Source: Arcobacteraceae bacterium (GTDB lineage Bacteria > Campylobacterota > Campylobacteria > Campylobacterales > Arcobacteraceae). From it: a DNA stretch of 64,000 nt. The stretch is from assembly GCA_963662945.1 (NCBI GenBank), contig OY759974.1, positions 544,001-608,000 on the forward strand, read 5' to 3'. Both the position numbers and the translations under genes were made by a program. The notes under the pieces are model-generated. The model searched no databases. It was given only the letters and a program-made list of their open reading frames with translations, and had not been told where the DNA came from. Shown piece by piece: positions 1 through 64,000 of this stretch; positions within the stretch are counted from its first letter, which is position 1; each line of letters begins with the position of its first letter.

Positions 1-67
1 AGCTACTGGTGGGAAAGCAAATCCTAAAGTAGTCAATGAACTCGTGGAACAAAAACTCCAATCGTAA
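1..67 (+). CDS. 3' end of a GatB/YqeY-domain protein (GatB or GlnRS-YqeY fusion), partial
   Basis: Frame 2 reads ATGGKANPKVVNELVEQKLQS*; GKANP is typical of the GatB/YqeY C-terminus. Confidence 0.6.
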   Translation, partial: ATGGKANPKVVNELVEQKLQS

Positions 68-79
68 ACTCTTCAAAAA

Positions 80-107
80 ATAAAGTGAAGTTAGAACTTC
101 ACTTTAT
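80..107. terminator. Bidirectional hairpin between convergent genes
   Basis: ataaagtgaagtt-ag-aacttcactttat perfect inverted repeat overlapping the thrC stop. Confidence 0.7.
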
Positions 108-1582
108 CTTAAAAATCCTATAATCTTTTTTTCTAAGTCTTTAATATTAATCACTGTATCATGTATAATCGGACTACTAAATAGTTCTTTTATTTGTTTA
201 GGAATTTTTAAATTTAATTTTTTAGAGATAGATTCTAATGCTTCTTTATCACTATATTTTTGATTATCTTCATTTAAAGCATTTAAAACTGTTGGTGAGA
301 ACTTTGTCCACTCTGCTGTTGAGTATATCACTGTTTTAAGATTTTTATTCTCTCGTAACTCTTCATACCCTTTGATACAAGTTGCAGTATGTGGATCCAT
401 TAAATACCCCTCATCAGCAAATGTTTTAATAGTTGTTAATCCATAAGCATCATCACTAAATGTAGCACTAAAATATTTTTGTAATGCTTCTAATTCAACT
501 TTTGTATGTTCAAAATGCCCTTTTGTATTCAAGTCTTCCATAAGTTCTCTTGTTCTTATGGCACCACAAATATCATAGATAACTCTCTCTATATTTGATG
601 ATTTTAAAATATCCATTGCAGGAGATTTTGTAAGTTTTAGGCGTTTCCCTCTTATATCATAGATACCCAATGTTAACCATTGTGTTAAGATATTATTTTC
701 ATTTGAAGATACAAGAAGTTTTTCAACTGGTAGTCCCATCTTTTGTGCATAATAAGCACCTAGAACATTTCCAAAGTTTCCACTTGGTACATTGATATAA
801 ATCTTTTCTCCAAATGTTATCTCTTTTTGTCGTAAGAGTTCTAAATAACTTTGGAAGTGATATACTATTTGAAATATAATTCTTCCAAAGTTTACACTAT
901 TTGCAGCACTTAAACTTATACCATCTTTTTTTAACTCATTTTTAAATGATTGTGAACCAAGTAGATTTTTAAGGGCATTTTGTGCATCATCAAAGTTTCC
1001 ATTGATACCTAATACTTTTAGATTTTCTCCATTTTCTGTAATCATTTGAAGTTTTTGAACATCTGAAGTTCCACCATTTGGATAGAGACAAACAACTTTT
1101 ATACCCTCTTTGTTTTTAAAAGTATTGAGTGCTGCTGGTCCTGTATCTCCAGAAGTTGCTGCTAAAATAAGATACTCTTCCCCTCTTTTTTTAGCGATAC
1201 TACTTAAGATATATCCAAAAGGTTGTAGTGCCATATCTTTAAATGCACGAGTTGGTCCATGGTATTGTTCATTTACAAACAAATCATCTTTTATTTTTAC
1301 CACTGGCGATGGATTTTTACTATCATCAAAGTTATCATATAGTGCCAATGCTTCATTGATAGTTGCATCATCAATATCAATTTTAAAAGCTTTTAAAATA
1401 TCATATGCCAACTCTTTATAGCTTGTATTAAGATGTTTTGTTAAAAACTCTTCCCCTAAAACAGGTATTTGTGTAGGTACATAAAGTCCTCCAAAAGATG
1501 AACTTGGATTTAAAATCGCATCTGAAAACTCAACTTCTTTTGGTTTTACACCATCATTTCCTCTAGTTTCTATAAAACTCAT
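104..1582 (-). CDS. thrC: Threonine synthase
   Basis: HGPTRAFKD PLP-lysine motif, ATSGDTG, NSVNFGR, VPSGNFGN. Confidence 0.95.
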   Translation of the reverse strand: MSFIETRGNDGVKPKEVEFSDAILNPSSSFGGLYVPTQIPVLGEEFLTKHLNTSYKELAYDILKAFKIDIDDATINEALALYDNFDDSKNPSPVVKIKDDLFVNEQYHGPTRAFKDMALQPFGYILSSIAKKRGEEYLILAATSGDTGPAALNTFKNKEGIKVVCLYPNGGTSDVQKLQMITENGENLKVLGINGNFDDAQNALKNLLGSQSFKNELKKDGISLSAANSVNFGRIIFQIVYHFQSYLELLRQKEITFGEKIYINVPSGNFGNVLGAYYAQKMGLPVEKLLVSSNENNILTQWLTLGIYDIRGKRLKLTKSPAMDILKSSNIERVIYDICGAIRTRELMEDLNTKGHFEHTKVELEALQKYFSATFSDDAYGLTTIKTFADEGYLMDPHTATCIKGYEELRENKNLKTVIYSTAEWTKFSPTVLNALNEDNQKYSDKEALESISKKLNLKIPKQIKELFSSPIIHDTVINIKDLEKKIIGFLR

Positions 1583-1681
1583 AGATAAAATTCCTTCATA
1601 TTATATTTCGCGATTATATCAAAAATATGGTTAAATGGTTTTAAATTGTGGATTTACATTATTTTATTTATATTATAATGA

Positions 1682-2644
1682 TTAAAAATCCAATGGTGAT
1701 TTTATATCGCCTTTATTTAACTCCTTAACAACATGTGTATATATCATCGTAGTTTCGATAGATTTATGTCCTAATAACTCTTGTATGCTTCTTATATCTG
1801 TGCCATTCTGTAATAAATGTGTGGCATAAGAGTGTCTAAATATATGAGCTGTTACTCTTTTGTCTATATTAGATTTTGTAACTGCATTTTTTATATTTCT
1901 ACTTAATGTTACATCTAAAATATGATGCCGTCTTTGTTCACCACTTCGTGGATCTGTTGAAATTTTATCCATAGGAAAAATATACTGCCACTTTGTTTCA
2001 TATTTAGCATTTTTAAATTTACGCTCCAATGCATAAGGAATATAAACACTTCCAAATCCATCTTCTAAATCCTTTGTATGTAGTTCTTTTACTTTTTGTA
2101 CTTGTATTCTCAATTCATCCTTTATTTTTATAGGCAAAGGTAAAGTCCTATCTTTTAAAGATTTGCTATCCCAAATATAAATTTTATCGTATCCAAAGTC
2201 GATATCCTTAACCCTAATATTCTGAACTTCACTCATGCGAAGTCCGCATCCGTACATCAGTTTTACAATAAGTTGATAAATACCTTTCATATTTAGAATG
2301 ATATTTTTAACTTCATCTATAGTAAGCACTACAGGAATATGTTTCCTCTCTTGAGCTCTTAAAGCTTTAATATTTTCATTTTTTAATGATATATTCAAAA
2401 CTTGTTCGTAAAGAAAAACAATAGAATAAAAAGCTTGGTTTTGTGTAGTTGGGGATACATTTTGATTTTTTGCTAGATAGGTTAAATACTCTTCAATCTC
2501 TTTTTTACCCATAGTATTAGGATGTCGTTTATTATGAAACAAAATATATTTTTTTGCCCAATAAATATATACATTTTCTGTTTTTATACTATAGTGCTTT
2601 ACTCTTATTTTGTCCCTCATTATATCAAGTAATTTTTTTCCCAT
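1682..2644 (-). CDS. intI: Integron integrase (tyrosine recombinase)
   Basis: [25 protein letters not shown]...TTMIYTHV and the IntI-specific insert [17 protein letters not shown]; start moved to ATG 2644 (AGGAG RBS). Confidence 0.95.
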
Positions 2645-2871
2645 AACAACTCCTAAATTATAAAAATGTTGTTTAAAGTTAAGATTTTCACTTTTAACAT
2701 ACATTTTGTACATTAAAGTTCTAAATTTCAATATAAAATAAACATAAAACTATAACAAAAATAATAATCTATGGTAAAAAATATTGCATTTTGTAATATT
2801 TTTTACAAAAAAACCTAAAATAAGCTCTTCGTATCAATATATTAAACGAGTGAATTTAAGTACTTTATTTA

Positions 2872-2901
2872 TATAATGTATATTCAATAAATAGTTAGCT
2901 T
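2872..2901 (+). promoter_or_regulatory. Putative Pc -10 (TATAAT 2872-2877) and attI core (GTTAGCT 2894-2900)
   Basis: GTTAGCTT just before cassette 1 is the exact complement of AAGCTAAC (3487-3494) at the start of attC1. Confidence 0.75.
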
Positions 2902-2912
2902 AAAGGAGTATC

Positions 2913-3542
2913 ATGCAAGATAGTATTATAGCAGGTTTAATTTCAGGTCTAATTGTAACGTTATTTATAATTATATTTAAATCATTATGGGATAAAATTA
3001 TAATTCCTTGGTTTGAAGAAAGAATTTATAAAGATGCTTACATTGAAGGCACATGGTATAGTTTACATCCTGATGAAGCTTATTTTAGACAAGAAATTTT
3101 TGCACTAAAAAGAACAGGTCATAATATTATTGGTACAATGGTTTGTGTTGAAGGTGAAGATAAGGGTGAAGAATATACTGTTGAAGGAAGTTTTAGAAAT
3201 ATGATATTACCTCTAATTTATGAAAGTTCGGATACTTCAAAAACAGATAGAGGAAGTATTACATTAAAAGCCATAAGAAATGGTGAAGTATTAAGAGGAA
3301 AAATTTCTTTATATAATAATGGAAATGATGATATTACTTCAGCTACAATTATTTTGTTTAAAAATAAAGATGAATTAGAAAAAACAGTAAAGCATATCAA
3401 ACAACAAAAAGAAAAAATATTAAAAATGAGATTAGAAAAACAAAAACTTGAAAAGAATTTAAAAGAAGTGGAAGCATTACCTGAGGAAGCTAACAAAACA
3501 TTGGAAGAAGAACGAGTGACCCCTACGACTGATAAAGCTTAA
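2913..3542 (+). CDS. Cassette 1: N-terminal TM helix plus predicted beta-barrel (S-2TM-beta/Cap15-like), basic coiled tail
   Basis: Hydrophobic N-terminus, then IEGTWYS...L.YES...DRGSITL...LRGK beta-strand pattern; AAGGAG RBS. Confidence 0.55.
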   Translation: MQDSIIAGLISGLIVTLFIIIFKSLWDKIIIPWFEERIYKDAYIEGTWYSLHPDEAYFRQEIFALKRTGHNIIGTMVCVEGEDKGEEYTVEGSFRNMILPLIYESSDTSKTDRGSITLKAIRNGEVLRGKISLYNNGNDDITSATIILFKNKDELEKTVKHIKQQKEKILKMRLEKQKLEKNLKEVEALPEEANKTLEEERVTPTTDKA

Positions 3543-3624
3543 ATTAGCTTTTATGTAGTGGTTATAAAAAGAAGTTAGTAAATATTTTGAGAGGGGTCAT
3601 CGTCCTTCAATTTAGGCGTTATAC
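3488..3624 (+). other. attC site 1 (137 bp)
   Basis: R'' AGCTAAC, L'' ttgGaag, arms cga(g)tgacccct / aggggtcatcg, L' cttcaa, R' GTTATAC. Confidence 0.85.
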
Positions 3625-3654
3625 AGGTGAAGCAACCAATCAAGGAGAGCATTA

Positions 3655-4539
3655 GTGAAAAAAATATCCACAATATTAGTTTTGTTAGCGGTCATAACAT
3701 TTACAAGTATAGCAATAGCAGAAGACAACAAGTCGACTTTAACAATCAAGAAGAATATGCAAATGGAGAAGCTTCAAAAAATAGCAAAGGAACCTTCTAA
3801 TCATAATTTATATAAATTACTTTACGAAAATTCATCTAGCTCAAATGATAGGATAATTTCCACTATACAATGGTCCATCGGGATAATATCAACTTTTGTA
3901 ATAGTTTTACTTGGTAGTCAAATTTTCTTTAACTATCGGGTAAATAAAGAAGAAATCAGAGCAATTAGAAGTGAATTAGAAGAAAGTTTTTCTGATTTAA
4001 GAGCTAATGCATTGGATGCCTCAAGCAAAGAAAGAAAAGAAATAATTAATAAGATTGATGACAAACTTGCAAAGGCAGAACAAAGTTATAAAGAAAGTAT
4101 ATCAAGTCATTACGCTGAACATGGTAGATACATTGATACAAAACTAGAGTCATTTGATAAGGATTTAATTAGATTAAAAGATACATTAAAAGTAGACATT
4201 AGTTATTTATCAATTGATTTAAAAAGATTAGAGGGTGAGGTATGGAAGCTAAAGGGTGTTCACGCAAATGCACTTAAGGATTTTATAAGTACTGTAGAGC
4301 TAGAAATTGAAAATGGTATCTCTCCAAAATATTCGTTAGATCATACAATAGAAACTCTTCAAAATGTCGAAAAAATTAGTAAGGATGATCGTATTGCACT
4401 AGAAGAGATGATAAAAAAAGTACCCAAAGAATATGATGCTAAAGTATCAAAGATTAAAGAACTATATTTATCCTTACCTCAATATATTTATGCTGAGGAT
4501 CCTCAAAGACCAGGTTATTTAAAAACAGTAGATCTTTAG
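3655..4539 (+). CDS. Cassette 2: signal peptide, one TM helix and long helical/coiled-coil region; function unknown
   Basis: ORF between attC1 and attC2, AAGGAG RBS, GTG start. Confidence 0.75.
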   Translation: MKKISTILVLLAVITFTSIAIAEDNKSTLTIKKNMQMEKLQKIAKEPSNHNLYKLLYENSSSSNDRIISTIQWSIGIISTFVIVLLGSQIFFNYRVNKEEIRAIRSELEESFSDLRANALDASSKERKEIINKIDDKLAKAEQSYKESISSHYAEHGRYIDTKLESFDKDLIRLKDTLKVDISYLSIDLKRLEGEVWKLKGVHANALKDFISTVELEIENGISPKYSLDHTIETLQNVEKISKDDRIALEEMIKKVPKEYDAKVSKIKELYLSLPQYIYAEDPQRPGYLKTVDL

Positions 4540-4550
4540 TACGGGAACAT

Positions 4551-4618
4551 GTATAACAAAACCTTGGAGAGAAATATTTGACCCTGCGGCTCAATATTTC
4601 TCAACTTAAACGTTAGAC
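4551..4618 (+). other. attC site 2 (68 bp)
   Basis: R'' GTATAAC complements GTTATAC at 3618; arms gagaaatat(t)tga / tcaatatttctc; R' GTTAGAC. Confidence 0.9.
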
Positions 4619-4630
4619 TAGGAGGAGTAA

Positions 4631-5146
4631 ATGAAACAAATTTACAAAAAAATTATAGTAAGTGTATTGGTGATATTATTTTTTGCAGGTTGTTCAAAAA
4701 TTGATTTTCAAACATACAAACAAAATCCAACCATGCAAAATAGTACATCTATAGTTCTATTAGGAATTAAAGGAAATAGAGCAGTTAATTATCTACAATT
4801 TATGAGTAATAGCAAATTTCCACCTGCATTTAATTACAGAGGACTTAATATACATAATGACATTATTGCCCTTAGAGTTCCTACACCACAAGAAAACTAT
4901 TATTTGGGTGTTTTCACTACGGGAAAAGCAGGCTATCTTACTTATGGTAATATGTATTCTTCATATGGATATATTAGTGCTAAGTCAAAAGGAATAAATA
5001 TTGAGAAAAATGGAATATATTTTTACGGTATATTAAATACAGATAATGCAACAATTGATCAGACAATAAATGAAGAATTTTTAAATATTGCAAAACAAAA
5101 ATATAAGAATATATTCAAAAATTTAAAACCTATTAACTTTAAATAG
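4631..5146 (+). CDS. Cassette 3: putative lipoprotein
   Basis: Signal peptide with lipobox FFAG-C; GGAGGAG RBS. Confidence 0.75.
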   Translation: MKQIYKKIIVSVLVILFFAGCSKIDFQTYKQNPTMQNSTSIVLLGIKGNRAVNYLQFMSNSKFPPAFNYRGLNIHNDIIALRVPTPQENYYLGVFTTGKAGYLTYGNMYSSYGYISAKSKGINIEKNGIYFYGILNTDNATIDQTINEEFLNIAKQKYKNIFKNLKPINFK

Positions 5147-5154
5147 TAATTAAA

Positions 5155-5190
5155 GACTAACAAAACGTTGGAAAAAAAACAATGTACTCA
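5155..5190 (+). other. Truncated attC site 3 (left half only)
   Basis: GACTAAC-aaaacg-TTGGAA matches the R''-spacer-L'' of attC1/2; no matching L'/R' seen downstream. Confidence 0.6.
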
Positions 5191-5234
5191 GGGCATCTAA
5201 GACAAATCTAGCTAAACTATTTTAGTAAGTTTTC

Positions 5235-5478
5235 CTCGTTTCACCTCTCCTGAGGTGAAATGCATGTCATTAGCCAATCTCGACTAAAATATCCAAATAG
5301 AAAGAGCAAGATATCTTGTAACTATAGTCTCTGTAAAAAAATAGATAAACTAAATCATCCACACTTACAATACTGCATTCACTACAAGTATTTATAAATA
5401 AAGTTTGTAGAAGTTAAGAGATTTCAGTAATCTATTTTAACTTCTACATTCATTCCACCTCAGGAGAGGTGGAACAAG
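5235..5478. repeat. Inverted pair of 33-bp REP-like palindromes (5235-5267 and 5446-5478)
   Basis: ctcgtttcacctctcctgaggtgaaatgcatgt and acattcattccacctcaggagaggtggaacaag; each has an internal hairpin and they are near reverse complements. Confidence 0.8.
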
Positions 5479-5587
5479 AGAGTTATCTAACAAAACAAAC
5501 AATTAAAATTGCAAATTGCCATATTTTTTAATCACTCTTTATTTTTTTGATATTATCTCTTTATAAAATCAAAAAAGAGAGGTTGTT

Positions 5588-6094
5588 ATGGAAAAAGAGA
5601 TTTTATCAAGATGTAAATGTGGTGGAGATATTATCATCCATGATGCACTTTTTGAATGTAACAAATGCAAAGCACAGGTGTGGAAATATAGTTTTAAAAG
5701 AGAGTTTAAAGAAAAAGAAGCCAAAAAACTTTTTAAAGGTGAAACTATCATGCTCAAAGGTTTTAAATCAAATACAAATAATCTTTTTGATACAAAAGCT
5801 TTTATAAATGAGGGAAAAGTGGAGCTACTCTTTGATGATGATACAAAATCTACTACTATGTTTTTATGCCAATGTGGCGGGGAAGTTACAAAGATAAATG
5901 GCGGCTACAAATGCCACTCTTGTGAAAAAATAGTATGGGAAAGATTTATGAACAAACTTCTCACTTTTAGACAAGTAAGAAGACTCTTTAAAGGGGATGG
6001 TCTAAAACTTAACAATCTTAAATCTCAAAGGGGAAATATCTTTAATGCTGAGATATTTTATGCCACTGATGGTGTGAGTTTAGAATATATTTGA
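5588..6094 (+). CDS. Stand-alone topoisomerase C-terminal-repeat / zinc-ribbon protein
   Basis: Two repeats of CxCGG...CxxC..VW....LFKG...L.G/NLKS..GN.F.A. Confidence 0.7.
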   Translation: MEKEILSRCKCGGDIIIHDALFECNKCKAQVWKYSFKREFKEKEAKKLFKGETIMLKGFKSNTNNLFDTKAFINEGKVELLFDDDTKSTTMFLCQCGGEVTKINGGYKCHSCEKIVWERFMNKLLTFRQVRRLFKGDGLKLNNLKSQRGNIFNAEIFYATDGVSLEYI

Positions 6095-6128
6095 TAGAAT
6101 ACAAAAAAACTAAACAAAAGGTATTTTG

Positions 6129-6908
6129 ATGTTATTAGGTGTAAATATTGACCATATTGCTGTTTTAAGAGAAGCTCGAAAAATAAATGATCCAAATATT
6201 GTAGATGCTATTGGTATTTGTAAACTTAGTGGTGCAGACCAAATCACTATACATTTAAGAGAGGATAGAAGACATATACACGATGAAGATGCTGTGAATA
6301 TTATCAACCTCTCCCCTCTTCCTGTGAACTTAGAGTGCAGTATCAATGAAGATATTATAGATATAGTTTGCTCCCTTAAACCTCATAGAGCAACACTTGT
6401 TCCTGAAAATAGAGATGAAGTGACCACTGAAGGTGGACTTGATTTAGCATCAAATATGGAAAAACTCCAAAAAGCAATAGAGAAACTACACCAAAATGAG
6501 ATAGAAGTTTCACTTTTTATAGACCCAACACAACAGATGATAGAACTCTCACGTGAATTAAATGTAGAATGGATTGAACTACATACTGGAAGTTTTGCAA
6601 ACATTTATGCAATGTTATATGGAGGATTACAAAATTCTCATCATAGTATCAAAGAGTTAGAGTTACCACGAGATATTCTTACAAAAAAATTCACTAATTC
6701 TATTAAAGAGATTGAAGAAGCTTCAAAATATGCAAATAGTCTTAAATTAAAAGTTGCAGCTGGTCACGGACTTAATTATCAAAATGTAAAATATATGACA
6801 AATATCAAAGAGATAGAGGAGCTAAATATTGGTCAAAGTATCATAGCTCGAAGTGTATTTACAGGTCTTGAAAAAGCTATTCTTGATATGAAAGAGTTAG
6901 TACAATAA
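6129..6908 (+). CDS. pdxJ: Pyridoxine 5'-phosphate synthase
   Basis: LGVNIDHIA, HLREDRRHI, TTEGGL, AGHGL, ELNIG. Confidence 0.95.
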   Translation: MLLGVNIDHIAVLREARKINDPNIVDAIGICKLSGADQITIHLREDRRHIHDEDAVNIINLSPLPVNLECSINEDIIDIVCSLKPHRATLVPENRDEVTTEGGLDLASNMEKLQKAIEKLHQNEIEVSLFIDPTQQMIELSRELNVEWIELHTGSFANIYAMLYGGLQNSHHSIKELELPRDILTKKFTNSIKEIEEASKYANSLKLKVAAGHGLNYQNVKYMTNIKEIEELNIGQSIIARSVFTGLEKAILDMKELVQ

Positions 6909-6909
6909 G

Positions 6910-7821
6910 ATGTTAAAAAAAGTAGCAATAAGTATTGGGGATATAAATGGTGTTGGTATCCAGTTAGCATTAGAAAATCATGAAAAAGTATCAAAACTTT
7001 GTGAGCCAATCTATTGTATAGATAAAAAACTTTTAAATAAAGCTGCTAAAAAACTCAATCTTACTATTCCAGATGATTTTACTATATCTGGTAAATATAA
7101 AAAAACAGAGATAAATCCAGGTGTTGTAAAAGAAGATTCTGGGTTATTCTCATATCATTCTTTTATAAACTGTATAAGTTTAGCCAAAAAACACAAAGTT
7201 GATGCAATCTGTACACTCCCTATCAATAAAGAATCATGGAGTAAAGCTGGGATAGATTATGTGGGGCATACAGATATGTTGCGAGATATATTTAAACAAG
7301 ATGCTATCATGATGTTAGGATGCCAAAAAATGTTTGTGGCACTTTTTACAGAGCATATTGCTTTAAAAAAAGTTCCAAAACAAATCAAGACAAAAAAGTT
7401 AGTCACTTTTTTAACAGATTTTTATAGTGCAATTAGAAAACCAAAAGAAGCTATTGCAGTTCTAGGACTCAATCCTCACGCAGGAGATAATGGAGTATTG
7501 GGAGATGAAGAGATAAAAATAAAAAAAGCTATCAAAATAGTAAATGAAAAACTCAAATCAAACTTTGAACTTCAGGTTCCAGATATAGCATTTACTCCAC
7601 ATATAAGAGAAAAGTATCAATATTTTGTAGCAATGTATCACGACCAAGGATTAGCACCATTAAAAGCGCTTTATTTTGAGGAGAGTATCAATATATCTTT
7701 AAATCTACCAATTCTTAGAACATCTGTAGATCATGGGACTGCTTTTGATATAGCATATAAAAAAGATAATAACCTTTCAAATAAAAGCTATATCAATGCA
7801 ATCAAAGCGGCAGTTAATTAA
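6910..7821 (+). CDS. pdxA: 4-hydroxythreonine-4-phosphate dehydrogenase
   Basis: GHTD, LNPHAGD, MYHDQG, RTSVDHGTAFDIA. Confidence 0.95.
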   Translation: MLKKVAISIGDINGVGIQLALENHEKVSKLCEPIYCIDKKLLNKAAKKLNLTIPDDFTISGKYKKTEINPGVVKEDSGLFSYHSFINCISLAKKHKVDAICTLPINKESWSKAGIDYVGHTDMLRDIFKQDAIMMLGCQKMFVALFTEHIALKKVPKQIKTKKLVTFLTDFYSAIRKPKEAIAVLGLNPHAGDNGVLGDEEIKIKKAIKIVNEKLKSNFELQVPDIAFTPHIREKYQYFVAMYHDQGLAPLKALYFEESINISLNLPILRTSVDHGTAFDIAYKKDNNLSNKSYINAIKAAVN

Positions 7822-7823
7822 AA

Positions 7824-8750
7824 TTAACCGTCGTTTGTAATAGCTTCAATCAGTTCTTCTAAAACTCTCTCTGCATCTTCATTTGCAACTTGACAAGTTC
7901 CAGCAGCAGTGTGTCCACCACCACCATATTTTAAACAAAGCTCACCAATATTTGTTTTTGAATTTCTATTTACAATAGATTTTCCTATAGCAAAAACTGT
8001 ATTTTGATTTTGGAAACCATTTAATACATGGATAGAGATATTTATCTCTGGATTTACAGCATACATAATAAATCTATTTCCAGGGTATATAACCTCTTCA
8101 TCTCTTAAATCAAGTACTATAAGATTGTTGTACATAATTGAACATTCTTCAAGTTGCATTCTAAATTGATCTTCGTATGATTTATATAAATCAGTTCTTT
8201 CAACTACATCAGGAAGTTGCATAATCTCTTCTATATCATGATCAATACAATAATCAATCAAATCCATCATAAGCTGATAATTTGATATTCTAAAATCTCT
8301 AAATCTTCCAAGACCAGTTCTTGAATCCATAATAAAACTTAGAAGCTCCCATCCCTCTGGATGCAAAATTTCATCAACACTAAATTGTGCTGCATCTGCT
8401 TTATCAACAGCAGCCATCATCAGTTCACTTACATTTGGTAACTTCTCTTTTCCACCATAATAATCATATACAACTCTTGCCGCACTTGGTGCATCTGGAA
8501 TAATAAAATGGTTAGGAGCTTTTTCATTTCTTATAGTTTCACTTTCATGATGATCAAATACCATATAAGCTTCTTTACAATAAGGAAGATTTGTAATAAT
8601 GTCGTTTGATGTAATTTCGATAATTCCATCTTGCATATCTTTTGGATGTACAAATTTTATCTCATCAATCATATCTAATTGTTTTAAAATCACTGCACAC
8701 ACCAAACCATCCATATCACTTCTTGTAACTAATCTATATTTCTTTGACAT
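7824..8750 (-). CDS. DHH-family phosphoesterase (exopolyphosphatase/nanoRNase-like)
   Basis: RSDMDG, FDHH and GGGH..AG motifs. Confidence 0.8.
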   Translation of the reverse strand: MSKKYRLVTRSDMDGLVCAVILKQLDMIDEIKFVHPKDMQDGIIEITSNDIITNLPYCKEAYMVFDHHESETIRNEKAPNHFIIPDAPSAARVVYDYYGGKEKLPNVSELMMAAVDKADAAQFSVDEILHPEGWELLSFIMDSRTGLGRFRDFRISNYQLMMDLIDYCIDHDIEEIMQLPDVVERTDLYKSYEDQFRMQLEECSIMYNNLIVLDLRDEEVIYPGNRFIMYAVNPEINISIHVLNGFQNQNTVFAIGKSIVNRNSKTNIGELCLKYGGGGHTAAGTCQVANEDAERVLEELIEAITNDG

Positions 8751-8763
8751 CTTAAATTTCCTT

Positions 8764-9474
8764 CTATTCTAAATTTGTATACACATGTTGTACATCATCA
8801 TCATCTTCAAGTTTTTCTAACAATACTGATAACTCTTCCATCTCTTCATCTGTTATCTCTATTGGTGCATTTGGTACTCGAGATAATGTTCCTTTTTCAT
8901 ATTCTAAGTCCATCGCATGCAGTTTATTTGACATATTACCAAAGTCTGTATAATCTGCAATTATAGAAATATTTTCATCATCTTCTATTTTAATTTCTTC
9001 TAATCCAGCATCAATAAGTTCCATCTCTAAATCATCCATATCCATATCTGGTTTCTTCATCTCAAATATAGCTTTTCTATCAAAATGAAATTCTAAAGAA
9101 CCTGTAGGAACTAATGAACCACCATTTTTATTAAATATTGTTTTTATATTAGCTACTGTTCTTGCTGTATTTTCCGTTGCTGTTTCTACAAAAATAAGTA
9201 CTCCACTCTTCCACTTACCTTCATAATTTACTTCTGCCATATTTGCAACATCTTTAGCACTAGCTCTTTTGATAGCTGCTTCAATATTATCTTTTGGTAA
9301 ATTTTGCGCTTTTGCTGTTTGTATTGCAGTTCTTAATGCTGCATTTGAATCAGGATCACTACTCCCACCTTTTGCAGCCATGGTTATTGCTTTTGCTAAT
9401 TTAGGGAATACTCTTGACATATTTCCCCATCTTTTCATCTTTGCTGCTTTTCTATACTCAAAGGCTCTACCCAT
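8764..9474 (-). CDS. yebC: YebC/PmpR family protein
   Basis: MGRAFEYRK, NLPKDNIEAAIK, TENTART, EDDDDVQHVY. Confidence 0.9.
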   Translation of the reverse strand: MGRAFEYRKAAKMKRWGNMSRVFPKLAKAITMAAKGGSSDPDSNAALRTAIQTAKAQNLPKDNIEAAIKRASAKDVANMAEVNYEGKWKSGVLIFVETATENTARTVANIKTIFNKNGGSLVPTGSLEFHFDRKAIFEMKKPDMDMDDLEMELIDAGLEEIKIEDDENISIIADYTDFGNMSNKLHAMDLEYEKGTLSRVPNAPIEITDEEMEELSVLLEKLEDDDDVQHVYTNLE

Positions 9475-9544
9475 TCTTTATATTCTCCTTAAACTTATCT
9501 ATTCTTAATATTTTGGACAATTTTATCATAATAAAACTAATTTT

Positions 9545-10162
9545 TCACAAACCTTGAAGCAAAATATTCCAGATATATTCAACTTCATCATCATTAAATG
9601 ATAAGGTACTTTTCCCTTCAAAAAGTTCTTTTATTTTTTGAAGAGAAAAACTTTTGCTGTAACTACAGTGTGCATGTGTTGGTAAAAAACTCCTAACAAG
9701 AGATATATCTTGAGAAATTGTCTCTTCACACAATAAACACTCATATTCAGTATGTAAACGACCTTCATGTTCACATAATAAAACATAACTCTCTATAATA
9801 GCTCTTTTAGGATTTTGTTTTACCATTTTATGAGCTAACGTATCAAGGAGTTCAAAATAAAAATCTTCTATCTCTTCCACATCTTTTAAATGGGGATAAA
9901 ATAGTTTTATAAATCGTTGCCAACAATATAATTTTTGAGAATCTAATATCCAAGGATATCCAATTTGAATAACATCTTTAAGTCTAGGGATGGTACTTTT
10001 TAAATTTGTTTCTATTTCAAAATCTATTTTAAATCCTACATGTATAATAGAGTGTCTAGCCCCATAAAAACGGTAAGTTGTATAAAGATTATTTTCTGTT
10101 AATATGGTAACAATTAAGTCCTCATCTTTAACATTATTGATGTTTATTATATATCCCTGCAT
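9545..10162 (-). CDS. recO: Recombination protein RecO (Campylobacterota type)
   Basis: MQGYI...DEDLIV.IL...YRFYGARHS; EGRLH...CLLC zinc finger. Confidence 0.85.
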   Translation of the reverse strand: MQGYIININNVKDEDLIVTILTENNLYTTYRFYGARHSIIHVGFKIDFEIETNLKSTIPRLKDVIQIGYPWILDSQKLYCWQRFIKLFYPHLKDVEEIEDFYFELLDTLAHKMVKQNPKRAIIESYVLLCEHEGRLHTEYECLLCEETISQDISLVRSFLPTHAHCSYSKSFSLQKIKELFEGKSTLSFNDDEVEYIWNILLQGL

Positions 10163-10315
10163 TGGATTATTATAGCTTAATTTTTGTTAAACTAGATTTT
10201 AAGCTTCTTTTGGATACAATCGCATAAATATAGGGAATCTTTGCAAACAAACTTAAATAGGTTAAGTTTCTATTTTAAAGATACCGTATTTATACACAAA
10301 GGTAATTAATAAAAT

Positions 10316-11794
10316 ATGAAATTTACAGATTTTAATCTAAAACAAGAGCTTAACAAAGCAATCGAAACAGCGGGATTTATTCAACCAAGTCCTATTCAAG
10401 AAGAGGCTATTCCTCAAGTGCTTATGGGTAAAGATATCGTAGCACAAGCACAAACAGGTACAGGGAAAACTGCAGCATTTGGACTTCCAGTTCTAAACAT
10501 GATGGAATGTAATGGAAAAGTTGAAATGGTTGTTATTGTACCAACAAGAGAACTTGCTATTCAAGTAAGTGATGAATTATTTAAATTCGGAAAGTTTTTA
10601 AATATAAAAACAGCAACAGTCTATGGTGGAACAGCGTATTCAAGACAAATTAAACATGTTGAAAGTGCTTCAATTATTGTAGCAACTCCAGGGAGATTTT
10701 TAGATTTACTTTCAAAAAAACAAATCAATATAAATCCAAAATATGTAGTTCTTGATGAAGCAGATGAGATGATGGATATGGGATTTTTAGATGATATTAA
10801 AGAGATTTTTGAACATCTAAAAAATAGAAAACAAACTTTAATGTTCTCTGCAACTATGCCCCTTCCAATTAAAAAACTAGCGGAAAAAATACTAGTAGAC
10901 CCATCTTTTATTACAGTAACTAAACAAGAGATGACAAATACGAAAATTGCACAATCTTTTTATGTTGTTGAAGAATATGAAAGAGATGATGCACTTATTC
11001 GACTTTTTGATTTTAAAAATCCAGAAAAAGCGATAGTATTTTGTAAAATGAAACGAGATGTTGACAGACTTTCAACATATTTAGTAGCACAAGGTTACAG
11101 TGCAAAAGGTCTTCATGGAGATATGGAGCAAAGACAAAGAGAAGAAGTTATACGAGCTTTTAAAACTGATACGTTAGAAGTTTTAGTTGCAACAGATGTA
11201 GCGGCACGTGGACTTGATGTAAAGGGTGTAACACACGTATTTAACTACCAACTTCCATTTGATAGTGAAAGTTATGTTCACAGAATCGGACGAACAGGTC
11301 GTGGTGGTAAAGAAGGAAGTGCAGTTTCAATTGTAACTCCAGCAGAATTTAGAAGTTTACAAAAAATACAAAAAGATGTAGGTTCAAATATAGAAAGTAA
11401 AATTGTTCCAAATAAAGCTTTAGTAAAAGATAAAGCCGTATTAGCGCTAAAAGAAAAAATTGCAACACAAGAGATTGATGAAGCAGTATATGAACTTGTT
11501 GAACAATTAAAAGAACAATATGATCTATCTAGTATCACTTATAAACTTGCGACAATCCTTATGAACCAAACAAAAATCAAAGGAAAAGATACTATTGGTA
11601 AATCTCAAAAAGATATTGAATTTTTACTAGAACGTGCTTTAAAAAGTAATGGTAGAGATTCAAGAGGTGGACGAAGTGGAAGCCGAAGTAGAGATAGAAA
11701 CAGAAGTGGCGGAAATAGAGACAGAAACCGAAATAGTGGAAATAAAGACAGAAATAGAAGTAGTGGAAACAAAGACTCAAGAGGTAGAAGATAA
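10316..11794 (+). CDS. DEAD-box RNA helicase
   Basis: Q motif, AQTGTGKT, PTRELA, DEAD, SAT, HRIGRTGR; Arg/Ser/Gly-rich tail. Confidence 0.95.
   Translation: MKFTDFNLKQELNKAIETAGFIQPSPIQEEAIPQVLMGKDIVAQAQTGTGKTAAFGLPVLNMMECNGKVEMVVIVPTRELAIQVSDELFKFGKFLNIKTATVYGGTAYSRQIKHVESASIIVATPGRFLDLLSKKQININPKYVVLDEADEMMDMGFLDDIKEIFEHLKNRKQTLMFSATMPLPIKKLAEKILVDPSFITVTKQEMTNTKIAQSFYVVEEYERDDALIRLFDFKNPEKAIVFCKMKRDVDRLSTYLVAQGYSAKGLHGDMEQRQREEVIRAFKTDTLEVLVATDVAARGLDVKGVTHVFNYQLPFDSESYVHRIGRTGRGGKEGSAVSIVTPAEFRSLQKIQKDVGSNIESKIVPNKALVKDKAVLALKEKIATQEIDEAVYELVEQLKEQYDLSSITYKLATILMNQTKIKGKDTIGKSQKDIEFLLERALKSNGRDSRGGRSGSRSRDRNRSGGNRDRNRNSGNKDRNRSSGNKDSRGRR
11690..11770 (+). repeat. 3 x 27-bp coding tandem repeat ((R/K)DRNRxxGN) in the helicase tail
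   Basis: agagatagaaacagaagtggcggaaat plus two variants. Confidence 0.8.
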
Positions 11795-11797
11795 TCT

Positions 11798-12679
11798 ATG
11801 ACTTCTCAAAAAAAAGCAACAGTAGTATCTAGTAGTGTAGCAGCATTTCTCACATTGATGAAATTTGCTGTTGGACTTTTAAGTGGTTCTGTTGCTGTTT
11901 TAGCAAGTGCTGTTGATAGTATACTTGATATGTTTGTATCTGTTTTCAACTACTTTGCTATTACAAATTCTGAGAAACCTGCTGATGATGAATTTAATTA
12001 TGGTAGAGGAAAAATAGAAGCACTAGCTAGTGTAATAGAGGGTGTTATTATCTCTATGTCAGGGCTTTTTCTTTTATATACTGCAGTTAAAAAATATTTT
12101 TCAAATGAAACATCTTCTTATTTAGATGTTTCACTTATCGTAATGATAATATCACTTTTTATAACTATAGGACTTGTAACATACCTTAACAAAGTTGCAA
12201 AAGATACAAATAGTATGGTTATAAAAGCTGATGCACTTCACTATAAAACAGATGTTTGGGTAAATGGTGCTGTACTTTTTTCGATAGTAGCTGTTTACAT
12301 TACAGGTTATGAAATAGTTGATATTTTAATTGGTGGAGCTATATCCGTTTATATCATTTATAGTGCCTATGAACTTATTCAAGAAGGAATTTTAGTACTT
12401 TTAGATAGGGCATTAGATGAAGAAATAGCCAAAGAAATTGTAACAATTATTAAAAATGAAAAAGTAGTAAATGATCACCATTTTTTAAAAACAAGAACTG
12501 CAGGGCATGATAATTTTGTTGAAGTTCATTTAGTTTTTGATTGTTTAATAGGTTTAATGGAGGCACATAAGGCTTCAGATAGAATTGAAGATAAAATAAG
12601 ACAACTTGATTCCTCAAAAAATTGGGTTATAAATATACATCTTGATCCATATGATGATTCTGGAATGAACAAACACTAA
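11798..12679 (+). CDS. Cation diffusion facilitator (FieF-like)
   Basis: SGSVAVLASAVDS, YGRGKIEAL, ADALHYKTD, IHLDP. Confidence 0.9.
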   Translation: MTSQKKATVVSSSVAAFLTLMKFAVGLLSGSVAVLASAVDSILDMFVSVFNYFAITNSEKPADDEFNYGRGKIEALASVIEGVIISMSGLFLLYTAVKKYFSNETSSYLDVSLIVMIISLFITIGLVTYLNKVAKDTNSMVIKADALHYKTDVWVNGAVLFSIVAVYITGYEIVDILIGGAISVYIIYSAYELIQEGILVLLDRALDEEIAKEIVTIIKNEKVVNDHHFLKTRTAGHDNFVEVHLVFDCLIGLMEAHKASDRIEDKIRQLDSSKNWVINIHLDPYDDSGMNKH

Positions 12680-12808
12680 TTTAACAAATAATACAGTAAA
12701 AATTAATTCATATATTATTAATTTTCATATATACTTTCAGATATTAATAATTAAGAAGATAGTATAATCATTCAAAATTTAGTCAAAGATAAATAGGATA
12801 ATAACAAT

Positions 12809-14152
12809 ATGATAACATGGATGCAAAGACACAAAAAATGGCTTATAGTAACAATTTGGGTCAGTACAATAGCGTTTGTTGGTGCTGGTTTCGTTGGTTG
12901 GGGTAGCTATAACTATGGTAAGTCAGATAGTGCAGTTGCAGTTGTTGGAAATAAAGAAGTTCCATTAGCAGATTTACAAACTGAATACAGTAATCTTTAT
13001 GCACAATACCAAAAAATGCTAGGAAAAAGTTTCAATCAAGAGTTAGCTAAACAATTTAAATTAAAACAAATGGCATTACAAAGAGTAATTCAAAAATATC
13101 TACTTTTAAATTATGCAGATGAATTAGGACTTATGACTACAGATTTAGAGGTAGCAAAAGAGTTGGTAAAAATACCATCATTTTTAAAAGATGGAAAATT
13201 TGATAAAAATACTTATGTAAGTGTTTTAAAACAAAATAGAAGAACTGTAAGTGAATTTGAAGATCAACTAAAAAAAGATTTACTTGTAGCCAAAGTTCAA
13301 AAAATATTTGATATAGCACTTGAAAAAAATGAAATCAATAATATAGGTAGTTTACTTTTTAGTCAAGATAAAGTAAGTATCAAAATAATCAAAGATGATA
13401 TGATAAAAATTACACCAACATTAGATGAACTTAAAAAATATTGGGAAAAAAATAAAGAAAACTACAAATCTCCAAAAGGCTATGATATTAGCTACTATAA
13501 AGTAGAAAATATTGATGGAAAAGATACAAAAGAGATGAAAAAAGAAGCTTTAAGAGAGTATCTTGATCTAAAAAAAGAAAAAAACCAATTTCAAAAAACA
13601 ATCACTATTTTTGATAATTCAGACTTCTTACCAAAAGAGGAATTAGATAAAGTTATTACAGCTGAGAATAATGAAGTTTTAAAACCTATTTTAAAAGACA
13701 ATAGTTACTATGTAATCAGAATGAATAAAAAAGTTGCAGCACAAACTTTACCATTTGAAGATGTAAAATCACAAATTAACAAAGCATATATAGTTGAACA
13801 AAAAAATAAACAACTTGAAGAGTTAGCACAAAAAGAACTAAAAAACTTTAATGGTGTTAACATAGGATATGTTACAAGAGCTTCTGATATTGAAGTGAAT
13901 GGGCTTACTAAAGAAGAAACAACTCAAGTATTACAAACAATTTTTAAATCACCTAAAAAAATGAATTATGTAAATTTAGGAACAAAAATTGTATTATTTG
14001 AAATTACAGATACAATGATGCCAACTCTTGATGAAAAAAATATTGAAATAGTAACATCATCAATAGAGGGTGCAAAAACGAATGCAATTACCAGTGTATT
14101 TTTAGAGAAACTACAAAACAAATATGATGTGAAATCATACTTAAGCGAGTAA
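12809..14152 (+). CDS. PpiD/SurA-N family periplasmic chaperone
   Basis: MITWMQRHKK..FVGAGFVGWG N-terminus; conserved position before ftsA. Confidence 0.8.
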   Translation: MITWMQRHKKWLIVTIWVSTIAFVGAGFVGWGSYNYGKSDSAVAVVGNKEVPLADLQTEYSNLYAQYQKMLGKSFNQELAKQFKLKQMALQRVIQKYLLLNYADELGLMTTDLEVAKELVKIPSFLKDGKFDKNTYVSVLKQNRRTVSEFEDQLKKDLLVAKVQKIFDIALEKNEINNIGSLLFSQDKVSIKIIKDDMIKITPTLDELKKYWEKNKENYKSPKGYDISYYKVENIDGKDTKEMKKEALREYLDLKKEKNQFQKTITIFDNSDFLPKEELDKVITAENNEVLKPILKDNSYYVIRMNKKVAAQTLPFEDVKSQINKAYIVEQKNKQLEELAQKELKNFNGVNIGYVTRASDIEVNGLTKEETTQVLQTIFKSPKKMNYVNLGTKIVLFEITDTMMPTLDEKNIEIVTSSIEGAKTNAITSVFLEKLQNKYDVKSYLSE

Positions 14153-14155
14153 TAT

Positions 14156-15526
14156 TTGAATAATTCTATTTTAGCTATTGATATTGGTACGACAAATATA
14201 ATTGCTATAGTTGCATCAAATGACTATAGTAATAAAATAAATATTTTAGGTGTTGGTCAAACTAAAAGTGAAGGTATAAAAAAAGGAAATATTGTTGATA
14301 TTGATTTAGCAAGTCAATGTATCAATGATGCTGTAGCAACTGCTACAAACAGCTCAGGAACACAAGCTACGAAAGCAGTAGTTTCAATAAGTGGTGCAAA
14401 TACAAAAACATTGATGAGTAATGGTGTAGTGAATATTCCAAGTGGACAAATCACACATAATGATATCAAACAAGTTCTCAAAATGGCACTTTATAATGCG
14501 CAAGTAATTTCTGACTATGAAGTAATCCATGTATTACCTATATTTTTTAGAGTTGATGATGGAACAACAATTACAAATCCATTAAATATGAATGGTTCTA
14601 GAATTGAAGTATCTGTTAATATAATAACAGCAAAAAAAACATCTTTAACAAATGTAAGAAATGCATTAAAACAAGTCAATCTTTCTGTTGATAAATTTGT
14701 TTTGTCTGGATATGCAAATGCAATTGCAACACTTAATGAAGACCAAAAGAAATTAGGAGCTGCTGTTATCAACCTTGGTGGTACGACAAGTCAATTTGTT
14801 GTTCAAAAAGGGACAACAATCATATATAATGATTTTTTACCTATTGGAAGTGAAAACATTACGCACGATATTGTTTCTACATTTCATACACCATATAGTG
14901 CTGCTAATATGATCAAAAAGCAGTATGCTACACTTTTACCTTATGATGATAATGAAAATGAAAATAGTATTAAAAAAGTAAAACTTCCATTATTAGGAAA
15001 TGAATCAGAATCTAAAGAGATTTCATTAGAACAAATTCAACCAATCATTCATGCAAGAATAGAAGAAACACTCTCAATCATACATGATAGACTGGTAGAT
15101 AGTGCTGCTATTGAAAGTATTGATGGAGGAATAGTTCTTACAGGTGGAATGACTTATATACCAGGAATAAAAGAGTTAGCTAGTAAAGTATTTAAAGATA
15201 TCCCCGTTCGAATTTCCAATCCTAAAAATATACAAAATGGTTATATCAATTTTAACGTTCCTACAATGTCAACAATTGTTGGATTATTACTATATGAATT
15301 AGATTGTGATAATGTTTTTGAATTAGATAGTAATACAAACCTTGTACAAATGCATACAAAAAAACAAAATGAAAATACTATGACGCATGCTAAAGAAACT
15401 GCAAATCATTCTCATGAAACGAGTGAATCATTGAATAATATTCAAGATATAAAAAACAATAAACCAAAAGAGGCTAAAAAATCTCTTTTTGGTTCTGTAT
15501 TAGATAAGATGGCAAGGTGGATTTAA
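14156..15526 (+). CDS. ftsA: Cell division protein FtsA
   Basis: AIDIGT, GIKKG.IVDI, GIVLTGG; upstream of ftsZ. Confidence 0.95.
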   Translation: MNNSILAIDIGTTNIIAIVASNDYSNKINILGVGQTKSEGIKKGNIVDIDLASQCINDAVATATNSSGTQATKAVVSISGANTKTLMSNGVVNIPSGQITHNDIKQVLKMALYNAQVISDYEVIHVLPIFFRVDDGTTITNPLNMNGSRIEVSVNIITAKKTSLTNVRNALKQVNLSVDKFVLSGYANAIATLNEDQKKLGAAVINLGGTTSQFVVQKGTTIIYNDFLPIGSENITHDIVSTFHTPYSAANMIKKQYATLLPYDDNENENSIKKVKLPLLGNESESKEISLEQIQPIIHARIEETLSIIHDRLVDSAAIESIDGGIVLTGGMTYIPGIKELASKVFKDIPVRISNPKNIQNGYINFNVPTMSTIVGLLLYELDCDNVFELDSNTNLVQMHTKKQNENTMTHAKETANHSHETSESLNNIQDIKNNKPKEAKKSLFGSVLDKMARWI

Positions 15527-16686
15527 TGAATGAAAATCTTTTTGATCATAGTAATATAAGAGTTCAAAAACCATCTAAAGTATTAGAACAAAATGCTGCA
15601 AAAATTGCAGTAGTTGGAGTTGGTGGTGGTGGTTGTAACATGATCAACCATATGATAAATGAAGGAACTCATAAAATTGATTTAATTGTAGCAAATACAG
15701 ATTTACAAGTTTTAAATTTATCAAAAGCACCTAAAAAAATACAATTAGGTATTGAACTAACGAGAGGATTAGGAGCAGGAATGCGTCCTGATATTGGAAG
15801 AGATTCTGCTTTAGAAAATTATCAAGAGATAAAAGAATCTCTTGAGGGTTCAGATATTGTATTTATAGCTGCTGGTCTTGGTGGTGGAACTGGAACAGGT
15901 GCTGCTGCTGTTGTTGCAAAAGCAGCTAAAGAGATTGGTGCTTTAACTGTATCAGTGGTAACAAAACCTTTTAAATGGGAAGGTAAAAAAAGAACTGGTT
16001 TAGCAAATTTAGGTTTAGAAGAACTCAAAAAAGTTAGTGATTCGATTATTATTATACCAAACGATAGATTACGAAATATTGTTGAAGAAAACATTGGTAT
16101 GAAAGACGCTTTTAAAGTTGTTGATGATGTTTTATACCAAGCTGTAAATGGGATGAGTGAAGTTATCTTAAAACCAGGTTCAGATGATATTAATGTGGAT
16201 TTTGCTGATGTAAGAACTATTATGCAACACAAAGGGATTGCACTAATGGGAATTGGGAAAGCAAAAGGTGATGATGCTGCAAATCAAGCCTTAGAACAAG
16301 CAGTAAAATCTCCATTATTAGATGAAATTTCATTAAGTGGCGCCAAAGGGATTATGATTCACTGGACAGTAAATCCAAATGTATCAATGTTTGCCATTGG
16401 TGATGTTATGGAACATATTCACGAAACTTTAATCGGAACACCTGATATTATTTTTGGAACTACTACAGATGAAAACTTAGCAGTAGATGAGATTAAAATC
16501 ACAATTGTTGCAACAGGTTTTGCTTCACCTGAAGAACCACAAGAAGAAGAGCTTATAAAGCCTGTACACAAAAGTAATGCAAATATTAATACAAGACTTT
16601 CAGCACAAGATATAGAAAGTCAATATGATCTTCCTCCACTTATGAGAGGTTATTCTATTAAATTTAGCTTATCAAAACAAAGCTAA
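15526..16686 (+). CDS. ftsZ: Cell division protein FtsZ
   Basis: GVGGGG, GGGTGTG tubulin signature, INVDFADV; ATG overlaps the ftsA stop. Confidence 0.97.
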   Translation: MNENLFDHSNIRVQKPSKVLEQNAAKIAVVGVGGGGCNMINHMINEGTHKIDLIVANTDLQVLNLSKAPKKIQLGIELTRGLGAGMRPDIGRDSALENYQEIKESLEGSDIVFIAAGLGGGTGTGAAAVVAKAAKEIGALTVSVVTKPFKWEGKKRTGLANLGLEELKKVSDSIIIIPNDRLRNIVEENIGMKDAFKVVDDVLYQAVNGMSEVILKPGSDDINVDFADVRTIMQHKGIALMGIGKAKGDDAANQALEQAVKSPLLDEISLSGAKGIMIHWTVNPNVSMFAIGDVMEHIHETLIGTPDIIFGTTTDENLAVDEIKITIVATGFASPEEPQEEELIKPVHKSNANINTRLSAQDIESQYDLPPLMRGYSIKFSLSKQS

Positions 16687-16694
16687 ATTTATTT

Positions 16695-17060
16695 CTATTC
16701 TTCAAAAACAATAATATCATATTGACTTTTTTTCACAACAAGTGCTTTACTTGTTGCTTCATTCAATCCTTTTGTTTGTAATTCACATATAGATATTTCT
16801 AACTTTTTGATTTTATCTTCTAATTCAAGTATTCTACTTACTCCTGCAATATTGATACCTTGTTCTCTAGTAAGCATCAATATATACTTTATATAATCTA
16901 TATCTTCTTGAGAATAAAGTCTAATTTTCCCACTCGTACGACTAGGCGTAACTAGACCTTCTCTTTCATATTGTCTTAAAGTTTGAGGATGTATATTTAA
17001 TATTGTCGAAACTTCACTAATAAGGTATACAGGTTCACAATATGATTTTCCAAAAGACAT
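16695..17060 (-). CDS. hspR: Heat-shock repressor HspR (MerR family)
   Basis: EPVYLIS...IHPQTLRQYEREGL.PSRT.GKIRLYS; downstream of cbpA. Confidence 0.9.
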   Translation of the reverse strand: MSFGKSYCEPVYLISEVSTILNIHPQTLRQYEREGLVTPSRTSGKIRLYSQEDIDYIKYILMLTREQGINIAGVSRILELEDKIKKLEISICELQTKGLNEATSKALVVKKSQYDIIVFEE

Positions 17061-17061
17061 T

Positions 17062-17961
17062 TTATAGTCCTTCCGGTAATTTTTCTTCTAGTAATTTTAC
17101 TAACTCACTATCTAAAGACTCTAATTTTGGTAAAATAATATTAGCTTTAAGATATAAACTTCCTTTTTCTTTTGTTTTTCTATTATAAGCACCTAATTCT
17201 TTTACTCTAAACTTTTGATTTTGTTTTGTATTTTGTGGTACTTTAAGTGTAATATCTTTTGTAAGAGTAGGTATAACTACTTTTCCACCAAATAATGCAG
17301 TTTTTAAAGGTACGTCAAATGATTTTATGAGATCATCTTCATCTCTTTCATATTCATCACTTGGACGAATATTTAGAGTAATTATTAAATCACCTCTAGG
17401 AAATCCATGTGATTGACGCCCTTTCCCTTTAGCTCGTATTTTTTGGCCATCTGCAATACCTTCTGGTATCTTAATATCAAATGATTCACCATTTATAGAG
17501 ACGTTTTTGACTCCACCTAAAATAGATGTATTAAAATCTATTGTCAGATTTGCACTCACATCTAAATCAGGTTCTCCAAAGCCCCCTCTTCCAAACGAAC
17601 TTCCACCAAAGCCACTACTTGAAAAACCACCTTGACTAAATCCTCCGCCAAAGCCTCCACCTTGACCAAACATTTGTCGTAAAATATCATTGATATCAAC
17701 TCCTGCACCTTGCCCTCTTGCAAAGTCATGAAAATTTTGACCACCAAACATATCATCACCATGCATATCATATTGTGCTTTTTTCTGTTCATCCCCCAAA
17801 ACTTCATATGCAGCATTGATCTCTTTAAACTTCTCCTCTGCTTTTGGGTCTTTATTCATATCTGGATGATATTTTTTAGCCAATGTTCTATAAGCTTTTT
17901 TTATCTCTGCTGCTGTTGCATTTTCACTAACTTCTAATGTTTCATATAAACTTTTTGCCAT
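17062..17961 (-). CDS. cbpA: DnaJ-class co-chaperone CbpA
   Basis: J domain with HPD, G/F-rich linker, no zinc finger. Confidence 0.9.
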
Positions 17962-18015
17962 TTTTTATAAACCTTCTAAATAATTTAATTATATTTTGCT
18001 ATTTTTAGCGATAAA

Positions 18016-18049
18016 ATTATATCACAAAGTTGAGTCAAAGTCAATCAAG
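18016..18049 (-). promoter_or_regulatory. cbpA-hspR promoter with HAIR-like HspR operator
   Basis: Minus strand CTTGATT-N7-ACTCAAC (18029-18049) vs HAIR CTTGAGT-N7-ACTCAAG; extended -10 TGATATAAT at 18016-18024. Confidence 0.75.
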
Positions 18050-18062
18050 GTTTGAATATTTT

Positions 18063-20174
18063 TTAATTTAAAGGTAAAATAATTTTAAAATTTACACCTG
18101 AATATTTTTCATTATTATAAATATATTTTTCATTTGTAACAAAAATTTCACCATGCATATGTGCTGTGATGAGATTGTAAGTCATATGTAATCCAAGTCC
18201 AGTACCTTGAGATTTGTGTTTTGTAGTAAAATAAGGTTCAAATACTTTATTCATTACCTCATTTTCCATACCACCAGCATTGTCTTTAAAGCTAATTTCT
18301 AATTTTTCATTAAATTTTTTTATTTTAATAAAGATATATTTATTTTGAATCTTATGATCAATAAAAGCATCTTTTGCATTATTAAAAAGATTCATAAAAC
18401 ATTGTATTAATTCATTTGGATAACCAACCATTTCAATATCAACTTCAATATCTAGAATTATATGGATATCATTATTTTTTACAACAGATTCAACTAAATG
18501 TAAAAATTTATCGATATTGTCACTAATTTTAAAAACATCTTTAGTTGAGTCACCTTTAATAAAGTCTCTAAAATCATCAATTGTTTTTGAAAGATATTGG
18601 GCATTATCATTAATACTGTTACAAGTTTTTATAAACATTTCATCAGTTAATGCATTGTATTGTTTTTGCAACAACATACCTGTAACACCTGTAGAAATTA
18701 CAGATAGCGGCTGTCTCCATTGATGAGCAATATTTCCAATCATTTCACCCATACTTGCATTTTTTGATTGTTCAAATAATAAATGATCTTTCCTTTTAGT
18801 ATCAGTTATATCTACAAATGTAAGGATAATAAAACCATCACTCATATCTTTAATAACAGGTTTACTAGCTCGTACAATAAAATGATAAACTTCTTCATCT
18901 TTTTTCATCGCAACTTTAAACTCTTTAGAGGGATTTTCAACAATCTTTTGAATCCAATTTTCAGTATTGACAATATAAGAATCATCATTTTCTTCAGGTT
19001 TAATAAAAAAATTACATATACATTTATTTTCTTTTTTAAATTCTTCTAAACTTTTATATTGACTAAAAAATTCAAAAAACTTATCATTAACATCAAAAGA
19101 TTTATTCTCATGTAGTAATATAATAATATAAGGCTGTGAAGATAATATAGCATCAATTTTTTCTTTTTCTTTTTTTGTATATTCTAAATTTTCCTGTAAA
19201 ACATTGTTATATTTTTTATTTAAAATATAATAACCAAGAATTGAGATAGCAATAATGATTAAAAACATTATAAAAGTAATATCTTTTTTAGTCGTTTTTA
19301 AATCAGTCATTGTAAAATCTTCAAATTTCTTAAATAATACGATATATCCCATTTTGTTATTTTGTATATCTGGTATATGATACACTGTTATAAAATAACC
19401 ATTTTCTTCATCTAAAAAATACTTCTCATGATGGTTAATATAACTTTCAACTGAATTTTTTTCCATCAATTGTAATAATGATTTATCTGCATCTAAATTT
19501 GCAACGTAATAATCTTGGATAAAAGTATTTGTAAAAGCTTTTGTTAACTGTTTTTTATACTTTTTATCTGCAAGTATTACAGCACTAAATTTCTCTTCTG
19601 CAAGTTTTCTAGATATGGAATTAAAATGTGTAATAATTTCAAATATTCCAAGATACGTTTTATCTAAGTCATATATGGGAACCAAAGTCTTAAATGTCAT
19701 ATCAAATTTCCCAACACTTATAGTAGATGTAATTTTGGGTTCTTTTAACATTTGTTGTATATCAAGTCTTGATTTATATATTAAGTCTCCTCTATCATCT
19801 GTCCAACTTCTATAAAAATTTCTACCTTGATTATCTATAATCTGAAACCAAACATTTTTAAATCGTGTAAATTCACTCAATGTAAACGAAAGCTTATCTA
19901 GCTGTAAAATTGAATCATCTTTAATCCGTAGAGCTTCTATCATATGCTTATCTCGAGAAAGTGCAAGTGCAATAGAAAGAGTTGATTCTGTTTTATTTTT
20001 AATGAGTAAATCAATTTGTTTTGTGATATTTTTTTGTGTATTTGAATAAATTTTTTGTTTGATAATATCTGTTTTAGTATTGATGGTACTGTTGGAAACA
20101 TAAAAAACAATCGCCGATAATGTAACTATTATAGCGATTGTAATCAATTTAAATCTATTAAGCATTATTATCAC
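18063..20174 (-). CDS. Sensor histidine kinase (periplasmic Cache-like domain)
   Basis: Two TM helices; IAHQWRQPL, NNAKDA, DNAGG, FTTK, GTGLGL. Confidence 0.9.
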   Translation of the reverse strand: MIIMLNRFKLITIAIIVTLSAIVFYVSNSTINTKTDIIKQKIYSNTQKNITKQIDLLIKNKTESTLSIALALSRDKHMIEALRIKDDSILQLDKLSFTLSEFTRFKNVWFQIIDNQGRNFYRSWTDDRGDLIYKSRLDIQQMLKEPKITSTISVGKFDMTFKTLVPIYDLDKTYLGIFEIITHFNSISRKLAEEKFSAVILADKKYKKQLTKAFTNTFIQDYYVANLDADKSLLQLMEKNSVESYINHHEKYFLDEENGYFITVYHIPDIQNNKMGYIVLFKKFEDFTMTDLKTTKKDITFIMFLIIIAISILGYYILNKKYNNVLQENLEYTKKEKEKIDAILSSQPYIIILLHENKSFDVNDKFFEFFSQYKSLEEFKKENKCICNFFIKPEENDDSYIVNTENWIQKIVENPSKEFKVAMKKDEEVYHFIVRASKPVIKDMSDGFIILTFVDITDTKRKDHLLFEQSKNASMGEMIGNIAHQWRQPLSVISTGVTGMLLQKQYNALTDEMFIKTCNSINDNAQYLSKTIDDFRDFIKGDSTKDVFKISDNIDKFLHLVESVVKNNDIHIILDIEVDIEMVGYPNELIQCFMNLFNNAKDAFIDHKIQNKYIFIKIKKFNEKLEISFKDNAGGMENEVMNKVFEPYFTTKHKSQGTGLGLHMTYNLITAHMHGEIFVTNEKYIYNNEKYSGVNFKIILPLN

Positions 20175-20200
20175 CTTATTAGAAATAATTATACTACTTT

Positions 20201-21031
20201 TTACTTAAATTGTATGCAAAAGCCTCTATCAAAGTTCTCTAAGTCTTTATAAAACGTAACACTTTTAGTATTATAATTTTTTTCAATAAAGTTTTTCAAT
20301 GGAATTTTTTGATCATATCCCATCTCACATAATAAAAACTTTATCTCTTTTTTATGTGTTTCTTCTATAATATTTTTTAATAATTCATCACCACCTTTTC
20401 CACCAAAAAGTGCATTTGAAGGTTCATATTTTACATTTTTTGGCAACTTATAATCATCTGCTATATAAGGTGGATTTGATACTACCATATCAAATTGTAT
20501 ATCTAAAGGTACATTTGTAAATAAATCACTTTTTATAAATGTAATTTTATCTTCAACTCCATGTTTAATTGCATTTTCTTTTGCTAGTTCAAGTGCTTTA
20601 TCATTTATATCTACAGCTACTATTTCTATATCTTCTATTAATAGTGCCAACATAATAGAGATGATACCACTTCCAACTCCTATTTCTAAAACTTTAGGAG
20701 ATTTATTCTTTTGTAATATTTCTAAAGCTTTATCTACAAGTATCTCTGTTTCTGGACGAGGTATTAAAACCCCATCTCTTATATGAAACATCTCTCCATA
20801 AAAACTTGCTTTTTGAGTAATGTATTCAATAGGATACTCAGTCGCTCGTCTTTGTACAAGTTTTTTTAATTCTATTTCACAAGTACACTCTTTATCATAA
20901 TTAAGATGTAGCCATATCGTATTTTTTTCTAAAAGATGTAAAATAAGTATCTCTACCTCTTTTTGTGGTATATGTGTAACTTCTCGTAAAAGTACGCTAT
21001 ACTCTTTTATTATCTGCTTATATGTCTTCAA
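20201..21031 (-). CDS. prmC: Release factor glutamine methyltransferase
   Basis: LIPRPETE, EIGVGSG, SNPPY. Confidence 0.93.
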   Translation of the reverse strand: MKTYKQIIKEYSVLLREVTHIPQKEVEILILHLLEKNTIWLHLNYDKECTCEIELKKLVQRRATEYPIEYITQKASFYGEMFHIRDGVLIPRPETEILVDKALEILQKNKSPKVLEIGVGSGIISIMLALLIEDIEIVAVDINDKALELAKENAIKHGVEDKITFIKSDLFTNVPLDIQFDMVVSNPPYIADDYKLPKNVKYEPSNALFGGKGGDELLKNIIEETHKKEIKFLLCEMGYDQKIPLKNFIEKNYNTKSVTFYKDLENFDRGFCIQFK

Positions 21032-22277
21032 GATTCTCTCTTAATGCCTCATCATCTTTATTTGATTGCCCTATTCCAGCACCATCATATCCTAACTCTT
21101 TAAGTCTTTCAACTAATGGAGGATGAGAATAAAAGAAAAATATATACAAAGGATGTGACAGAGGAAATGATTTGTTTTCATTTGCTAATTTCAATAATGC
21201 GTTTACTAAATCTTCTTTTGTAGCCATAGAACTTCCAAACTCATCTGCTGCATATTCATTGTGTCTACTAATTGCAGAAATTAATGGCATTAAGAAAAAT
21301 GATAAGATAGGACTAAACATCAAAAATAATAGGATAATAGCGTATGGTTCATTATTTAAGTGTAATTGCAAAAATAATTCCTCTGGTAAATTTCCAAATA
21401 AAGCAAAAAATACAAACATCACAAACCCCATAATCCCTATATTTTTTAAGATATCTCCATTTTTAAAGTGTCCAAGTTCATGTCCTAACACTGCTAATAA
21501 TTCATTGTGACTTAACTTTTCAACTAATGTATCAAAAAGTACTACCCTTTTTGTACTTCCTAATCCTCCAAAATAAGCATTTAAACGATTATCTCTTTTA
21601 CTTGCATCTACACTAAAAACACCACTACTTTTAAAACCAACTTGGTTTAAAAGTGCATTGATTTTTCCTTCTAATTCTTTATCCTCTAAAGGACTAAATT
21701 TATCAAACATTTTATCTCGAATAACTGGATACAACATATTGATTAAAATAATGACTGCAAAAATAAACACAAACCCATAAATCCACCATGATGGAAAAGA
21801 TTGAATAATCATACTTAATGCAGCTATCACTAAACTTCCAAAAATCAAAAATAATATTGCAGTTTTGATGGTATCTTTTATATATAAAGCTGGTGTCATA
21901 TTTGAAAAACCATATTTTTTATCAAGTTTAAATGTTTTGTATAATTCAAATGGCAATCCTAAAATCCAATTTATGATAATAAATAAATCTATAAACACAA
22001 CAGCTTTTTGCCACCCTTCAAAACTATTTGTAAACCCATCAAGTGATACAAGTCCAAAACTTATCCACATAAAAAACAATATAAAATCATAAAATGTAGT
22101 AGCCATTGAGAGACGATTGTTCTCTATACTGTATTCACCTGCTACTTTATATTTTGAAGGTGTTAATATCACCGCATCTTGATTTTTAGCTTTTTGTACA
22201 TAATCTACTTGCATAAATAAAGTATATATATTTACTAAAAAATATATACAATATGCTCCTATTGCAAATTCTAACAT
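21018..22277 (-). CDS. M48 (Ste24-like) membrane metallopeptidase
   Basis: NAYFGG, HELGH, EYAAD, SHPPL.ER. Confidence 0.9.
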   Translation of the reverse strand: MLEFAIGAYCIYFLVNIYTLFMQVDYVQKAKNQDAVILTPSKYKVAGEYSIENNRLSMATTFYDFILFFMWISFGLVSLDGFTNSFEGWQKAVVFIDLFIIINWILGLPFELYKTFKLDKKYGFSNMTPALYIKDTIKTAILFLIFGSLVIAALSMIIQSFPSWWIYGFVFIFAVIILINMLYPVIRDKMFDKFSPLEDKELEGKINALLNQVGFKSSGVFSVDASKRDNRLNAYFGGLGSTKRVVLFDTLVEKLSHNELLAVLGHELGHFKNGDILKNIGIMGFVMFVFFALFGNLPEELFLQLHLNNEPYAIILLFLMFSPILSFFLMPLISAISRHNEYAADEFGSSMATKEDLVNALLKLANENKSFPLSHPLYIFFFYSHPPLVERLKELGYDGAGIGQSNKDDEALRENLEDI

Positions 22278-22730
22278 CTAATTTTCCCTTTTTATTTTTT
22301 CAACTATCTCTTGAAATTTTTGAATTTTTTCTTTTTCATCTGTAATATTTATAATTTCATAATTTTCTTCAAATGATTCTTTTTTCCAATTTGCACTTCC
22401 ATATATGGCAAATTTTTTGTCGATTATAGCTAGTTTTATATGTAATTTTCTTTTTGTTTGAACAAGCTTTATATTTTTATGAAACTTTAATTTTGATTTT
22501 TCATAAAGTATAACTACATTAACACCATTTTTACTAGCTTTTTCTAAAGCTTTCTCAAACTTTTTATAATCTATATTATACATCACTATATCAATACTTG
22601 TATGTGCATTTTCTATTAAATCAATAATCTCTTTTTGTACAAATGAAGATTCATCTGGCAAAAAATAAATCTTATCAAAACTAAAAGATGATATGACCAA
22701 TAAACACATTAATAATATTTTTTTAAACAT
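22278..22730 (-). CDS. Secreted phospholipase D/Nuc-like protein (single HKD)
   Basis: Signal peptide; HIKLAIID...GSANW...NYE. Confidence 0.8.
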   Translation of the reverse strand: MFKKILLMCLLVISSFSFDKIYFLPDESSFVQKEIIDLIENAHTSIDIVMYNIDYKKFEKALEKASKNGVNVVILYEKSKLKFHKNIKLVQTKRKLHIKLAIIDKKFAIYGSANWKKESFEENYEIINITDEKEKIQKFQEIVEKIKREN

Positions 22731-23577
22731 TGTCTTTATTTCCTTTGTCAAATAATTTTATAGTATCTATATTATAAAATCCTTGTAATTGTTTATACAC
22801 TTCTGGAAATTCTTGTTGTAGTTGTTTTGGTTTTTCAAAAAACAACTCACTAGAAACTGCAAAAAACTCTGCTTCGTTTATAGCTGCATAATGTCCAAAT
22901 AATTTATACTTTCCTAAAAATCTATTTTTTAATGATTTTGCATTTAGTGTTTTATAAGTGTGAAACATTATATTTGCCCAACTTGTATATTTCATATTGT
23001 CTAATATAGGTACACCATCTGCAACTCCATCTTCAAAATCCAACTCATGGGCAAACTCATGAATAATAACATTATGATTTTTAAAATGATATGCTTCTTT
23101 TTTTGCATGATGCCAAGATACTAAAACAACACCACCGGTACTTTGACCTTCTAATACTGACTTTTCTTGCGTATAAATTCCATCATAACTTTTCACTTCA
23201 TCAATAACGTATTCATAAGGGTACACATAAATTGTACTCAGATTTCCATAACTTTTTTCATCAAGATTTACTATCATCAGACAAGCATAAAAACTAATTA
23301 CAACTTTCATTTCAAAAGTCACCTCATTTTTCATCCCTATCCACTCTTTTTCTTCTATAAAAACCAACATTTTATATTGAAGTTTAAGTTTTGTCTTTTC
23401 ATCTAGTAACCCATAATAAGGTATTTTTTCTAATACTTTTTTATAATGTTCTGGAAAAGGGATATTTTTGAGTCGTTTTAAAAGTAAGATATGATCCATC
23501 CACTTAATACTCTCTACAAATAAAAATAAAGCTAAAATTATTAGTAATATTTGAGCTAAAGCACTAGAATAAATCAA
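22723..23577 (-). CDS. M90 family zinc peptidase (MtfA-like)
   Basis: HNVIIHEFAHELD, YAA.NEAEFFAV.SE.FFEKP. Confidence 0.85.
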   Translation of the reverse strand: MIYSSALAQILLIILALFLFVESIKWMDHILLLKRLKNIPFPEHYKKVLEKIPYYGLLDEKTKLKLQYKMLVFIEEKEWIGMKNEVTFEMKVVISFYACLMIVNLDEKSYGNLSTIYVYPYEYVIDEVKSYDGIYTQEKSVLEGQSTGGVVLVSWHHAKKEAYHFKNHNVIIHEFAHELDFEDGVADGVPILDNMKYTSWANIMFHTYKTLNAKSLKNRFLGKYKLFGHYAAINEAEFFAVSSELFFEKPKQLQQEFPEVYKQLQGFYNIDTIKLFDKGNKDNV

Positions 23578-23589
23578 AATTATCTTTCG

Positions 23590-24297
23590 TTAATGACACT
23601 CTAAAATTGTTCTATCAGGATTGATTAAATAGTCATATCCATTGTAAATAGTATAACTACCATAAAGGATTACTGACACAGCAGCTAGTTTAATCATAAT
23701 ATTTCTAAATTCGCTTTGTTTAAAAAGACCAACAAAGAATCCTAGACTAAATAATGCAGGAATAGTACTTAAACCAAAAATCATCATCACCATAGCACCA
23801 TACAATGGATCAGCAGTACTAGCAGCTGTTATAGCAAAAAAGTATACAAAACCACAAGGAAGAAGCCCATTTAACATTCCAAGTAAAAAGAAACTAAAAA
23901 ATGTTTGACTTTTTAAAAGTGCCTTAAAATTTTCTTGATACCAAGTTGATTTTGAAAATGAGTGTTCTATAAGTGTCAAAAATTTAATTTTTCCTAAAAG
24001 TGAAAGTCCAGTTAAAAGCATAGCTGTACCAGCAACTAACCATAATATCCCATTTGCAGTATTAGAGAATGTAGCAACTCCACCAAGATATCCAAAGATA
24101 GATCCTAATATTGCATATGTTAAAATTCTCCCAAAAGAATATAAAAGATGTGCAACTGATTGTTGTCCTTTACTCCACTGATTTTGTACTTTGGTACTAG
24201 AATATGCTATAACAATCCCACCACACATACCAATACAATGCCCAAAAGAACCTAAGAATGCAATAGTAATAATACTTAGTATATCTACTGTTTCCAC
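23590..24297 (-). CDS. TauE/SafE-like (DsbD_2) membrane protein
   Basis: GHCIGMCGG and GLLPCGFVY motifs. Confidence 0.8.
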   Translation of the reverse strand: METVDILSIITIAFLGSFGHCIGMCGGIVIAYSSTKVQNQWSKGQQSVAHLLYSFGRILTYAILGSIFGYLGGVATFSNTANGILWLVAGTAMLLTGLSLLGKIKFLTLIEHSFSKSTWYQENFKALLKSQTFFSFFLLGMLNGLLPCGFVYFFAITAASTADPLYGAMVMMIFGLSTIPALFSLGFFVGLFKQSEFRNIMIKLAAVSVILYGSYTIYNGYDYLINPDRTILECH

Positions 24298-24806
24298 TAA
24301 TTTTGTCCCTCTAAAAGCATTTTCTTAATCTTTGGATTTCCAAGATGTTCCCCTCGTAGCATATGTAAAGACATAGTTTCAAAATCAATTAAACCATCTT
24401 TTTTATTCTCATAAGCACCAAAACCATAAAACATAGGGGTATCATCTGTTCTACTATACCAAGCAGTTCTTCCATCTATATACCGTTTTGTATCTTTAGT
24501 CATTACCCAAATAATAGCTTCATCTTTAAATACTTTATTAGCAAGCCAATGTACCATTCCTCCATGATCATGAAAAAAATATGTTTTTCCTGATGGAGAA
24601 ATAACTTGTGACGCATAAGTCATATCATCTATCACCATACCACAATCACTATCTTGAAATTTATTTAAAACAATTTTAATAGGCTTCTTTTCAAGGTTAC
24701 CAGTATAAACAACAGTCATATTTTGACGTGTTGACATAGATACAAATAATACTACAATTACGACCACAATTAAAAGTACAGTTATATAAGGAAATATTTT
24801 TTTCAT
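24297..24806 (-). CDS. NosL-like membrane-anchored protein
   Basis: DCGMVI, YFFHDHGGM, TPMFYGF.AY. Confidence 0.65.
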   Translation of the reverse strand: MKKIFPYITVLLIVVVIVVLFVSMSTRQNMTVVYTGNLEKKPIKIVLNKFQDSDCGMVIDDMTYASQVISPSGKTYFFHDHGGMVHWLANKVFKDEAIIWVMTKDTKRYIDGRTAWYSRTDDTPMFYGFGAYENKKDGLIDFETMSLHMLRGEHLGNPKIKKMLLEGQN

Positions 24807-24851
24807 AGGGTATTATATTGTAACAGAGTTAATGTAACGTTAAAACTACTT

Positions 24852-26675
24852 TTAACATTTTGGCAAAATTATTTTAAATTTTGCACCTTTTTGCTGTACA
24901 CCATTATGAGAAAATTCGATATTTTCAACGCTTAATGTACCATTGATTTTTTCTATAATCTGTTTTGACATATATAAACCAATTCCTGTTCCTTGTCCAT
25001 TTGCCTTAGTTGTTATATTTGCATCAAAAATTGTATTTATGATTTCTTCTGGTATTCCTCCCGCATTGTCTGTAACGGTAATTGTCACAGTTGAGTCATT
25101 CTCAAAGAAATTAAAAATAAGTTTTCTATTTTTTATATTATTTTGTATAAATGCATCTTTTGTATTATTGATAAAATTAATAAATACATGTTTGAATTCA
25201 GCTTGAAAAATCTCATATTTCAGATCTTTATCCACATCAACAATAACATCAATATTATTCATATTTAATAAACTTTTATTAATTTGAAGAACTGACTCAA
25301 TAAGCTTTTTAAAGGATACCAATTCTTTTTTCCCATCTGTTCTAAAAAACTTTCTAAATTCATCAACTGTTTCAATCAAATGTCTTATTTGTAAATCAAT
25401 ATCTTTCGCTGTTTTGTCTATTAATTCCTTTGGTACTGTGTCTTTAATCTCATTTTGTAACCTTAAATTACTAGAAGTAAGACTAATGACAGATAAAGGT
25501 TGTTTCCACTGATGAGCAACAGCATCCATTATTCCAGCAATAGATGCTAATTTTGATTTTTCCATCAATAAATGCTCTTTTTGTATATTTTTTTCTACCT
25601 CCTTAGCAACTCTTTCTTCCAAATTTTTATTAATATCTAACAATTCATTTCGTTTATTTTCAAGTTCATTTCCAAGACTATTAAATGACTCAGCTAATAG
25701 ACTTATTTCATCATTTGTTTTTAATTTTATCTTTTTTGTGTAATTACCTTGAGAATATTCTTCTATCTGATTTAAAAGATATTCTAAAGGATTTGTTAAA
25801 CTTTTTGAAAATATAAAAATGATAAAAAATGCAATAAATAAAATAATTACATAAATAAATATATTCATTTGAATATAAGAATTCACTAATTCTTGAAAAT
25901 ACTTATGAGGGTAACTAATTATAATATCACCATAAGGGGTCTTTGTTAAATCATACCAAGACTCTTCTTCCATAAGTTTTGACTGATGCATATTTTGCTT
26001 TTTTACAACTTCTTGCATGCTTAATTTCTTCATGATTTCCGTAACATTTGAAGAACTTGCTATATATCCTTTTTTGTCAATTATTCTTATTCTAAAATCT
26101 TTGTTTAACTCAATATAACTTCTGTGAATAAAGCTATCTATTGGTACAACAGCAAAAAATATCCCAATATCTTCACCAAAATAATTTCTTTTTAGAATAG
26201 AAAGTGCAATAACTGGTCTTTTTAATAAATCACAATATTCAATATCCGATACAAATATTTTATTTGGATTTTCTTTAAATTTTTTCATATTTTGTTCTTT
26301 TTTTTCAAACAAATGAGCTGGTATTGGATATTCCTTGTAACTTATAACAGAATCATCCTTCATAATAAAATAAATATTTGGAAAAACATCACTGTAGTTT
26401 TTAAAAAGTTCTTTAATTAATTTATCTTGTAAATTATAAGCATAAGAGTCAAATTCTCTACTATTAACTATATGATCCAAATTATCAACTTGCGTTTGGA
26501 TATAATGTTTTAATTCTTTATTATAGTAAATACTTAAAAAATGCATTTCATCTTTTATATTTTTATCATAATTGTTTTTTGTCATGTAAATATTTACACT
26601 TATTGCAACTGTAAGTGATAAGATTAATATAGCAGTAACTATTATTAAAATTTTTTTAAAAAGGGTTGTTTTCAT
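24852..26675 (-). CDS. Sensor histidine kinase with HAMP domain
   Basis: DEISLLAESFN HAMP; AHQWKQPL; DNAGGI; GTGIGL. Confidence 0.9.
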   Translation of the reverse strand: MKTTLFKKILIIVTAILILSLTVAISVNIYMTKNNYDKNIKDEMHFLSIYYNKELKHYIQTQVDNLDHIVNSREFDSYAYNLQDKLIKELFKNYSDVFPNIYFIMKDDSVISYKEYPIPAHLFEKKEQNMKKFKENPNKIFVSDIEYCDLLKRPVIALSILKRNYFGEDIGIFFAVVPIDSFIHRSYIELNKDFRIRIIDKKGYIASSSNVTEIMKKLSMQEVVKKQNMHQSKLMEEESWYDLTKTPYGDIIISYPHKYFQELVNSYIQMNIFIYVIILFIAFFIIFIFSKSLTNPLEYLLNQIEEYSQGNYTKKIKLKTNDEISLLAESFNSLGNELENKRNELLDINKNLEERVAKEVEKNIQKEHLLMEKSKLASIAGIMDAVAHQWKQPLSVISLTSSNLRLQNEIKDTVPKELIDKTAKDIDLQIRHLIETVDEFRKFFRTDGKKELVSFKKLIESVLQINKSLLNMNNIDVIVDVDKDLKYEIFQAEFKHVFINFINNTKDAFIQNNIKNRKLIFNFFENDSTVTITVTDNAGGIPEEIINTIFDANITTKANGQGTGIGLYMSKQIIEKINGTLSVENIEFSHNGVQQKGAKFKIILPKC

Positions 26676-26684
26676 TGTTTAATA

Positions 26685-27494
26685 TTATAAATTTGGTAGT
26701 ACTTCATAATCACGCATAATTTGTTTTGCTTCATCTGACTTTAAAAATTCAATAAAATGCTTTGCTATTTCATTTAACTTCCCTTTATAAACCAAACCTA
26801 AAGGAGTAACTAAATTATATTTATTCATTTTAATATTCTCTAGAGTTGGTAATATACCATTATATTGAACAATGTGAAGATTAGTATTTTTAACATTTCC
26901 CATAGCTAGATAACCTATAGTATTACGATATTTAGTTAACATTGAAATCGCTTCTTGATTATAAAATGCTGTTGCCCCTACTGTTTTTTGAATATCTTTA
27001 AAACTTGGAATATTTTCTTCTAATATTGTTCTAGATGAATCACCTTGTTCTCTATGTACAATATAAATTTTGCCAATTAAACCAATATTAGGTAATTGCT
27101 CCCAGTGTGTAAGTGTTCCATCAAAAATACCAATAATATCTTTCTCTGAAAGAACATTATTTGTAATCTTGCCATTGATTACAAAAACTATAGGAGAGTA
27201 AGCAAATATTATATTTTTTAAACCTTTTTCTTTTTCTTTCTTTTTTAAAGGTCTTGCCACTCTGGCAAGTTCACAAGCATTAGCAGTAACTTTTTTTATT
27301 CCTCCACTACTTCCTACACTATTTGGAACTATGATAGAAGTATTTGGATATTTTGTTTCATATAATTTCACTAATTCTTGTAAAAGCTCTTGAGAATCTC
27401 CTGTCCCTTCAATAGTTAGTGCTTTAGTCGCTGTTACATGAGATAATAAAAGTGTATTTATAAATAGAAAAACTATTAAATTTTTAAGAAACAT
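26685..27494 (-). CDS. PstS-like periplasmic substrate-binding protein
   Basis: Signal peptide; GSSGGIK, REQGDSSR, IGY. Confidence 0.75.
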   Translation of the reverse strand: MFLKNLIVFLFINTLLLSHVTATKALTIEGTGDSQELLQELVKLYETKYPNTSIIVPNSVGSSGGIKKVTANACELARVARPLKKKEKEKGLKNIIFAYSPIVFVINGKITNNVLSEKDIIGIFDGTLTHWEQLPNIGLIGKIYIVHREQGDSSRTILEENIPSFKDIQKTVGATAFYNQEAISMLTKYRNTIGYLAMGNVKNTNLHIVQYNGILPTLENIKMNKYNLVTPLGLVYKGKLNEIAKHFIEFLKSDEAKQIMRDYEVLPNL

Positions 27495-27684
27495 CTATAA
27501 CCTTTTAATTATTTATATTTTTAAGATTACTTGATTATACCAAAATTACTAATAAGCTTACTTAAACTTCATATATCCATTTTATTATTTTTTTAATTTT
27601 GATACAATTTGTTTCTACTCAAAAAAATTAAGTTTAATTGTAGTTTTTTTGACTATCATCTCATTTTTAAAAAAGGAATTTACT

Positions 27685-27978
27685 ATGAATATAAAAAAAG
27701 AAAAATTTAGAAAAATTGCAAAGATTGAGGGATATTCATTTTTAATACTGTTATTTATTGCTATGCCTTTAAAATATGTGTTTGGCATACTAATTGCTAC
27801 TAAAATTGTTGGGATGATTCATGGTGCTTTATGGTTAGGATACTTATATATGCAATCTGAAGCTTCAAATGAACAAAACTGGAATATCAAATTCAATATC
27901 TTTACATTTTTTATGTCGATAATACCTTTTGGTACATTTTATCTAGATAAAAAACTTCCAAAAGAAGAAACTTTATAG
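27685..27978 (+). CDS. DUF3817-like small membrane protein
   Basis: FR.IA.IEGYSFLILLFIAMPLKY...G.IHG...IPFGTF. Confidence 0.8.
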   Translation: MNIKKEKFRKIAKIEGYSFLILLFIAMPLKYVFGILIATKIVGMIHGALWLGYLYMQSEASNEQNWNIKFNIFTFFMSIIPFGTFYLDKKLPKEETL

Positions 27979-30621
27979 TATTACTACTTGGTTTCTTCCA
28001 TTTCTTTTTGCATCATATAGTGCGTTATCTGCTCTTTTTATAGTAGTCTCTATAGATTCATTTTCTTCATAAATAGTTGCACCAATACTACAAGTAAGTC
28101 TCTCTACGTGTTCAAAATAATGTTTTTCAATTACAACTCTAAAATGCTCCAAAGCTTTTTCTAAACTATAGAACGAATCGACTTTTAAAATTATAACAAA
28201 CTCTTCTCCACCCCATCTTATTAAAGTATCATCAACTCTTGATACACTTTTGATTTTAGTTACTAACTCTTTAAGCACATAATCACCCACATCATGTCCA
28301 AATGTATCATTAACACTCTTAAAATGATCAATATCAAGGATAGCTAAAGCAAAATGACTATTAAATTGTTCAAATTTTTGTATCATTTTTTGATAGTTTT
28401 GTTCAAAATATTCACGATTATACGCATTGGTAAGTTTATCATGAATTGTTTTTTCCTCTAACTCAATATTTATTAACATTGTTTGACTTATATCTGTGAA
28501 ACTAATAATTTGTAAATTTTCCTCAAACTGATTAATAGTTACAGAAAAAGCATGTACTATAAAATCTTGTCCCATTATTGCAACAACTCTTTGTGAATGA
28601 GGTAAAACTTTAATAATGTCTATCCATAATTCATCATCTTTAACCTGTGCTAGACTAAAAAACTTTTCACTATCTATAAATTTTTCACAAATACATTTAT
28701 GTTGAAATTTAAAATCTTTTAAATTTTTAAATCCAAGAAAATCAAAAAATTTCTTATTGGCAAAATCAATCTCTTGACCATCTGTTAAAATTACAATATT
28801 ATCTTGAGTATCAATAAACTTATACAATTTATCGTATGCTTCTTTTTGTAATGTAATATCATTAATCATACCTTCAATATATTGATGATTATTTTTTGTT
28901 ATAATCTCAATAGAATCTTCAACCCAAATGATATTTCCATCCTTAGTAATAATTCTATATTCCAGCTTGATATTTTTTCTATCCTCTTTGATACAATTAA
29001 AAACAGCCTTTTTTATTTTTTTATAATCTTCAGGAACAATAATAGAAGAAAAAGAAAGCACTTTATTTGACTTTAATTCATTTGGTCTGTAATTTGTAAT
29101 TTTTTTAACTGCATCATTCACATACAAAATTGTAAAATTTTCATCTATTTCTCTTCTATAAACTATAGTCGGTATATGTGATACTAAAGATTCAAACTGA
29201 TCTTTAATTTTTTCTATTTTAATCTGATATATTTTTAAATTTGTGATGTCATGTACAGTTCCTAAAGACTGCACTACTTCACCTTCACTATTGAAAGTAT
29301 GATGACACTTTTCCTCTACATATTTTATCTCATTTTTTTGAGTCACAATTCTGTGTTCTATTTGATAAGATGTTTTATTTTTTACAGAATCTTGATACGC
29401 TTTAATCACTTTTTCCCTATCATGGGGATGAACATGTTCTAAAAAACTATCGTAACTTACTTTAAATTTTTTCTTATCAAGTCCAAAAATACGATATACC
29501 TCATCGCTCCAAACTAATTCATTCTCTATCGCATTAAATTCCCAAAAACCTAAATGCCCTATTTTTTGAGCTTCTTTTATAACTTTATCTTTTCGTTCAA
29601 GAATACCTTTTGCAGTATCTAAATGATATACAACATAAATTATAATTGCAGTTAAAACTAATAAAACCACTAAAAAGAATATATAGTGCTGATTGTAGTG
29701 AAAAAAAGCATTATGTTCTTTTACAACTGTTATATAAGCTACTGTTTCATTAAAAACTGCATTTTTAATCGGTAAAAATGTTATAACATAATAATTCCTA
29801 TTATATTGAGAAACAAAATTGAAAATCTCCCCCTTTGCTAATTGAGACTCTATATCATAAGACTCTATATACTTATGAAGTATCTCTTCAATAAGACTAT
29901 TTGAGCCATTTAAAATTGTTTTTTCATGATAGTATCCTTTGGTTGTAGGACATTGTACATAATTATTTTTTTCATTGTCAAAAACTTTTGATTCAACAGT
30001 AGATTTTTTGATTATAAAGTCAATATCTTTTGGCATCTCTTTTCGAAATTCATTAATAATAGTATCCATAGATACAGAAATTTCTACACTTCCTAAAAAT
30101 TCACCTTTATAACTTAGGGGATAAACAAATCGATATCCATTAAATATTCTACCCTCTTCAAATCCTGTTATTGGTTTATGATATTTATTCACATATTCTA
30201 CTGTTGCACGAATGCCTGTTAAATTATCTCCATATTTATTGGGTCTATGAAACCGTAAAAAACTTTCATTATTTTTTAAATGAAAATGAAGTTGTTTGAG
30301 TTTAAATTCCGTTAGATTACTGTTATACATAGCAAGAAGTAAATTATGAAGTTTTTTTCTAATTATATCTTGTTCTTTAGGTGTTGCACCATATACTTGA
30401 GATAACAGTGATTTGACTTCTGGAGTATCTATTTTATTAAGATAAAGAATGCTTGAATGTATTCTAAATGCTTCAACAATTGTATTATAAGATACAGAAA
30501 CTAATACTTGCTCGCCTAAAAGATGTTCTTTTTCTCTATTTTGTATTAAATTACTGACTATTGATACAAATACTGAACCAATTACAATAAAAATAACAGA
30601 ATAAAATAGTTTTTTTTTCAA
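27973..30621 (-). CDS. Diguanylate cyclase with Cache and PAS domains
   Basis: DKLTNAYNR, DIDHFK.VND.FGH..GD, RWGGEEF; PAS HPHDRE. Confidence 0.9.
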   Translation of the reverse strand: MKKKLFYSVIFIVIGSVFVSIVSNLIQNREKEHLLGEQVLVSVSYNTIVEAFRIHSSILYLNKIDTPEVKSLLSQVYGATPKEQDIIRKKLHNLLLAMYNSNLTEFKLKQLHFHLKNNESFLRFHRPNKYGDNLTGIRATVEYVNKYHKPITGFEEGRIFNGYRFVYPLSYKGEFLGSVEISVSMDTIINEFRKEMPKDIDFIIKKSTVESKVFDNEKNNYVQCPTTKGYYHEKTILNGSNSLIEEILHKYIESYDIESQLAKGEIFNFVSQYNRNYYVITFLPIKNAVFNETVAYITVVKEHNAFFHYNQHYIFFLVVLLVLTAIIIYVVYHLDTAKGILERKDKVIKEAQKIGHLGFWEFNAIENELVWSDEVYRIFGLDKKKFKVSYDSFLEHVHPHDREKVIKAYQDSVKNKTSYQIEHRIVTQKNEIKYVEEKCHHTFNSEGEVVQSLGTVHDITNLKIYQIKIEKIKDQFESLVSHIPTIVYRREIDENFTILYVNDAVKKITNYRPNELKSNKVLSFSSIIVPEDYKKIKKAVFNCIKEDRKNIKLEYRIITKDGNIIWVEDSIEIITKNNHQYIEGMINDITLQKEAYDKLYKFIDTQDNIVILTDGQEIDFANKKFFDFLGFKNLKDFKFQHKCICEKFIDSEKFFSLAQVKDDELWIDIIKVLPHSQRVVAIMGQDFIVHAFSVTINQFEENLQIISFTDISQTMLINIELEEKTIHDKLTNAYNREYFEQNYQKMIQKFEQFNSHFALAILDIDHFKSVNDTFGHDVGDYVLKELVTKIKSVSRVDDTLIRWGGEEFVIILKVDSFYSLEKALEHFRVVIEKHYFEHVERLTCSIGATIYEENESIETTIKRADNALYDAKRNGRNQVVIL

Positions 30622-30692
30622 TACTACCTACTGTTCATTAAATTTTCTTATTTTATTATAGCAATTATAAGCCCTTAGGTCTCTTAAAAGTC

Positions 30693-31643
30693 TTAATTAC
30701 TATAGTTTTTGTTACTTATATTCTCAATAAAAACTGTTGCATAACTACTTTTCGGTAATGTGAACTCTAATTCTAAACAATTTTTATCTGCAAGAAATTT
30801 ATTTTTAATATCCTGTGGCTTTATCCATGCGTCTCTTCTATATCCCTTTTCATGAATAAATAAATCGTCATATTGTTCTTCTAAAAGTCTTGCTTTTCCT
30901 TTAGCTCTTACTATATCTCTACCTGGTAAAAGTCCTGTAACAATAGTTCTATCATATAAGTTATATACATCACCTTCTAATTCGATAAGTTTCTTTAAAC
31001 CTTGTTCTTTTGAAAGTTCGACTCTTTTTATTAACCAATCATTAAACAAATAACTTTGATATGCTAGTTTTAAAAACTTATTTAGTTTTTTATCACTTAT
31101 TATCTCTTCACCATACACAACTCTTTTTGTTTTTTCAAAACTACACTCTTGTCCAAATCTTTGAAATCCAAAATAGTTTGGCATACCGTGTTTTTGTATT
31201 TGAGAAATGGTTTGATATATTTTTGGTAACTCTTCTGGTTTTATATCTTTAAGGGTAATTTTAAATCTATTACCACTTAAATCACCAATTTTCAGTTTTT
31301 GGTCATGCTTATAAGTTTGTAATATTTTGACATTTCTACTATTTAAATGTTCTATCTCTCTACTTTTATTCATAGGTATTGAGATATATTGTGTAGTAGT
31401 TGCATTTTTATCTTTTAATCCTGCATATCCTATAAGATGTTCATCAATATCCAATGTGTTAGAGATATAACTTAAAAGTTCCCATGTGGACATTTGCTGT
31501 TTTTTAATTCGTAAAATTAAAAAACTTCCCTTATTTTTAAACTTGATACTTGGTATCTCATCAACAATAAAATCATCCTTATTTTGAGAAAAAGTAAAAC
31601 TGAGTGGTTCGTGGTCTTGTATATATAATCTTTCTGTATTCAT
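30693..31643 (-). CDS. truD: tRNA pseudouridine(13) synthase
   Basis: DFIVDE, GYAGLKDK.ATT.Q, GNRF, PNYFG.QRFG, SYAT. Confidence 0.92.
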   Translation of the reverse strand: MNTERLYIQDHEPLSFTFSQNKDDFIVDEIPSIKFKNKGSFLILRIKKQQMSTWELLSYISNTLDIDEHLIGYAGLKDKNATTTQYISIPMNKSREIEHLNSRNVKILQTYKHDQKLKIGDLSGNRFKITLKDIKPEELPKIYQTISQIQKHGMPNYFGFQRFGQECSFEKTKRVVYGEEIISDKKLNKFLKLAYQSYLFNDWLIKRVELSKEQGLKKLIELEGDVYNLYDRTIVTGLLPGRDIVRAKGKARLLEEQYDDLFIHEKGYRRDAWIKPQDIKNKFLADKNCLELEFTLPKSSYATVFIENISNKNYSN

Positions 31644-31714
31644 TTTTGGATTATACAGTTAATATACTTTTATTCTATGGTATAATTCTAAACTTTTAAA
31701 TAGTAGGGATAAAG

Positions 31715-32137
31715 ATGACTAATAAAAAAATTGTTGGGAAAAGAGAACTTATATCTATTATCGATTTAGAATTGTTTGATTTAGATGCAAAAGTAGATAC
31801 AGGTGCTGATTCAAATGCGTTACATTGTGACCATATTGAAATTGAAGGGGATAAGGTAAGTTTTACACTTCTTGATGAAGTTCATGAAGCTTACCATGGA
31901 AAAAGAATGACTTTTCCAATTTATAAAATAAAAAAAGTAAAAAGTTCAAATGGTCAAGTACAACAAAGACCTGCAATAAAAGTAAGTGTAAATTTTATGG
32001 GAAAACGCTATAAAAGTGTAATCTCACTTACAAATAGAGCAGATATGAAATACCCAATGTTAATAGGAAGAAGATTTTTAAGTGGCAAGTTTCTTGTAGA
32101 TGTGCAAAAAGAGTATTTAAGTAAAGAAGTAAAATAA
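31715..32137 (+). CDS. RimK-associated retropepsin-like protease (RimB-like)
   Basis: AKVDTGA, VKSSNG, R..MKYPMLIGR; directly upstream of rimK. Confidence 0.85.
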   Translation: MTNKKIVGKRELISIIDLELFDLDAKVDTGADSNALHCDHIEIEGDKVSFTLLDEVHEAYHGKRMTFPIYKIKKVKSSNGQVQQRPAIKVSVNFMGKRYKSVISLTNRADMKYPMLIGRRFLSGKFLVDVQKEYLSKEVK

Positions 32138-32146
32138 GGAAAAGAG

Positions 32147-33082
32147 ATGAGAGTATATATATTATCAAGAAACAAATCATTGTATTCTACAAGAAGATTA
32201 GTTGAAGCAGCAGAAGCCAAAGGTTGGGAAGTTAGAGTTGTTGATTATTTAAAATGTTCTATAGAAATTATGAAAAATGAATTAAAAATAAATTATCAAG
32301 GAAAAGAATTACCAGCACCAGATGCTATTATTCCAAGAATTGGAGCTAGTAGAACTTTCTATGGAACTGCAATGGTTAGGCACTTTGAGATGATGGATAC
32401 TTTTTCTACTTCTGGAAATTTAGCTATTAAAAGAAGTAGAGATAAACTTAGAAGTTTACAAGTTCTCTCAAAATATGGTGTTGATATGCCAAAAACAGTT
32501 TTTGCTTCAAATAAGTCAAATGCAAAAGATGTTATTGAACTCAGTGGTGGAGCACCATTAGTTCTTAAAATCCTTGAAGGAACACAAGGAGTTGGAGTCG
32601 TTTTAGTTGATAGCGAAAAAGCTGCAAAATCGGTTCTTGATGCCTTTTACGGAATGGATGTAAACTTACTTGTTCAAGAGTTTATTGCAGAAGCTGGAGG
32701 TGCTGATATTCGAGCATTTGTTGTTGGTGGTGAAGTTGTTGGTGCTATGAAAAGACAAGGTGCAGAAGGTGACTTTAGATCAAATCTTCACCAAGGTGGA
32801 AGTGCAACTGCCTATAAATTAAACCGAAAAGAAAAAGCAACAGCATTAGCTGCTGCAAAAGCAATGGGACTTGGAGTATGTGGTGTAGATATGATACCTT
32901 CAAAAAGAGGTCCACTAGTGATGGAGGTAAATTCTAGCCCAGGACTAGAAGGTATTGAAAAATCAACAGGTATTGATATAGCTGGTAAAATAATGGAATA
33001 TATTGCAAAAAATGTAACACCAAGATGCCCAGAAAACCCTACCAAAAAAAGAAAACTTAAAAGAGATAACATAGGAGCATAA
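32147..33082 (+). CDS. rimK: RimK-family ATP-grasp glutamate ligase
   Basis: [43 protein letters not shown]. Confidence 0.92.
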
Positions 33083-33086
33083 TAAT

Positions 33087-34136
33087 ATGCCAGTCCAGAA
33101 ATTTACTCTTGGTGGTGTAGAGATACCACGAGGAGCAAATATTACTATAAATATTGAACTTCCAAAACTTTATAATACCCCTACACAATTACCTATTCGG
33201 GTAATCAGAGGGAAAAAAGATGGTCCAATTGTATTTATAAGCGCCGCTATTCATGGTGATGAGTTAAATGGAGTTGAGATTATTAGAAGATTTCGAAAAT
33301 TAAATATTTTAAAAAGACTTAAAGGTACTTTGATACTTGTTCCTATAGTAAATGTTTATGGAATTATGAATCTTTCAAGGTATCTACCAGATAGAAGAGA
33401 TTTAAATAGAAGTTTTCCTGGTAGTAGTAAAGGAAGTTTAGCAGGTCGTGTAGCAAAAGTTTTTTTTGATGAGATTGTTTTAAAATGTGATTTAGGGATA
33501 GATTTACATACTGCTTCAATTCATAAATCAAATCTTCCTCAGGTTAGAACAAATATAAACAATGAATATACTTTTAATCTTGCAAAAGCTTTTGCCGCAC
33601 CTGTTATATTACACTCAGAAGTAAGAGATGGTTCACTTCGTGCTGTTGCACAAGAAAAAGGAGTGCCAATACTTTTATATGAAGCGGGAGAAGCTTTAAG
33701 ATTTGATGAAACCTCTATACGCATTGGTGTAAATGGATTGGTAAATGTATTACGAGCAAACAATATGCTTCCTCAAATAACAAGAAAAAAAGCACCTAAA
33801 ACACCACTAATTTCAAGAATAAGTAAATGGATTCGTTCGAGTGAAAGTGGTATGTTACGAACTATTAAAGCTCTTGGAGACACGGTAAAAGAAAATGATG
33901 TGATTGCATATATTGATGAGCCATTAGGAGAACAATCATTTGAAATAACATCCCCTTATGATGGAGTTATTATAGGAAAATCTGAAATTCCTCTCGTTCA
34001 AGAGGGAGATGCTGTTTTTCATATAGCAAAATTTGGTAACCTTGAATTGGCTGAAACAAAAATAGAATACTTTAATGAAGAGATAATCGAACAAAGTGAA
34101 TTCTATGAATTAAATAACGAAGAGATAATAGAATAG
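33087..34136 (+). CDS. Succinylglutamate desuccinylase/aspartoacylase family (M14) protein
   Basis: HGDELNG, DLNRSFPG, IDLHT, YEAGE. Confidence 0.9.
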   Translation: MPVQKFTLGGVEIPRGANITINIELPKLYNTPTQLPIRVIRGKKDGPIVFISAAIHGDELNGVEIIRRFRKLNILKRLKGTLILVPIVNVYGIMNLSRYLPDRRDLNRSFPGSSKGSLAGRVAKVFFDEIVLKCDLGIDLHTASIHKSNLPQVRTNINNEYTFNLAKAFAAPVILHSEVRDGSLRAVAQEKGVPILLYEAGEALRFDETSIRIGVNGLVNVLRANNMLPQITRKKAPKTPLISRISKWIRSSESGMLRTIKALGDTVKENDVIAYIDEPLGEQSFEITSPYDGVIIGKSEIPLVQEGDAVFHIAKFGNLELAETKIEYFNEEIIEQSEFYELNNEEIIE

Positions 34137-35183
34137 ATGGAACTTTTTTACGATATTTTAAAACAACTTATAAGAATCCCAAGTGTAGTTGGTGCTGAGC
34201 ATCCTTTTTTCATGTTTGTTAAACGAGAATTAGAAGAACTAGGGGTTGATGTTGAATACTATGATGGTGTACTTGTAGCAAAGGGAAGTGAACCAACAAG
34301 TGGTTATATTTCAGCCCATGCTGATAGACATGGACTTATTTGTACTGGACATAATGAGTTTCAATATGCTGCTTTTATCGCAAAAAACCAAGCAGACCTA
34401 ACAGGAAATTCAAACTCTGAACAACTTCTAAAAAACTTTACAGATAGATTTGTAGATCAAAAAGTTCAAGCGTATGAACCTTGGTCTGGAACATATCTTG
34501 GATTAGGAAACATTAAAGAAACTTTTTTATGTAAACGGCGAAACAATATTATTTTTAAAGTTGATGGTTTTGAACATCTTATGCCAGGAACTCCTATAGG
34601 CTTCGTAGATAAACTTAAAATTGATGAAAATGGGCTCGTTTCTGCACAATTAGACAATGTTATCTCTGTAGCAATTATTATTTATATGTATACAAAGGGA
34701 TACAAAGGTACTTCGTTTTTTACAGCATCAGAAGAAGCTGGAAAAAGTTGGAGATTTTTATTAGAATATTTTAGACGATTTGATCTTGATACAAAAAAAC
34801 TTTTGGTACTTGATACAAGCCCTTATAAAAATGTAAGTGATATCAATCATCTTGATGTAGTCTTGCGAAATAGAGATGAAAATGGTGTATTTCGTTCGTC
34901 ACTAAAAAACAAAATTAAAAATATCTGTATTGAAAACAATATAAACTATCATTTTAAAGATGCTTATTTAAAAAATATAATGCAACAAGAGGGAACAAAA
35001 GGTTCATTAGGGGTTACAGAACTTGGAAGAATCATACATGCAACAAAAGGAAATATTCAAGGGGCAACTCTACAGCTTCCAACAATTGGCTACCATACAG
35101 TTGAAGAAACAACAACAAAAAAATCTATAGATAGTATGATACTTATTCTTTCAAAACTATATGGTGTAGACGATAATGTTTAA
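34137..35183 (+). CDS. M42/M20-like metallopeptidase
   Basis: AHADR, AQLDN, EEAG, YHT metal-ligand pattern. Confidence 0.75.
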   Translation: MELFYDILKQLIRIPSVVGAEHPFFMFVKRELEELGVDVEYYDGVLVAKGSEPTSGYISAHADRHGLICTGHNEFQYAAFIAKNQADLTGNSNSEQLLKNFTDRFVDQKVQAYEPWSGTYLGLGNIKETFLCKRRNNIIFKVDGFEHLMPGTPIGFVDKLKIDENGLVSAQLDNVISVAIIIYMYTKGYKGTSFFTASEEAGKSWRFLLEYFRRFDLDTKKLLVLDTSPYKNVSDINHLDVVLRNRDENGVFRSSLKNKIKNICIENNINYHFKDAYLKNIMQQEGTKGSLGVTELGRIIHATKGNIQGATLQLPTIGYHTVEETTTKKSIDSMILILSKLYGVDDNV

Positions 35184-35658
35184 AATATTTATCATCTCTC
35201 TTATTCTTCTTACAAATCTTTTTTCAGATAAATTAATTTTAGGAAAAAATGATAAATTTGATTTACCAGAACTTTCTTTAAAAGAAGTACGAGCAAAAAT
35301 TGATACTGGTGCAAAAACCTCATCATTACATTGTAAAAGTATCAAACCTGATAATCAGGGTAATGTAACCTTTATCATTTTAGATGAAAAAAATCCAAAA
35401 TTTACAGGACAATCTATAACAAAAAAAATATTTAGAATTGCCGATGTAAAAAGTTCAAATGGAAGTGTGCAAAAAAGGTATTTCATTCATACACCAATCA
35501 TAATATATGGTAAAACTTATACGATGGAATTATCATTAAGCTTTAGAGGAAGTATGAAATTTCCTCTTTTAATAGGACGAGAACTTATCCAACAAGGTTT
35601 TTTAGTTGATGTAACAAAAACTGATTTATCATTTAACGCTAGTCAGTTGTCTCAATAA
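35176..35658 (+). CDS. Secreted RimB-like retropepsin-like protease (second copy)
   Basis: Signal peptide; AKIDTGAKTSSLH, VKSSNG, MKFPLLIGR. Confidence 0.8.
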   Translation: MFKIFIISLILLTNLFSDKLILGKNDKFDLPELSLKEVRAKIDTGAKTSSLHCKSIKPDNQGNVTFIILDEKNPKFTGQSITKKIFRIADVKSSNGSVQKRYFIHTPIIIYGKTYTMELSLSFRGSMKFPLLIGRELIQQGFLVDVTKTDLSFNASQLSQ

Positions 35659-36160
35659 TATCTTCTTTTTTTACCTTATTTTTTAGTTTAATAATGGGCT
35701 TTTGTAAAAAAAGATTATTGGGATATAGTACAATATTATCATTTTCATCTAAAATCTCAATTTGAAAAAGTGATATTTCTATAATCTCTCCAATGATAGA
35801 ATTATCCCCATCTACAACTTTAATTTTATCCCCTACTCTTGCTGGAAAAGTAAAAAATATAATAATACTTGAAGTAAGATTACTCAAAATTGACCATTGA
35901 GCAAAAAGGGCAACTCCAATCACTGCAAAGATTGATGAAGCAAATATCATAACTCCACCTAATTGTACATTCCAGATTACAGCTAAAAAAAGTACTGTCA
36001 TCAAAATAATAATAAAATGTGAAAACTTTGTAACATAATAAATTCTTTTAGGAATAGTACGTTTTGTTCGTCCAATTTTGTTTATAAAATAATCTGATAG
36101 TTTAGATACGATAATTGATAATACAAAAAGTCCTATTGTTAAAATAAAATTTGTTGTCAT
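35639..36160 (-). CDS. Small MscS-family mechanosensitive channel
   Basis: ALFAQWSILSN, FPARVGDKI, YPNN; start adjusted to ATG 36160. Confidence 0.85.
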   Translation of the reverse strand: MTTNFILTIGLFVLSIIVSKLSDYFINKIGRTKRTIPKRIYYVTKFSHFIIILMTVLFLAVIWNVQLGGVMIFASSIFAVIGVALFAQWSILSNLTSSIIIFFTFPARVGDKIKVVDGDNSIIGEIIEISLFQIEILDENDNIVLYPNNLFLQKPIIKLKNKVKKEDIIETTD

Positions 36161-36222
36161 AAATATGCCTTGAATATATAATTTTATTGCTATAATTGTA
36201 CAATAATTGTAAGGATATAAAG

Positions 36223-37620
36223 TTGAAAGCACTTACTCTTTTTCTATTTTTATGCTTGAGTTTATTTTCAAATGAAAGTATTATCAATACAAACATTACT
36301 GTTGAAAAAAATATTTGGTTAAAAACATACCAAAATTACAAGAACTACAATATACTTATCAACAATATAACTGTAATTGAACAAAAATTAAAAAATCCAG
36401 ATAATTCAATAAAAACACAAGAAGAACTCAATAAACGATTAGGTATTTATAAATCAAAACTAGAACTTTATGAGAGTAATCAAACTTTCAATAGTATTTT
36501 AAAACAATATAAATACACTTCTCAACCTATTACATTAAGAGATTTTATTTTCAAAACTTCTTTAAAAGATATTGAGAAAATTTCACAAAAATATAAAACA
36601 GTTAAAGATAATTTTTATATAGCAAAATCAACTGTTAATAATAAATATAAAACACTTTTAGACCTTAATGAAGATACTAAAAAACTCAAATCTGCAAAAG
36701 AAGATTTAGACTATTTTATAGAATATACAGAAAATATAGATAAAACAGAAAAAAATCTTTTAGAATCAAAAGAAGAGTTGTTAAAAAAATATGAAGAATA
36801 CAAAGATGAAGTTTTTATCAAACATCTTTTTACTTTTGGTATGATTATCCTCTTTTACACAATTTATAAAGTATTATCTTCCTTAGTTTTCTATCTTACA
36901 CATAATTCAGAAAATCATGAAGACCAAAAAAACTATAGAAAACTTCTTTCACTGCTTTTTGTAATCTTAGTAATAGTATTTGTCGCTATTCGGTATATTG
37001 ATGATATTATGTATATTATAACATTTTTAAGTGTTATAGCAGCAGCTCTTACACTTGCAACTAGAGAAATTATTCTTAATATTGCAGGAGCTATTTATAT
37101 ATTCTTTACAAGTATTGTCAAAGTTGGAGATAGGATTATGGTGCAGTTTGAAACGAAACACACTATTGGAGACATAGTGGATATCTCATTAGTCAAAATG
37201 AAACTCAATGAAATAGAAGACTATACAAATATTAAAGAAGTAAAAAATGTGGGACGAACTATCTATATTCCAAACAGCTATATTTTTACAAAAGTTTTTT
37301 ATAACTACTCTTTGAAAAAAAATGGAATCATCACTGACTTAATAGAATTTGAGTTTGATATCAATAACGATTTTGAACTTATAGAACAAATCACCCACAC
37401 AGTTTTTACAAAACTTGGCATCACCTATAAAATCTCATTTAACCTTAACAGTACAAAAACAGCTATTACAGCTTTAATATCTTATCAAACAAATTATAAA
37501 CGTGCTTCAAAAACAAGAGGAGAAGTTGCTATAAAGCTCTTAAGTGAATATAAAAACAACGATGCAGTTAAACTTAAAGCAGCGAAAGCTCTGCCAAAAG
37601 AGAAAGAGGAAGTAGAATAA
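36223..37620 (+). CDS. MscS-family channel with periplasmic coiled domain
   Basis: Signal peptide, 3 TM, KVGDRI, GDIVDIS, IPNSYIF; TTG start after AAGGA. Confidence 0.8.
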   Translation: MKALTLFLFLCLSLFSNESIINTNITVEKNIWLKTYQNYKNYNILINNITVIEQKLKNPDNSIKTQEELNKRLGIYKSKLELYESNQTFNSILKQYKYTSQPITLRDFIFKTSLKDIEKISQKYKTVKDNFYIAKSTVNNKYKTLLDLNEDTKKLKSAKEDLDYFIEYTENIDKTEKNLLESKEELLKKYEEYKDEVFIKHLFTFGMIILFYTIYKVLSSLVFYLTHNSENHEDQKNYRKLLSLLFVILVIVFVAIRYIDDIMYIITFLSVIAAALTLATREIILNIAGAIYIFFTSIVKVGDRIMVQFETKHTIGDIVDISLVKMKLNEIEDYTNIKEVKNVGRTIYIPNSYIFTKVFYNYSLKKNGIITDLIEFEFDINNDFELIEQITHTVFTKLGITYKISFNLNSTKTAITALISYQTNYKRASKTRGEVAIKLLSEYKNNDAVKLKAAKALPKEKEEVE

Positions 37621-37623
37621 AAA

Positions 37624-38400
37624 TTATTTCCTCTTTAAAAAATAGGCAAGTAGTGTTGAAATAAGTCCTATGCTTATAAGAATAGATATAACAGAATAAG
37701 TTCCACCTTCTCCTTGTGTAAAAAATAAAGAAGTTGTATTCATTCCAAAAAAACCAACTATAAAATTTAAGGGTAAAAATATTCCTGATAAAATAGTCAA
37801 TGTGTAAATGATTCTATTCATTTGTTCATTGGTTTGTGTCAAATGAAAATTATACAAAGCATCAAGCTTTTCTAAAAGTAATCCACTATTTCTGTAAGCT
37901 CTTTGTAAATGTTCCTCAATATCTTCAAAGTTTCGCTCTAAATACTCTTCTTCTTGTTTATAATTAAATATTAAATCATCCATTGTCTGTCCAGCTTTAA
38001 ACAAAACTCTATTAATTCGTACAATATTATTTTTATACATAAACCATTGCTGATTAAAATCTTTTAAAGATTTCCCGTCATAAATACGATCTTCAATCGC
38101 TTCTATCTCATTAAAGTGATCTAAAATAATTTTTAATACATCATCTATTTTTTTATCTAAAAATCGATAGAAACCCTTGATATTTTTCAAATCTACAAAT
38201 AAATCTTTGACTTTATCAAAATAATAATATGATTCATCTGTAACAACAAAAGCATTACTTATTTGAACTATCCTATCATCCTTTACTTGTGGTAATCGTA
38301 AAATAATAAGATCATAATTTTCATGTTTGAAAAATACTGAAGGATGTACTTCACTTCTTACATCTTCTAAGTGGAAACTATCTAATTTTTCTCTTATCAT
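37624..38400 (-). CDS. CorA-family divalent cation transporter
   Basis: IFLPLNFIVGFFGMN signature. Confidence 0.88.
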   Translation of the reverse strand: MIREKLDSFHLEDVRSEVHPSVFFKHENYDLIILRLPQVKDDRIVQISNAFVVTDESYYYFDKVKDLFVDLKNIKGFYRFLDKKIDDVLKIILDHFNEIEAIEDRIYDGKSLKDFNQQWFMYKNNIVRINRVLFKAGQTMDDLIFNYKQEEEYLERNFEDIEEHLQRAYRNSGLLLEKLDALYNFHLTQTNEQMNRIIYTLTILSGIFLPLNFIVGFFGMNTTSLFFTQGEGGTYSVISILISIGLISTLLAYFLKRK

Positions 38401-38410
38401 CTTAATAATC

Positions 38411-39781
38411 CTATAATAATATTAAAGTAGCCAATCCTAAAAAGCTAAAAAATCCAACAACATCAGTAACAGTTGTTAGAAGTACTGTACTTCCTATAGC
38501 AGGGTCTATTCCCATTTTTTGTAAACTCAATGGAATTAAAGCACCAAAAAAACCTGCACTTAAAAGATTTATAACCATAGATAAGGCAATAACTACTCCA
38601 AGCATTGGCATAGAGAACCATAGATATGAAATAACTCCTATAACCACTGCAAATAAAAATCCATTTGCCAAAGAGATTAAAACCTCTTTATAGATTGTTT
38701 TCTTTGCATCTTCTTTTTCGATATCCCCTAAAGCCATTTGTCGTACAGTTACTGTCAATGTTTGTGTTCCAGCATTTCCACCCATTGAAGCAACGATTGG
38801 CATCAAAATAGCCAATGCTACAAGTGATTGAATAGTAGTATCAAATAAACCTATTACAATAGAAGCGGCAATTGCAGTTACAAGATTAATTGCTAACCAA
38901 AAAGCTCTACTTTTCCCAATCTCGTAGATACTTTCTTCTTGCTCAACCTCATCATTAACCCCAGCCATGTTATAGATTTGTTCTGTTGCACTCTCTTGGA
39001 TAATATCGTATACGTCATCTGAAGTGATTCTTCCCACTAACTTTTGATTATCATCTAAAACAGGTACACTTGTAAGATTATAGTTTGTCACCATATCTAC
39101 AACCTCTTTGATTGTAGCTTTGTGAGAGATATTGTAAGTTCTAAATTTTTCACTTGGAATATCTGAAAACTTTAATCCATGTTCAAAAATAATCAGTTCC
39201 TCTAAACCAACACTTCCAATATATTTACCTCTTGTATCTGTAATATGACAATGCCAAATATTATCTACTTCACCACTTTCTTTAAGCTCTTTAAGTCTTT
39301 TGATTGCATCACCTATCTTTTCATTCTGTTTTGCAGAAAAAAGCTCTGATTGCATGTATGAACCAGCCTCATCATCATCATAAGAGATAAGCTGTTCTAA
39401 AAATTCTTTATCCTCTTCATCAAAACTTTCTAAGATAGTTTGTGCAACATCTTCATGGTCTTCACTAATATTTTGAATAAAGTCTGCTGCATCATCTGTA
39501 TCCATGTTTGAAGCAATGGCAACAAGTTTTTTTGTACTGATATATTCACTAATCTCTTCTTGAACATAAGAAGGCATTTCGGAGAGAACTTCAGCAAGAA
39601 GTGCACTTGGTATTTTTTTGAGGATTGAAGAATATTTATCTTCATCTAAATCCCGAAGCTTTAATAATTGCTCAGAAATATCATAAGGGTGGACAGTATT
39701 ATTTTCCTCTTTATATTGGGAAATTTCTTCAATTAATTGGTTTGATAAACTCTCAATTTGTTCTATATCTTTTTCATTCAT
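38411..39781 (-). CDS. mgtE: Magnesium transporter MgtE
   Basis: DDAAD, CBS pair, MGGNAGTQ, DPA...LTTVTDVVG. Confidence 0.93.
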   Translation of the reverse strand: MNEKDIEQIESLSNQLIEEISQYKEENNTVHPYDISEQLLKLRDLDEDKYSSILKKIPSALLAEVLSEMPSYVQEEISEYISTKKLVAIASNMDTDDAADFIQNISEDHEDVAQTILESFDEEDKEFLEQLISYDDDEAGSYMQSELFSAKQNEKIGDAIKRLKELKESGEVDNIWHCHITDTRGKYIGSVGLEELIIFEHGLKFSDIPSEKFRTYNISHKATIKEVVDMVTNYNLTSVPVLDDNQKLVGRITSDDVYDIIQESATEQIYNMAGVNDEVEQEESIYEIGKSRAFWLAINLVTAIAASIVIGLFDTTIQSLVALAILMPIVASMGGNAGTQTLTVTVRQMALGDIEKEDAKKTIYKEVLISLANGFLFAVVIGVISYLWFSMPMLGVVIALSMVINLLSAGFFGALIPLSLQKMGIDPAIGSTVLLTTVTDVVGFFSFLGLATLILL

Positions 39782-39900
39782 AACTGGCTGTTTCCCTTGC
39801 TTTATACTAGTTTCGTATTATATTGAAAATTTACCAAATTTTTTGACGCAAATTGATAAAAAAGATGTATAATTCGCAAAATTAATATAGGAGGCTTACT

Positions 39901-40884
39901 ATGTCTACTTTAACTGTGAGTAATTATACTTTAAAACACTTTGATTTAAAAGCAAAAGAGATAATGGATAGATATCTTGATGTGATTAATGTTGATATTA
40001 GTGATTATACTTTTGCAGGTAATTATATCTGGCTTTCAACAGCAACAGGTTTTTATGCAATAGTAAATGATACTTTTTGTTTATTTATCTTAAATTCTGG
40101 GGAGCTGTCTATGTTGCTTCCACCTTTAGGGAAAAAAGAAAATACCTATGAAGCTATGCTTGATTGTTTTGATATTATGAATACTCACAATAGTAATAAA
40201 AACTATTCTAAAATAGAATATGTTCATGAAAACTTGTTAGAGGGATTTGTAAACTATCTTGAAGAAGGAACTGTTATCTATGATATGTTAAAAGATTTTT
40301 TAATAGAAAAAAAACTTGTTGACTATATCTATGAAACAGAAGATTTAATAGAGTTAAAAGGTGATCCATATAAATCAAAAAGAAATGAGATAAACAAGTT
40401 TAAAAAAGTATATCCAAACCATAGAGTTGAAATCATTGATATTGCAAAACATAAAGATGGTATTACAACACTTTTTAACAAGTGGGTAAAAGATAGAACA
40501 CTTTATATGCCAAAAGAGGAAGTAGAAACTTTCCTTGATGGTATCTATTTTGAAAGGTTTGCAATCAAAAGATTATTGAATGATTATGAAAATCTTGATG
40601 TAGTTGGAATGGTTTTATATATTGATGATGAGATCAAAGGATTTACAGTGGGTGAACAAATTAATGAAACAACCTCAAGTGTTATTATTGAAAAAACAGA
40701 TTTTGAGATACTTGGATGTGCACAATTTATCTTTAGAGAATTTACAAAATATCTTAAAGAATTATACGGAAGTATTTATATAAATGTTGGTGATGATATG
40801 GGATTTGAAAACTTAAAAAAAGTAAAAATGTCATATAGACCTGATAAACTTATTCCTAAATATACTATTTATCAAAAACAATGA
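39901..40884 (+). CDS. DUF2156 (GNAT-fold, aminoacyl-transferase-like) protein
   Basis: DYIY...LIEL.G..YKSKRN.IN.F, IEKT, YINVGDDMG.ENL.K.KMSYRP. Confidence 0.8.
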   Translation: MSTLTVSNYTLKHFDLKAKEIMDRYLDVINVDISDYTFAGNYIWLSTATGFYAIVNDTFCLFILNSGELSMLLPPLGKKENTYEAMLDCFDIMNTHNSNKNYSKIEYVHENLLEGFVNYLEEGTVIYDMLKDFLIEKKLVDYIYETEDLIELKGDPYKSKRNEINKFKKVYPNHRVEIIDIAKHKDGITTLFNKWVKDRTLYMPKEEVETFLDGIYFERFAIKRLLNDYENLDVVGMVLYIDDEIKGFTVGEQINETTSSVIIEKTDFEILGCAQFIFREFTKYLKELYGSIYINVGDDMGFENLKKVKMSYRPDKLIPKYTIYQKQ

Positions 40885-41303
40885 TAAAAATTGCAACTTT
40901 ACAAAATACAAAAGAGCTTTTTAATTTAGAAAGCTCTGTATTTTCAAAAGATGATTTCGGATTGAGTTTGAACTCTTTTTATTATCATATAAAAAGAAAT
41001 CAACTCTTTACCTATATCATTAACGATAAAATTGTAGGATATATTTTGTGGCTCAAAAGAAAAAATCATTATAGACTCTACTCTTTATGTATATCTACAG
41101 AGTTTCAAGGGCAAGGTATTGCTTCAAAGCTTTTAGACTACTCTTTTAAAACACTAGAGATAAAAAATTTTACTTTAGAGGTTAAAACAATAAATCATAC
41201 TGCAATCAATCTCTACAAAAAAAATGGTTTTGAAATTGTCAAAGTTTTAACAAACTATTATCCAAATAACTATGATGGGTATTTAATGAAAAAGGCTGAT
41301 TAA
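40881..41303 (+). CDS. RimI-like GNAT acetyltransferase
   Basis: FQGQGIAS.LL, LEV...N..AI.LY.K.GF, YY. Confidence 0.85.
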   Translation: MIKIATLQNTKELFNLESSVFSKDDFGLSLNSFYYHIKRNQLFTYIINDKIVGYILWLKRKNHYRLYSLCISTEFQGQGIASKLLDYSFKTLEIKNFTLEVKTINHTAINLYKKNGFEIVKVLTNYYPNNYDGYLMKKAD

Positions 41304-41956
41304 TGGCTTTAAAAAATTATAAAACAATGTTTCTTGAAGTAAAAAAATCTTACTTTTTATATCTTCAATCAATCGTATTATTTTTAGTGACTTATATCGA
41401 CTGGACATTATTACCCTATATTACAAAACTAGAAGGTACTTATCTTCCTGTATTTATGATAAGTTTTTTTATGCTTTTAGGTGCACTTGATGGAATAGTG
41501 CAACCACTTTTTAAACATATCAAGATTTATAATATCTATCTTTTTACAATTATTTTAGATATTATTCAAATATCCTCATATCCACTTCTTTCACATTCTA
41601 TTGTAGTTTTTACTTATGTAATATTATCAATATTTACTCTTCAAGCTATCACTTTTGAAATTGCAAGGGTTCATACTGTTGATTTTATGCAAGATGAAGC
41701 TATTGAATTAAAAGATTATCTAATGCTTCGTTCTTTTATGATTTCTATTGCTATTGTATTTGGAAGCTTGAGTGCTATGTTATTTGATTATTTTGAAATA
41801 AAACTTATAAATCTTTTGTATTATATAGCATCTTTGGGAATAATTGCTATTTATATACAATACAAACTTTATAAAAAATTCAAAGTGAAAACTTATGAAA
41901 ATGAAGTAGAAATTTTAAAAGAGAGACGAGATCTTTATGAGAAGTTTAAAAAATAA
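41303..41956 (+). CDS. Membrane protein with about 6 TM helices (half-MFS-like), function unknown
   Basis: Hydrophobic ORF whose start overlaps the GNAT stop codon. Confidence 0.65.
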   Translation: MALKNYKTMFLEVKKSYFLYLQSIVLFLVTYIDWTLLPYITKLEGTYLPVFMISFFMLLGALDGIVQPLFKHIKIYNIYLFTIILDIIQISSYPLLSHSIVVFTYVILSIFTLQAITFEIARVHTVDFMQDEAIELKDYLMLRSFMISIAIVFGSLSAMLFDYFEIKLINLLYYIASLGIIAIYIQYKLYKKFKVKTYENEVEILKERRDLYEKFKK

Positions 41957-41963
41957 ACTTCTC

Positions 41964-42743
41964 CTACAAATGATCCATTATATTCATAATAATTTCAAAT
42001 GCAATCAGCACAATTATAATCCACTCTAAAAATGAGGAATAATTATGTTTTTGTTCATTCCCAAGCATATCTAAAAGCTCTTGGATAACTTCAACTTTTT
42101 TATTAAGTACCACAACCCTTGAGTTTATATCCAAATATTTTGTAATTTTTTCATAATAATGTTCACACTCAGGATACTCCCAGATAAATTCAGGAGTATC
42201 AAGCAAATCATAATGAAGATTTAATTTACTTTTTACTAGAAACAACTCCCCAATTTTACGAGAAAGTTCTTTTTTTCGTAGTGAAATAGCACCTTTAATT
42301 GCTAATTCTTTTGGTATATTTGAATTTCTATCAATACTACTTTGTATCTCATTTTCAAAATTTTCTAATTTTAAACTTTGAGCTATAGAACTCGAAATCG
42401 AAACTTTGGTTAAAATATCATCATTATCTAAAGAGATGTGGTCAAGATGTATTTTAAAAATATCCCCATAACTATATTCTAAATGTTCCATAAGTTTCAC
42501 AGGTAATGGTTCTATAGTATAATCTTTGATAAAATCTTCAAAAAATTTTATAGTTTCAAAATCAACACCCCAGCAAACAAAGATACCATATCTAAAAAGA
42601 ATAATATCTTTGTCTTCTTTTATATTTACAACTATAATATCTTTTTGTTGTGTGACGGGATATCTTTGTTGTAATATTTCATAAATATTATCAGTAAATT
42701 TTTCACATATATTGTACGCAATAATATTTTTAGAGTTTTGCAT
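41964..42743 (-). CDS. RMD1/DUF155 family protein
   Basis: FRYG.FV.W, QSLKL..FE, LLDTPEFIW, LEWIII.LI. Confidence 0.85.
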   Translation of the reverse strand: MQNSKNIIAYNICEKFTDNIYEILQQRYPVTQQKDIIVVNIKEDKDIILFRYGIFVCWGVDFETIKFFEDFIKDYTIEPLPVKLMEHLEYSYGDIFKIHLDHISLDNDDILTKVSISSSIAQSLKLENFENEIQSSIDRNSNIPKELAIKGAISLRKKELSRKIGELFLVKSKLNLHYDLLDTPEFIWEYPECEHYYEKITKYLDINSRVVVLNKKVEVIQELLDMLGNEQKHNYSSFLEWIIIVLIAFEIIMNIMDHL

Positions 42744-42750
42744 AATTAAA

Positions 42751-43152
42751 TTATTTTCCTAATTGTTTATATAACACATTTAAGTCCCCAAGAACCCAAA
42801 TCTCAATTATTTTTTCATTTTCAATTTTGAAAAATGATGCACCATTGTATTTAATTCTATTATTTGTTGCTTCAAACTCAAATAATTTTCCTTTATGTGT
42901 ACCATTATATACAGCTCTTACTGCTACTTGATTATCTTCTGCAATAATTGCTTCAATTCCATGATAAAGGTTTGGAATAGCAGTTGTAATCATATCAAAA
43001 TACCCTTCAAAACCTTCTTTGCCCTTAGTTTCAATCCCTAAAGAACCTCTAAAAACAATATTGTCATCGAATAACTTATCTATGTAAGTTTTATCTTGCT
43101 TATTCCATAGATTTTCATAATATGACTCTACAATTTGTTTTTTCGTTTTCAT
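42751..43152 (-). CDS. SnoaL-like ester cyclase
   Basis: LWN, GTHKG, KIIEIW; start adjusted to ATG 43152 (GAGG RBS). Confidence 0.8.
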   Translation of the reverse strand: MKTKKQIVESYYENLWNKQDKTYIDKLFDDNIVFRGSLGIETKGKEGFEGYFDMITTAIPNLYHGIEAIIAEDNQVAVRAVYNGTHKGKLFEFEATNNRIKYNGASFFKIENEKIIEIWVLGDLNVLYKQLGK

Positions 43153-43292
43153 TTTTTTCCTCAAATTCAATTTTGTTGAATTATACAATATTTTTCAAAT
43201 TTTCTTATTAAAATAGTTTTTTTCGTAACTTTTCAAAGTTAACTCTTAAGAGTAAGAATACTATAATGACACAATTTATTTAGGAGAAGACT

Positions 43293-43814
43293 TTGGATTT
43301 TATTTATATTATTATGGCTATATTGCTACTTGTATTCATCGTATTTCTATTAACAAAAACATTTTTATTTACTTCTCATTATCCTAAAGAATCTGTGAAC
43401 TTATTAACACAAGTTTTTGGAGAACAAGATTTTTCTCAAAATGGAGATATCTTTCAATTACAAGAAAAACTTCATATTAAATTTCATCCACAAAACAACC
43501 ACGAAAACTCACTTCAAAATATTATAGAAGTCACAAAACATAAAATAGATGTTATATATACACAAAATATGAGTAAAAACAAACCTTATGATGAAACAAC
43601 AACATTTCAAATTTTAGCAAATGAAGTTATTGATTATAGTATCAAAAAAAATATAAACCTTAAAGGTGCTATTCGATTATTATTTTTAACTTTAAATAAC
43701 AAAGTATTAGAATCTATTTTAGATGAAAAAAAACAAGAAAAAGAGTTTATAAACTTATTCTATGACTTACTTCCAAATTTTGTAAATAAATATAATAAAA
43801 GATTCACAGAATAA
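43293..43814 (+). CDS. Hypothetical membrane-anchored protein
   Basis: AGGAG RBS, TTG start, N-terminal TM. Confidence 0.6.
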   Translation: MDFIYIIMAILLLVFIVFLLTKTFLFTSHYPKESVNLLTQVFGEQDFSQNGDIFQLQEKLHIKFHPQNNHENSLQNIIEVTKHKIDVIYTQNMSKNKPYDETTTFQILANEVIDYSIKKNINLKGAIRLLFLTLNNKVLESILDEKKQEKEFINLFYDLLPNFVNKYNKRFTE

Positions 43815-43847
43815 AAACTTTTAAATAATAATTGTAAAAGAGGTCTT

Positions 43848-44774
43848 ATGATAAATTATCAAGAAGTATTAGATGAAATATTCCAAGAGATACAACCAAC
43901 ACTTTCAAAAGGAAAAGTTGCTGACTATATTCCTGCTTTAGCTAAAGTTCTTCCAAATCAATTTGCTATGAGTATCACACTTTTAGATGGAACAAGTCAT
44001 CATATAGGATGTAGTGACACTAAATTTTCTATTCAAAGTATCTCTAAAGTATTTACATTTACAAAAGCTTTAAATATCTATAGTCGTGAACTTTATAAAA
44101 AAGTAGGAATAGAACCATCAGGAAATCCCTTTAACTCTTTGGTACAATTAGAATACGAACATGGTATTCCTAGAAATCCATTTATTAATGCAGGGGCAAT
44201 AGTAGTTACAGATACACTTCTATCGCACTACAAAAATGTCGATAATACTTATGATAACATCATAAGATTTATCCAAGAAATAAGTGATAATCAAGAGATT
44301 ACTTTTGATAAAGATGTTTGGTTTTCAGAATATAGACACGGTCATAGAAATATAGCTTTGGCTAATCTTATGAAAAGTTTTCATAACCTTGATAACAATG
44401 TAGATGATGTAGTCAAAACCTATTTTAAACAATGTTCTATTACGATGACTACAAAAGAACTTTCTCGTGCTATGTTATTTTATGCAAATCATGGTGTAGA
44501 TCCTATTACAAATAAACAATTTATAACTACAAGTCAAGCCAAAAGAATAAATGCTGTTATGCTTACTTGTGGTCATTATGATGCTAGTGGAGATTTTGCA
44601 TTTCATGTGGGGTTACCTGGTAAAAGTGGTGTTGGTGGTGGTATCGTTGCTGTTGTTCCAAAAGTTATGAGTATAGCTGTCTTTAGTCCAAGATTAAATA
44701 GTTGGGGGAACTCATATAGTGGTACAAAAGCACTAGAACTTTTTACCAATAAAACAGCTTTATCAATTTTTTAA
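43848..44774 (+). CDS. glsA: Glutaminase
   Basis: GKVADYIPAL, SIQSISK, EPSG.PFNS, PGKSGVGGG. Confidence 0.93.
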   Translation: MINYQEVLDEIFQEIQPTLSKGKVADYIPALAKVLPNQFAMSITLLDGTSHHIGCSDTKFSIQSISKVFTFTKALNIYSRELYKKVGIEPSGNPFNSLVQLEYEHGIPRNPFINAGAIVVTDTLLSHYKNVDNTYDNIIRFIQEISDNQEITFDKDVWFSEYRHGHRNIALANLMKSFHNLDNNVDDVVKTYFKQCSITMTTKELSRAMLFYANHGVDPITNKQFITTSQAKRINAVMLTCGHYDASGDFAFHVGLPGKSGVGGGIVAVVPKVMSIAVFSPRLNSWGNSYSGTKALELFTNKTALSIF

Positions 44775-45094
44775 AAAAAAGTTTTTTTTCTAAGAAAAAT
44801 AAAAAATATTTAACAAAATTTTCGATGAAAAAAAGCTATTTTTTTCCTTAGAAATGCGGTAGATAAAGGGCTCTATAAAGGTAAAGTAAAATTCAGAAAT
44901 CTTTCAGCTTAAAAATCTCATTTTTAGTTTATAATTTCAATTACGAATAAGGGAAAAAAAAGAACCCTAATATCTATAGTTATAATTGGCGTTAGACTTG
45001 TAGATATCAGAGTTAAAAAATGTTGTGTATTCTCTAAAAAAGAATACATTTATACTAACAAAAAAAACTTATCTTAAAATTAAAGGAAGTATAA

Positions 45095-45322
45095 ATGATA
45101 CTAAAAAAAGTTGCGATTTTTGTAATTGCTTCAATTCTTTGTGTAAATCTAATTGCAGCTGAAGAGGTTGCATCTGAAAATAAAACTGCTGACAAATGTG
45201 AAGCTGCGTATTCACAATGTTTAACTGTTTGTGATTCAAGTGGTGAATCAAATGTAGAAAAATGTTATGACAAATGTGACGAAATTTATTCTGCTTGTCT
45301 AGAAAACGCACAAGAAAAATAA
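45095..45322 (+). CDS. Small secreted six-cysteine protein
   Basis: Signal peptide; C-x6-C-x3-C-x10-C-x3-C-x6-C; AAGGA RBS. Confidence 0.75.
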   Translation: MILKKVAIFVIASILCVNLIAAEEVASENKTADKCEAAYSQCLTVCDSSGESNVEKCYDKCDEIYSACLENAQEK

Positions 45323-45383
45323 CCAAAAAATTCTGAAAAAAATCCCCCTTATTCTAATAATCCATTACTAGTAGTAACAATAT

Positions 45384-46100
45384 ATGCAAATATCAAATCA
45401 CATATATTGTGATAATCTTTTTAAAGATATCACAATTGAAAATCTTCTCTTACCAAATCCATACAAAGAGTATCCCTATTTGATAATAGAAAATTTTTTT
45501 ACTCCTGAACTTTTAAAAGAGATAGTTGACTATTCAAAACAAAAAGATGATATTGCCCAAGCAAAAATTAAAGCAACTCTAGTGGATGGAATTATTCAAC
45601 CAAAACTTAATGAGAAACAAAGAAAAACAAATATTCTTAAACTCAATAAACTCTTTTTAAATATCTATAATAAACAATTTCAACACTTCCAACCACAAAT
45701 TGAAGAGTTTTTCAATACCCCTTTAACTTTTAGCACAAAAGTGCAGATGCTTCAATACAAAAAAGGTTTTTTCTACAAAAAACACGCTGATGATTCAAGT
45801 GAACTTGTAGATGAAAATGGAAAAACAGTTGGATTTGTCAATGTGGCTAGCCAGAGAAAAGTCACTACTGTACTTTTTGCTACAACTTGTCAAGATGAAA
45901 ATGATGGTTATAGTTTTAGCGGAGGTGAGTTAGTATTTAACTACCTTTACGATAAAGAGGGCAATCAAATAAAACTCAAACCAAAAGCTGGTGATATGGT
46001 GATATTCCCAAGTAATCCATACTTTAGCCATGAGGTTTTACCAGTAACTGATGGATATAGACTTACTCTTGTGCAATGGCATGATGGGATCATTCAGTAA
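45384..46100 (+). CDS. 2OG-Fe(II) oxygenase (prolyl-4-hydroxylase-like)
   Basis: HAD, GGEL, FPS...HEVLPV..GYR.TLV.W. Confidence 0.85.
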   Translation: MQISNHIYCDNLFKDITIENLLLPNPYKEYPYLIIENFFTPELLKEIVDYSKQKDDIAQAKIKATLVDGIIQPKLNEKQRKTNILKLNKLFLNIYNKQFQHFQPQIEEFFNTPLTFSTKVQMLQYKKGFFYKKHADDSSELVDENGKTVGFVNVASQRKVTTVLFATTCQDENDGYSFSGGELVFNYLYDKEGNQIKLKPKAGDMVIFPSNPYFSHEVLPVTDGYRLTLVQWHDGIIQ

Positions 46101-46157
46101 ACTTTTCTAGAAAAATAAAATACTATCTAAATTATAATTTTTAAAATTTGTAAAAAA

Positions 46158-46192
46158 TGTGACACTAGATGTGACATAGTTTAGGTAAACTA
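46158..46192 (+). promoter_or_regulatory. TGTGACA-N5-TGTGACAT motif (copy 1) with -10-like TAAACT
   Basis: Exact reverse complement of 51366-51385. Confidence 0.65.
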
Positions 46193-46250
46193 ATGGCATA
46201 AATTGTTATTATTGACTATAACAATTAAACAACAAAAATATGGAGAAAAA

Positions 46251-46697
46251 ATGAAGATTAACTTATCATTAATTGCAACAGGATTTATAGGTATAACATT
46301 AGTAGTTGGATTTACAGGTTGTGGAGCAAAAGGAAAACAATTTTCTGGTTTCAAAACACCATCAGAAGGTAAAGGGATAGTCTATGTATATAGACCATCA
46401 AGTTTCGTAGGTGCTGGAGTTTATTATGATGTCAAAAATAAAACAAACAATGATGAAGTTATTGGAACATTAAGAAATGGTGGTTTTATTTCAAAAGAGA
46501 TGACACCAGGTAAGAAAATTATATGGGCAAAAACTGAAGCTACTTCTACAGTTACAGTAGATGTAAAAGAGAATGATATTGTTTGTGTTCAGGGTAGTGT
46601 TAATATGGGACTTTTAGTGGGTAGACCTGATTTAAAAAATGTAGATAAATCAGTATGTGAAATAGAAATAAAAGATACTAAAGAAAGTATAGAGTGA
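46251..46697 (+). CDS. DUF2846-like lipoprotein
   Basis: Lipobox FTG-C; VYVYRP.SFVG, G.L.NGGF, G..VGRP; GGAG RBS. Confidence 0.8.
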   Translation: MKINLSLIATGFIGITLVVGFTGCGAKGKQFSGFKTPSEGKGIVYVYRPSSFVGAGVYYDVKNKTNNDEVIGTLRNGGFISKEMTPGKKIIWAKTEATSTVTVDVKENDIVCVQGSVNMGLLVGRPDLKNVDKSVCEIEIKDTKESIE

Positions 46698-47894
46698 CTA
46701 AATGTCACTCATATTTTCATAATGTTCAGCTCGTAATCTTTTCGCATACAATAAAAACAAAATACCAATACTAGCTATAAAAGCTGTAAGATACAAAGTG
46801 GTATTATAATTGCCATATTTCTCTATCAAAGCTATACTATAAAGTGGTGCACTCACCTGCCCTATCCCATAAGCAGCTGTCATAGAACCCATAAATATCA
46901 CAGGATTTTTTCCAGCTAACTTTCCACCATAGTGCATAAAAAGAGCCACATGACCTATAAAGGTACTTCCGTACAGAGCTCCACTTAAAAGGTTTAGATA
47001 AATATTATTGCTCAATGTAGGTATCAAGATACCAACTATCTGTAATACAAAAGCTAAGATGATGATATCTACACTATTGTATCTATGGGCAAGTCTCATC
47101 CAAATAATTGCAGAGGGAATACCAGCAACTCCAACCACAAGCCAACCTAAACTCCCATAACCATCAAGCCCCTCTAAAGAGTTAATAATATCTGGAAAAA
47201 ATGTAGCTTGAACCACGAAGCTCACCCCTGCTGTAAAATAGGCTAAGATTAGTAATATAACATAAGGTGTAAACATATCTTTTGAAACTTTATGTTTCGT
47301 TGCCTCTTTTTTTAACTCTTTATCAAAAGATAAAATATAAATAGCATAAATAGACGCAAAAAAAGCAAAGATAGTAAGTACCATCCAAGCATCACTCCAA
47401 GTACCACTTTTCAAAGTGTATTGGGATATGAGTTCACTTACAGTTATAGCAAAACCTATCCCACTAAAATGTATCCCCATAGCTTTTGTTTTATCTTCAT
47501 AGTTGAGTTTCACCATAACTATAGCCCCACCAACTATCAAAACCATAGCAGACCCAAATCCAGCAATTACACGAGATACAAACCATAAAATTTCATTTGT
47601 AGTAGTTGCCAATACAAGTGTAGTTAAGACACTTAAAATTATCCCTATCCTAAAGTATTTCACTTTACTATTGATATCTTTTAAAAATATACTAAATACA
47701 GCACCACTTAGATACCCAGCATAGTTAAAAGAAGCAAAAAGCCCAGCATTGGTCACACTTAAAAAATCTTCAAGCATAGAGGGAAGCAGTGTAGTAAATG
47801 CAAATCTTGCAACCCCAACACCTATGATGATACTTATAATCCCTGCAAGGAGTATATTGAAGTTTTTGTTTTTATCTAATAAATTTATGTTCAT
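46698..47894 (-). CDS. YbfB/YjiJ-family MFS transporter
   Basis: GVARFAFT.LLP.M, NYAGYL.GA, 12-TM pattern. Confidence 0.85.
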   Translation of the reverse strand: MNINLLDKNKNFNILLAGIISIIIGVGVARFAFTTLLPSMLEDFLSVTNAGLFASFNYAGYLSGAVFSIFLKDINSKVKYFRIGIILSVLTTLVLATTTNEILWFVSRVIAGFGSAMVLIVGGAIVMVKLNYEDKTKAMGIHFSGIGFAITVSELISQYTLKSGTWSDAWMVLTIFAFFASIYAIYILSFDKELKKEATKHKVSKDMFTPYVILLILAYFTAGVSFVVQATFFPDIINSLEGLDGYGSLGWLVVGVAGIPSAIIWMRLAHRYNSVDIIILAFVLQIVGILIPTLSNNIYLNLLSGALYGSTFIGHVALFMHYGGKLAGKNPVIFMGSMTAAYGIGQVSAPLYSIALIEKYGNYNTTLYLTAFIASIGILFLLYAKRLRAEHYENMSDI

Positions 47895-47929
47895 TTTTTT
47901 CTTTTATATGTAGAAATTATTTGATTTTT

Positions 47930-50900
47930 TTATTTTAATATTTGAATAATTCTTTCCACTATTTGACTAAGCCCTTTATCTAACTCATTTCTATTTGCAA
48001 GGTCTTTTAAAGACAAAATTGTTTCTTCACTTTGTTTAGTGAGTGGATTTATATTTTTTCCATAAGCAAGATATTGAAATTTACCAAGTCCTAAAATAGC
48101 CTCTTGTTTTTCAGTTGGATTTTTTATTGCACTTCCTAATTTATCTAATCCTACAAAATCACTTACTATAACTGGTAAAATCTTCTTATTAGTATTTTGA
48201 GCTATCATCTCCATCCCTTTTACAACCTCCTCTTCTAAAATATAAGCAGATGTAAAAAAGTTAGCTGAAAGCATATAAATTATTAGGTCACTTTCCTCAA
48301 GCTCTCTTTGAATTTGATCATGCCATTTACCAATTTGTATATCCTCACAAGCCCAATTGTCAGCTAAATCAAAAAACTTTAATACACTTAAGTGTTTTCT
48401 TAATTCGTCTCTAAAATCAATATCTTTTCTTGAATATGATATAAATATCTTTTTCATCTTACTTATCTCCTTGTTATCTGAAATATTTTTAAATGCTCTT
48501 GTTGAAAGAACTATACTATTTTCTTTATTTATTTGTTTCTCTTTTATATTAAAAGCGATAATTTGTTCTTTTGTTTTTTCTTCATCTTCTAGTGTTTTAT
48601 AATGAACAAAGTGTTTGTTATTTAACGATATATATAAATCATCAGGAATAACCTTTTTAGTTTGTAATCTTTTTTCTAAAATTTCATTATTCTCTTTATG
48701 TTTGTTCTGTTCTATCTCATTTTCTTTTCTTGATGGATATAATTTACTTTCATATATTTCAATATCATTATATAACATCAATATCTCTTCAAAAAGGTAT
48801 TTCTGTGTCTCATCTATATCTTTTTTTGAAGTTTTATTATCCCCTATTACATATAATTTTATTTTTAATTCTTCAAAATCAAGTCTTATAAATACTTTGA
48901 TATGTTTATTGTTAAGTGTAAAAAGTAGCACATCTTTCCAATATTTCTTTATATCAGGAGTTCTGCCGTAAATACTAATCAATCGATTCATAAATCCAAA
49001 AGGAATAAAATACTCAAACTTCAAAGTTATACAAGGTGTTTGTATATCAAAGATATATAAAAAATCAGAACTATCTTCATTTATCCTAGGAAGATAACTA
49101 GGAACTATATAATACTTTTCGTTTGATATATCATCTGAAAATATCACTTTATTTTCTATAAGCATTAACACCAAATTTTCATCATTACAAAGTTTTCCAA
49201 ATTTATCTTTTGGTACTCTCCCTTTGTATGTAGATAGACTAGATACATCGAATATCTCATCATGTATTTTTTTTAGTGTTTTAGATGGATTAAGCCACGC
49301 TATTTTTGATAGTTCTTTATTATGAGGATAATAAAGTATCAATCCCTGCCTTGCAAGTTGATTTAAAATAAAATTAATTCTCTCTTTTGCATCTGGAAAC
49401 TTATCTACTATTGCAGATATTTCTATAGCATCGGGGCTATTTTGTTCAAAGATATATTTTTCTACTGCTATATCTATAGGGAGCTTTTTTATCATTTCAC
49501 TATTATCTATCTCATTTTTTAAATGTTTTTTTAATGAATCTAAATCTATATCATTAGTATTTTTATTATTTATATGAAACTGTCTATATATTTTTTTTGA
49601 AAGAATTTTATTATCCAAAAACTCTACACCATCATCATCAATATGTGTTTGAATAAGCCAGTACCTATTTAATAATACTTTTTCTTTATCTTTTTTATCA
49701 CCATTACTATTATAATTTTCATCAAAATTCCAAAGCTGTTTTATCCAATAATCTTTTGTAAAATTCTGAGTCTTTTCATTTCTTTTACTTTCATCATCAG
49801 ATAGAGTATTATTATCAGTTTGTTTTTTCCAAAAAATTAAACTTGTGGCATGATTTGTCATAAATGCTTTATATATCCCATGATAATAATCTTGTCCACC
49901 AAAATCATATATAATAGCTTTTTTATTTTCGTTATTTGGATAGGAAACAATATTAAGTATATGAGTACTTCCTGTTTGTGAATTATCTTCTATAAAGTGA
50001 TTTAAAAATTCACTCTTACCTGAGCTGTGATTTCCAACTAGCATTATTTTTTTTATACTTTTTATATCTTTTGCACTTTTACTACTAATACCTTGAAAAT
50101 AATCTTTTAGATCTTGAAGATTATTTGAGTCATAAGTTTCATCAAGCTTGAAATCAATTAATTCTTCTAAAAAAGGATTTTTGTAAATCCGCAATTCATC
50201 AAGTTCAGGTAAAGATTTTAACTCTTTTATACTCTTCATATCACTTATCTGATTCCTTGATAAATCTAATTTTTGTAAAGATTTTAACTCTTTTATACTC
50301 TCTATATCACTTATCTGATTATTTGATAAATATAATGTTTGTAAAGATTTTAACTCTTTTATACTCTTTATATCACTTATCTGATTATTTGATAAATATA
50401 ATGTTTGTAAAGATTTTAACTCTTTTATACTCTTTATATCACTTATCTGATTACTCCATAAATATAATGCTTGTAAAGATTTTAACTCTTTTATACTCTC
50501 TATATCACTTATCTGATTATTTGATAAATATAATGTTTGTAAAGATTTTAACTCTTTTATACTCTTTATATCACTTATCTGATTATCTGATAAATCTAAT
50601 TCTTGTAAAGATTTTAACTCTTTTATACTCTCTATATCATTTATCTTATTATATGATAAATCTAATTCTTGTAAAGATTTTAACTCTTTTATACTCTCTA
50701 TATCACTTATCTGATTATCTGATAAATCTAATTCTTGTAAAGATTTTAACTCTTTTATACTCTCTATATCATTTATCTGATTCCTTGATAAATATAATGT
50801 TTGTAAAGATTTTAACTCTTTTATACTCTTTATATCACTTATCTGATTACTCCATAAATATAATGTTTGTAAAGATTTTAACTCTTTTATACTCTTTATA

Positions 50901-51319
50901 TCACTTATCTGATTACTCCATAAATATAATGTTTGTAAAGATTTTAACTCTTTTATACTCTTTATATCACTTATCTGATTCCTTGATAAATCTAATTTTT
51001 GTAAAGATTTTAACTCTTTTATACTCTCTATATCACTTATCTGATTATCTGATAAATCTAATTTTTGTAAAGATTTTAACTCTTTTATACTCTCTATATC
51101 ACTTATCTGATTATCTGATAAATCTAATTTTTGTAAAGATTTTAACTCTTTTATACTCTCTATATCACTTATCTGATTATTTGATAAATTTAAACCTACT
51201 ATATTATTATCTTTATCTAATACATAGCCACCTTGATAGATGTTATATACCTCTTCTAAAGTAATACCATATGTTTTTTCCAATTCTAATATTAAATTTG
51301 GTTTTTCATTTTTCTTCAT
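47930..51319 (-). CDS. LRR-Roc-COR-TIR protein (bacterial Roco with C-terminal TIR)
   Basis: 15 LRRs; P-loop GNHSSGKS, STH, DFGGQ, THID; COR-like region; TIR IFISYSRKD...LSANFF.S.YI...E (47930-48457). Confidence 0.88.
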   Translation of the reverse strand: MKKNEKPNLILELEKTYGITLEEVYNIYQGGYVLDKDNNIVGLNLSNNQISDIESIKELKSLQKLDLSDNQISDIESIKELKSLQKLDLSDNQISDIESIKELKSLQKLDLSRNQISDIKSIKELKSLQTLYLWSNQISDIKSIKELKSLQTLYLWSNQISDIKSIKELKSLQTLYLSRNQINDIESIKELKSLQELDLSDNQISDIESIKELKSLQELDLSYNKINDIESIKELKSLQELDLSDNQISDIKSIKELKSLQTLYLSNNQISDIESIKELKSLQALYLWSNQISDIKSIKELKSLQTLYLSNNQISDIKSIKELKSLQTLYLSNNQISDIESIKELKSLQKLDLSRNQISDMKSIKELKSLPELDELRIYKNPFLEELIDFKLDETYDSNNLQDLKDYFQGISSKSAKDIKSIKKIMLVGNHSSGKSEFLNHFIEDNSQTGSTHILNIVSYPNNENKKAIIYDFGGQDYYHGIYKAFMTNHATSLIFWKKQTDNNTLSDDESKRNEKTQNFTKDYWIKQLWNFDENYNSNGDKKDKEKVLLNRYWLIQTHIDDDGVEFLDNKILSKKIYRQFHINNKNTNDIDLDSLKKHLKNEIDNSEMIKKLPIDIAVEKYIFEQNSPDAIEISAIVDKFPDAKERINFILNQLARQGLILYYPHNKELSKIAWLNPSKTLKKIHDEIFDVSSLSTYKGRVPKDKFGKLCNDENLVLMLIENKVIFSDDISNEKYYIVPSYLPRINEDSSDFLYIFDIQTPCITLKFEYFIPFGFMNRLISIYGRTPDIKKYWKDVLLFTLNNKHIKVFIRLDFEELKIKLYVIGDNKTSKKDIDETQKYLFEEILMLYNDIEIYESKLYPSRKENEIEQNKHKENNEILEKRLQTKKVIPDDLYISLNNKHFVHYKTLEDEEKTKEQIIAFNIKEKQINKENSIVLSTRAFKNISDNKEISKMKKIFISYSRKDIDFRDELRKHLSVLKFFDLADNWACEDIQIGKWHDQIQRELEESDLIIYMLSANFFTSAYILEEEVVKGMEMIAQNTNKKILPVIVSDFVGLDKLGSAIKNPTEKQEAILGLGKFQYLAYGKNINPLTKQSEETILSLKDLANRNELDKGLSQIVERIIQILK
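50213..51202 (-). repeat. 15 x 66-bp coding tandem repeat (22-aa LRR)
   Basis: Unit LQxLxLxxNQISDIxSIKELKS with an almost invariant DNA framework. Confidence 0.95.
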
Positions 51320-51351
51320 AATATAATATCCTATATTTTATATTGATAATT

Positions 51352-51385
51352 ATTTTATCATATCAATGTCACATCTAGTGTCACA
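51352..51385 (-). promoter_or_regulatory. TGTGACA-N5-TGTGACAT motif (copy 2) with extended -10 TGATAAAAT
   Basis: Same 20-mer and same spacing to the -10 hexamer as copy 1. Confidence 0.65.
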
Positions 51386-52082
51386 AAAAATTTAAACTTC
51401 TATTTTCTTTTAAAAAGCACCCAACACCATAAGGCTTTTTAGAATAATAATGTTTCCCATGCTCAACAATAAGTGCATGGTATTCTTGATATATTTTTCT
51501 TCTTTCATCTGTATCTTCTATCTCTTTTTCTAAAGCATCTTCAAATATCTTTTTTATATCCCTATACTTAGACTTTTCATCAATCAAACCAAGTTCTAAA
51601 AGCAATCTTTTAGTATAGGCATCTACTTTAAATTGCGCTTGATTATAACCATATAACAAAATAGAATCTGCTGTTTCTTCCCCTATTCCTTTTACTTTTA
51701 AAAGCTCTTCCCTACTTGGAACAGCCCCATTTAATGTATCAAAAAACTGTATAAACTCCAAAATATAATTTGCTTTTTGGTTAAAATACCCTGCTGGTTT
51801 TATAAGTGTTTTAAGTTTCTCTACATCCATAGCTTTTATAGCAACACTAGTGATACAATTATTTTCTTGTAAGTTGTTCATAGCTTTTGTAACAGATATA
51901 AAAGTAGTATTTTGCGTCAAAATTGACCCCAAGGCAACTTCAAATATTTGATCACTATTTTTAGGATAGCTATAATCATTTGGATGATAACCTATATCTA
52001 AAAAAGGCCACCAACCTTGTGCCCCATAATGTTTAAAAAGTGTTAAATAAATTTTGTAAATACTATTTGAAGTTTCCATCAA
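51381..52082 (-). CDS. HhH-GPD endonuclease III-related protein
   Basis: GSILTQNT, IKPAGYFNQKA, LLKVKGIGEETADSILLY, VDAYTKR, YQEYHALIVEHGK. Confidence 0.85.
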   Translation of the reverse strand: MMETSNSIYKIYLTLFKHYGAQGWWPFLDIGYHPNDYSYPKNSDQIFEVALGSILTQNTTFISVTKAMNNLQENNCITSVAIKAMDVEKLKTLIKPAGYFNQKANYILEFIQFFDTLNGAVPSREELLKVKGIGEETADSILLYGYNQAQFKVDAYTKRLLLELGLIDEKSKYRDIKKIFEDALEKEIEDTDERRKIYQEYHALIVEHGKHYYSKKPYGVGCFLKENRSLNFL

Positions 52083-52602
52083 GTTTCATCTTTTTTAATA
52101 TCTCATAAGTTTTACTTACATCATAAGTTGCACTATGATATGAATATGGATCAAAATCTATACCATAGTAGATACAAGTTTCATCTAGTTTTGGATTTTT
52201 AATATTGCCATTTTTATTCAAAGCTTTTACTATCTGTTTATTTTCTTTCATAGTACAAAAGTGTTTTTCAAACTTTACAAGCTTTTCTATATGTCGTAAC
52301 TCAAAGCTGATATTATGAGCAACCAAAGTCGTACAACCTTGACAAAAGGATACAAAATCTTCATCCTCTTTAAAATATGATGCATATTTTATCTCTTGTT
52401 TATTTCTATGTTCAAGAATAAGTTCTGGGGTTAATCTATGAACTGCGTAAGAGTAAGGGTTTACACTGTGTCTTGAGAGATAATATCTATGAAACTTATC
52501 TTTTACTATTATTTCATTATCTACAATTTCAACTTTTACAGCTGCTGCTTCTATCACATCATACTGGTGTGTTGTATTTGTTTCAAAATCTAATATTATC
52601 AT
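52063..52602 (-). CDS. DEDDh 3'-5' exonuclease (DnaQ-like)
   Basis: LDFET, LVAHNISFE, CTM, HSATYD. Confidence 0.85.
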   Translation of the reverse strand: MIILDFETNTTHQYDVIEAAAVKVEIVDNEIIVKDKFHRYYLSRHSVNPYSYAVHRLTPELILEHRNKQEIKYASYFKEDEDFVSFCQGCTTLVAHNISFELRHIEKLVKFEKHFCTMKENKQIVKALNKNGNIKNPKLDETCIYYGIDFDPYSYHSATYDVSKTYEILKKMKLDGNFK

Positions 52603-52613
52603 ATATTATCCCA

Positions 52614-54425
52614 CTATTTTATACTGTGAATTGTAGCGAAGTTCCCATTTGTTTTTACTAACCCTGATAATTTTTGTTGCTCCTGTTTAGTAATAATTTC
52701 ACTTTTTAAAAGTTCTCCTAAAATTGCTCCCGTTGTTCGTTCTAATTTTAAAGCTATTTGATCTATAGTATTTCCTTTTTTAAACATACTTTTGAGTTTT
52801 ATTTTATCTTCTAAACTCCATTTAAGTCCACTATTTTTAGCTTTTCCATCTTCTTGATTTTTTTGCTGTCGAAGGAGTTCTTTATCTTCTTGTTGCATTT
52901 TAGATGCACTAACTTTTTTCCCTGATTGTATCGCTTCTATATTTGCTTTTGCATCTTTGATTCTAGTGTCTATAAGTTTATCTACATTTTTAGCCATAAG
53001 ATAGTGAAAATTCTCACTATCTTTAACAAGTGCTTTTTTTGCTCTAGTAATAGCTACATAAAACAAATTAAATTCATCAAGAAGTTCTTGATTTGGTAGA
53101 AAGTTCTGCTCTTGCTTAAACTCCTCTAAACTATCACAACCAAAATCAACTATCAAATCTGCAAAATCTGTAAAGTCATCAGCTATCGTTACTCTGTCCC
53201 ACTCTAAACCTTTTGCAGTATGTGCTGTTGTTAAAAAGAGTATCTCTTGAAGCCTTTGTTCAAAGCCATTATTTGTTCTATTTTTCCAAGCATCATAAAA
53301 CTTTTTTGCTACCTCTTGAAATTCAAATATCTTTTCTTTATACTCTTTGGCAACTTTAAGTGCTGATTTTAGTTCAAAATCTTCAACCTCTTTTGCATAC
53401 TCTACAATATCTTCTTCACTACTAAAATCTTTTAAAAATCTATTTCGTACTATTTTTTCTTTTTGCTCATTAAGAAAATAATATACTTCAATAGTAAGAT
53501 TAAATATCTCATTTGGATCTCTTACTGTTACAAAAGGTTTTCTTTCATCTATTCGAGTAGAAATAGTAGCTATAAGTTGTGCATTTGTTCTTGAGATATA
53601 TCCACTTGTATTTATTGTTTTATCTCTATCTTTTGATGCTTCTATCTCTACATTTTCATTTTTAAATTTACCTAATAATTTATTGGCATACTGTGCTATA
53701 TCGTTATTAAATCTAAAACTGGAACTTAAATATAGTTTTTTATCACATTTAATTTTATCCAAGGCATTTTTACTTCCACGAAATGAGTAAATTTGTTGGT
53801 GTTTATCACCCACATATATTTTTGTTTTTGAACTTAAAGCTTCAAAGATACCTAATGTCACTTCATTTGTGTCTTGTGCTTCATCAAGCATAATAATATC
53901 GTAAGTGAATTGTGGGATTTGTTCAGAGGAAAGAAGAAGAAAATAGTACTTTAAATAAAAGCTATGAGTTGGTTTCATCTTTCCTAGTAGCATCAGGTCA
54001 AACATCTTTTGAGCACTTTTATGTTCTATATCATCTTTACCTATCTCTTGTTTTGTATTATTACAAAAATTTTCAAATATTTTTAAAGTACCTATTGCTT
54101 GATTATAAGTAATTCCAAACTCTTTTGATATATCAATTGCTCTATAATTTACAAGAGAATCCAAATTTACTTTAGTATATTTTTTTACTGCAACATAGGC
54201 TAAACCATGGGTTGTTTTTACACTTGTATTAGAAGGAAATATATTTGAGGCTTCATTTTTAATAGCACTGTTAAAAGCAAGATAAAGTATTTTTTTATTA
54301 TGATATTCTTGTGCTATAAGTTTTAAAGTGGTTGTTTTACCAGTACCTGCAAAAGCATTTATTTTTATATTTCTATACTGTTTTATAGATTCTAAAATCT
54401 CTTTTTGTTGTTGAGTTATTTTCAT
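52614..54425 (-). CDS. UvrD-like superfamily 1 helicase
   Basis: AFAGTGKTT, YLAFN, DEAQD, VGD.HQQIY.FRG, TAHTAKGLEW, YVAITRAK. Confidence 0.9.
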   Translation of the reverse strand: MKITQQQKEILESIKQYRNIKINAFAGTGKTTTLKLIAQEYHNKKILYLAFNSAIKNEASNIFPSNTSVKTTHGLAYVAVKKYTKVNLDSLVNYRAIDISKEFGITYNQAIGTLKIFENFCNNTKQEIGKDDIEHKSAQKMFDLMLLGKMKPTHSFYLKYYFLLLSSEQIPQFTYDIIMLDEAQDTNEVTLGIFEALSSKTKIYVGDKHQQIYSFRGSKNALDKIKCDKKLYLSSSFRFNNDIAQYANKLLGKFKNENVEIEASKDRDKTINTSGYISRTNAQLIATISTRIDERKPFVTVRDPNEIFNLTIEVYYFLNEQKEKIVRNRFLKDFSSEEDIVEYAKEVEDFELKSALKVAKEYKEKIFEFQEVAKKFYDAWKNRTNNGFEQRLQEILFLTTAHTAKGLEWDRVTIADDFTDFADLIVDFGCDSLEEFKQEQNFLPNQELLDEFNLFYVAITRAKKALVKDSENFHYLMAKNVDKLIDTRIKDAKANIEAIQSGKKVSASKMQQEDKELLRQQKNQEDGKAKNSGLKWSLEDKIKLKSMFKKGNTIDQIALKLERTTGAILGELLKSEIITKQEQQKLSGLVKTNGNFATIHSIK

Positions 54426-54480
54426 AAAGAAATTGTAACAGAATTTTTACAAGAGATAAAAAAATATTGCATTATGCAAT

Positions 54481-55059
54481 TTAAACAAAATTCTCTATTT
54501 GTAAAATCTCTTTAATAAAGATTTCAAAATCAGCTTTACAACTTCCAGCAAAACTGTTTTCTAAAAATTTATTTATCCCTTTATTTCTATGTTGTACTAT
54601 TGGAACTATTTTTATCCCTGTAATTTCAGACATAAAATGTGACTCATCTGCTTCTTCATACGCATGATTTAAAATTGATCTTGAAAAGTTATTTAAGATA
54701 TGATAATAGATATGTAAAAACTCGAGTTCATTTACCTTTAAAGCATAAAGATGTGTTACAAATTTTTCATCTTCATGGGAAACTACCCCTTGTACTTTTT
54801 CAGGTCGTACGCGAATACCAACTTCTTCTTTGATTTCCCGTACTAATGCATCTAAAAGAGGTTCCCCCTCTTCTAATGTTCCACCTGGAAAACCAATCCG
54901 TCCATCCCATCTATCAATCATAATAACAGCAGGGCAACGCGTGTGTTTTATATCGTCATTGAAGTATTTCCAAGGGGCTATCTCATCTGTATAAATTGAT
55001 AAGAAAACTGCATTTTTTTTATGATGATTAATCTCTCCAAAAGGGATTCGATTACTCAA
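54481..55059 (-). CDS. Nudix hydrolase, NUDT16-like
   Basis: RWDGRIGFPGG, REIKEEVG, FLENSFAGS; probable TTG start at 55059 overlapping the alr stop. Confidence 0.85.
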   Translation of the reverse strand: MSNRIPFGEINHHKKNAVFLSIYTDEIAPWKYFNDDIKHTRCPAVIMIDRWDGRIGFPGGTLEEGEPLLDALVREIKEEVGIRVRPEKVQGVVSHEDEKFVTHLYALKVNELEFLHIYYHILNNFSRSILNHAYEEADESHFMSEITGIKIVPIVQHRNKGINKFLENSFAGSCKADFEIFIKEILQIENFV

Positions 55060-56062
55060 TAATAACCCTTTTAATAGATGGTTTAAGGTTTGTAAGTATT
55101 TCATAGGTGATTGTGTTATGAACTTGCGCTAAATTTTTTGCATTATCAAAAACACATACTTGATTTTCTACTGATTCTACAAAAAAACTATCCATAGAAA
55201 CACGACCTAATATCTCTAATCCATTTGCTATTTTTCGAGACTTTTGTGTATTAGCACGACTTAAACCATCACCATAACCAATATCATAATTTGATACAAT
55301 CATATCACAAGGTGCAATAAAAGCATCGCTTCCATACCCTATATGGTCACCTTGTACAATCTCTTTTGTTGCGATTTTTTGTGCATAAAGAGAGAGAACT
55401 GGTTGTAGCTCTTTTTCTTCTTCAGTATCAAGGTAACCATAAATACCAATTCCTACTCTTGCCATGTCATATTGAGTCATATCTACTTTAAAAACACCTG
55501 TACTATTTGCACAATGTACTCTAAAGTTATAATCTATATATTTTTGTGTCTCTTTGATAGCTAATTGAAAATTTTCTTCTTGTTCTTTAGTAATACTATT
55601 TTCTTCATCTGAACAGCAAAAATGTGTAAAAATACCATTTAAAATAAGATGTTTGTTTTGTATCATTTCACAAGCTTTTTGTATCTCATTGATATAAATA
55701 CCATTTCGATTCATTCCTGTATCAATTTTTAATTCAACTTTACTACCGTTTGGAATTTGTTCTAAAAAAGCAAGTGAGTTTATAGATATTATGATACTTT
55801 GATCTTGTTTTGTGGTTGGAATATCATAAAGAACTAAAATTGACTCAAAATTAAATTTCAAAGCGATATGTGCTTCAGTCAAATCCCTTACAAATACATG
55901 TTTTATCCCATATTTACTTGCCATTGAAGCAACTTTTTCTGTTCCATGTCCGTAAGCATTGTCTTTTAAAGCTATAGCTAATTTGTTTTTAGAACCACAA
56001 GCTTTAGAAAAGAAATCTAAATTATGAAAAAAAGCTTTTTGATTTAGTTGAATATATCCCAT
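55052..56062 (-). CDS. alr: Alanine racemase
   Basis: LKDNAYGHG, KIDTGMNRNG, GYGDG, GRVSMD, TITYE. Confidence 0.93.
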   Translation of the reverse strand: MGYIQLNQKAFFHNLDFFSKACGSKNKLAIALKDNAYGHGTEKVASMASKYGIKHVFVRDLTEAHIALKFNFESILVLYDIPTTKQDQSIIISINSLAFLEQIPNGSKVELKIDTGMNRNGIYINEIQKACEMIQNKHLILNGIFTHFCCSDEENSITKEQEENFQLAIKETQKYIDYNFRVHCANSTGVFKVDMTQYDMARVGIGIYGYLDTEEEKELQPVLSLYAQKIATKEIVQGDHIGYGSDAFIAPCDMIVSNYDIGYGDGLSRANTQKSRKIANGLEILGRVSMDSFFVESVENQVCVFDNAKNLAQVHNTITYEILTNLKPSIKRVIIE

Positions 56063-56063
56063 T

Positions 56064-56918
56064 TTATTTTTGTAAAAATTGTGTACCTATACCATCACTT
56101 GTAAATAGTTCAAGTAAAATACTATGTTCAACTCTTCCATCTATAATATGAGCTTTATGTACGCCATTATAAATTGCTTCAATACAACTATCAACTTTTG
56201 GTATCATTCCACCAGCAATTGTTCCATCATCTTTGTATCGTTGTACATCTTCTTTGTCAAGTGAATTTAAAAGCTCTTTATTTTTATCTAAAACACCAAC
56301 AGTATCTGTTAAAAATAATACTTTATTTGCTTTTAGTGCTATAGCTATTTGAGCTGCTGCAATATCTGCATTGATATTAAATCCCGGATGATTTGGACTC
56401 TCACTGTTTGCAATAGGAGCAATAACAGGAACAAATCCCTCTTTAATCAAATCTTCAATCATCTGAGCATTGATAGAAGTAACTTCACCTGTATAACCAA
56501 ATTTTCCACCATCTTTTGGTTGAGCTTCAATACAATTACTATCTTTTCCACTAATACCAATAGCTTTTGTTCCATGATAATTTAAAAGTGAAGTGATATT
56601 TTTATTGATTTCACCACTTAAAACCATTTCAACAATTCTCATACTCTCTTCACAAGTTACTCTATGCCCATCAACAAATGTAGATGGAATCTGTAGTTTG
56701 TTTAACATATCAGATATTTTAGCACCACCACCGTGTACAATAACAGGTTTTATACCAACAAGTTGTAAAAGTGTAATATCTCTAGCAAATTTTTCTTGTA
56801 ACTCTGGACTTGTTTGTGCACTTCCACCATACTTTATAACAATTGTTTTATTTCTGAACTCTTTGATATAAGGAAGGGCATCAAGAAGTGTTTTGATTTT
56901 TTCTTGTTTTAATTTCAT
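56064..56918 (-). CDS. argB: Acetylglutamate kinase
   Basis: VIKYGG, VHGGG, NINAD, GGMIPKV, ELFT..GIGT. Confidence 0.95.
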   Translation of the reverse strand: MKLKQEKIKTLLDALPYIKEFRNKTIVIKYGGSAQTSPELQEKFARDITLLQLVGIKPVIVHGGGAKISDMLNKLQIPSTFVDGHRVTCEESMRIVEMVLSGEINKNITSLLNYHGTKAIGISGKDSNCIEAQPKDGGKFGYTGEVTSINAQMIEDLIKEGFVPVIAPIANSESPNHPGFNINADIAAAQIAIALKANKVLFLTDTVGVLDKNKELLNSLDKEDVQRYKDDGTIAGGMIPKVDSCIEAIYNGVHKAHIIDGRVEHSILLELFTSDGIGTQFLQK

Positions 56919-57286
56919 ATATGTTGTCTTTTTAGTTTATTTTTATTCTTTAAAAATATATATTTATCAGGATCAAGACTATCAAGAAAATCTATAATAT
57001 TTCTATCTTTCATTTTAATAGCATACATATAAGTTTCACTACTTACATGTGCACCATTATTTACTAAAAATTCTACAGCTTCTAAATGTCTATCTTTAAT
57101 AGCATAATCCAACGCTGTCATATTAAGAGCATCTTTATCATTTATTCTAGCGGCATAACTCAATAATAATCCCATAGAAATAGTATCATTATTTCTAGCA
57201 AAATGCATCAAAAGGGTAAAACCATTTGCATCAGATGTATTTGCATCTGCCCCATTTCGTAATAAATTAAATAAATCCTCTTTCAT
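56915..57286 (-). CDS. Ankyrin-repeat protein
   Basis: GADAN..D.NG.T.LM, TALDYA, FLVNNGA. Confidence 0.85.
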   Translation of the reverse strand: MKEDLFNLLRNGADANTSDANGFTLLMHFARNNDTISMGLLLSYAARINDKDALNMTALDYAIKDRHLEAVEFLVNNGAHVSSETYMYAIKMKDRNIIDFLDSLDPDKYIFLKNKNKLKRQHI

Positions 57287-57294
57287 GACATCTA

Positions 57295-58659
57295 CTAACT
57301 CTTAAAACTATTTATAATAAATTTTGCAGCTACTTTACCATCAGCTGCTGCAGTAACAGCTAAATCTGCACCTCTTACACTATCTCCACCAGCATAAATC
57401 TTAGGATTAGATGTTTGGTATTTTTCATTTACTTTTAATCCATTCCATTTATCTAATTCTAAACCACTCTCTTTGATAAAAGTAGGTAACTCTTGATCAA
57501 ATCCAAGTGCAAGTATAATTATATCAGCTTCTTCTAAATATTCACTATTTTCTATAATTTGAACACTTTGTCTTCCTGAACCATCTGGCTCACTCATTTT
57601 AGTTTCTAAAACAAGTACACCCTCTTTTACAATAGCTTTTGGAGAAACATTAAATACAAATTCAACACCCTCTTCTTTTGAGTTAACAACCTCTTTTTTA
57701 CTTCCAGGCATATTTGCTTCATCTCTTCTATAAAGACATTTTACAGATGATGCACCTTCTCTTATAGATGTTCTTACACAGTCCATAGCAGTATCTCCAC
57801 CACCTATTACAACTACGTTTTTATCTTTAACATCTATAAATAATGGATTTTCTTCTTCAAAATTTCTTTTTTGAATTCCTGTTAAAAACTCCATTGCCAA
57901 ATAAACATTTTCGTTGTTCTCACCATCAATATTTGGTAATTTCCCTTTTGTTGCACCAATTCCTAAAAATACTGCATCATAAGATTTTTCTAATTCTTCA
58001 AATGATTTATCTTTACCAATTTCACAATTTGTATAAAGATTCATACCAGCCTCTACAAGCCAATCAATTCTTCTTTGTACTCTAAATTTATCAAGTTTAA
58101 ATCCTGGTATTCCGTATGTTAAAAGTCCACCTGCTCGACTAGCTCTTTCATACATATCTACATCAACACCTGCTCTTAAAAGAAAAGTTGCCACACTAAT
58201 ACCAGCTGGTCCACTTCCTACAACTGCAACTTTTTTTCCTATTTTATGTGTAGCAAATTTTGGTTTTAATCCTTGTTCAAATCCAGTTTCACTAATATGT
58301 GTTTCAACTGCTCCAATAGTAATAGCTCCATGAGTATCATTTAAAGTACAATCTCCCTCACATAATACATCTTGAGGACATATTCTTCCTAAAATTTCAG
58401 GAAAAGGTGAAGTTTCATTTGAAATATTAAAAGCTAATTCAATATCATTTTGTGCTGTTTGTTTTAACCATGCAGGAATTATGTTATGCAATGGACATTT
58501 ATTATGACAATATGGGTCACCACATCCTATACATCTATCAGCTTGCTCTTGTGCTTTATTTTTATCGAACACATTATACACTTCACTGAAGTCTTTAATT
58601 CTCTCCATAACCCCTCTTTTTGAAGGGTTATTTCTATCTACTTTTGTAAAATTTAACAT
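57295..58659 (-). CDS. gltD: Glutamate synthase small subunit
   Basis: RCIGCGDPYC, GRICPQ..LCEG.C, GSGPAG, GGGDTAMDC. Confidence 0.95.
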   Translation of the reverse strand: MLNFTKVDRNNPSKRGVMERIKDFSEVYNVFDKNKAQEQADRCIGCGDPYCHNKCPLHNIIPAWLKQTAQNDIELAFNISNETSPFPEILGRICPQDVLCEGDCTLNDTHGAITIGAVETHISETGFEQGLKPKFATHKIGKKVAVVGSGPAGISVATFLLRAGVDVDMYERASRAGGLLTYGIPGFKLDKFRVQRRIDWLVEAGMNLYTNCEIGKDKSFEELEKSYDAVFLGIGATKGKLPNIDGENNENVYLAMEFLTGIQKRNFEEENPLFIDVKDKNVVVIGGGDTAMDCVRTSIREGASSVKCLYRRDEANMPGSKKEVVNSKEEGVEFVFNVSPKAIVKEGVLVLETKMSEPDGSGRQSVQIIENSEYLEEADIIILALGFDQELPTFIKESGLELDKWNGLKVNEKYQTSNPKIYAGGDSVRGADLAVTAAADGKVAAKFIINSFKS

Positions 58660-58663
58660 TCTA

Positions 58664-61600
58664 TTAATCTCCCTGCTCTGGGTTTAAAGGTAAAATTGTC
58701 ATATCTTTTGGTTTTACCATCCAGAAATTTCTAATCTCTGATCTAAAATCTTCTAATATCTCTTCTGCTTTTAAAGACTCTGTTTCTTTGAGATAATCTT
58801 TAAGTGTATTTTTTAAATAAATTCTTTCTAATTCTGTATCATCTGTATCAATTCTAAGAGCTTCAATTAACTCTTGATTCATTTTATCTGTAAACTCTCT
58901 ATGTGGATCGTAAATAAATGCTAATCCACCTGTCATACCTGCACCAAAGTTAATACCTGTTTGACCTAAAATCACAACAATACCACCTGTCATATATTCA
59001 CAAGGAGAATCTCCTGTTCCTTCAACAACAGCAATTGCTCCAGAATTTCGTACTGCAAATCGCTCTCCTACAGAAGCTCTTACATAAAGTTTTCCACCTG
59101 TTGCACCATAAAGACATGTATTTCCAGCACCTGCGTATTCACTTCCTTGTAGTGTTGGTTTAATAACAACTTTACCACCACTCATACCTTTTCCCACATA
59201 GTCATTTGCTATACCATCAAGATAGATTGAAACACCACGACTAAGGAATGTTCCAAAAGATTGTCCTGCAACACCTGTCAAATTATATGTAATAGTATCT
59301 TCAGGAAGTCCAGCATCTCCATATCTTTTTGCAATCTCACCTGATGTTAAAGTACCAAAACTTCTATTTAAGTTAGAAATTTGTGCATCTACTGTTACAG
59401 GAATACTTGGACTTTGAATTGTTGGTAAAACTTTTCTCAATAATTTATGAGAATCTTCATTTTGATCATAAGGCACATTCGAATTTACTTGACAAGTATC
59501 AACTCCATCAATTCTTCTTAATACATTTTGGAAATCAAATTTTTGTGAGAATTCATCATCAAGAACTTTTAATAAATCACTTCTACCAATAATTTGTTCT
59601 AATGATGTATATCCTAATGATGCTAATATTTCTCGAACATCTTGAGCTAAAAATTCAAAATAAGAAATAAGTCTTTCAACTGTACCACTAAATTTTTCTC
59701 TTAAATCTTCATCTTGAGTTGCAACACCAACACTACACTTGTTTGTATGACAAATTCTTAGTATTTTACAACCAAGAAGTGTAAGTACTGAAGTACCAAA
59801 TGCGTAACTCTCAGCTCCTAACATCGCTGCTTTTACTACATCAAGACCTGTTTTTAATCCACCATCTGTTTGAAGATGAACCATACCTCTTAAATGATTT
59901 GCTTTTAATGAATTATGCGCTTCACTAAGACCTAATTCCCAAGCATTTCCAGTATGTTTAATAGATGTTAATGGTGCTGCACCTGTTCCACCATCGGCAC
60001 CACTAATAATAATTTTATCAGCATATGCTTTTGCAACACCTGATGCAATTGTTCCAACACCAATTGAAGAAACAAGTTTAACAGCCACTTTTGCTTTTGG
60101 ATTGATTTGTTTTAAATCAAAAATCAACTGTGCTAAATCCTCAATAGAATAAATATCATGATGAGGAGGTGGTGAAATTAATGTAACACCTGGTGTTGTA
60201 TGTCTTAATGTTGCAATCATAGGAGTTACTTTAGATCCTGGTAACTGTCCACCCTCTCCTGGTTTTGCACCTTGTGCTAACTTAATTTGTAACTCTTCAC
60301 AGTTTACTAAGTATCCTGGTGTTACACCAAATCTTCCTGAAGCAACTTGTTTGATTTTAGAGTTTTTAAGTGTCCCAAATCTTGCAGGATCTTCTCCACC
60401 TTCACCTGAGTTACTTTGTGCACCGATAGTATTCATAGCAACAGCAATCGCTTCATGTGCTTCAACAGAGATAGAACCACAAGACATAGCAGCAGCTGCA
60501 AATCTTTTAAAAACTTCCTCTTTTGACTCAACTTCATCAATACTAATTGCCGCTTTATCACTATTAAATTCGAAGAAATCTCTAATAAATTTTTGACCTC
60601 TATTTTCTACTAAAGATTTTAGACCTTTGAAATCACTAATATCTTCTTTGTCTGTTGCATTTTTATTATGCATAGCATGTGTAATAGCTGGTGCATAATC
60701 ATGATATTCTCCACCATCAATATATTTATAAAATCCACCCATATTTAAAGGGAACATAGATTTATCATCAAAATATGCATCATAGTGTACAACTTCTATT
60801 CTTTTTTCAATATCTTCATATCCAAGACCAGCTAAATCGCTGTTTGCATGTTCAAAACAATCTTTTACAATTTGGTCACTTAATCCCATAATATCAAATA
60901 ATGAAGAGTTTCTATAACTTGCAATTGTAGCAATACCCATTTTTGACATAATTTTTAATAATCCAGCACCTATAGCTTTCATACTATTTTTTAATTTTTT
61001 TTGTAATTCATAATGAGAAATATTTTTTCTTTCATAATATGATACAATTGAAGCATACATCATATATGGATAGATTACAGATACACCAAATGCGATTAAT
61101 ACAGCTGCACTATGTGGATCATAAACTTCACTTGTAACTGCAACTATTGAAACTCTACTTCTTATTTTGTCATTTTGAAGTTGATGATTGATATATCCTA
61201 CTGCCATTGCCATAGGTATAACTTTAGAATCCTTTGATACATCTCTATCATCTAATATTACAATACTAATATTTTCATTAATTACCGCATCTTTTACATT
61301 TAAATAAAGATTTTTTAGTGATGTTTCTAAATCTGTTGTAAATGTTGTACTAAAATTTTTATTTTGAAAATCTTCATCATATAATGGATCTTTAGCATCT
61401 CCAAATCTTTTCATAACATCAAATTTTTCTTTCATTAAAATTGGACTTACCGCTTTTAATCTTTTTGAATTGTGTTCACTTTCTTCTAATACATTATATG
61501 CATGACCAAGTCCTGTATTTAAAGACATAACTATCTTTTCTCTATATGGATCAATTGGTGGGTTTGTAACTTGTGCAAACTTTTGTCTAAAGAAATCTGT

Positions 61601-63100
61601 AAAGTTTCTTTTTACATTTGAAAAACATGCTAATGGAGTATCATCTCCCATAGAACCAGTTGGTTCTTTTCCATCATCAGCCATAGGAATAATCATCTGA
61701 TCTAATGTTTCATAAGTGATATTTGCATATTTTTGTCTATGTTCTAAATCATCAAATTTATAATCTTCTAAATCTGTAAATGTATCTTCTACATATTCTT
61801 GAAGATATTGCATATTTGATGTAAGCCATTTTTCATAATTTTGAGTAGATTTTAAATAATTATTGATATCATCATTTTTTAATATTTTACCACTATTTAA
61901 ATCAACAGCAATCATTTGACCACTTTGTAATCTTCCTCTATCAATAATCTCTTCATCAGGAATTAATACTGTTCCATATTCACTTGTGATAAAAAGTCTA
62001 TCATCTTTTGTTTGAAAATATTTTGATGGTCTTAAACCGTTTCTATCAATTAAACACCCTATATGTCTTCCATCTGTTAAAGATACTGCTGCTGGACCAT
62101 CCCAAGCTTCAAATCTAATTGCACAATATTCATAAAAAGCTCTTAATTCTGAGTCCATATATGGAGCATTTTGCCAAGGAGCTGGAACTAAACTTCGTGC
62201 AGCTTTAAAAAAGTCCATACCATTTATCATTAGAAATTCAAACATATTATCTAAAGAGGCACTATCACTTCCACCATCTTGTAAAAGTGGGAAAATTCTT
62301 TCCAATTCTTCATCACTAAATATTTCAGATTTTATTGCTTCTGTTTTTACTAATACATTAAATCTATTTGCTTCAACAGAGTTTATCTCACCGTTGTGTG
62401 CTATTCCTCTAAATGGTTGCGCAAGTCTCCATTTTGGTAATGTATTTGTTGAGAATCTTTGGTGAAAGAGTGCAAAAGATATTTTGAAATCTTGATCATT
62501 TAAATCAAGATAAAACTGCTTAATAGTAGTAGGCATAACAAGCCCTTTATAAGCAATCACTTTTGAACTAAATGTTGGAATATAAAAATCTTCTTGATCT
62601 TTTAATGCGTGTTCTGATTCTTTTCTTGCAAGATATAACATCGCATCAAATCTTTTTGAAGAGATTAAAGTATTTGGTACAACAAATACTTGTGTAATCT
62701 CAGGTAATATTGCTAAGGCTTGTTCACCTAAAGCATCTGTATTTACAGGAACTTCTCTACTTAACAATACTTTTAAATCATTTTTCTCACAATAATATTT
62801 AAAAGTTTCTAGCTGTGCTTCCCCTTTTGAAAATACCATTGCAACTGCATAAAGCTTTGGAAGGTCAACTCCATTTTGCATTGCAACTTTTCGCATAAAC
62901 TCATCTGGAATTGATAAAAGCAATCCACTTCCATCTCCACTTTTACCATCAGCTGCAACTGCACCTCTGTGCATCATTCTCTCTAATGCTGTTATAGCAT
63001 CCTCTAAATTTTGATGTGTTTGTTTATTTTTTAAGTGAGCTACTAGTCCAAACCCACAATTGTCTTTGAAAGAAGTTAATTTGTCTAAATTACATCCCAT
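58664..63100 (-). CDS. gltB: Glutamate synthase large subunit
   Basis: CGFG N-terminal Cys, HQRFSTNT, QVASGRFGV, AQGAKPGEGGQL, C-terminal GXGXG region. Confidence 0.97.
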   Translation of the reverse strand: MGCNLDKLTSFKDNCGFGLVAHLKNKQTHQNLEDAITALERMMHRGAVAADGKSGDGSGLLLSIPDEFMRKVAMQNGVDLPKLYAVAMVFSKGEAQLETFKYYCEKNDLKVLLSREVPVNTDALGEQALAILPEITQVFVVPNTLISSKRFDAMLYLARKESEHALKDQEDFYIPTFSSKVIAYKGLVMPTTIKQFYLDLNDQDFKISFALFHQRFSTNTLPKWRLAQPFRGIAHNGEINSVEANRFNVLVKTEAIKSEIFSDEELERIFPLLQDGGSDSASLDNMFEFLMINGMDFFKAARSLVPAPWQNAPYMDSELRAFYEYCAIRFEAWDGPAAVSLTDGRHIGCLIDRNGLRPSKYFQTKDDRLFITSEYGTVLIPDEEIIDRGRLQSGQMIAVDLNSGKILKNDDINNYLKSTQNYEKWLTSNMQYLQEYVEDTFTDLEDYKFDDLEHRQKYANITYETLDQMIIPMADDGKEPTGSMGDDTPLACFSNVKRNFTDFFRQKFAQVTNPPIDPYREKIVMSLNTGLGHAYNVLEESEHNSKRLKAVSPILMKEKFDVMKRFGDAKDPLYDEDFQNKNFSTTFTTDLETSLKNLYLNVKDAVINENISIVILDDRDVSKDSKVIPMAMAVGYINHQLQNDKIRSRVSIVAVTSEVYDPHSAAVLIAFGVSVIYPYMMYASIVSYYERKNISHYELQKKLKNSMKAIGAGLLKIMSKMGIATIASYRNSSLFDIMGLSDQIVKDCFEHANSDLAGLGYEDIEKRIEVVHYDAYFDDKSMFPLNMGGFYKYIDGGEYHDYAPAITHAMHNKNATDKEDISDFKGLKSLVENRGQKFIRDFFEFNSDKAAISIDEVESKEEVFKRFAAAAMSCGSISVEAHEAIAVAMNTIGAQSNSGEGGEDPARFGTLKNSKIKQVASGRFGVTPGYLVNCEELQIKLAQGAKPGEGGQLPGSKVTPMIATLRHTTPGVTLISPPPHHDIYSIEDLAQLIFDLKQINPKAKVAVKLVSSIGVGTIASGVAKAYADKIIISGADGGTGAAPLTSIKHTGNAWELGLSEAHNSLKANHLRGMVHLQTDGGLKTGLDVVKAAMLGAESYAFGTSVLTLLGCKILRICHTNKCSVGVATQDEDLREKFSGTVERLISYFEFLAQDVREILASLGYTSLEQIIGRSDLLKVLDDEFSQKFDFQNVLRRIDGVDTCQVNSNVPYDQNEDSHKLLRKVLPTIQSPSIPVTVDAQISNLNRSFGTLTSGEIAKRYGDAGLPEDTITYNLTGVAGQSFGTFLSRGVSIYLDGIANDYVGKGMSGGKVVIKPTLQGSEYAGAGNTCLYGATGGKLYVRASVGERFAVRNSGAIAVVEGTGDSPCEYMTGGIVVILGQTGINFGAGMTGGLAFIYDPHREFTDKMNQELIEALRIDTDDTELERIYLKNTLKDYLKETESLKAEEILEDFRSEIRNFWMVKPKDMTILPLNPEQGD

Positions 63101-63233
63101 TATTTTCCTTTATGTGTTTTATCTCTATTTATTAAAATTTGTTTGTATTTAAGAGATAGTCTAAGATTATCTTACATTATTACGGCGATTTTATCTAATT
63201 TTTGTTTAAAATGGCGTTAAATAAAAACAATAA

Positions 63234-63266
63234 AAAAAGGTGATAGAAAAACTCTATCACCTTTTT
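63234..63266 (-). terminator. Intrinsic terminator after glnA
   Basis: aaaaaggtgataga-aaaac-tctatcaccttttt. Confidence 0.85.
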
Positions 63267-63292
63267 AAAACCCTAATAAATAAAAATTTATA

Positions 63293-64000
63293 TTAACAAG
63301 AATAAGTACTGATAAACTCAAACGCAGTTGGTCTAGCTTCATCTGGCCAAACTTGTCTTTCAAATAAATAATGTTGATATGTATCAACAAATTCTTTTGT
63401 AAATACAGGTTGTAAGAATTCATTATCTCTAATTAAAGCTTCTAAAGAACCTCTTAATGTATGTGGCATTTGAGGAATACCTTTCTCTCTAATCTCATCT
63501 AAACTTAATTCAAATAAATCTTCATCCATTGGTCCTACTGGTACATCTTTATTTTTAATACCATCAAGTCCAGCCATCATCATAGCTGCAAATGCTAAGT
63601 ATGGACAAGCTGTTGAATCTGGGAATCTCATCTCAACTCTTACAGCTTTTTCACCAGCTCCATAAGGGATTCTACAAGATGCAGATCTATTTTGTGAAGA
63701 GTAAGTTAAAATTGATGGTGCTTCAAATCCTGGAATTAATCTTTTGTATGAGTTTGTTGATGGATTTGTAAATGCAGCAACTGCACGTGCGTGTTTAAAA
63801 ATTCCACCTACATAGTTTAGTGCCATCTCTGAAAGGTTTCCGTATGCACCTTCTTGGAAGAATAAGTTTTTACCATCTTTCCATAATGATTGGTGTACGT
63901 GCATACCATTTCCATTATCACCATAAAGTGGTTTTGGCATAAATGTACAAGTTTTACCATTTAAGTGTGCAACCATTTTACATACATATTTGTATTTTTG
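63293..64000 (-). CDS. glnA: Glutamine synthetase type I, C-terminal part (runs off the window)
   Basis: [46 protein letters not shown]. Confidence 0.95.

Follow-up and report, generated by a model that had tools for sequence, protein, structure and literature searches.

An accessory LRR-Roc-COR-TIR protein of an Arcobacter-family bacterium, a member of the predicted AP-GTPase class of bacterial immune receptors

Introduction

The locus considered here raises the question of whether a small GTPase of the Roco family can act as the switch of a bacterial immune receptor. One gene of the window, the 64,000-nucleotide stretch of DNA that was analysed, joins a leucine-rich repeat (LRR) array, a Roc GTPase, a COR region and a TIR domain in a single chain, and a sequence-only reading had proposed that its product is a sensor-switch-NADase receptor. 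To our knowledge, Roco proteins have been studied almost only as models of human LRRK2. Our analysis favors a single-chain, cytoplasmic, accessory Roco (Roc-COR, or "AP-GTPase") receptor with a TIR effector that acts by a sensor-switch-NADase mechanism, with a probability of roughly 0.6. The architecture, the conserved TIR glutamate and the accessory status of the gene all speak for this proposal; against it stand a gene locus that is not a defence island and a premise about GTP-dependent dimerisation that does not fit CtRoco, and the idea itself had already been published.

The published idea is that of Kaur, Iyer, Burroughs and Aravind (eLife 2021; PMC8195603), who predicted that proteins built of LRRs, an AP-GTPase (Roc), COR and TIR are counter-invader systems. 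In the section on the GT4 domain and the legend to Figure 6D, TIR is one of at least 24 alternative C-terminal effectors, and the proteins have the same order of parts as the one described here, fast-evolving N-terminal LRRs, a variable effector and an NLR-like sensor-switch-effector logic. That paper is a computational catalogue, and the Campylobacterota protein described here, its empty site, its COR/TIR breakpoint and the linkage to PDC-M50A are absent from the passages concerned. The design is therefore documented here but is not new, because the 2021 computer analysis had already predicted a bacterial immune receptor, and our findings are added detail rather than a discovery. No experimental test of an LRR-Roc-COR-TIR protein was found in literature searches over openly readable papers.

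The gene and its upstream region

An uninterrupted ORF of 1129 codons fills positions 47930-51319 exactly, as the sequence-only reading had stated without giving a strand; it lies on the minus strand (Table 1). The gene is present as a single copy in the 2.5-Mb genome of this Arcobacter-family bacterium, where no second Roco was found and the next-best Roc match is translation factor IF-2. At 0.24-0.25, its GC content is below that of the flanks (0.29-0.32), and the intergenic spacers around it measure 35 and 61 bp. The upstream spacer carries an AGGA Shine-Dalgarno sequence (51329-51332), 9 nt 5' of the ATG, and a consensus scan places a promoter-like site with an extended -10 at 51357-51384, a weak indication in AT-rich DNA (60 sites vs 44 expected). 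Three ORFs on the plus strand within the gene (81, 118 and 335 aa) are antisense, the longest lying in the repeat array, and were treated as by-products of periodic sequence.

Table 1. Features of the Roco-TIR gene and their positions in the window
Feature	Position	Strand	Basis
LRR-Roc-COR-TIR whole gene (P0001)	47930..51319	-	1129 codons + stop; ORF list, translation, domain matches
Upstream spacer, 61-bp, with promoter-like site and Shine-Dalgarno	51320..51384	-	consensus scan, sequence reading
LRR solenoid N-terminal cap, residues 1-42	51194..51319	-	translation; model helix 8-17 and first strands; aligns with CtRoco LRR start
15 regular 22-residue LRRs, residues 43-372	50204..51193	-	66-bp tandem array; TRF, per-position codon table
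Degenerate 16th LRR / C-terminal cap and LRR-Roc linker, residues 373-420	50060..50203	-	translation; model helices 382-386, 401-412
Roc GTPase domain, ~residues 421-590	49550..50059	-	Pfam Roc 424-505; invariant motif residues; CtRoco sequence match through residue 569
COR region (COR-A + COR-B), ~residues 591-945	48485..49549	-	family profile, homologue matches, structural match to 6hlu
Recombination breakpoint, COR/TIR joint	48440..48460	.	150-bp window identities, dS
TIR core, residues 955-1055	48155..48457	-	TIR_2, PADLOC ThsB1-type model, invariant residues, domain model, profile alignment
Conserved Glu1031	48227-48229	-	translation, alignment
Family-specific C-terminal extension, residues 1056-1129	47933..48154	-	helices and two beta-hairpin strands in models

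A repeat array that varies mostly on its ligand face

The fifteen LRRs counted by the sequence-only reading are all present as regular 22-residue units, followed by a degenerate sixteenth. In the DNA they form a tandem array at 50209-51193 with a period of 66 bp (TRF, 14.9 copies, 94% matches), and Pfam LRR_4 matches in 13 stretches at E 1.2e-98. A per-position codon table reveals 15 distinct variant codons across the 15 repeats, every one of them (15/15) non-synonymous. The x positions of LxxLxLxxN (2, 4, 5 and 22 of the repeat) account for ten of these 15, a further variable site is repeat position 12, and the differences between repeats are mostly ligand-facing. Judged by eye, the N-terminus ahead of the array is polar and without a hydrophobic segment, in agreement with the earlier statement that there is no signal peptide.

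The Roc-COR core

Pfam Roc (PF08477) matches residues 424-505 with 37.7 bits against a cut-off of 27 (E 2.7e-9). The motifs on which the Roc assignment had been based can all be read in the translation: the P-loop GNHSSGKS at residues 429-436 (G429-S436, 50012-50035), the switch II sequence DFGGQ (D472-Q476, 49892-49906) and the G4 motif THID (T558-D561, 49637-49648), with T452 as the switch I threonine. A THxD-type G4 motif is also found in LRRK2. Across 49 homologues, residues G429, N430, H431, G434, K435, T452, D472, F473, G474, G475, Q476 and Q557 are invariant. The G domain keeps all of its nucleotide-binding and switch motifs, and GTP binding and hydrolysis with a nucleotide-dependent conformational cycle are predicted.

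A COR-like region had likewise been claimed. It has no Pfam match in the protein itself and is borne out by its relatives and by structure: Pfam COR-A matches 29 of the 49 aligned homologues and COR-B 13 of them, and a search with the profile of the 49 finds CtRoco at residues 242-862 of chain 6hlu_A (E 7.7e-113). For the full-length AlphaFold2 model (pLDDT 87.6, pTM 0.74), Foldseek ranks 6hlu, a crystal structure of LRR-Roc-COR, highest (E 1.6e-43, TM 0.62 on target), and structural alignments to 6hlu span 910-1031 columns (910 for the best match). Within COR, a low-confidence helical insert occupies residues 860-890 (pLDDT dip at 864-887). The two checks proposed beforehand, an HMM scan and a structure prediction, thus came out well: LRR, Roc and TIR_2 pass the Pfam cut-offs, with COR recognised in homologues only, and the model is a confident one that resembles the CtRoco structure. 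With a Ras-like Roc that carries its motifs and a COR directly C-terminal to it, sequence and model argue for membership in the Roco family of Roc-COR GTPases.

The LRR-Roc-COR core is common to this protein and CtRoco of Chlorobium tepidum (PDB 6hlu, 8r4b, 5il7). A phmmer search matches CtRoco over residues 9-569 (E 5.7e-82), and in the structural match identity is 27-30% over full chains and 48-49% in the LRR domain. No TIR match was seen for CtRoco; the profile match ends in COR, and no CtRoco chain is among the TIR-profile matches. Homology to human LRRK2 / LRRK1 extends over LRR-Roc-COR-A (profile E ~5e-35, LRRK2 residues 1175-1636; Foldseek E 1.7e-23). Behind COR, LRRK2 carries a kinase plus WD40 as its effector and the Roco-TIR protein a TIR, and the latter has no ankyrin or armadillo repeats.

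The TIR domain and its tail

Pfam TIR_2 (PF13676) matches residues 958-1054 with 44 bits against a cut-off of 28 (E 3.7e-11), and the FISYS (959-963) and YILEEE (1026-1031) sequences by which the domain had been recognised are both there. The invariant TIR residues are S961, D1011, S1018 and E1031, the last of these in all 49 homologues and in 38 TIR tails. Profile alignments place E1031 beneath the "WC..EL" glutamate in the TIRs of Cat1, 7uxr, the plant protein 7xoz and a TLR, a placement that rests on sequence profiles rather than on superposed coordinates. This column is that of the catalytic glutamate of NADase TIRs, which sits on the helix that follows strand C; whether the residue would survive alignment had been left as a check, and it is kept.

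The model of the domain (pLDDT 88.4) matches RPS4, RUN1, AbTir (TM 0.78 on target), SARM1 and Cat1 in Foldseek. Searched against the PDB as a single sequence, the TIR tail returned nothing meaningful; a profile search did give TIR chains. Both the fold and the conserved glutamate of NADase-type TIRs are found in sequence and model, and NAD+ cleavage on self-association is predicted. These are features held in common with the NAD+-cleaving TIRs AbTir, RUN1/RPP1/RPS4, SARM1, Cat1 and ThsB, but those are activated via STAND, SAM or CARF or stand alone, whereas the Roco-TIR protein would presumably be activated via its Roc-COR GTPase. It also differs from them in a family-specific tail of ~75 residues after the TIR core, an extension that in the 38-tail alignment is confined to the nearer clades. 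A homodimer prediction with two copies of the TIR tail (score 0.00, mark 0.42) counts neither for nor against association.

Sister-species orthologue and distribution

A single-protein search of genome contigs gave one match only, an 89% orthologue in a sister species. Identity to the sister-species orthologue in 150-bp windows is 97-100% at 48450-50208 and 68-81% at 47930-48449, and dS is 0.034 for Roc, 0.064 for COR and 1.24 (saturated) for the TIR core. Because Roc-COR is near-identical and the TIR saturated, a recombination breakpoint is placed at the COR/TIR joint, and the TIR module is, on this comparison, of different ancestry from Roc-COR. The orthologue has 12 LRRs, three fewer, and sensor end and effector end both turn over fast. 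Domain order, variation of LRR number and surface residues between the sister species, and a TIR of different ancestry all agree with the AP-GTPase-centred counter-invader class, and the Roco-TIR protein is another member of that predicted class, with a plausible immune function.

The gene is accessory and patchy, with a clean presence/absence polymorphism. Among 27 other genomes of the genus one was found to carry it, and one among 400 others of the phylum, and a close relative (G025) has a clean empty site, with the two flanking genes ~93 bp apart. Uniform conservation of the housekeeping kind, which the sequence-only reading had named as evidence against itself, is therefore not what is seen. 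No insertion marks were found, with no tRNA in the window, no Rfam family and no repeat or integrase seen at the junctions. The gene is carried by none of 50,697 phage records and none of 72,556 plasmids, and viral contigs gave no real match (the sole match is 28% over 71 residues).

These observations bear on the idea of a house-keeping signalling GTPase that would regulate the physiology of the bacterium itself and use its TIR as a protein-protein adaptor only. The gene is co-directional within a string of core genes, and no physiological role for CtRoco is stated in the passages of PMC11052575 used here. Such a role fits poorly with a gene that searches failed to find in 26 of the 27 genomes of the genus and in 399 of the 400 of the phylum, with the empty site and the invariant glutamate, and with an LRR number and TIR module that change fast between sister species; it is highly improbable, and the least probable of the readings weighed.

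Bacterial TIR virulence proteins are known to interfere with host TLR signalling or NAD+, and the protein could in principle be an internalin-like host-interaction factor that reaches eukaryotic cells by delivery or exposure and whose TIR acts on one or the other. Its LRRs are similar to those of internalins (NCBIfam internalin_A E 5.9e-65, InlA structures E 1e-57), some homologues are labelled "internalin A" in public sources, the structures matched by the TIR model include the Brucella BtpA TIR, and homologues occur in Aliarcobacter butzleri. Membership of the class 1 internalins was rejected, the internalin_A score being 220 bits against a cut-off of 1600 and that of InlH 166 against 1050, in the LRR part only. 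The N-terminus has no hydrophobic segment, no secretion-system gene is nearby, and homologues come from metagenomes of sludge, soil, gut and marine origin and from free-living Flavobacteriia, often near defence or conjugative-element genes. A virulence role would also leave the invariant cytoplasmic-type GTPase switch unexplained, and we consider it very unlikely.

Genomic neighbourhoods

Whether homologues sit in defence islands had been proposed as a further check, and the answer is divided. The gene itself is flanked by an MFS transporter gene and by a HhH-GPD glycosylase gene and stands alone between the transporter gene and a DNA-repair-type string, a neighbourhood of core metabolism and DNA repair rather than a defence island. 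Homologues were sampled at 36 metagenomic loci with 269 neighbours within 5.5 kb, all on metagenome contigs. PADLOC at E<=1e-8 is unspecific, matching 10 of 59 ordinary ORFs of the window, and therefore only E<=1e-40 was counted, at which 0 of the 59 match (best 7e-28). Defined in this way, and leaving PDC-M50A aside, strong known or candidate defence genes occur among the neighbours at 9 of the 36 loci and at none of the other 27; they comprise ThsA/ThsB, SIR2-HerA, a type I MTase with PrrC, AbiEi, PDC-S01/S05/S25, PDC-M10B and SWIM_XIII. Among 42 selected adjacent neighbours there are NACHT proteins in L063, L050 and L071, a faint NACHT with SMEK_N in L044, and PIN_8, conjugative coupling proteins, a serine recombinase and an integrase.

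A PDC-M50A-type small membrane protein (~135-170 aa, three hydrophobic helices, full-length model match at E 1e-29 to 1e-47) directly adjoins the Roco-TIR gene in 12 of the 36 loci and at least four clades, although the 12 are not independent, eight being one clade. No such protein lies beside the gene of the window, nor did one query find any in its genome, and PDC-M50B matches neither the Roco-TIR protein nor 18 homologues. The PADLOC candidate system PDC-M50 was rejected for the gene, which has no PDC-M50A partner beside it. No PADLOC model covers the Roco part of the protein or of the 18 homologues, of which 16 match TIR-domain models only (one with a weak PDC-S66 in addition) and two match nothing.

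Such pairings suggest that the TIR may be a ThsB-like signal generator, whose ADP-ribose-derived nucleotide would act on a separate effector, in many relatives possibly the PDC-M50A protein. The PADLOC matches point the same way, being TIR models of the ThsB1 type (for the protein itself partial, E 5.6e-14, model positions 1-98 of 319), as do ThsA and/or ThsB genes next to homologues in L049, L050, L053, L063 and L072, and a SIR2_2 protein beside a CAP12/PycTIR-type protein ~590 kb away in the same genome. That SIR2_2 protein, however, matches the SIR2 part of the ThsA model only (105-279 of 478) and not the ligand-binding SLOG part; a search for a Macro-type ThsA matched nothing anywhere and is hence uninformative. 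With the clade bias of the PDC-M50A loci and no adjacent partner across spacers as short as those of the window gene, we regard a signal generator here as rather unlikely. Thoeris (ThsA + ThsB) proper was rejected, the ThsB1 match being partial and the neighbours those named above; no TIR_2 gene was found elsewhere in the genome.

How the receptor might work

The preferred reading, a self-contained sensor-switch-NADase receptor, shares with the STAND NLRs (Avs, bNACHT) the logic of a repeat sensor, an NTPase switch and an effector in one chain. No STAND family is among the Pfam, NCBIfam and PADLOC matches, and where those receptors switch by a STAND ATPase, this one has a small Ras-like GTPase with COR; the protein is therefore an analogue of these receptors and not a member.

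At rest, the LRR arm would fold back onto Roc-COR in the closed, CtRoco-like form that the model resembles, and the TIR would be inactive. A ligand from a phage or mobile element may bind the variable concave LRR face, and ligand together with GTP on Roc would produce a large hinge opening like that of CtRoco, whose GTP-bound state is an open monomer (PMC11052575). The sequence-only reading had assumed GTP-dependent dimerisation, which on the part of PMC11052575 drawn upon is the wrong direction for CtRoco, the one studied bacterial Roco. Freed TIRs of several molecules could then associate into composite active sites that cleave NAD+, leading to NAD+ depletion (abortive infection) or to an ADP-ribose-derived signal, and GTP hydrolysis would reset the switch. 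A monomeric GTP state would by itself leave the oligomerisation of the TIRs unexplained.

More tentatively, Roc-COR might serve as a conserved chassis whose two ends are swapped as cassettes within very short times, the LRR array gaining or losing three units and varying only on its ligand face, and the TIR being replaced or kept from an older allele. Since the PDC-M50A pairing is seen in about one-third of family loci and is missing from the window, two operating modes may exist: in one, as in the window, the protein would deplete NAD+ unaided, and in the other the Roco-TIR would act by signalling to a membrane effector. An experimental demonstration would give the view that the LRRK2 family started as immune receptors its first functional support.

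If the family does work as an anti-phage receptor, this would be a third one-chain immune switch, beside the STAND NLRs and the dynamin- or GIMAP-like GTPases, and the LRRK2 lineage would gain an immune origin. The practical handles are good: one gene of 3.4 kb, relatives "with" and "without" it that have common flanks, a sister allele that agrees in Roc-COR but differs in its TIR and has fewer LRRs, and K435 and E1031 as the obvious positions for mutants. Among eukaryotes, the LRR-ROCO candidate immune receptors of brown algae have a comparable LRR-ROC-COR arrangement with LRR shuffling and diversifying LRR selection, but they employ exon shuffling and are without a C-terminal TIR in the parts of PMC11378527 that describe them; the same source lists a TPR-ROCO-TIR protein for a red alga.

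Architecture and predicted fold

The Roco-TIR gene of the window is a 3390-bp frame, 47930-51319, that is open on the minus strand only and encodes the 1129-residue protein P0001; the coordinates and length are those of the sequence-only reading, which named no strand, and the plus-strand reading is stop-rich. Every motif quoted in that reading (GNHSSGKS, DFGGQ and THID for Roc, FISYS and YILEEE for TIR) was found in the translation, and the HMM scan it proposed placed LRR, Roc and TIR_2 above the Pfam cut-offs (see table). Its count of 15 LRRs also holds: 15 regular 22-residue repeats lie at residues 43-372, followed by a degenerate sixteenth, and the DNA of the region is a tandem array (period 66 bp, 14.9 copies, 94% matches). 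A 335-aa plus-strand ORF antisense to this array is most likely no gene but a by-product of the 66-bp period, through which a stop-free frame recurs.

The COR-like region has no Pfam match in P0001 itself, and the case for it comes from a profile match to the Chlorobium tepidum Roco protein (CtRoco), from homologues in which COR-A (29/49) and COR-B (13/49) are recognized, and from the AlphaFold2 model. The top PDB matches of P0001 were CtRoco chains (6hlu_A, E 5.7e-82, query residues 9-569; phmmer). A profile built from 49 homologues, 32-88% identical to P0001, extends along 6hlu_A as far as chain residue 862 (E 7.7e-113) and has a further match in LRRK2 residues 1175-1636. For the full-length model (pLDDT 87.6, pTM 0.74) Foldseek ranks first the LRR-Roc-COR structure 6hlu, a crystal structure (E 1.6e-43, 910 columns), with GTP-state CtRoco, LRRK2 and LRRK1 next; the model is nearer to closed 6hlu (TM 0.62 on target) than to the open GTP form 8r4b (TM 0.46).

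Features of the Roco-TIR gene, its surroundings and related loci (window coordinates unless a locus is named)
Feature	Position	Measure or remark
LRR families		Pfam, above cut-off; LRR_4 E 1.2e-98
Roc PF08477	residues 424-505	Pfam 37.7 bits, cut-off 27
TIR_2 PF13676	residues 958-1054	Pfam 44 bits, cut-off 28
Linker + Roc, against orthologue	residues 373-600	dS 0.034, dN/dS 0.47
COR, against orthologue	residues 601-940	dS 0.064, dN/dS 0.36
TIR core, against orthologue	residues 950-1055	dS 1.24, dN/dS 0.13
C-terminal tail, against orthologue	residues 1056-1129	dS 0.52, dN/dS 0.64
335-aa antisense ORF	50257-51264 (+)
DEAD/DEAH helicase	10316-11794 (+)	DpdF-like, partial PADLOC match 7e-28
Methyltransferase	20201-21031 (-)	mad2-like, partial PADLOC match 2e-23
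DrmC-like gene	22278-22751 (-)	partial PADLOC match 2.7e-16
Co-directional repair-type string	51381-55104 (-)
Ankyrin-repeat protein	56915-57286 (-)	Ank_2, E 2e-14
Empty-site spacer, G025	L015 ~4213-4312	~93 bp
Additional ORFs in two relatives	L015 4990-6765; L004 13907-15221	408 aa; 169 aa in one
ThsB-matching ORF pair	L050 2895-4122 (-)	186 + 229 aa
PDC-M50A-matching protein (examples)	L049:8462-8869; L033:13329-13778
SIR2_2 and TIR-like pair, own genome	G000:C1 ~1000-3400 (L106 241-2634, -)	379 + 371 aa

Conserved GTPase and TIR residues

Among the 49 homologues the invariant Roc columns are G429, N430, H431, G434, K435, T452, D472-F-G-G-Q476 and Q557, and the invariant TIR columns K957, F959, S961, S963, W989, D1011, S1018 and E1031. 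The catalytic Glu had been expected within YILEEE; one of its three Glu residues is conserved, the third, E1031, which is invariant in this alignment and, when 38 TIR tails are aligned on their own, is among the five invariant columns. The 89%-identical orthologue has LQKE at this position. The TIR-tail profile matched PDB chains of TLR15/2, Cat1, the 7uxr TIR protein, the plant 7xoz TIR, AbTir, RUN1 and RPP1 (E 4e-6 to 1e-3), and in the TIR-chain alignments displayed the family Glu aligns with that of the '...W(C)..EL' motif, which is the established catalytic Glu of NADase TIRs. Modelled separately, the TIR tail (pLDDT 88.4, pTM 0.83) matches RPS4, RUN1, L6, RPP1, SARM1, AbTir (TM 0.78 on target) and Cat1. 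C-terminal to the TIR core is a family-specific tail of ~75 residues.

An accessory gene among ordinary neighbours

The sequence-only reading had held that uniform conservation, of the kind seen in housekeeping genes, would count against an immune role, and the observed distribution is quite different. The gene is single-copy in its own genome, one contig of 2.497 Mb, and a search with residues 400-1129 found it in 1 of 27 other same-genus genomes (G013, 89% identity). The same search gave no full match in 33 other genomes of the wider family and order, one of which (G028) had a weak match confined to the TIR region. Of 400 other same-phylum genomes, 1 has the gene (G123, 44% identity). In G025, a close relative, the flanking MFS-transporter and HhH-GPD glycosylase genes are syntenic, 83-86% identical and ~93 bp apart, and the spacer between them is an exact empty site for the Roco-TIR gene alone. 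An inverted repeat of ~29 nt within this spacer may serve a regulator or be what is left of a terminator.

The spacers flanking the gene in the window measure 35 and 61 bp, and no tRNA, integrase or terminal repeat was seen around it; its GC content is 0.24-0.25, lower than in the flanks (0.29-0.32). The neighbours encode an MFS transporter, an HhH-GPD glycosylase, an RNase T-like exonuclease, a UvrD-like helicase, a NUDIX protein, alanine racemase and glutamate synthase. Because these are ordinary genes without a strong PADLOC match (the best anywhere in the window is 7e-28, and all are partial domain matches), the locus is not a defence island.

The glycosylase, the exonuclease (DEDDh type), the helicase and the NUDIX hydrolase form a co-directional string, in which the helicase has a partial GajB-like match (1e-21). 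Two relatives carry a 408-aa ORF between the glycosylase and exonuclease genes, one with an additional 169-aa ORF; from their sequences we took these to be a putative DEAD-box helicase and a putative methylated-DNA-cysteine methyltransferase. The glycosylase/exonuclease junction is a second variable junction.

Diversification at both ends

Compared with its orthologue in G013 (locus L004), the gene is a mosaic. Nucleotide identity is 97-100% over 48450-50208, save one 85% patch at 49050-49199, and is down to 68-81% over 47930-48449, the switch falling at about residue 956, just inside the N-terminal end of the TIR domain. Since dS differs by ~20-fold or more between segments (see table), they differ in ancestry, which means recombination and not selection alone. 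There was either a recent exchange of Roc-COR between the two species or a replacement of the TIR module. Across the MFS and glycosylase genes on either side, identity in 150-bp windows is mostly 80-95%, and one BLAST alignment to L004 gives ~90% for the whole of 46.7-52.1 kb, above the 76-83% of the farther flanks; this higher similarity suggests cross-species recombination at the locus.

The 15 repeats of the LRR array hold 15 distinct variant codons, each of which changes the amino acid and none of which is synonymous; the chance of this is ~0.01 by a rough, informal estimate that assumes about one quarter of random changes to be synonymous. Repeat positions 2, 4, 5 and 22, which are x positions of LxxLxLxxN on the concave face, account for ten of them; position 12 is also variable (E or K), and positions 7, 9, 11 and 21 have one variant each. 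The orthologue's array has 12 repeats with mostly the same variable positions and two synonymous variants.

Homologues and their neighbourhoods

A word-indexed search with P0001 returned 265 matches, nearly all with LRR, Roc and TIR_2, from named sources including Aliarcobacter butzleri, Sulfurimonas, Kordia, Tenacibaculum, Chryseobacterium, Winogradskyella and Parabacteroides; some carry the wrong label 'internalin A' in public sources. An exhaustive search gave 244 clusters (50% identity) at E<=1e-30. Searches of phage records, viral contigs and plasmids yielded no relatives. Metagenome contigs provided 80 loci, of which the 40 with usable flanks were taken; profiles built for this study recognized Roc in 40, COR in 38 and TIR in 39. 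After removal of two near-duplicates, one TIR-less locus and one whose focal ORF is broken, 36 remained.

PADLOC was run on 269 of the 270 neighbours within 5.5 kb of these 36 loci. The Roco part has no matching PADLOC model in P0001 or in 18 homologues. Weak matches are frequent in ordinary DNA, with 10 of 59 window ORFs matching at E<=1e-8, and a threshold of E<=1e-40 was therefore used for counting. The partial matches of three ordinary-looking window genes (DrmC-like, mad2-like and DpdF-like) served solely as a measure of this background. At the stricter threshold 9 of the 36 loci have a known or candidate defence neighbour, against none of the 59 ORFs of the window, which served as the control: PDC-S01 (L034), ThsB (L049), ThsB and AbiEi (L050), ThsA and ThsB (L053), PDC-M10B and PDC-S05 (L060), ThsB and PDC-S25 (L063), SWIM_XIII (L067), SIR2 and HerA (L089), and a type I methyltransferase with PrrC (L095). 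On the proposed check of whether homologues sit in defence islands, some of the metagenomic homologues lie beside defence genes, and the window's own locus does not.

Pfam searches of 42 selected adjacent neighbours found NACHT proteins in L063, L050 and L071, PIN_8 (L072), conjugative coupling proteins (L064, L074), a serine recombinase (L064), an integrase (L050) and a GIY-YIG nuclease (L091); a neighbour in L044 has a faint NACHT match (E 0.003) and a SMEK_N domain. Two adjacent ORFs in L050 match positions 4-170 and 169-392 of one ThsB model, and look like a split or frameshifted ThsB beside the Roco-TIR homologue, the NACHT protein, AbiEi and the integrase.

A small protein adjoining some relatives

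A protein of 136-169 aa directly adjoins the Roco-TIR gene in 12 of the 36 loci (L025, L028, L031-L034, L041, L046, L049, L054, L056 and L058), with a full-length match to the PADLOC candidate PDC-M50A (E 1e-29 to 1e-47). It has no convincing Pfam family, shows three hydrophobic helices when judged by eye, and has >1300 homologues in public data, all named ones being hypothetical. The 12 loci represent about four clades and, since eight of them belong to a single one, are not independent. L025, one of the 12, counts among the closest relatives that the window's TIR tail has (56% identity). No such neighbour stands beside the window's gene, and one query found none elsewhere in its genome. For part of the Roco-TIR family the protein is a possible membrane partner or effector.

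Proposed mechanism and prior work

The sequence-only reading had proposed an immune receptor, and this interpretation is reasonable and partly supported. The analysis shows directly the domain architecture, intact motifs, the gene's accessory status and diversification at both ends; as a prediction, the design was already in print. Counter-invader proteins combining LRR, AP-GTPase (Roc), COR and TIR were predicted by Kaur et al. (PMC8195603), and the window's gene is a further member of that design, with a putative function. AP-GTPase and COR are also mentioned in ternary systems (PMC7159879), and brown-algal LRR-ROCOs are proposed as immune receptors in PMC11378527. No experimental test of the Roco-TIR design was found in the literature searched, whose coverage excluded most subscription journals. 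The LRR face would sense a ligand, and GTP-linked opening would follow, on the analogy of CtRoco, which in its GTP form is described as an open monomer (PMC11052575); the TIR domains would then self-associate and cleave NAD+. The window contributes a clean natural presence/absence pair and a sister allele with the same Roc-COR and different LRR and TIR modules, and its analysis adds the PDC-M50A linkage in relatives.

Other observations

A 123-aa ankyrin-repeat protein is encoded in the window between the amino-acid kinase and glutamate synthase small-subunit genes; ankyrin repeats are uncommon in free-living bacteria. Elsewhere in the genome, ~590 kb from the Roco-TIR gene, a 379-aa SIR2_2 protein with partial ThsA, LmuA and PDC-S25-like matches adjoins a 371-aa protein with a CAP12/PycTIR-type TIR-like domain, and the two make up a separate candidate NAD-linked defence pair.

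Follow-up and report, generated by a model that had tools for sequence, protein, structure and literature searches.

How can the units of a tandem array be nearly identical at the DNA level in their framework and vary at the codons of the putative binding face, and what protein do they serve? The question is raised by a leucine-rich repeat (LRR) array in a 64,000-nucleotide stretch of DNA (hereafter referred to as the window) from an Arcobacteraceae bacterium (GCA_963662945.1 OY759974.1:544001-608000), whose genome is complete, with a single contig of 2.5 Mb. The original prediction, made from the sequence of the window, described the array but made no mention that it belongs to a Roc-COR-TIR protein, a described class.

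The array lies in the N-terminal half of P0001 (Table 1). Pfam detected LRR_4 in the LRR region (E 1e-98), Roc at residues 424–505 (above the cut-off) and TIR_2 at residues 958–1054. There was no Pfam match to COR on P0001 itself, and COR families (PF16095/PF25497) were detected on several of its homologues. An AlphaFold2 model of P0001, built from a 40-sequence alignment (mean pLDDT 86.4, pTM 0.74), was compared with known structures by Foldseek, and its best match was the LRR-Roc-COR protein of C. tepidum (6hlu, E 4e-44), with 916 columns and a TM of 0.63 of the target over LRR-Roc-COR. On this structural match and the COR families of the homologues, a COR domain is assigned after the predicted Roc domain of P0001. 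C. tepidum Roco (6hlu, 8r4b) has the same kind of LRR arm as P0001; the two proteins are about 29% identical, and the solved chains comprise LRR-Roc-COR alone. In the model, the x-L-x of every array unit lies in a strand (pLDDT about 87–98), and in the standard LRR geometry the x side chains of the strand line the concave face.

The GTPase and effector parts have conserved motifs. G429, G434, K435, T452 and D472-Q476, which correspond to the P-loop, the switch I Thr and DFGGQ of Roc, did not vary in any of the 40 aligned homologues (out of 120 listed), nor did E1031 and S1024 of the TIR domain. We take E1031 to sit where the catalytic glutamate is expected, after the S-x-aromatic motif of helix C; a sequence search of the TIR against the PDB gave no relevant match, and E1031 was not alignable to a solved TIR. 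PADLOC matched the TIR to ThsB1 (E 6e-14), and this was the sole part of P0001 that it matched. Neither a signal peptide nor a membrane helix was found in P0001, of which the most hydrophobic 19-residue stretch (hydropathy 1.43) lies inside the TIR. Pfam matched neither NACHT nor NB-ARC on P0001, the NTPase being Roc. A STAND-type bacterial NLR (Avs, bNACHT) was considered and rejected, because P0001 has no STAND ATPase.

Table 1. Features of the P0001 locus and its borders (positions counted from the first letter of the window)
Feature	Position	Strand	Basis or remark
MFS transporter gene, downstream border, outside the system	46698..47894	-	Pfam, congener comparison
LRR-Roc-COR-TIR ORF, P0001 (prokaryotic Roco / AP-GTPase)	47930..51319	-	1129 aa, one ORF
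TIR domain, residues 955-1129, including E1031	47930..48457	-	Pfam TIR_2 E 3.7e-11
COR region, residues ~610-950, bounds approximate	48470..49492	-	6hlu structural match and homologue COR families
Roc GTPase domain, residues ~424-605	49505..50050	-	Pfam Roc E 2.7e-9
P-loop GNHSSGKS; DFGGQ; THID	50012-50035; 49892-49906; 49637-49648	-	Roc motifs; also T452
Final, degenerate LRR with C-cap and Roc linker, residues 372-421	50057..50206	-	Model
Array, 15 x 66-bp LRR units (22 aa each)	50207..51196	-	TRF, in-frame units, model
N-terminal LRR cap, residues 1-41	51197..51319	-	Without a signal peptide-like stretch
Predicted promoter TGTGACA-N5-TGTGAC, 10 nt, TA-N3-T (direct repeat)	51352..51385	-	Exact-site counts
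HhH-GPD glycosylase gene, upstream slot border, outside the system	51381..52082	-	Pfam, congener comparison

Kaur et al. (2021; PMC8195603) predicted, in the accessible text of their paper, that AP-GTPase (Roc)-COR proteins form a counter-invader class, with LRRs described as 'rapidly evolving', at least 24 effectors including TIR, and a variable position of the effector. As in this class, the LRR, AP-GTPase, COR and C-terminal effector of P0001 are in a single chain. Here, there is one copy per genome, and a TIR was exchanged for another TIR (see below), unlike the varied effectors of the class. Section 15 of that paper, in its accessible text, is without a DNA-level account of the repeats and without an experiment. 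In the literature outside subscription papers, we found neither an experiment that tests a bacterial Roco protein for a role in defence nor a study, at the DNA level, of bacterial Roco LRR repeats or of bacterial LRR units evolving in concert. With its predicted LRR, intact Roc, COR and exchanged C-terminal TIR, P0001 fits the described AP-GTPase counter-invader architecture. It is a further member of a predicted class, and the new contribution is a dated pair of alleles.

The second allele came from a search of 81 genomes with the Roc-COR-TIR part of P0001. Full-length matches were present in 2 of the 81 genomes (this one and the congener G013) and TIR-only matches in 3, and a scan of genome contigs returned only the congener and one weak match (2 of 122 candidates). 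The G013 copy is at the same site, with the HhH-GPD and MFS genes as its borders, as here. Judging from this distribution, the P0001 gene is an accessory insert. The Roc-COR parts of the two alleles are 96% identical, with a synonymous difference of 4.6% (pS 0.046), and the N-caps differ at 7.8% of synonymous sites, whereas the flanking genes (8 of 8) differ at 35–59%. These values indicate that the promoter, LRR and Roc-COR of the two alleles recently shared an ancestor, through either an interspecies transfer or a common donor, and that the array has been rewritten since. The comparison with a relative, which had been proposed as a check on the array, showed 12 units in G013 versus 15 here, without a single identical unit. 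The internal units of the two arrays have no six-residue face motif in common, and Tyr at x3, found in 7 of 14 units here, is absent in G013. Because the Roc-COR pS is so far below that of the flanking genes, the turnover of the array appears to have been rapid; its rewriting would have taken no more than about one-tenth of the synonymous divergence of the two host species.

The TIR domains have a different history. They differ at 49% of synonymous sites, beginning at a sharp junction 11–12 codons into the domain, near position 48420. The TIR of P0001 scored 74–75% to three distant homologues versus 67% to the G013 TIR. An AU test with 18 proteins rejected the TIRs of the two alleles as sisters (p=0.002), whereas in the same tree comparison their Roc-COR parts were sisters with full support. 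As read from the junction and the trees, the TIR was exchanged between lineages, one TIR for another. Thus, the allele pair presents a sensor and an effector that were apparently replaced independently, with dated turnover, and two natural alleles that differ wholly in LRR face and TIR on a near-identical Roc-COR are a ready-made swap experiment.

We also compared the insertion site among congeners. The HhH-GPD orthologue is followed in 13 congeners by MFS (four cases; the site is empty), defence-type genes (three), other genes (five) or the end of the sequence (one, cut off). The three defence-type slots contain Drt8+SoFic, PDC-S73 (nSTAND3)+SoFic and RecQ-UvrD helicase+SoFic; the congeners carrying them were chosen by eye and are seemingly closely related, and they give a hint that the slot is a site for defence genes. 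No defence genes flank the P0001 gene within the 64-kb window, where its neighbours are housekeeping genes.

The promoter box is absent at the empty site, so it arrived with the gene. Exact sites were found 9 times in this genome; among 28 genomes of the genus, 14 have them, and a reversed control gave 0. One subfamily of OmpR-type regulators is present in all 14 genomes with the box (18 of 28 overall), and the box occurs in 0 of the 10 genomes without this subfamily, kin among these genomes not being independent. In both G013 and G015, the genes for the OmpR-type regulator, its kinase (7TMR-DISM) and an N-acyl amino acid synthase (FeeM) are flanked by boxes. At the orthologous regulator locus of this genome, no exact box was found; a version of the box with an 11-bp period lies at a paralogue of the regulator locus. 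We infer from this co-occurrence that the OmpR-type system may control the P0001 gene. A WYL activator, suggested by the site geometry of PafBC, was rejected as a candidate for the box, there being no WYL gene in this genome. The direct repeat described in the accessible text of PMC12936845 differs from the P0001 promoter box.

Taking these observations together, our analysis favours, with some caution, the view that P0001 is a cytoplasmic receptor against invaders, probably phages. In the proposed mechanism, a foreign protein bound on the concave face would pry the LRR off the closed Roc-COR and favour the GTP state. A precedent exists in C. tepidum Roco, for which the accessible text of PMC11052575 reports that the closed dimer leaves no room for a nanobody bound in the LRR curvature and that the LRR swings outward upon GTP binding. 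The TIR domains would then gather, and NAD+ cleavage or a cyclic ADPR signal would stop the infected cell. Two near-identical Roc-COR parts accept entirely different faces, which speaks for a face adapted to an external ligand and not to COR. If the role in defence is confirmed, P0001 would be an NLR counterpart that is switched by a GTPase and carries its own means of changing specificity. Bacterial Roco proteins serve as structural models for LRRK2, and these LRRK2 homologues of bacteria would, if our view is true, gain a role as fast-diversifying phage sensors.

The alternative that survives best, although we regard it as unlikely, is that P0001 is a variable sensor for a cue other than phage, such as a stress signal or a protein of the host, a partner or a competitor, within a two-component regulon. 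Most of the other genes that the box precedes belong to the envelope and not to defence (lipoprotein, pilin-like, transglutaminase-like and chemoreceptor genes), a defence island around P0001 is lacking, and the LRR of the array resembles internalins, below the cut-off. All of this would suit such a sensor, but a protein devoid of a signal peptide or membrane helix does not, and the exchange of the TIR and the slot with defence genes in congeners fit a conflict with mobile elements.

We then turn to the variation within the array. TRF reported a repeat at 50209-51193 with a period of 66, 14.9 copies, 94% matches and no indels. The modules that the original prediction had listed are where it placed them (KLDLSR in units 4 and 15; LYLWS in units 5, 6 and 12; TLYLSN in units 11, 13 and 14), TLYLSR is in unit 7, and all of the listed alleles (K/T/E/A, D/Y, S/W and D/R/S/Y/N, with minor E/K, S/N, Q/K and I/M) are present. 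The near-absence of synonymous differences was borne out, as 0 of 22 codon columns have synonymous codon variants (units 2–15). So was the concentration of variation at the face: in units 2–14, the four face codons of xLxLxxN have variation at 8 of their 12 nucleotides and the ten other x codons at 3 of 30 (Fisher p=0.0005; p=0.003 when unit 15 is added), and the eight core codons are invariant (0 of 24). The variable codons of xLxLxxNx are codons 1, 3, 5 and 6 (and 8), and the framework codons are homogenised, with a framework pS of 0.00 and a face pN of 0.35. Since the face codons had been named post hoc, the G013 array serves as an independent test of this enrichment; there, 10 of 12 face nucleotides and 1 of 30 nucleotides of the other x codons vary (p=5e-7). 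The consensus frameworks of the two arrays have 0 differences in codons 9–22.

The units of the array are mosaics. The four-gamete test fails for 21 of 91 pairs of variable sites, and the shortest tree found for the 10 haplotypes of the units takes 18 steps versus a minimum of 12 (heuristic parsimony); recurrent mutation could explain a part of this homoplasy. These results, along with the fully different array of the congener, lend support to the earlier claim of repeat shuffling or conversion. The process had been called 'ongoing', which is shown between the two species alone; run X2 yielded no variant of the array within the population.

We propose, with a probability of roughly 0.8, that the units of the array are rewritten by inter-repeat recombination while selection keeps the residues on the predicted binding face diverse. 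Unequal crossover, slippage and short conversion would use the identical framework tracts, which are 29–42 nt long, as their substrates. Such recombination would change the number and order of the units, erase synonymous differences and create hybrids such as TLYLSR, and the face would escape homogenisation since differing residues are favoured there. More tentatively, P0001 may be a one-gene receptor that continuously makes specificities without a reverse transcriptase or donors; this extended proposal, which combines framework-driven recombination of modules, movement of the sensor-switch via the defence slot, a separate TIR swap and an expression tied to the OmpR/N-acyl amino acid synthase and possibly density-dependent, is one that we hold to be possible but doubtful.

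To place the array among its homologues, we compared 62 of 120 homologues, those having at least six consecutive 22-aa units, at the protein level. The face was more variable than the other x positions in 51 of the 62 arrays, and 11 were without this pattern; 12 arrays were homogenised, each to its own framework. At the DNA level, 49 of 82 loci had such arrays, of which 44 were distinct (the first and last units were dropped, and only identical copies were removed, kin being kept). The face pN was 0.33–0.73 in 44 of 44 distinct arrays, and the framework pS ranged from 0.00 to 0.88. In the eight homogenised arrays, both alleles included, the minimum number of replacement changes per site was 1.40 at the face, 0.25 at the other x positions and 0.03 at the core; for synonymous changes, the corresponding values were 1.13, 0.50 and 0.31. 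The dN/dS comparison proposed with the original prediction is therefore double-edged: the ratio inside the face codons is about 1.2, and the contrast is large only relative to the framework synonymous sites (0.31–0.50). By these substitution counts, the face resists homogenisation, and formal positive selection at the face appears modest. The raised synonymous rate of the face fits hitchhiking, as CTA and GAC go along with certain face alleles in G013, but it weakens the formal claim of positive selection.

These numbers also bear on neutral repeat dynamics, in which recent duplications would homogenise the units and the face x positions would vary as the least constrained ones. Neutrality would explain why neighbouring units differ slightly less (3.58 nt) than randomly paired ones (4.64 nt; p=0.042) and why the face exceeds its own synonymous sites so little, and homogenisation is general in this genome, where other tandem arrays are 98–100% identical. 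We nevertheless consider it rather improbable, because the framework synonymous sites, the freest of all, are the invariant ones while the face is diverse. Moreover, the ten other x positions per unit, which vary freely in the old arrays of the family, do not do so here, and the same contrast is found in 8 of 8 homogenised arrays with differing frameworks.

Far less probable still is the writing of the face codons by DGR-like hypermutation or from VLR-like silent donor cassettes. Although A is one of the alleles at 11 of 14 variable sites and synonymous change is also elevated in the face codons, the unit itself is about half A, an RVT_1 reverse transcriptase is present in 0 of the 2 complete genomes carrying the gene, and no template or donor was found outside the array, where the best match was 49 nt at 76%. 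A search of the genome for donor LRR cassettes found none, the sole other LRR gene found having 32% protein identity. Both species use the identical allele codons TGG AGT and AGG, which points to reuse rather than fresh mutagenesis. Like the array, lamprey VLRs combine a constant scaffold with a concave LRR face that varies; they are assembled somatically from flanking donor cassettes. The analogy to them that had been drawn does not extend to the array, since such cassettes are absent elsewhere in the genome.

As for the reality of the assembled array, we compared the depth of repeat contigs with the 31-mer multiplicity expected from the assembly in runs X1, X2 and X4. Depth per expected copy was 135–145 in 6 of 6 listed repeat pieces of X1 (flanks, 129–141) and 55–57 in 6 of 6 listed pieces of X2 (flanks, 49–51). 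Because the depth is flat in both runs and close to that of the flanks, the copy number and composition of the array are real; X1 and X2 are probably the assembly's own sample, and they do not confirm the unit order independently. An assembly artefact, with repeats mis-ordered or mis-counted, is hardly credible, although no contig of the runs spans the array and X4, from a different sample, has an uneven depth per expected copy (469–1028): this unevenness extends to the single-copy flanks (805–2030), the genome is one contig, every 132-mer of the array is unique, the reading frame is open across all units, and an independent genome, G013, has the same pattern. X4 also contains one 60-nt contig with a single changed letter (depth 7.5), the depth per copy of X4 being too uneven to call a different array. 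At the listed positions, run X9 matches the TIR allele of the congener, but its array pieces are short and shallow, and run X10 has short, chance-like pieces only. Apparent paralogues suggested by loose ends in the read tables proved to be other loci of the same genome in 6 of 6 cases checked.

Two eukaryotic systems resemble the recombining array that we propose. Brown algal LRR-ROCO proteins, according to the accessible texts of PMC3341825 and PMC11378527, have shuffled LRR units and positive selection on the concave face, and have been proposed to be immune receptors. As described there, they have one LRR per 72-nt exon, intron-mediated shuffling, a large family and no TIR; P0001, unlike these intron-split LRRs, is encoded by a continuous bacterial ORF. 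Repeats of fungal NLRs evolve in concert, with selection at a few positions of the binding face (PMC4986451, accessible text). The WD, ANK and TPR repeats of Podospora nwd/HET resemble the array in their concerted evolution and change in repeat number, and have about four positions per repeat under selection on their binding face. Fungal NLRs combine a STAND ATPase with WD, ANK or TPR repeats, whereas P0001 combines Roc-COR with LRR, and they are described as exchanging repeats also between paralogues, which this genome does not have. The analogy to fungal NLR repeats made in the original prediction holds, in that high internal repeat identity, inter-unit recombination and a difference in unit number (15 vs 12) and order between species are all found here.

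The predicted direct-repeat promoter element (hereafter, the box) upstream of the LRR-Roc-COR-TIR gene is found genus-wide, with nine exact sites in the host genome (G000). Among the 28 genomes surveyed, kin included, the OmpR-type regulator subfamily was present in all 14 box-positive genomes, and the box was found in none of the 10 regulator-negative ones. The FeeM synthase often accompanied the box (11/14 genomes with it vs 2/14 without). The box may mark an uncharacterised regulon, which is perhaps autoinducer-linked. In the congeners G013 and G015, boxes adjoin the row of kinase, regulator and FeeM genes, an order that could represent the layout of a quorum-sensing-like loop.

Features in the window, in the host genome (G000) and in the congener G013
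Feature	Location	Strand	Remark
Box, TGTGACA-N5-TGTGAC-N10-TA-N3-T	window 51352-51385	-	exact site
Box, second window site	window 46158-46191	+	exact site
7TMR-DISM histidine kinase, OmpR-type regulator, FeeM N-acyl amino acid synthase	G000:C1:316833-320256		consecutive
Same three genes, G013	L137:2034-5700		consecutive
Second slot, G000	window 46203-46697		DUF2846 lipoprotein gene
Second slot, G013	L007:6104-6691		DUF1016 N-terminal gene
Antisense ORF across LRR array	window 50257-51264	+	335 aa
Tandem array, 36 x 315 bp	G000:C1:953374-964719		reported 100% identical; copy number as assembled
Tandem array, 15 x 312 bp	G000:C1:1640354-1645038		reported 100% identical; copy number as assembled
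72-bp repeat array	G000:C1:295720-296282		~8 copies, 82% identity
Stand-alone LRR protein	G000:C1:2307276-2308268		330 aa

Downstream of the HhH-GPD gene, the insertion slot of three congener loci (L120 in G015, L121 in G011 and L122 in G020) carries differing defence genes, each followed by SoFic; next in L120 and L121 is a 657-aa ORF with no match in Pfam or PADLOC. In G013, an additional DEAD-box-like ORF separates the exonuclease gene from the HhH-GPD gene. The far side of the MFS gene is a second variable slot, differently occupied in G000 and G013.

The antisense ORF across the LRR array is a by-product, because the repeat has no stop codon in that frame. In P0039 and P0053, homologues of the LRR-Roc-COR-TIR protein, the N-cap plus LRR block is tandemly duplicated, a second route of sensor arm growth.

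Elsewhere in the host genome, the 315-bp and 312-bp arrays look like giant adhesin repeats, and the 72-bp array apparently lies in another surface-repeat gene. The stand-alone LRR protein, whose gene adjoins nitrogen-fixation-like and chemotaxis genes, has old, non-homogenised repeats.

Follow-up and report, generated by a model that had tools for sequence, protein, structure and literature searches.

The question raised by this locus is whether a bacterial gene encodes a member of the NUDT16 family and, if so, what such an enzyme does in a host without nucleus or snoRNA and, to our knowledge, without m7G caps. In the accessible text of a study of 57 metazoans, NUDT16 was described as metazoan, and neither prokaryotes nor phages were mentioned (PMC2566886). 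A 2025 survey, in its accessible part, regarded PF22327 as 'likely' limited to animals (PMC12210691).

Family assignment, active site, and predicted dimer

The gene was analysed in a window of 64,000 nucleotides, i.e., the whole stretch of DNA. Residue numbers were mapped via primate NUDT16, and residue roles were taken from PMC4485890 and PMC6459841. The gene and the features of its product are as follows.

54481..55059, minus strand: gene of the Nudix hydrolase assigned to the NUDT16 family, TTG start, 192 aa
54901..54921, minus strand: residues 47-53, with Arg50 and Asp52, phosphate-binding in NUDT16 (same numbers in the primate protein; PMC4485890)
54814..54882, minus strand: Nudix box, residues 60-82, GX5EX7REUXEEXGU, with Glu75, Glu78, and Glu79 (NUDT16 Glu76, Glu79, and Glu80)
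54655..54723, minus strand: lengthened helix, residues 113-135, a family insertion of some 14-15 residues compared with NUDT16
54529..54627, minus strand: residues 145-177, with Glu145 (NUDT16 Glu136), dimer strand 147-153, and the purine-pocket helix, in which Ala171, Ser173, and Asp177 correspond to NUDT16 Ile164, Ser166, and Gln170

The TTG start overlaps the stop codon of alr, the alanine racemase gene, by 8 nt. In four close relatives, stop codons interrupt the 15 codons that separate an ATG at 55104 from the TTG, and most of the 120 homologues listed are 188-206 aa long. The longer form of 207 aa from this ATG is probably too long because of the in-frame stops in relatives, and 54481-55059, the coordinates of the initial annotation, are the better gene call. 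The gene has a GC content of 0.32 and a GC3 of 0.20, and its neighbours are close in both. It lies within a co-oriented run with short gaps, from gltB to an LRR-Roc-TIR gene.

By Pfam search, the 192-aa form matched PF22327 (Nudt16-like) at 67.9 bits (E 1e-18, cut-off 27) versus 41.2 bits for generic NUDIX, and the 207-aa form gave 67.5 versus 41 bits. T4 NudE, included as a control, did not match PF22327 and was rejected as a characterised family member. NUDT16/X29 entries were the best 10 of 49 matches in the PDB sequence search. Identity to primate NUDT16 was 32% over 146 aligned columns, and identity to animal NUDT16 proteins was 24-27% in an alignment with environmental relatives. The best library match was PHROG 9999 (87.5 bits), which covered nearly the whole length. 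In NCBIfam, all 11 matches were far below the cut-offs (best, 39.2 bits versus 154.4 required), and the ordinary bacterial Nudix equivalogs, i.e., MutT, RppH, NudE, NudI, and YtkD, were rejected on this ground.

The AlphaFold model, based on an alignment of 47 sequences, had a pLDDT of 80.8 and a pTM of 0.82. In the fold search, NUDT16, X29, and TIRR structures took ranks 1-22 (Z 16.2-17.9, 153-172 residues, rmsd 2.4-2.7), and the next-ranked Nudix fold had a Z of 13.3. Foldseek agreed with a NUDT16-type fold. The ESM Atlas returned first a Campylobacterota cluster, probably that of the query itself, then one with 85% viral members, and third a cluster from arthropods; each is PF22327.

Profile, fold, catalytic residues, and the predicted dimer together make it almost certain that the 192-aa protein is a NUDT16-family member, as the initial annotation had proposed for a prokaryotic enzyme. 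The five motifs that it quoted are all present in the translation and align with NUDT16 in the order given, and the likeness does extend beyond the generic Nudix box, on which the bit scores, PDB matches, and fold ranks agree. Neither the best matches nor the tree placement fell within ordinary bacterial Nudix families.

The protein shares with NUDT16/X29 the fold (Z 17-18), Arg50, Asp52, Phe57, and Gly59, the Nudix glutamates, the equivalent of Glu136, and, by prediction, the strand-paired homodimer. The bacterial box is the canonical GX5EX7RE, whereas the vertebrate box is GX5DX8RE (PMC5389931), and the bacterial model differs further in a strand-like N-terminus and a near-invariant inserted helix. 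TIRR, i.e., Syndesmos or NUDT16L1, has the same fold with a tied Z score, but the bacterial protein has the whole Nudix box and TIRR was described as inactive for decapping (PMC2566886). T4 NudE (gp e.1) and ordinary bacterial Nudix proteins have the Nudix box and the core fold in common with it, with Z of at most 13.3.

The residues R50, D52, F57, G59, G60, E75, E78, E79, and E145 were invariant in 120/120 family members listed, and E75, E78, E79, and E145 were kept in 140/140 other non-animal relatives. The base pocket lacks His24 and Gln170 of the metazoan orthologues and has Phe19 and Asp177 instead. The His24 position is Phe in 120/120 family members and in 135/140 other non-animal relatives, and the Gln170 position is Asp or Glu in 120/120 and 117/140, i.e., the non-animal relatives as a group resemble the bacterial family at both sites. 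The pocket also has Ala for Ile164 and Thr for Phe61. With four pocket residues differing from NUDT16, specificity cannot simply be carried over.

The insertion extends helix 111-134 in the model. Residues 113-135 are the most conserved block of the family, with a mean column conservation of 0.97 versus 0.81 for the Nudix box region. A NUDT16-type homodimer was predicted in the two-copy run (ipSAE 0.66 versus 0.00 for the best control, contact agreement of at least 81%, pLDDT 82). The mark for a dimer was reached by 20/30 solved homodimers and 1/23 single chains, and the pass may stem from likeness to solved NUDT16 dimers. In the predicted dimer, strand 147-153 is paired like strand G of NUDT16, helices contact each other near residue 122, and the inserted helix packs on its twin.

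Distribution, inheritance, and relatives outside Campylobacterales

The family is tight within Campylobacterales, with 63-95% identity. Full-length matches (at least 60%) were found in 12/27 same-genus genomes, in 0/9 other genera of the family, and in 0/24 single representatives of other families. PF22327 was found in 10/400 genomes drawn from the phylum, i.e., 7/34, 2/19, and 1/20 in three families, and in none of the two largest families (0/118 and 0/158) or of the 14 control genomes. In one other family, the gene was present in 74/201 genomes. A GTDB pattern scan, whose pattern reaches close relatives only, gave 122 confirmed stretches. Of the 80 listed, most bear the titles Arcobacteraceae/Arcobacter, Sulfurimonas, Sulfuricurvum, Sulfurospirillum, and unclassified Campylobacterales. 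The MAGs L039 and L093 are titled 'Helicobacter pylori PMSS1' and 'Pseudomonadota bacterium', but recA groups them with Arcobacteraceae and Sulfuricurvum.

For inheritance, 30 of the 80 loci were picked for spread; recA was present in 29, and the own genome completed the set. Trees of the gene and of recA showed largely the same groups with few differences. Pairwise identities of the gene and RecA were correlated (rho 0.75, 30 genomes, 435 non-independent pairs), and GC3 followed the host (rho 0.94). Median identity was 71% for the gene and 80% for RecA, and dN/dS was 0.02-0.08 in nine hand-picked pairs. Because the gene tree largely follows recA, the gene is old and mostly vertically inherited in free-living Campylobacterales, where it is ameliorated and strongly constrained. 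Its patchy presence is most readily taken as loss. Horizontal spread within Campylobacterales in recent times had been suspected because of the high identity and patchy presence, but is not supported in view of the recA-like tree and the matched GC3 and synonymous divergence. Given the few discordant placements, i.e., L087, a Sulfurimonas grouping, and the query relative to L040/L043, some horizontal transfer may have occurred.

Relatives in which the gene has a promoter of its own show a sigma-70-like -10 box: a -10 core was found in 37/53 upstream regions (shuffle mean 14, maximum 22). A promoter scan of the 64-kb window stayed at chance level (104 vs 97.7).

When 1.84 billion representatives were searched with a profile, 177 matches reached 1e-10 or below. 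The Campylobacterales family appeared as one full-length 50% cluster with fragments, and then came many diverse proteins of 160-280 aa. A profile of the distant matches returned only 8 proteins, and for 30 distant relatives, cluster look-ups yielded hardly any taxon names. By tblastn, 57 phage records were matched with the query and 84 with the relative P0129, and four Vibrio megaplasmids of 0.88-0.94 Mb were found at 29% identity. PF22327 was passed by 6/6 named phage and plasmid proteins tested. The jumbo-phage and megaplasmid Nudix proteins (PHROG 9999; 121Q, RaK2, CBB, Aeh1, and LAh_9; Vibrio 0.9-Mb plasmids) share PF22327 with the bacterial protein in these six cases. They differ from it in being mobile, without the inserted helix, and beside Sir2, cREC, or NADAR, at 25-34% identity.

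Several features were observed beside these relatives. In the Vibrio 0.9-Mb 'plasmids' (L114:5959-7352), the Nudt16-like gene lies by NADAR, a Phd antitoxin, and many hypothetical genes, and these replicons may be phage-like megaplasmids. The nudE gene of Aeromonas phage Aeh1 (L115:1543-2094) was named by transfer from T4 NudE, yet its product passes PF22327; the two are probably different Nudix clades. Nudt16-like domains were also found fused with a Ham1/RdgB ITPase (P0163), HD (P0250), and ankyrin repeats (P0157).

In building the trees, 11/148 environmental candidates were excluded because their coverage was low, and P0123-P0128, being fragments or repeats, were left out from the start. 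A FastTree of 171 rows and a hand-picked mixture-model tree of 36 rows agreed. All animal sequences fell into a single long-branched clade (100/99), and support for the Campylobacterales family was likewise 100/99. The best-supported sisters of this family were the environmental proteins P0130-P0133 (97/96 support), which have an insertion at the same place. Only P0131 of these four was placed on viral contigs, i.e., IMG/VR contigs of 236 and 395 kb with a phage-like gene layout. On the 395-kb contig (L120), P0131 is surrounded by a tRNA nucleotidyltransferase-like gene, a PP-loop ATPase, a deaminase, two metallophosphoesterases, a kinase, and a radical SAM gene. The IMG/VR scans found no Campylobacterales family member, nothing for P0129, P0130, and P0132, and only a 41-residue match for P0135.

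The tree is unrooted, as four ordinary Nudix outgroups of the own genome sat on long branches and not on one side of a branch. Since rooting failed and sisterhood with animals was unrejected, the direction of transfer is inferred only. NUDT16 is very probably one branch of a wide non-animal radiation of phages and prokaryotes. We infer that the Campylobacterales copy came by one early acquisition from a phage and megaplasmid pool of NUDT16-like genes, followed by patchy loss. For a viral source of both cellular lineages, i.e., animals and Campylobacterales, the balance leans somewhat to the negative. That the gene was taken from an animal host, an alternative for origin and not for function, is scarcely credible. 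A clade of the bacterial family with all animal NUDT16 was not rejected (p-AU 0.096), but nesting within vertebrates (AU p 5e-7) or arthropods (p 9e-8) was rejected and animals form a single clade. Moreover, identity to environmental relatives is 28-39% versus the 24-27% to animals in the same alignment, and Phe19 and the acid at 177 are common to non-animal relatives, whereas animals have His and Gln.

Candidate functions and genomic context

The best explanation of the gene is a homodimeric, metal-dependent NUDT16-family pyrophosphohydrolase of housekeeping type that would clean up 6-oxopurine diphosphates. Its mechanism is drawn by homology, and the statement as a whole has slightly under an even chance of being right. 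The enzyme would be a divalent-metal-dependent homodimer, retained in free-living Campylobacterales as a gene of housekeeping type. Judging from NUDT16 structures, the purine would lie buried among Phe19 (in place of His24), Asp177 (in place of Gln170), and the backbone of Phe57. Arg50 would hold the alpha-phosphate, and metals on Glu75, Glu79, and Glu145 would activate water. Cleavage of the diphosphate would release a purine monophosphate from NDP or NDP-X, and the X group would be left exposed. The main job, which is the least certain step, may lie downstream of the RdgB/Ham1 ITPase or alongside it, in the clearing of IDP, XDP, and GDP-type and GppX dinucleotides. It would come with a side activity on ADP-ribose and capped RNA, as in the human enzyme.

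Human NUDT16 has a strong preference for IDP and GppG, which it bound with a Kd below 100 nM (PMC8535469), and it recognises O6 through the backbone of Phe57 (PMC4485890). An acid at position 170 could accept the N1-H of I or G, but it does not discriminate, because Gln170 of NUDT16 also binds the adenine amine of ADP-ribose (PMC6459841). A Ham1/RdgB fusion was seen in one distant relative (P0163) among 19 homologues scanned. The rdgB gene itself was found in 35/38 genomes. Replacement of rdgB by the Nudix gene was rejected on this count, and with rdgB near-universal, the patchy presence of the Nudix gene is unexplained by rdgB. In G011, G015, and G020, rdgB lies 4-9 kb from the Nudix gene with other genes between, which was not counted as linkage. 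Simple house-cleaning poorly fits two observations, i.e., the co-occurrence with nitrogenase genes described below and the near-invariant inserted helix.

The main rival is the clean-up of ADP-ribose or O-acyl-ADP-ribose to AMP and ribose-5-phosphate, serving a SIR2-like protein of the nif cluster. The Nudix protein would then be a nitrogen-fixation accessory, and the two would echo the jumbo-phage pair of Sir2 and NUDT16-like genes. This is possible, though on balance rather doubtful. In phages 121Q, RaK2, and CBB, a Sir2-like gene directly precedes the Nudix gene; in CBB, the Nudix domain is fused to cREC and NAMPT lies some 3 kb upstream; and in a Vibrio megaplasmid, the Nudt16-like gene adjoins NADAR. 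An ADP-ribose context was thus found in 4/6 phage and plasmid regions read, which counts against 6-oxopurine house-cleaning, and no Sir2-, cREC-, or NADAR-type neighbour was present in the regions read of Aeh1 and LAh_9. The phage Sir2-Nudix-cREC neighbourhood has been published, with no mention of NUDT16 in the accessible main text (PMC9503650). In the pocket, Thr in place of Phe61 is similar to F61S, a mutation that widens the mouth (PMC6459841). Against this stands the human enzyme, which handles free ADP-ribose poorly, with a Km of about 840 uM (PMC6459841), and in one study was not seen to cleave it (PMC8535469).

Nitrogenase co-occurrence was tested because nif-like genes lie near two loci (nifX confirmed by tblastn, nifV by eye). 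In the own genus, gene and nifH were both present in 12 genomes, the gene only in 1, nifH only in 2, and neither in 13. In the other family, evenly drawn (n=201), the corresponding counts were 55, 19, 31, and 96, i.e., nifH occurred in 55/74 genomes with the gene versus 31/127 without (genus-stratified OR 9.0). The SIR2_2-like nif protein was found in 83/86 nifH genomes (OR 370) in this family without DraT. Gene and SIR2_2-like protein were both present in 60 genomes, with the gene only in 14, the SIR2 protein only in 31, and neither in 96, i.e., 60/74 versus 31/127 (OR 15.4). CobB-type Sir2, the single control gene, was found in 33/74 genomes with the gene versus 83/127 without (stratified OR 0.59, p 0.22), and a general Sir2 link was rejected for want of association. 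In the own genome, the SIR2_2-like protein (G000:C1:450926-451759; L187:5927-6760, minus strand) lies two genes from nifA. It had no Pfam match at 1e-4, and SIR2_2 clusters were matched at 0.97-0.99.

The association has gaps, as the gene was absent from 33/94 genomes with a nif marker and 13/74 genomes with the gene lacked both markers. By regex scan, a sigma-54 motif was found in 0/53 upstream regions and nowhere in the run from 54400 to 63400, whereas the own nifH has one. The nifD/K genes were within 6 kb in 1/80 loci. Membership in a NifA/sigma-54 regulon is not supported by the promoter scan for -24/-12 or by this nif location count. DraT was above the cut-off in 0/80 genomes. The own genome has no Macro or ARH/DraG match, which counts for the ADP-ribose reading, and the DraT count and the missing ARH/DraG match led us to reject a DraT/DraG switch-off link.

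Related genomes are also not independent. On the alr tree of the own genus, only two changes of state are seen for the gene, which leaves one independent pair. In genus g24, the gene accompanies a single sequence type of nif cluster (14/18 vs 2/11, a post hoc split). Because the gene follows one cluster type there, the nif co-occurrence may reflect lineage or habitat. The g24 SIR2-like protein is of two types, with 68-75% and 45-50% identity to the Arcobacteraceae query. The sequences suggest that 11/29 g24 genomes took the nif cluster from an Arcobacteraceae-like donor.

Less likely still is an RNA 5'-end enzyme that would remove GppN, FAD, dpCoA, NAD, or Np4N caps beside RppH, with the inserted helix as an RNA or partner surface. 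NUDT16 orthologues bind and decap RNA across animals (PMC2566886), NUDT16 was solved with FAD (PDB 6X7U), and phage relatives lie in neighbourhoods proposed for RNA-end repair (PMC9503650). The near-RecA conservation of the gene and the 97%-conserved helix suggest a macromolecular partner, but the helix conservation is at least partly explained by the predicted dimer contact. The lack of m7G caps in bacteria also speaks against this role, as do an RppH-like Nudix gene in the own genome (identity by eye) and the absence of a recurring RNA-related neighbour in 80 loci.

A joint reading, in which the viral radiation gave both lineages their NUDT16 copies (in animals NUDT16 and later TIRR), and in which turnover of ADP-ribose by the nif SIR2-like and Nudix proteins would support N2 fixation without DraT/DraG, is quite improbable.

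The initial annotation had also pointed to the location of the gene beside DNA-repair and TIR genes. Its description of the neighbours was right, i.e., a UvrD-like helicase, a DEDDh exonuclease, and an HhH-GPD glycosylase, with the LRR-Roc-TIR gene starting 3.2 kb downstream. The radiation in phages and megaplasmids, the vertical descent in Campylobacterales, and the nif co-occurrence had escaped it. Neighbours were surveyed in 80 related loci, up to 6 kb per side and in some loci less, with the following result for the window.

55052..56062, minus strand: alr, alanine racemase gene; adjoins the Nudix gene in 4/80 related loci and is nearby in 1 more; context
52614..54425, minus strand: UvrD-like helicase gene, downstream neighbour; within the flank in 5/80 related loci; context
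47930..51319, minus strand: LRR-Roc-TIR gene; variable insertion, in 1/80 related loci; not a partner

No neighbour family conserved beyond one lineage was found in the 80 loci, and the lineage-specific neighbours were gltX, mnmA, rpl21/27, ftsY, and ppx. The LRR-Roc-TIR gene has a GC content of 0.24, and its TIR domain matches a ThsB-like model (E 5.6e-14). One close relative has it at the same site, and another cleanly lacks it; in a 95% identical locus (L034), the glycosylase gene is joined straight to the MFS gene and the TIR site is empty. It is a variable, possibly defensive insertion between these two genes. A TIR_2 match was found in 8/23 genomes with the Nudix gene and 2/15 without, i.e., 15/23 genomes with the gene show none. 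The only PADLOC match covers the Nudix box alone. From the locus and TIR_2 counts, membership in a Thoeris-like TIR-associated defence was rejected, and the location cannot be taken as meaningful. It is thus very improbable that the gene forms, with the TIR, helicase, exonuclease, and glycosylase genes, a local module of defence or DNA repair that removes ADP-ribose signals or adducts, and synteny largely refutes this already. In its favour, the genes share one orientation and lie close together, the ThsB-like match would fit, TIR_2 occurs in 6/13 genus genomes with the gene versus 2/15 without (p 0.096), and uvrA is directly upstream in 4/80 loci, but neighbours differ by lineage, and vertical inheritance with dN/dS below 0.1 is unlike defence genes.

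Meaning for the NUDT16 family and its hosts

As far as searched, the bacterial NUDT16 branch within a large non-animal radiation was previously undescribed. No literature on bacterial or phage NUDT16-family proteins was found in a search of main texts with thin coverage of subscription journals, and the supplements of PMC9503650 and PMC7824862 may classify phage proteins. Automatic JGI and UniProt labels already name some members 'U8 snoRNA-decapping enzyme', and the likeness is thus already in databases, because automatic pipelines use the NUDT16 name. Promiscuous house-cleaning is, besides, common among Nudix enzymes.

The physiological substrate of NUDT16 is disputed, i.e., caps, IDP, or ADP-ribose. 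A chromosomal bacterial lineage with near-RecA constraint, from genera that have cultured members and lack nuclei, snoRNA, and m7G caps, opens the ancestral substrate to direct testing. The phage copies add candidates for a class of enzymes that act on molecules derived from NAD. Should the nitrogenase link prove causal, the gene would represent a new accessory function for diazotrophy.
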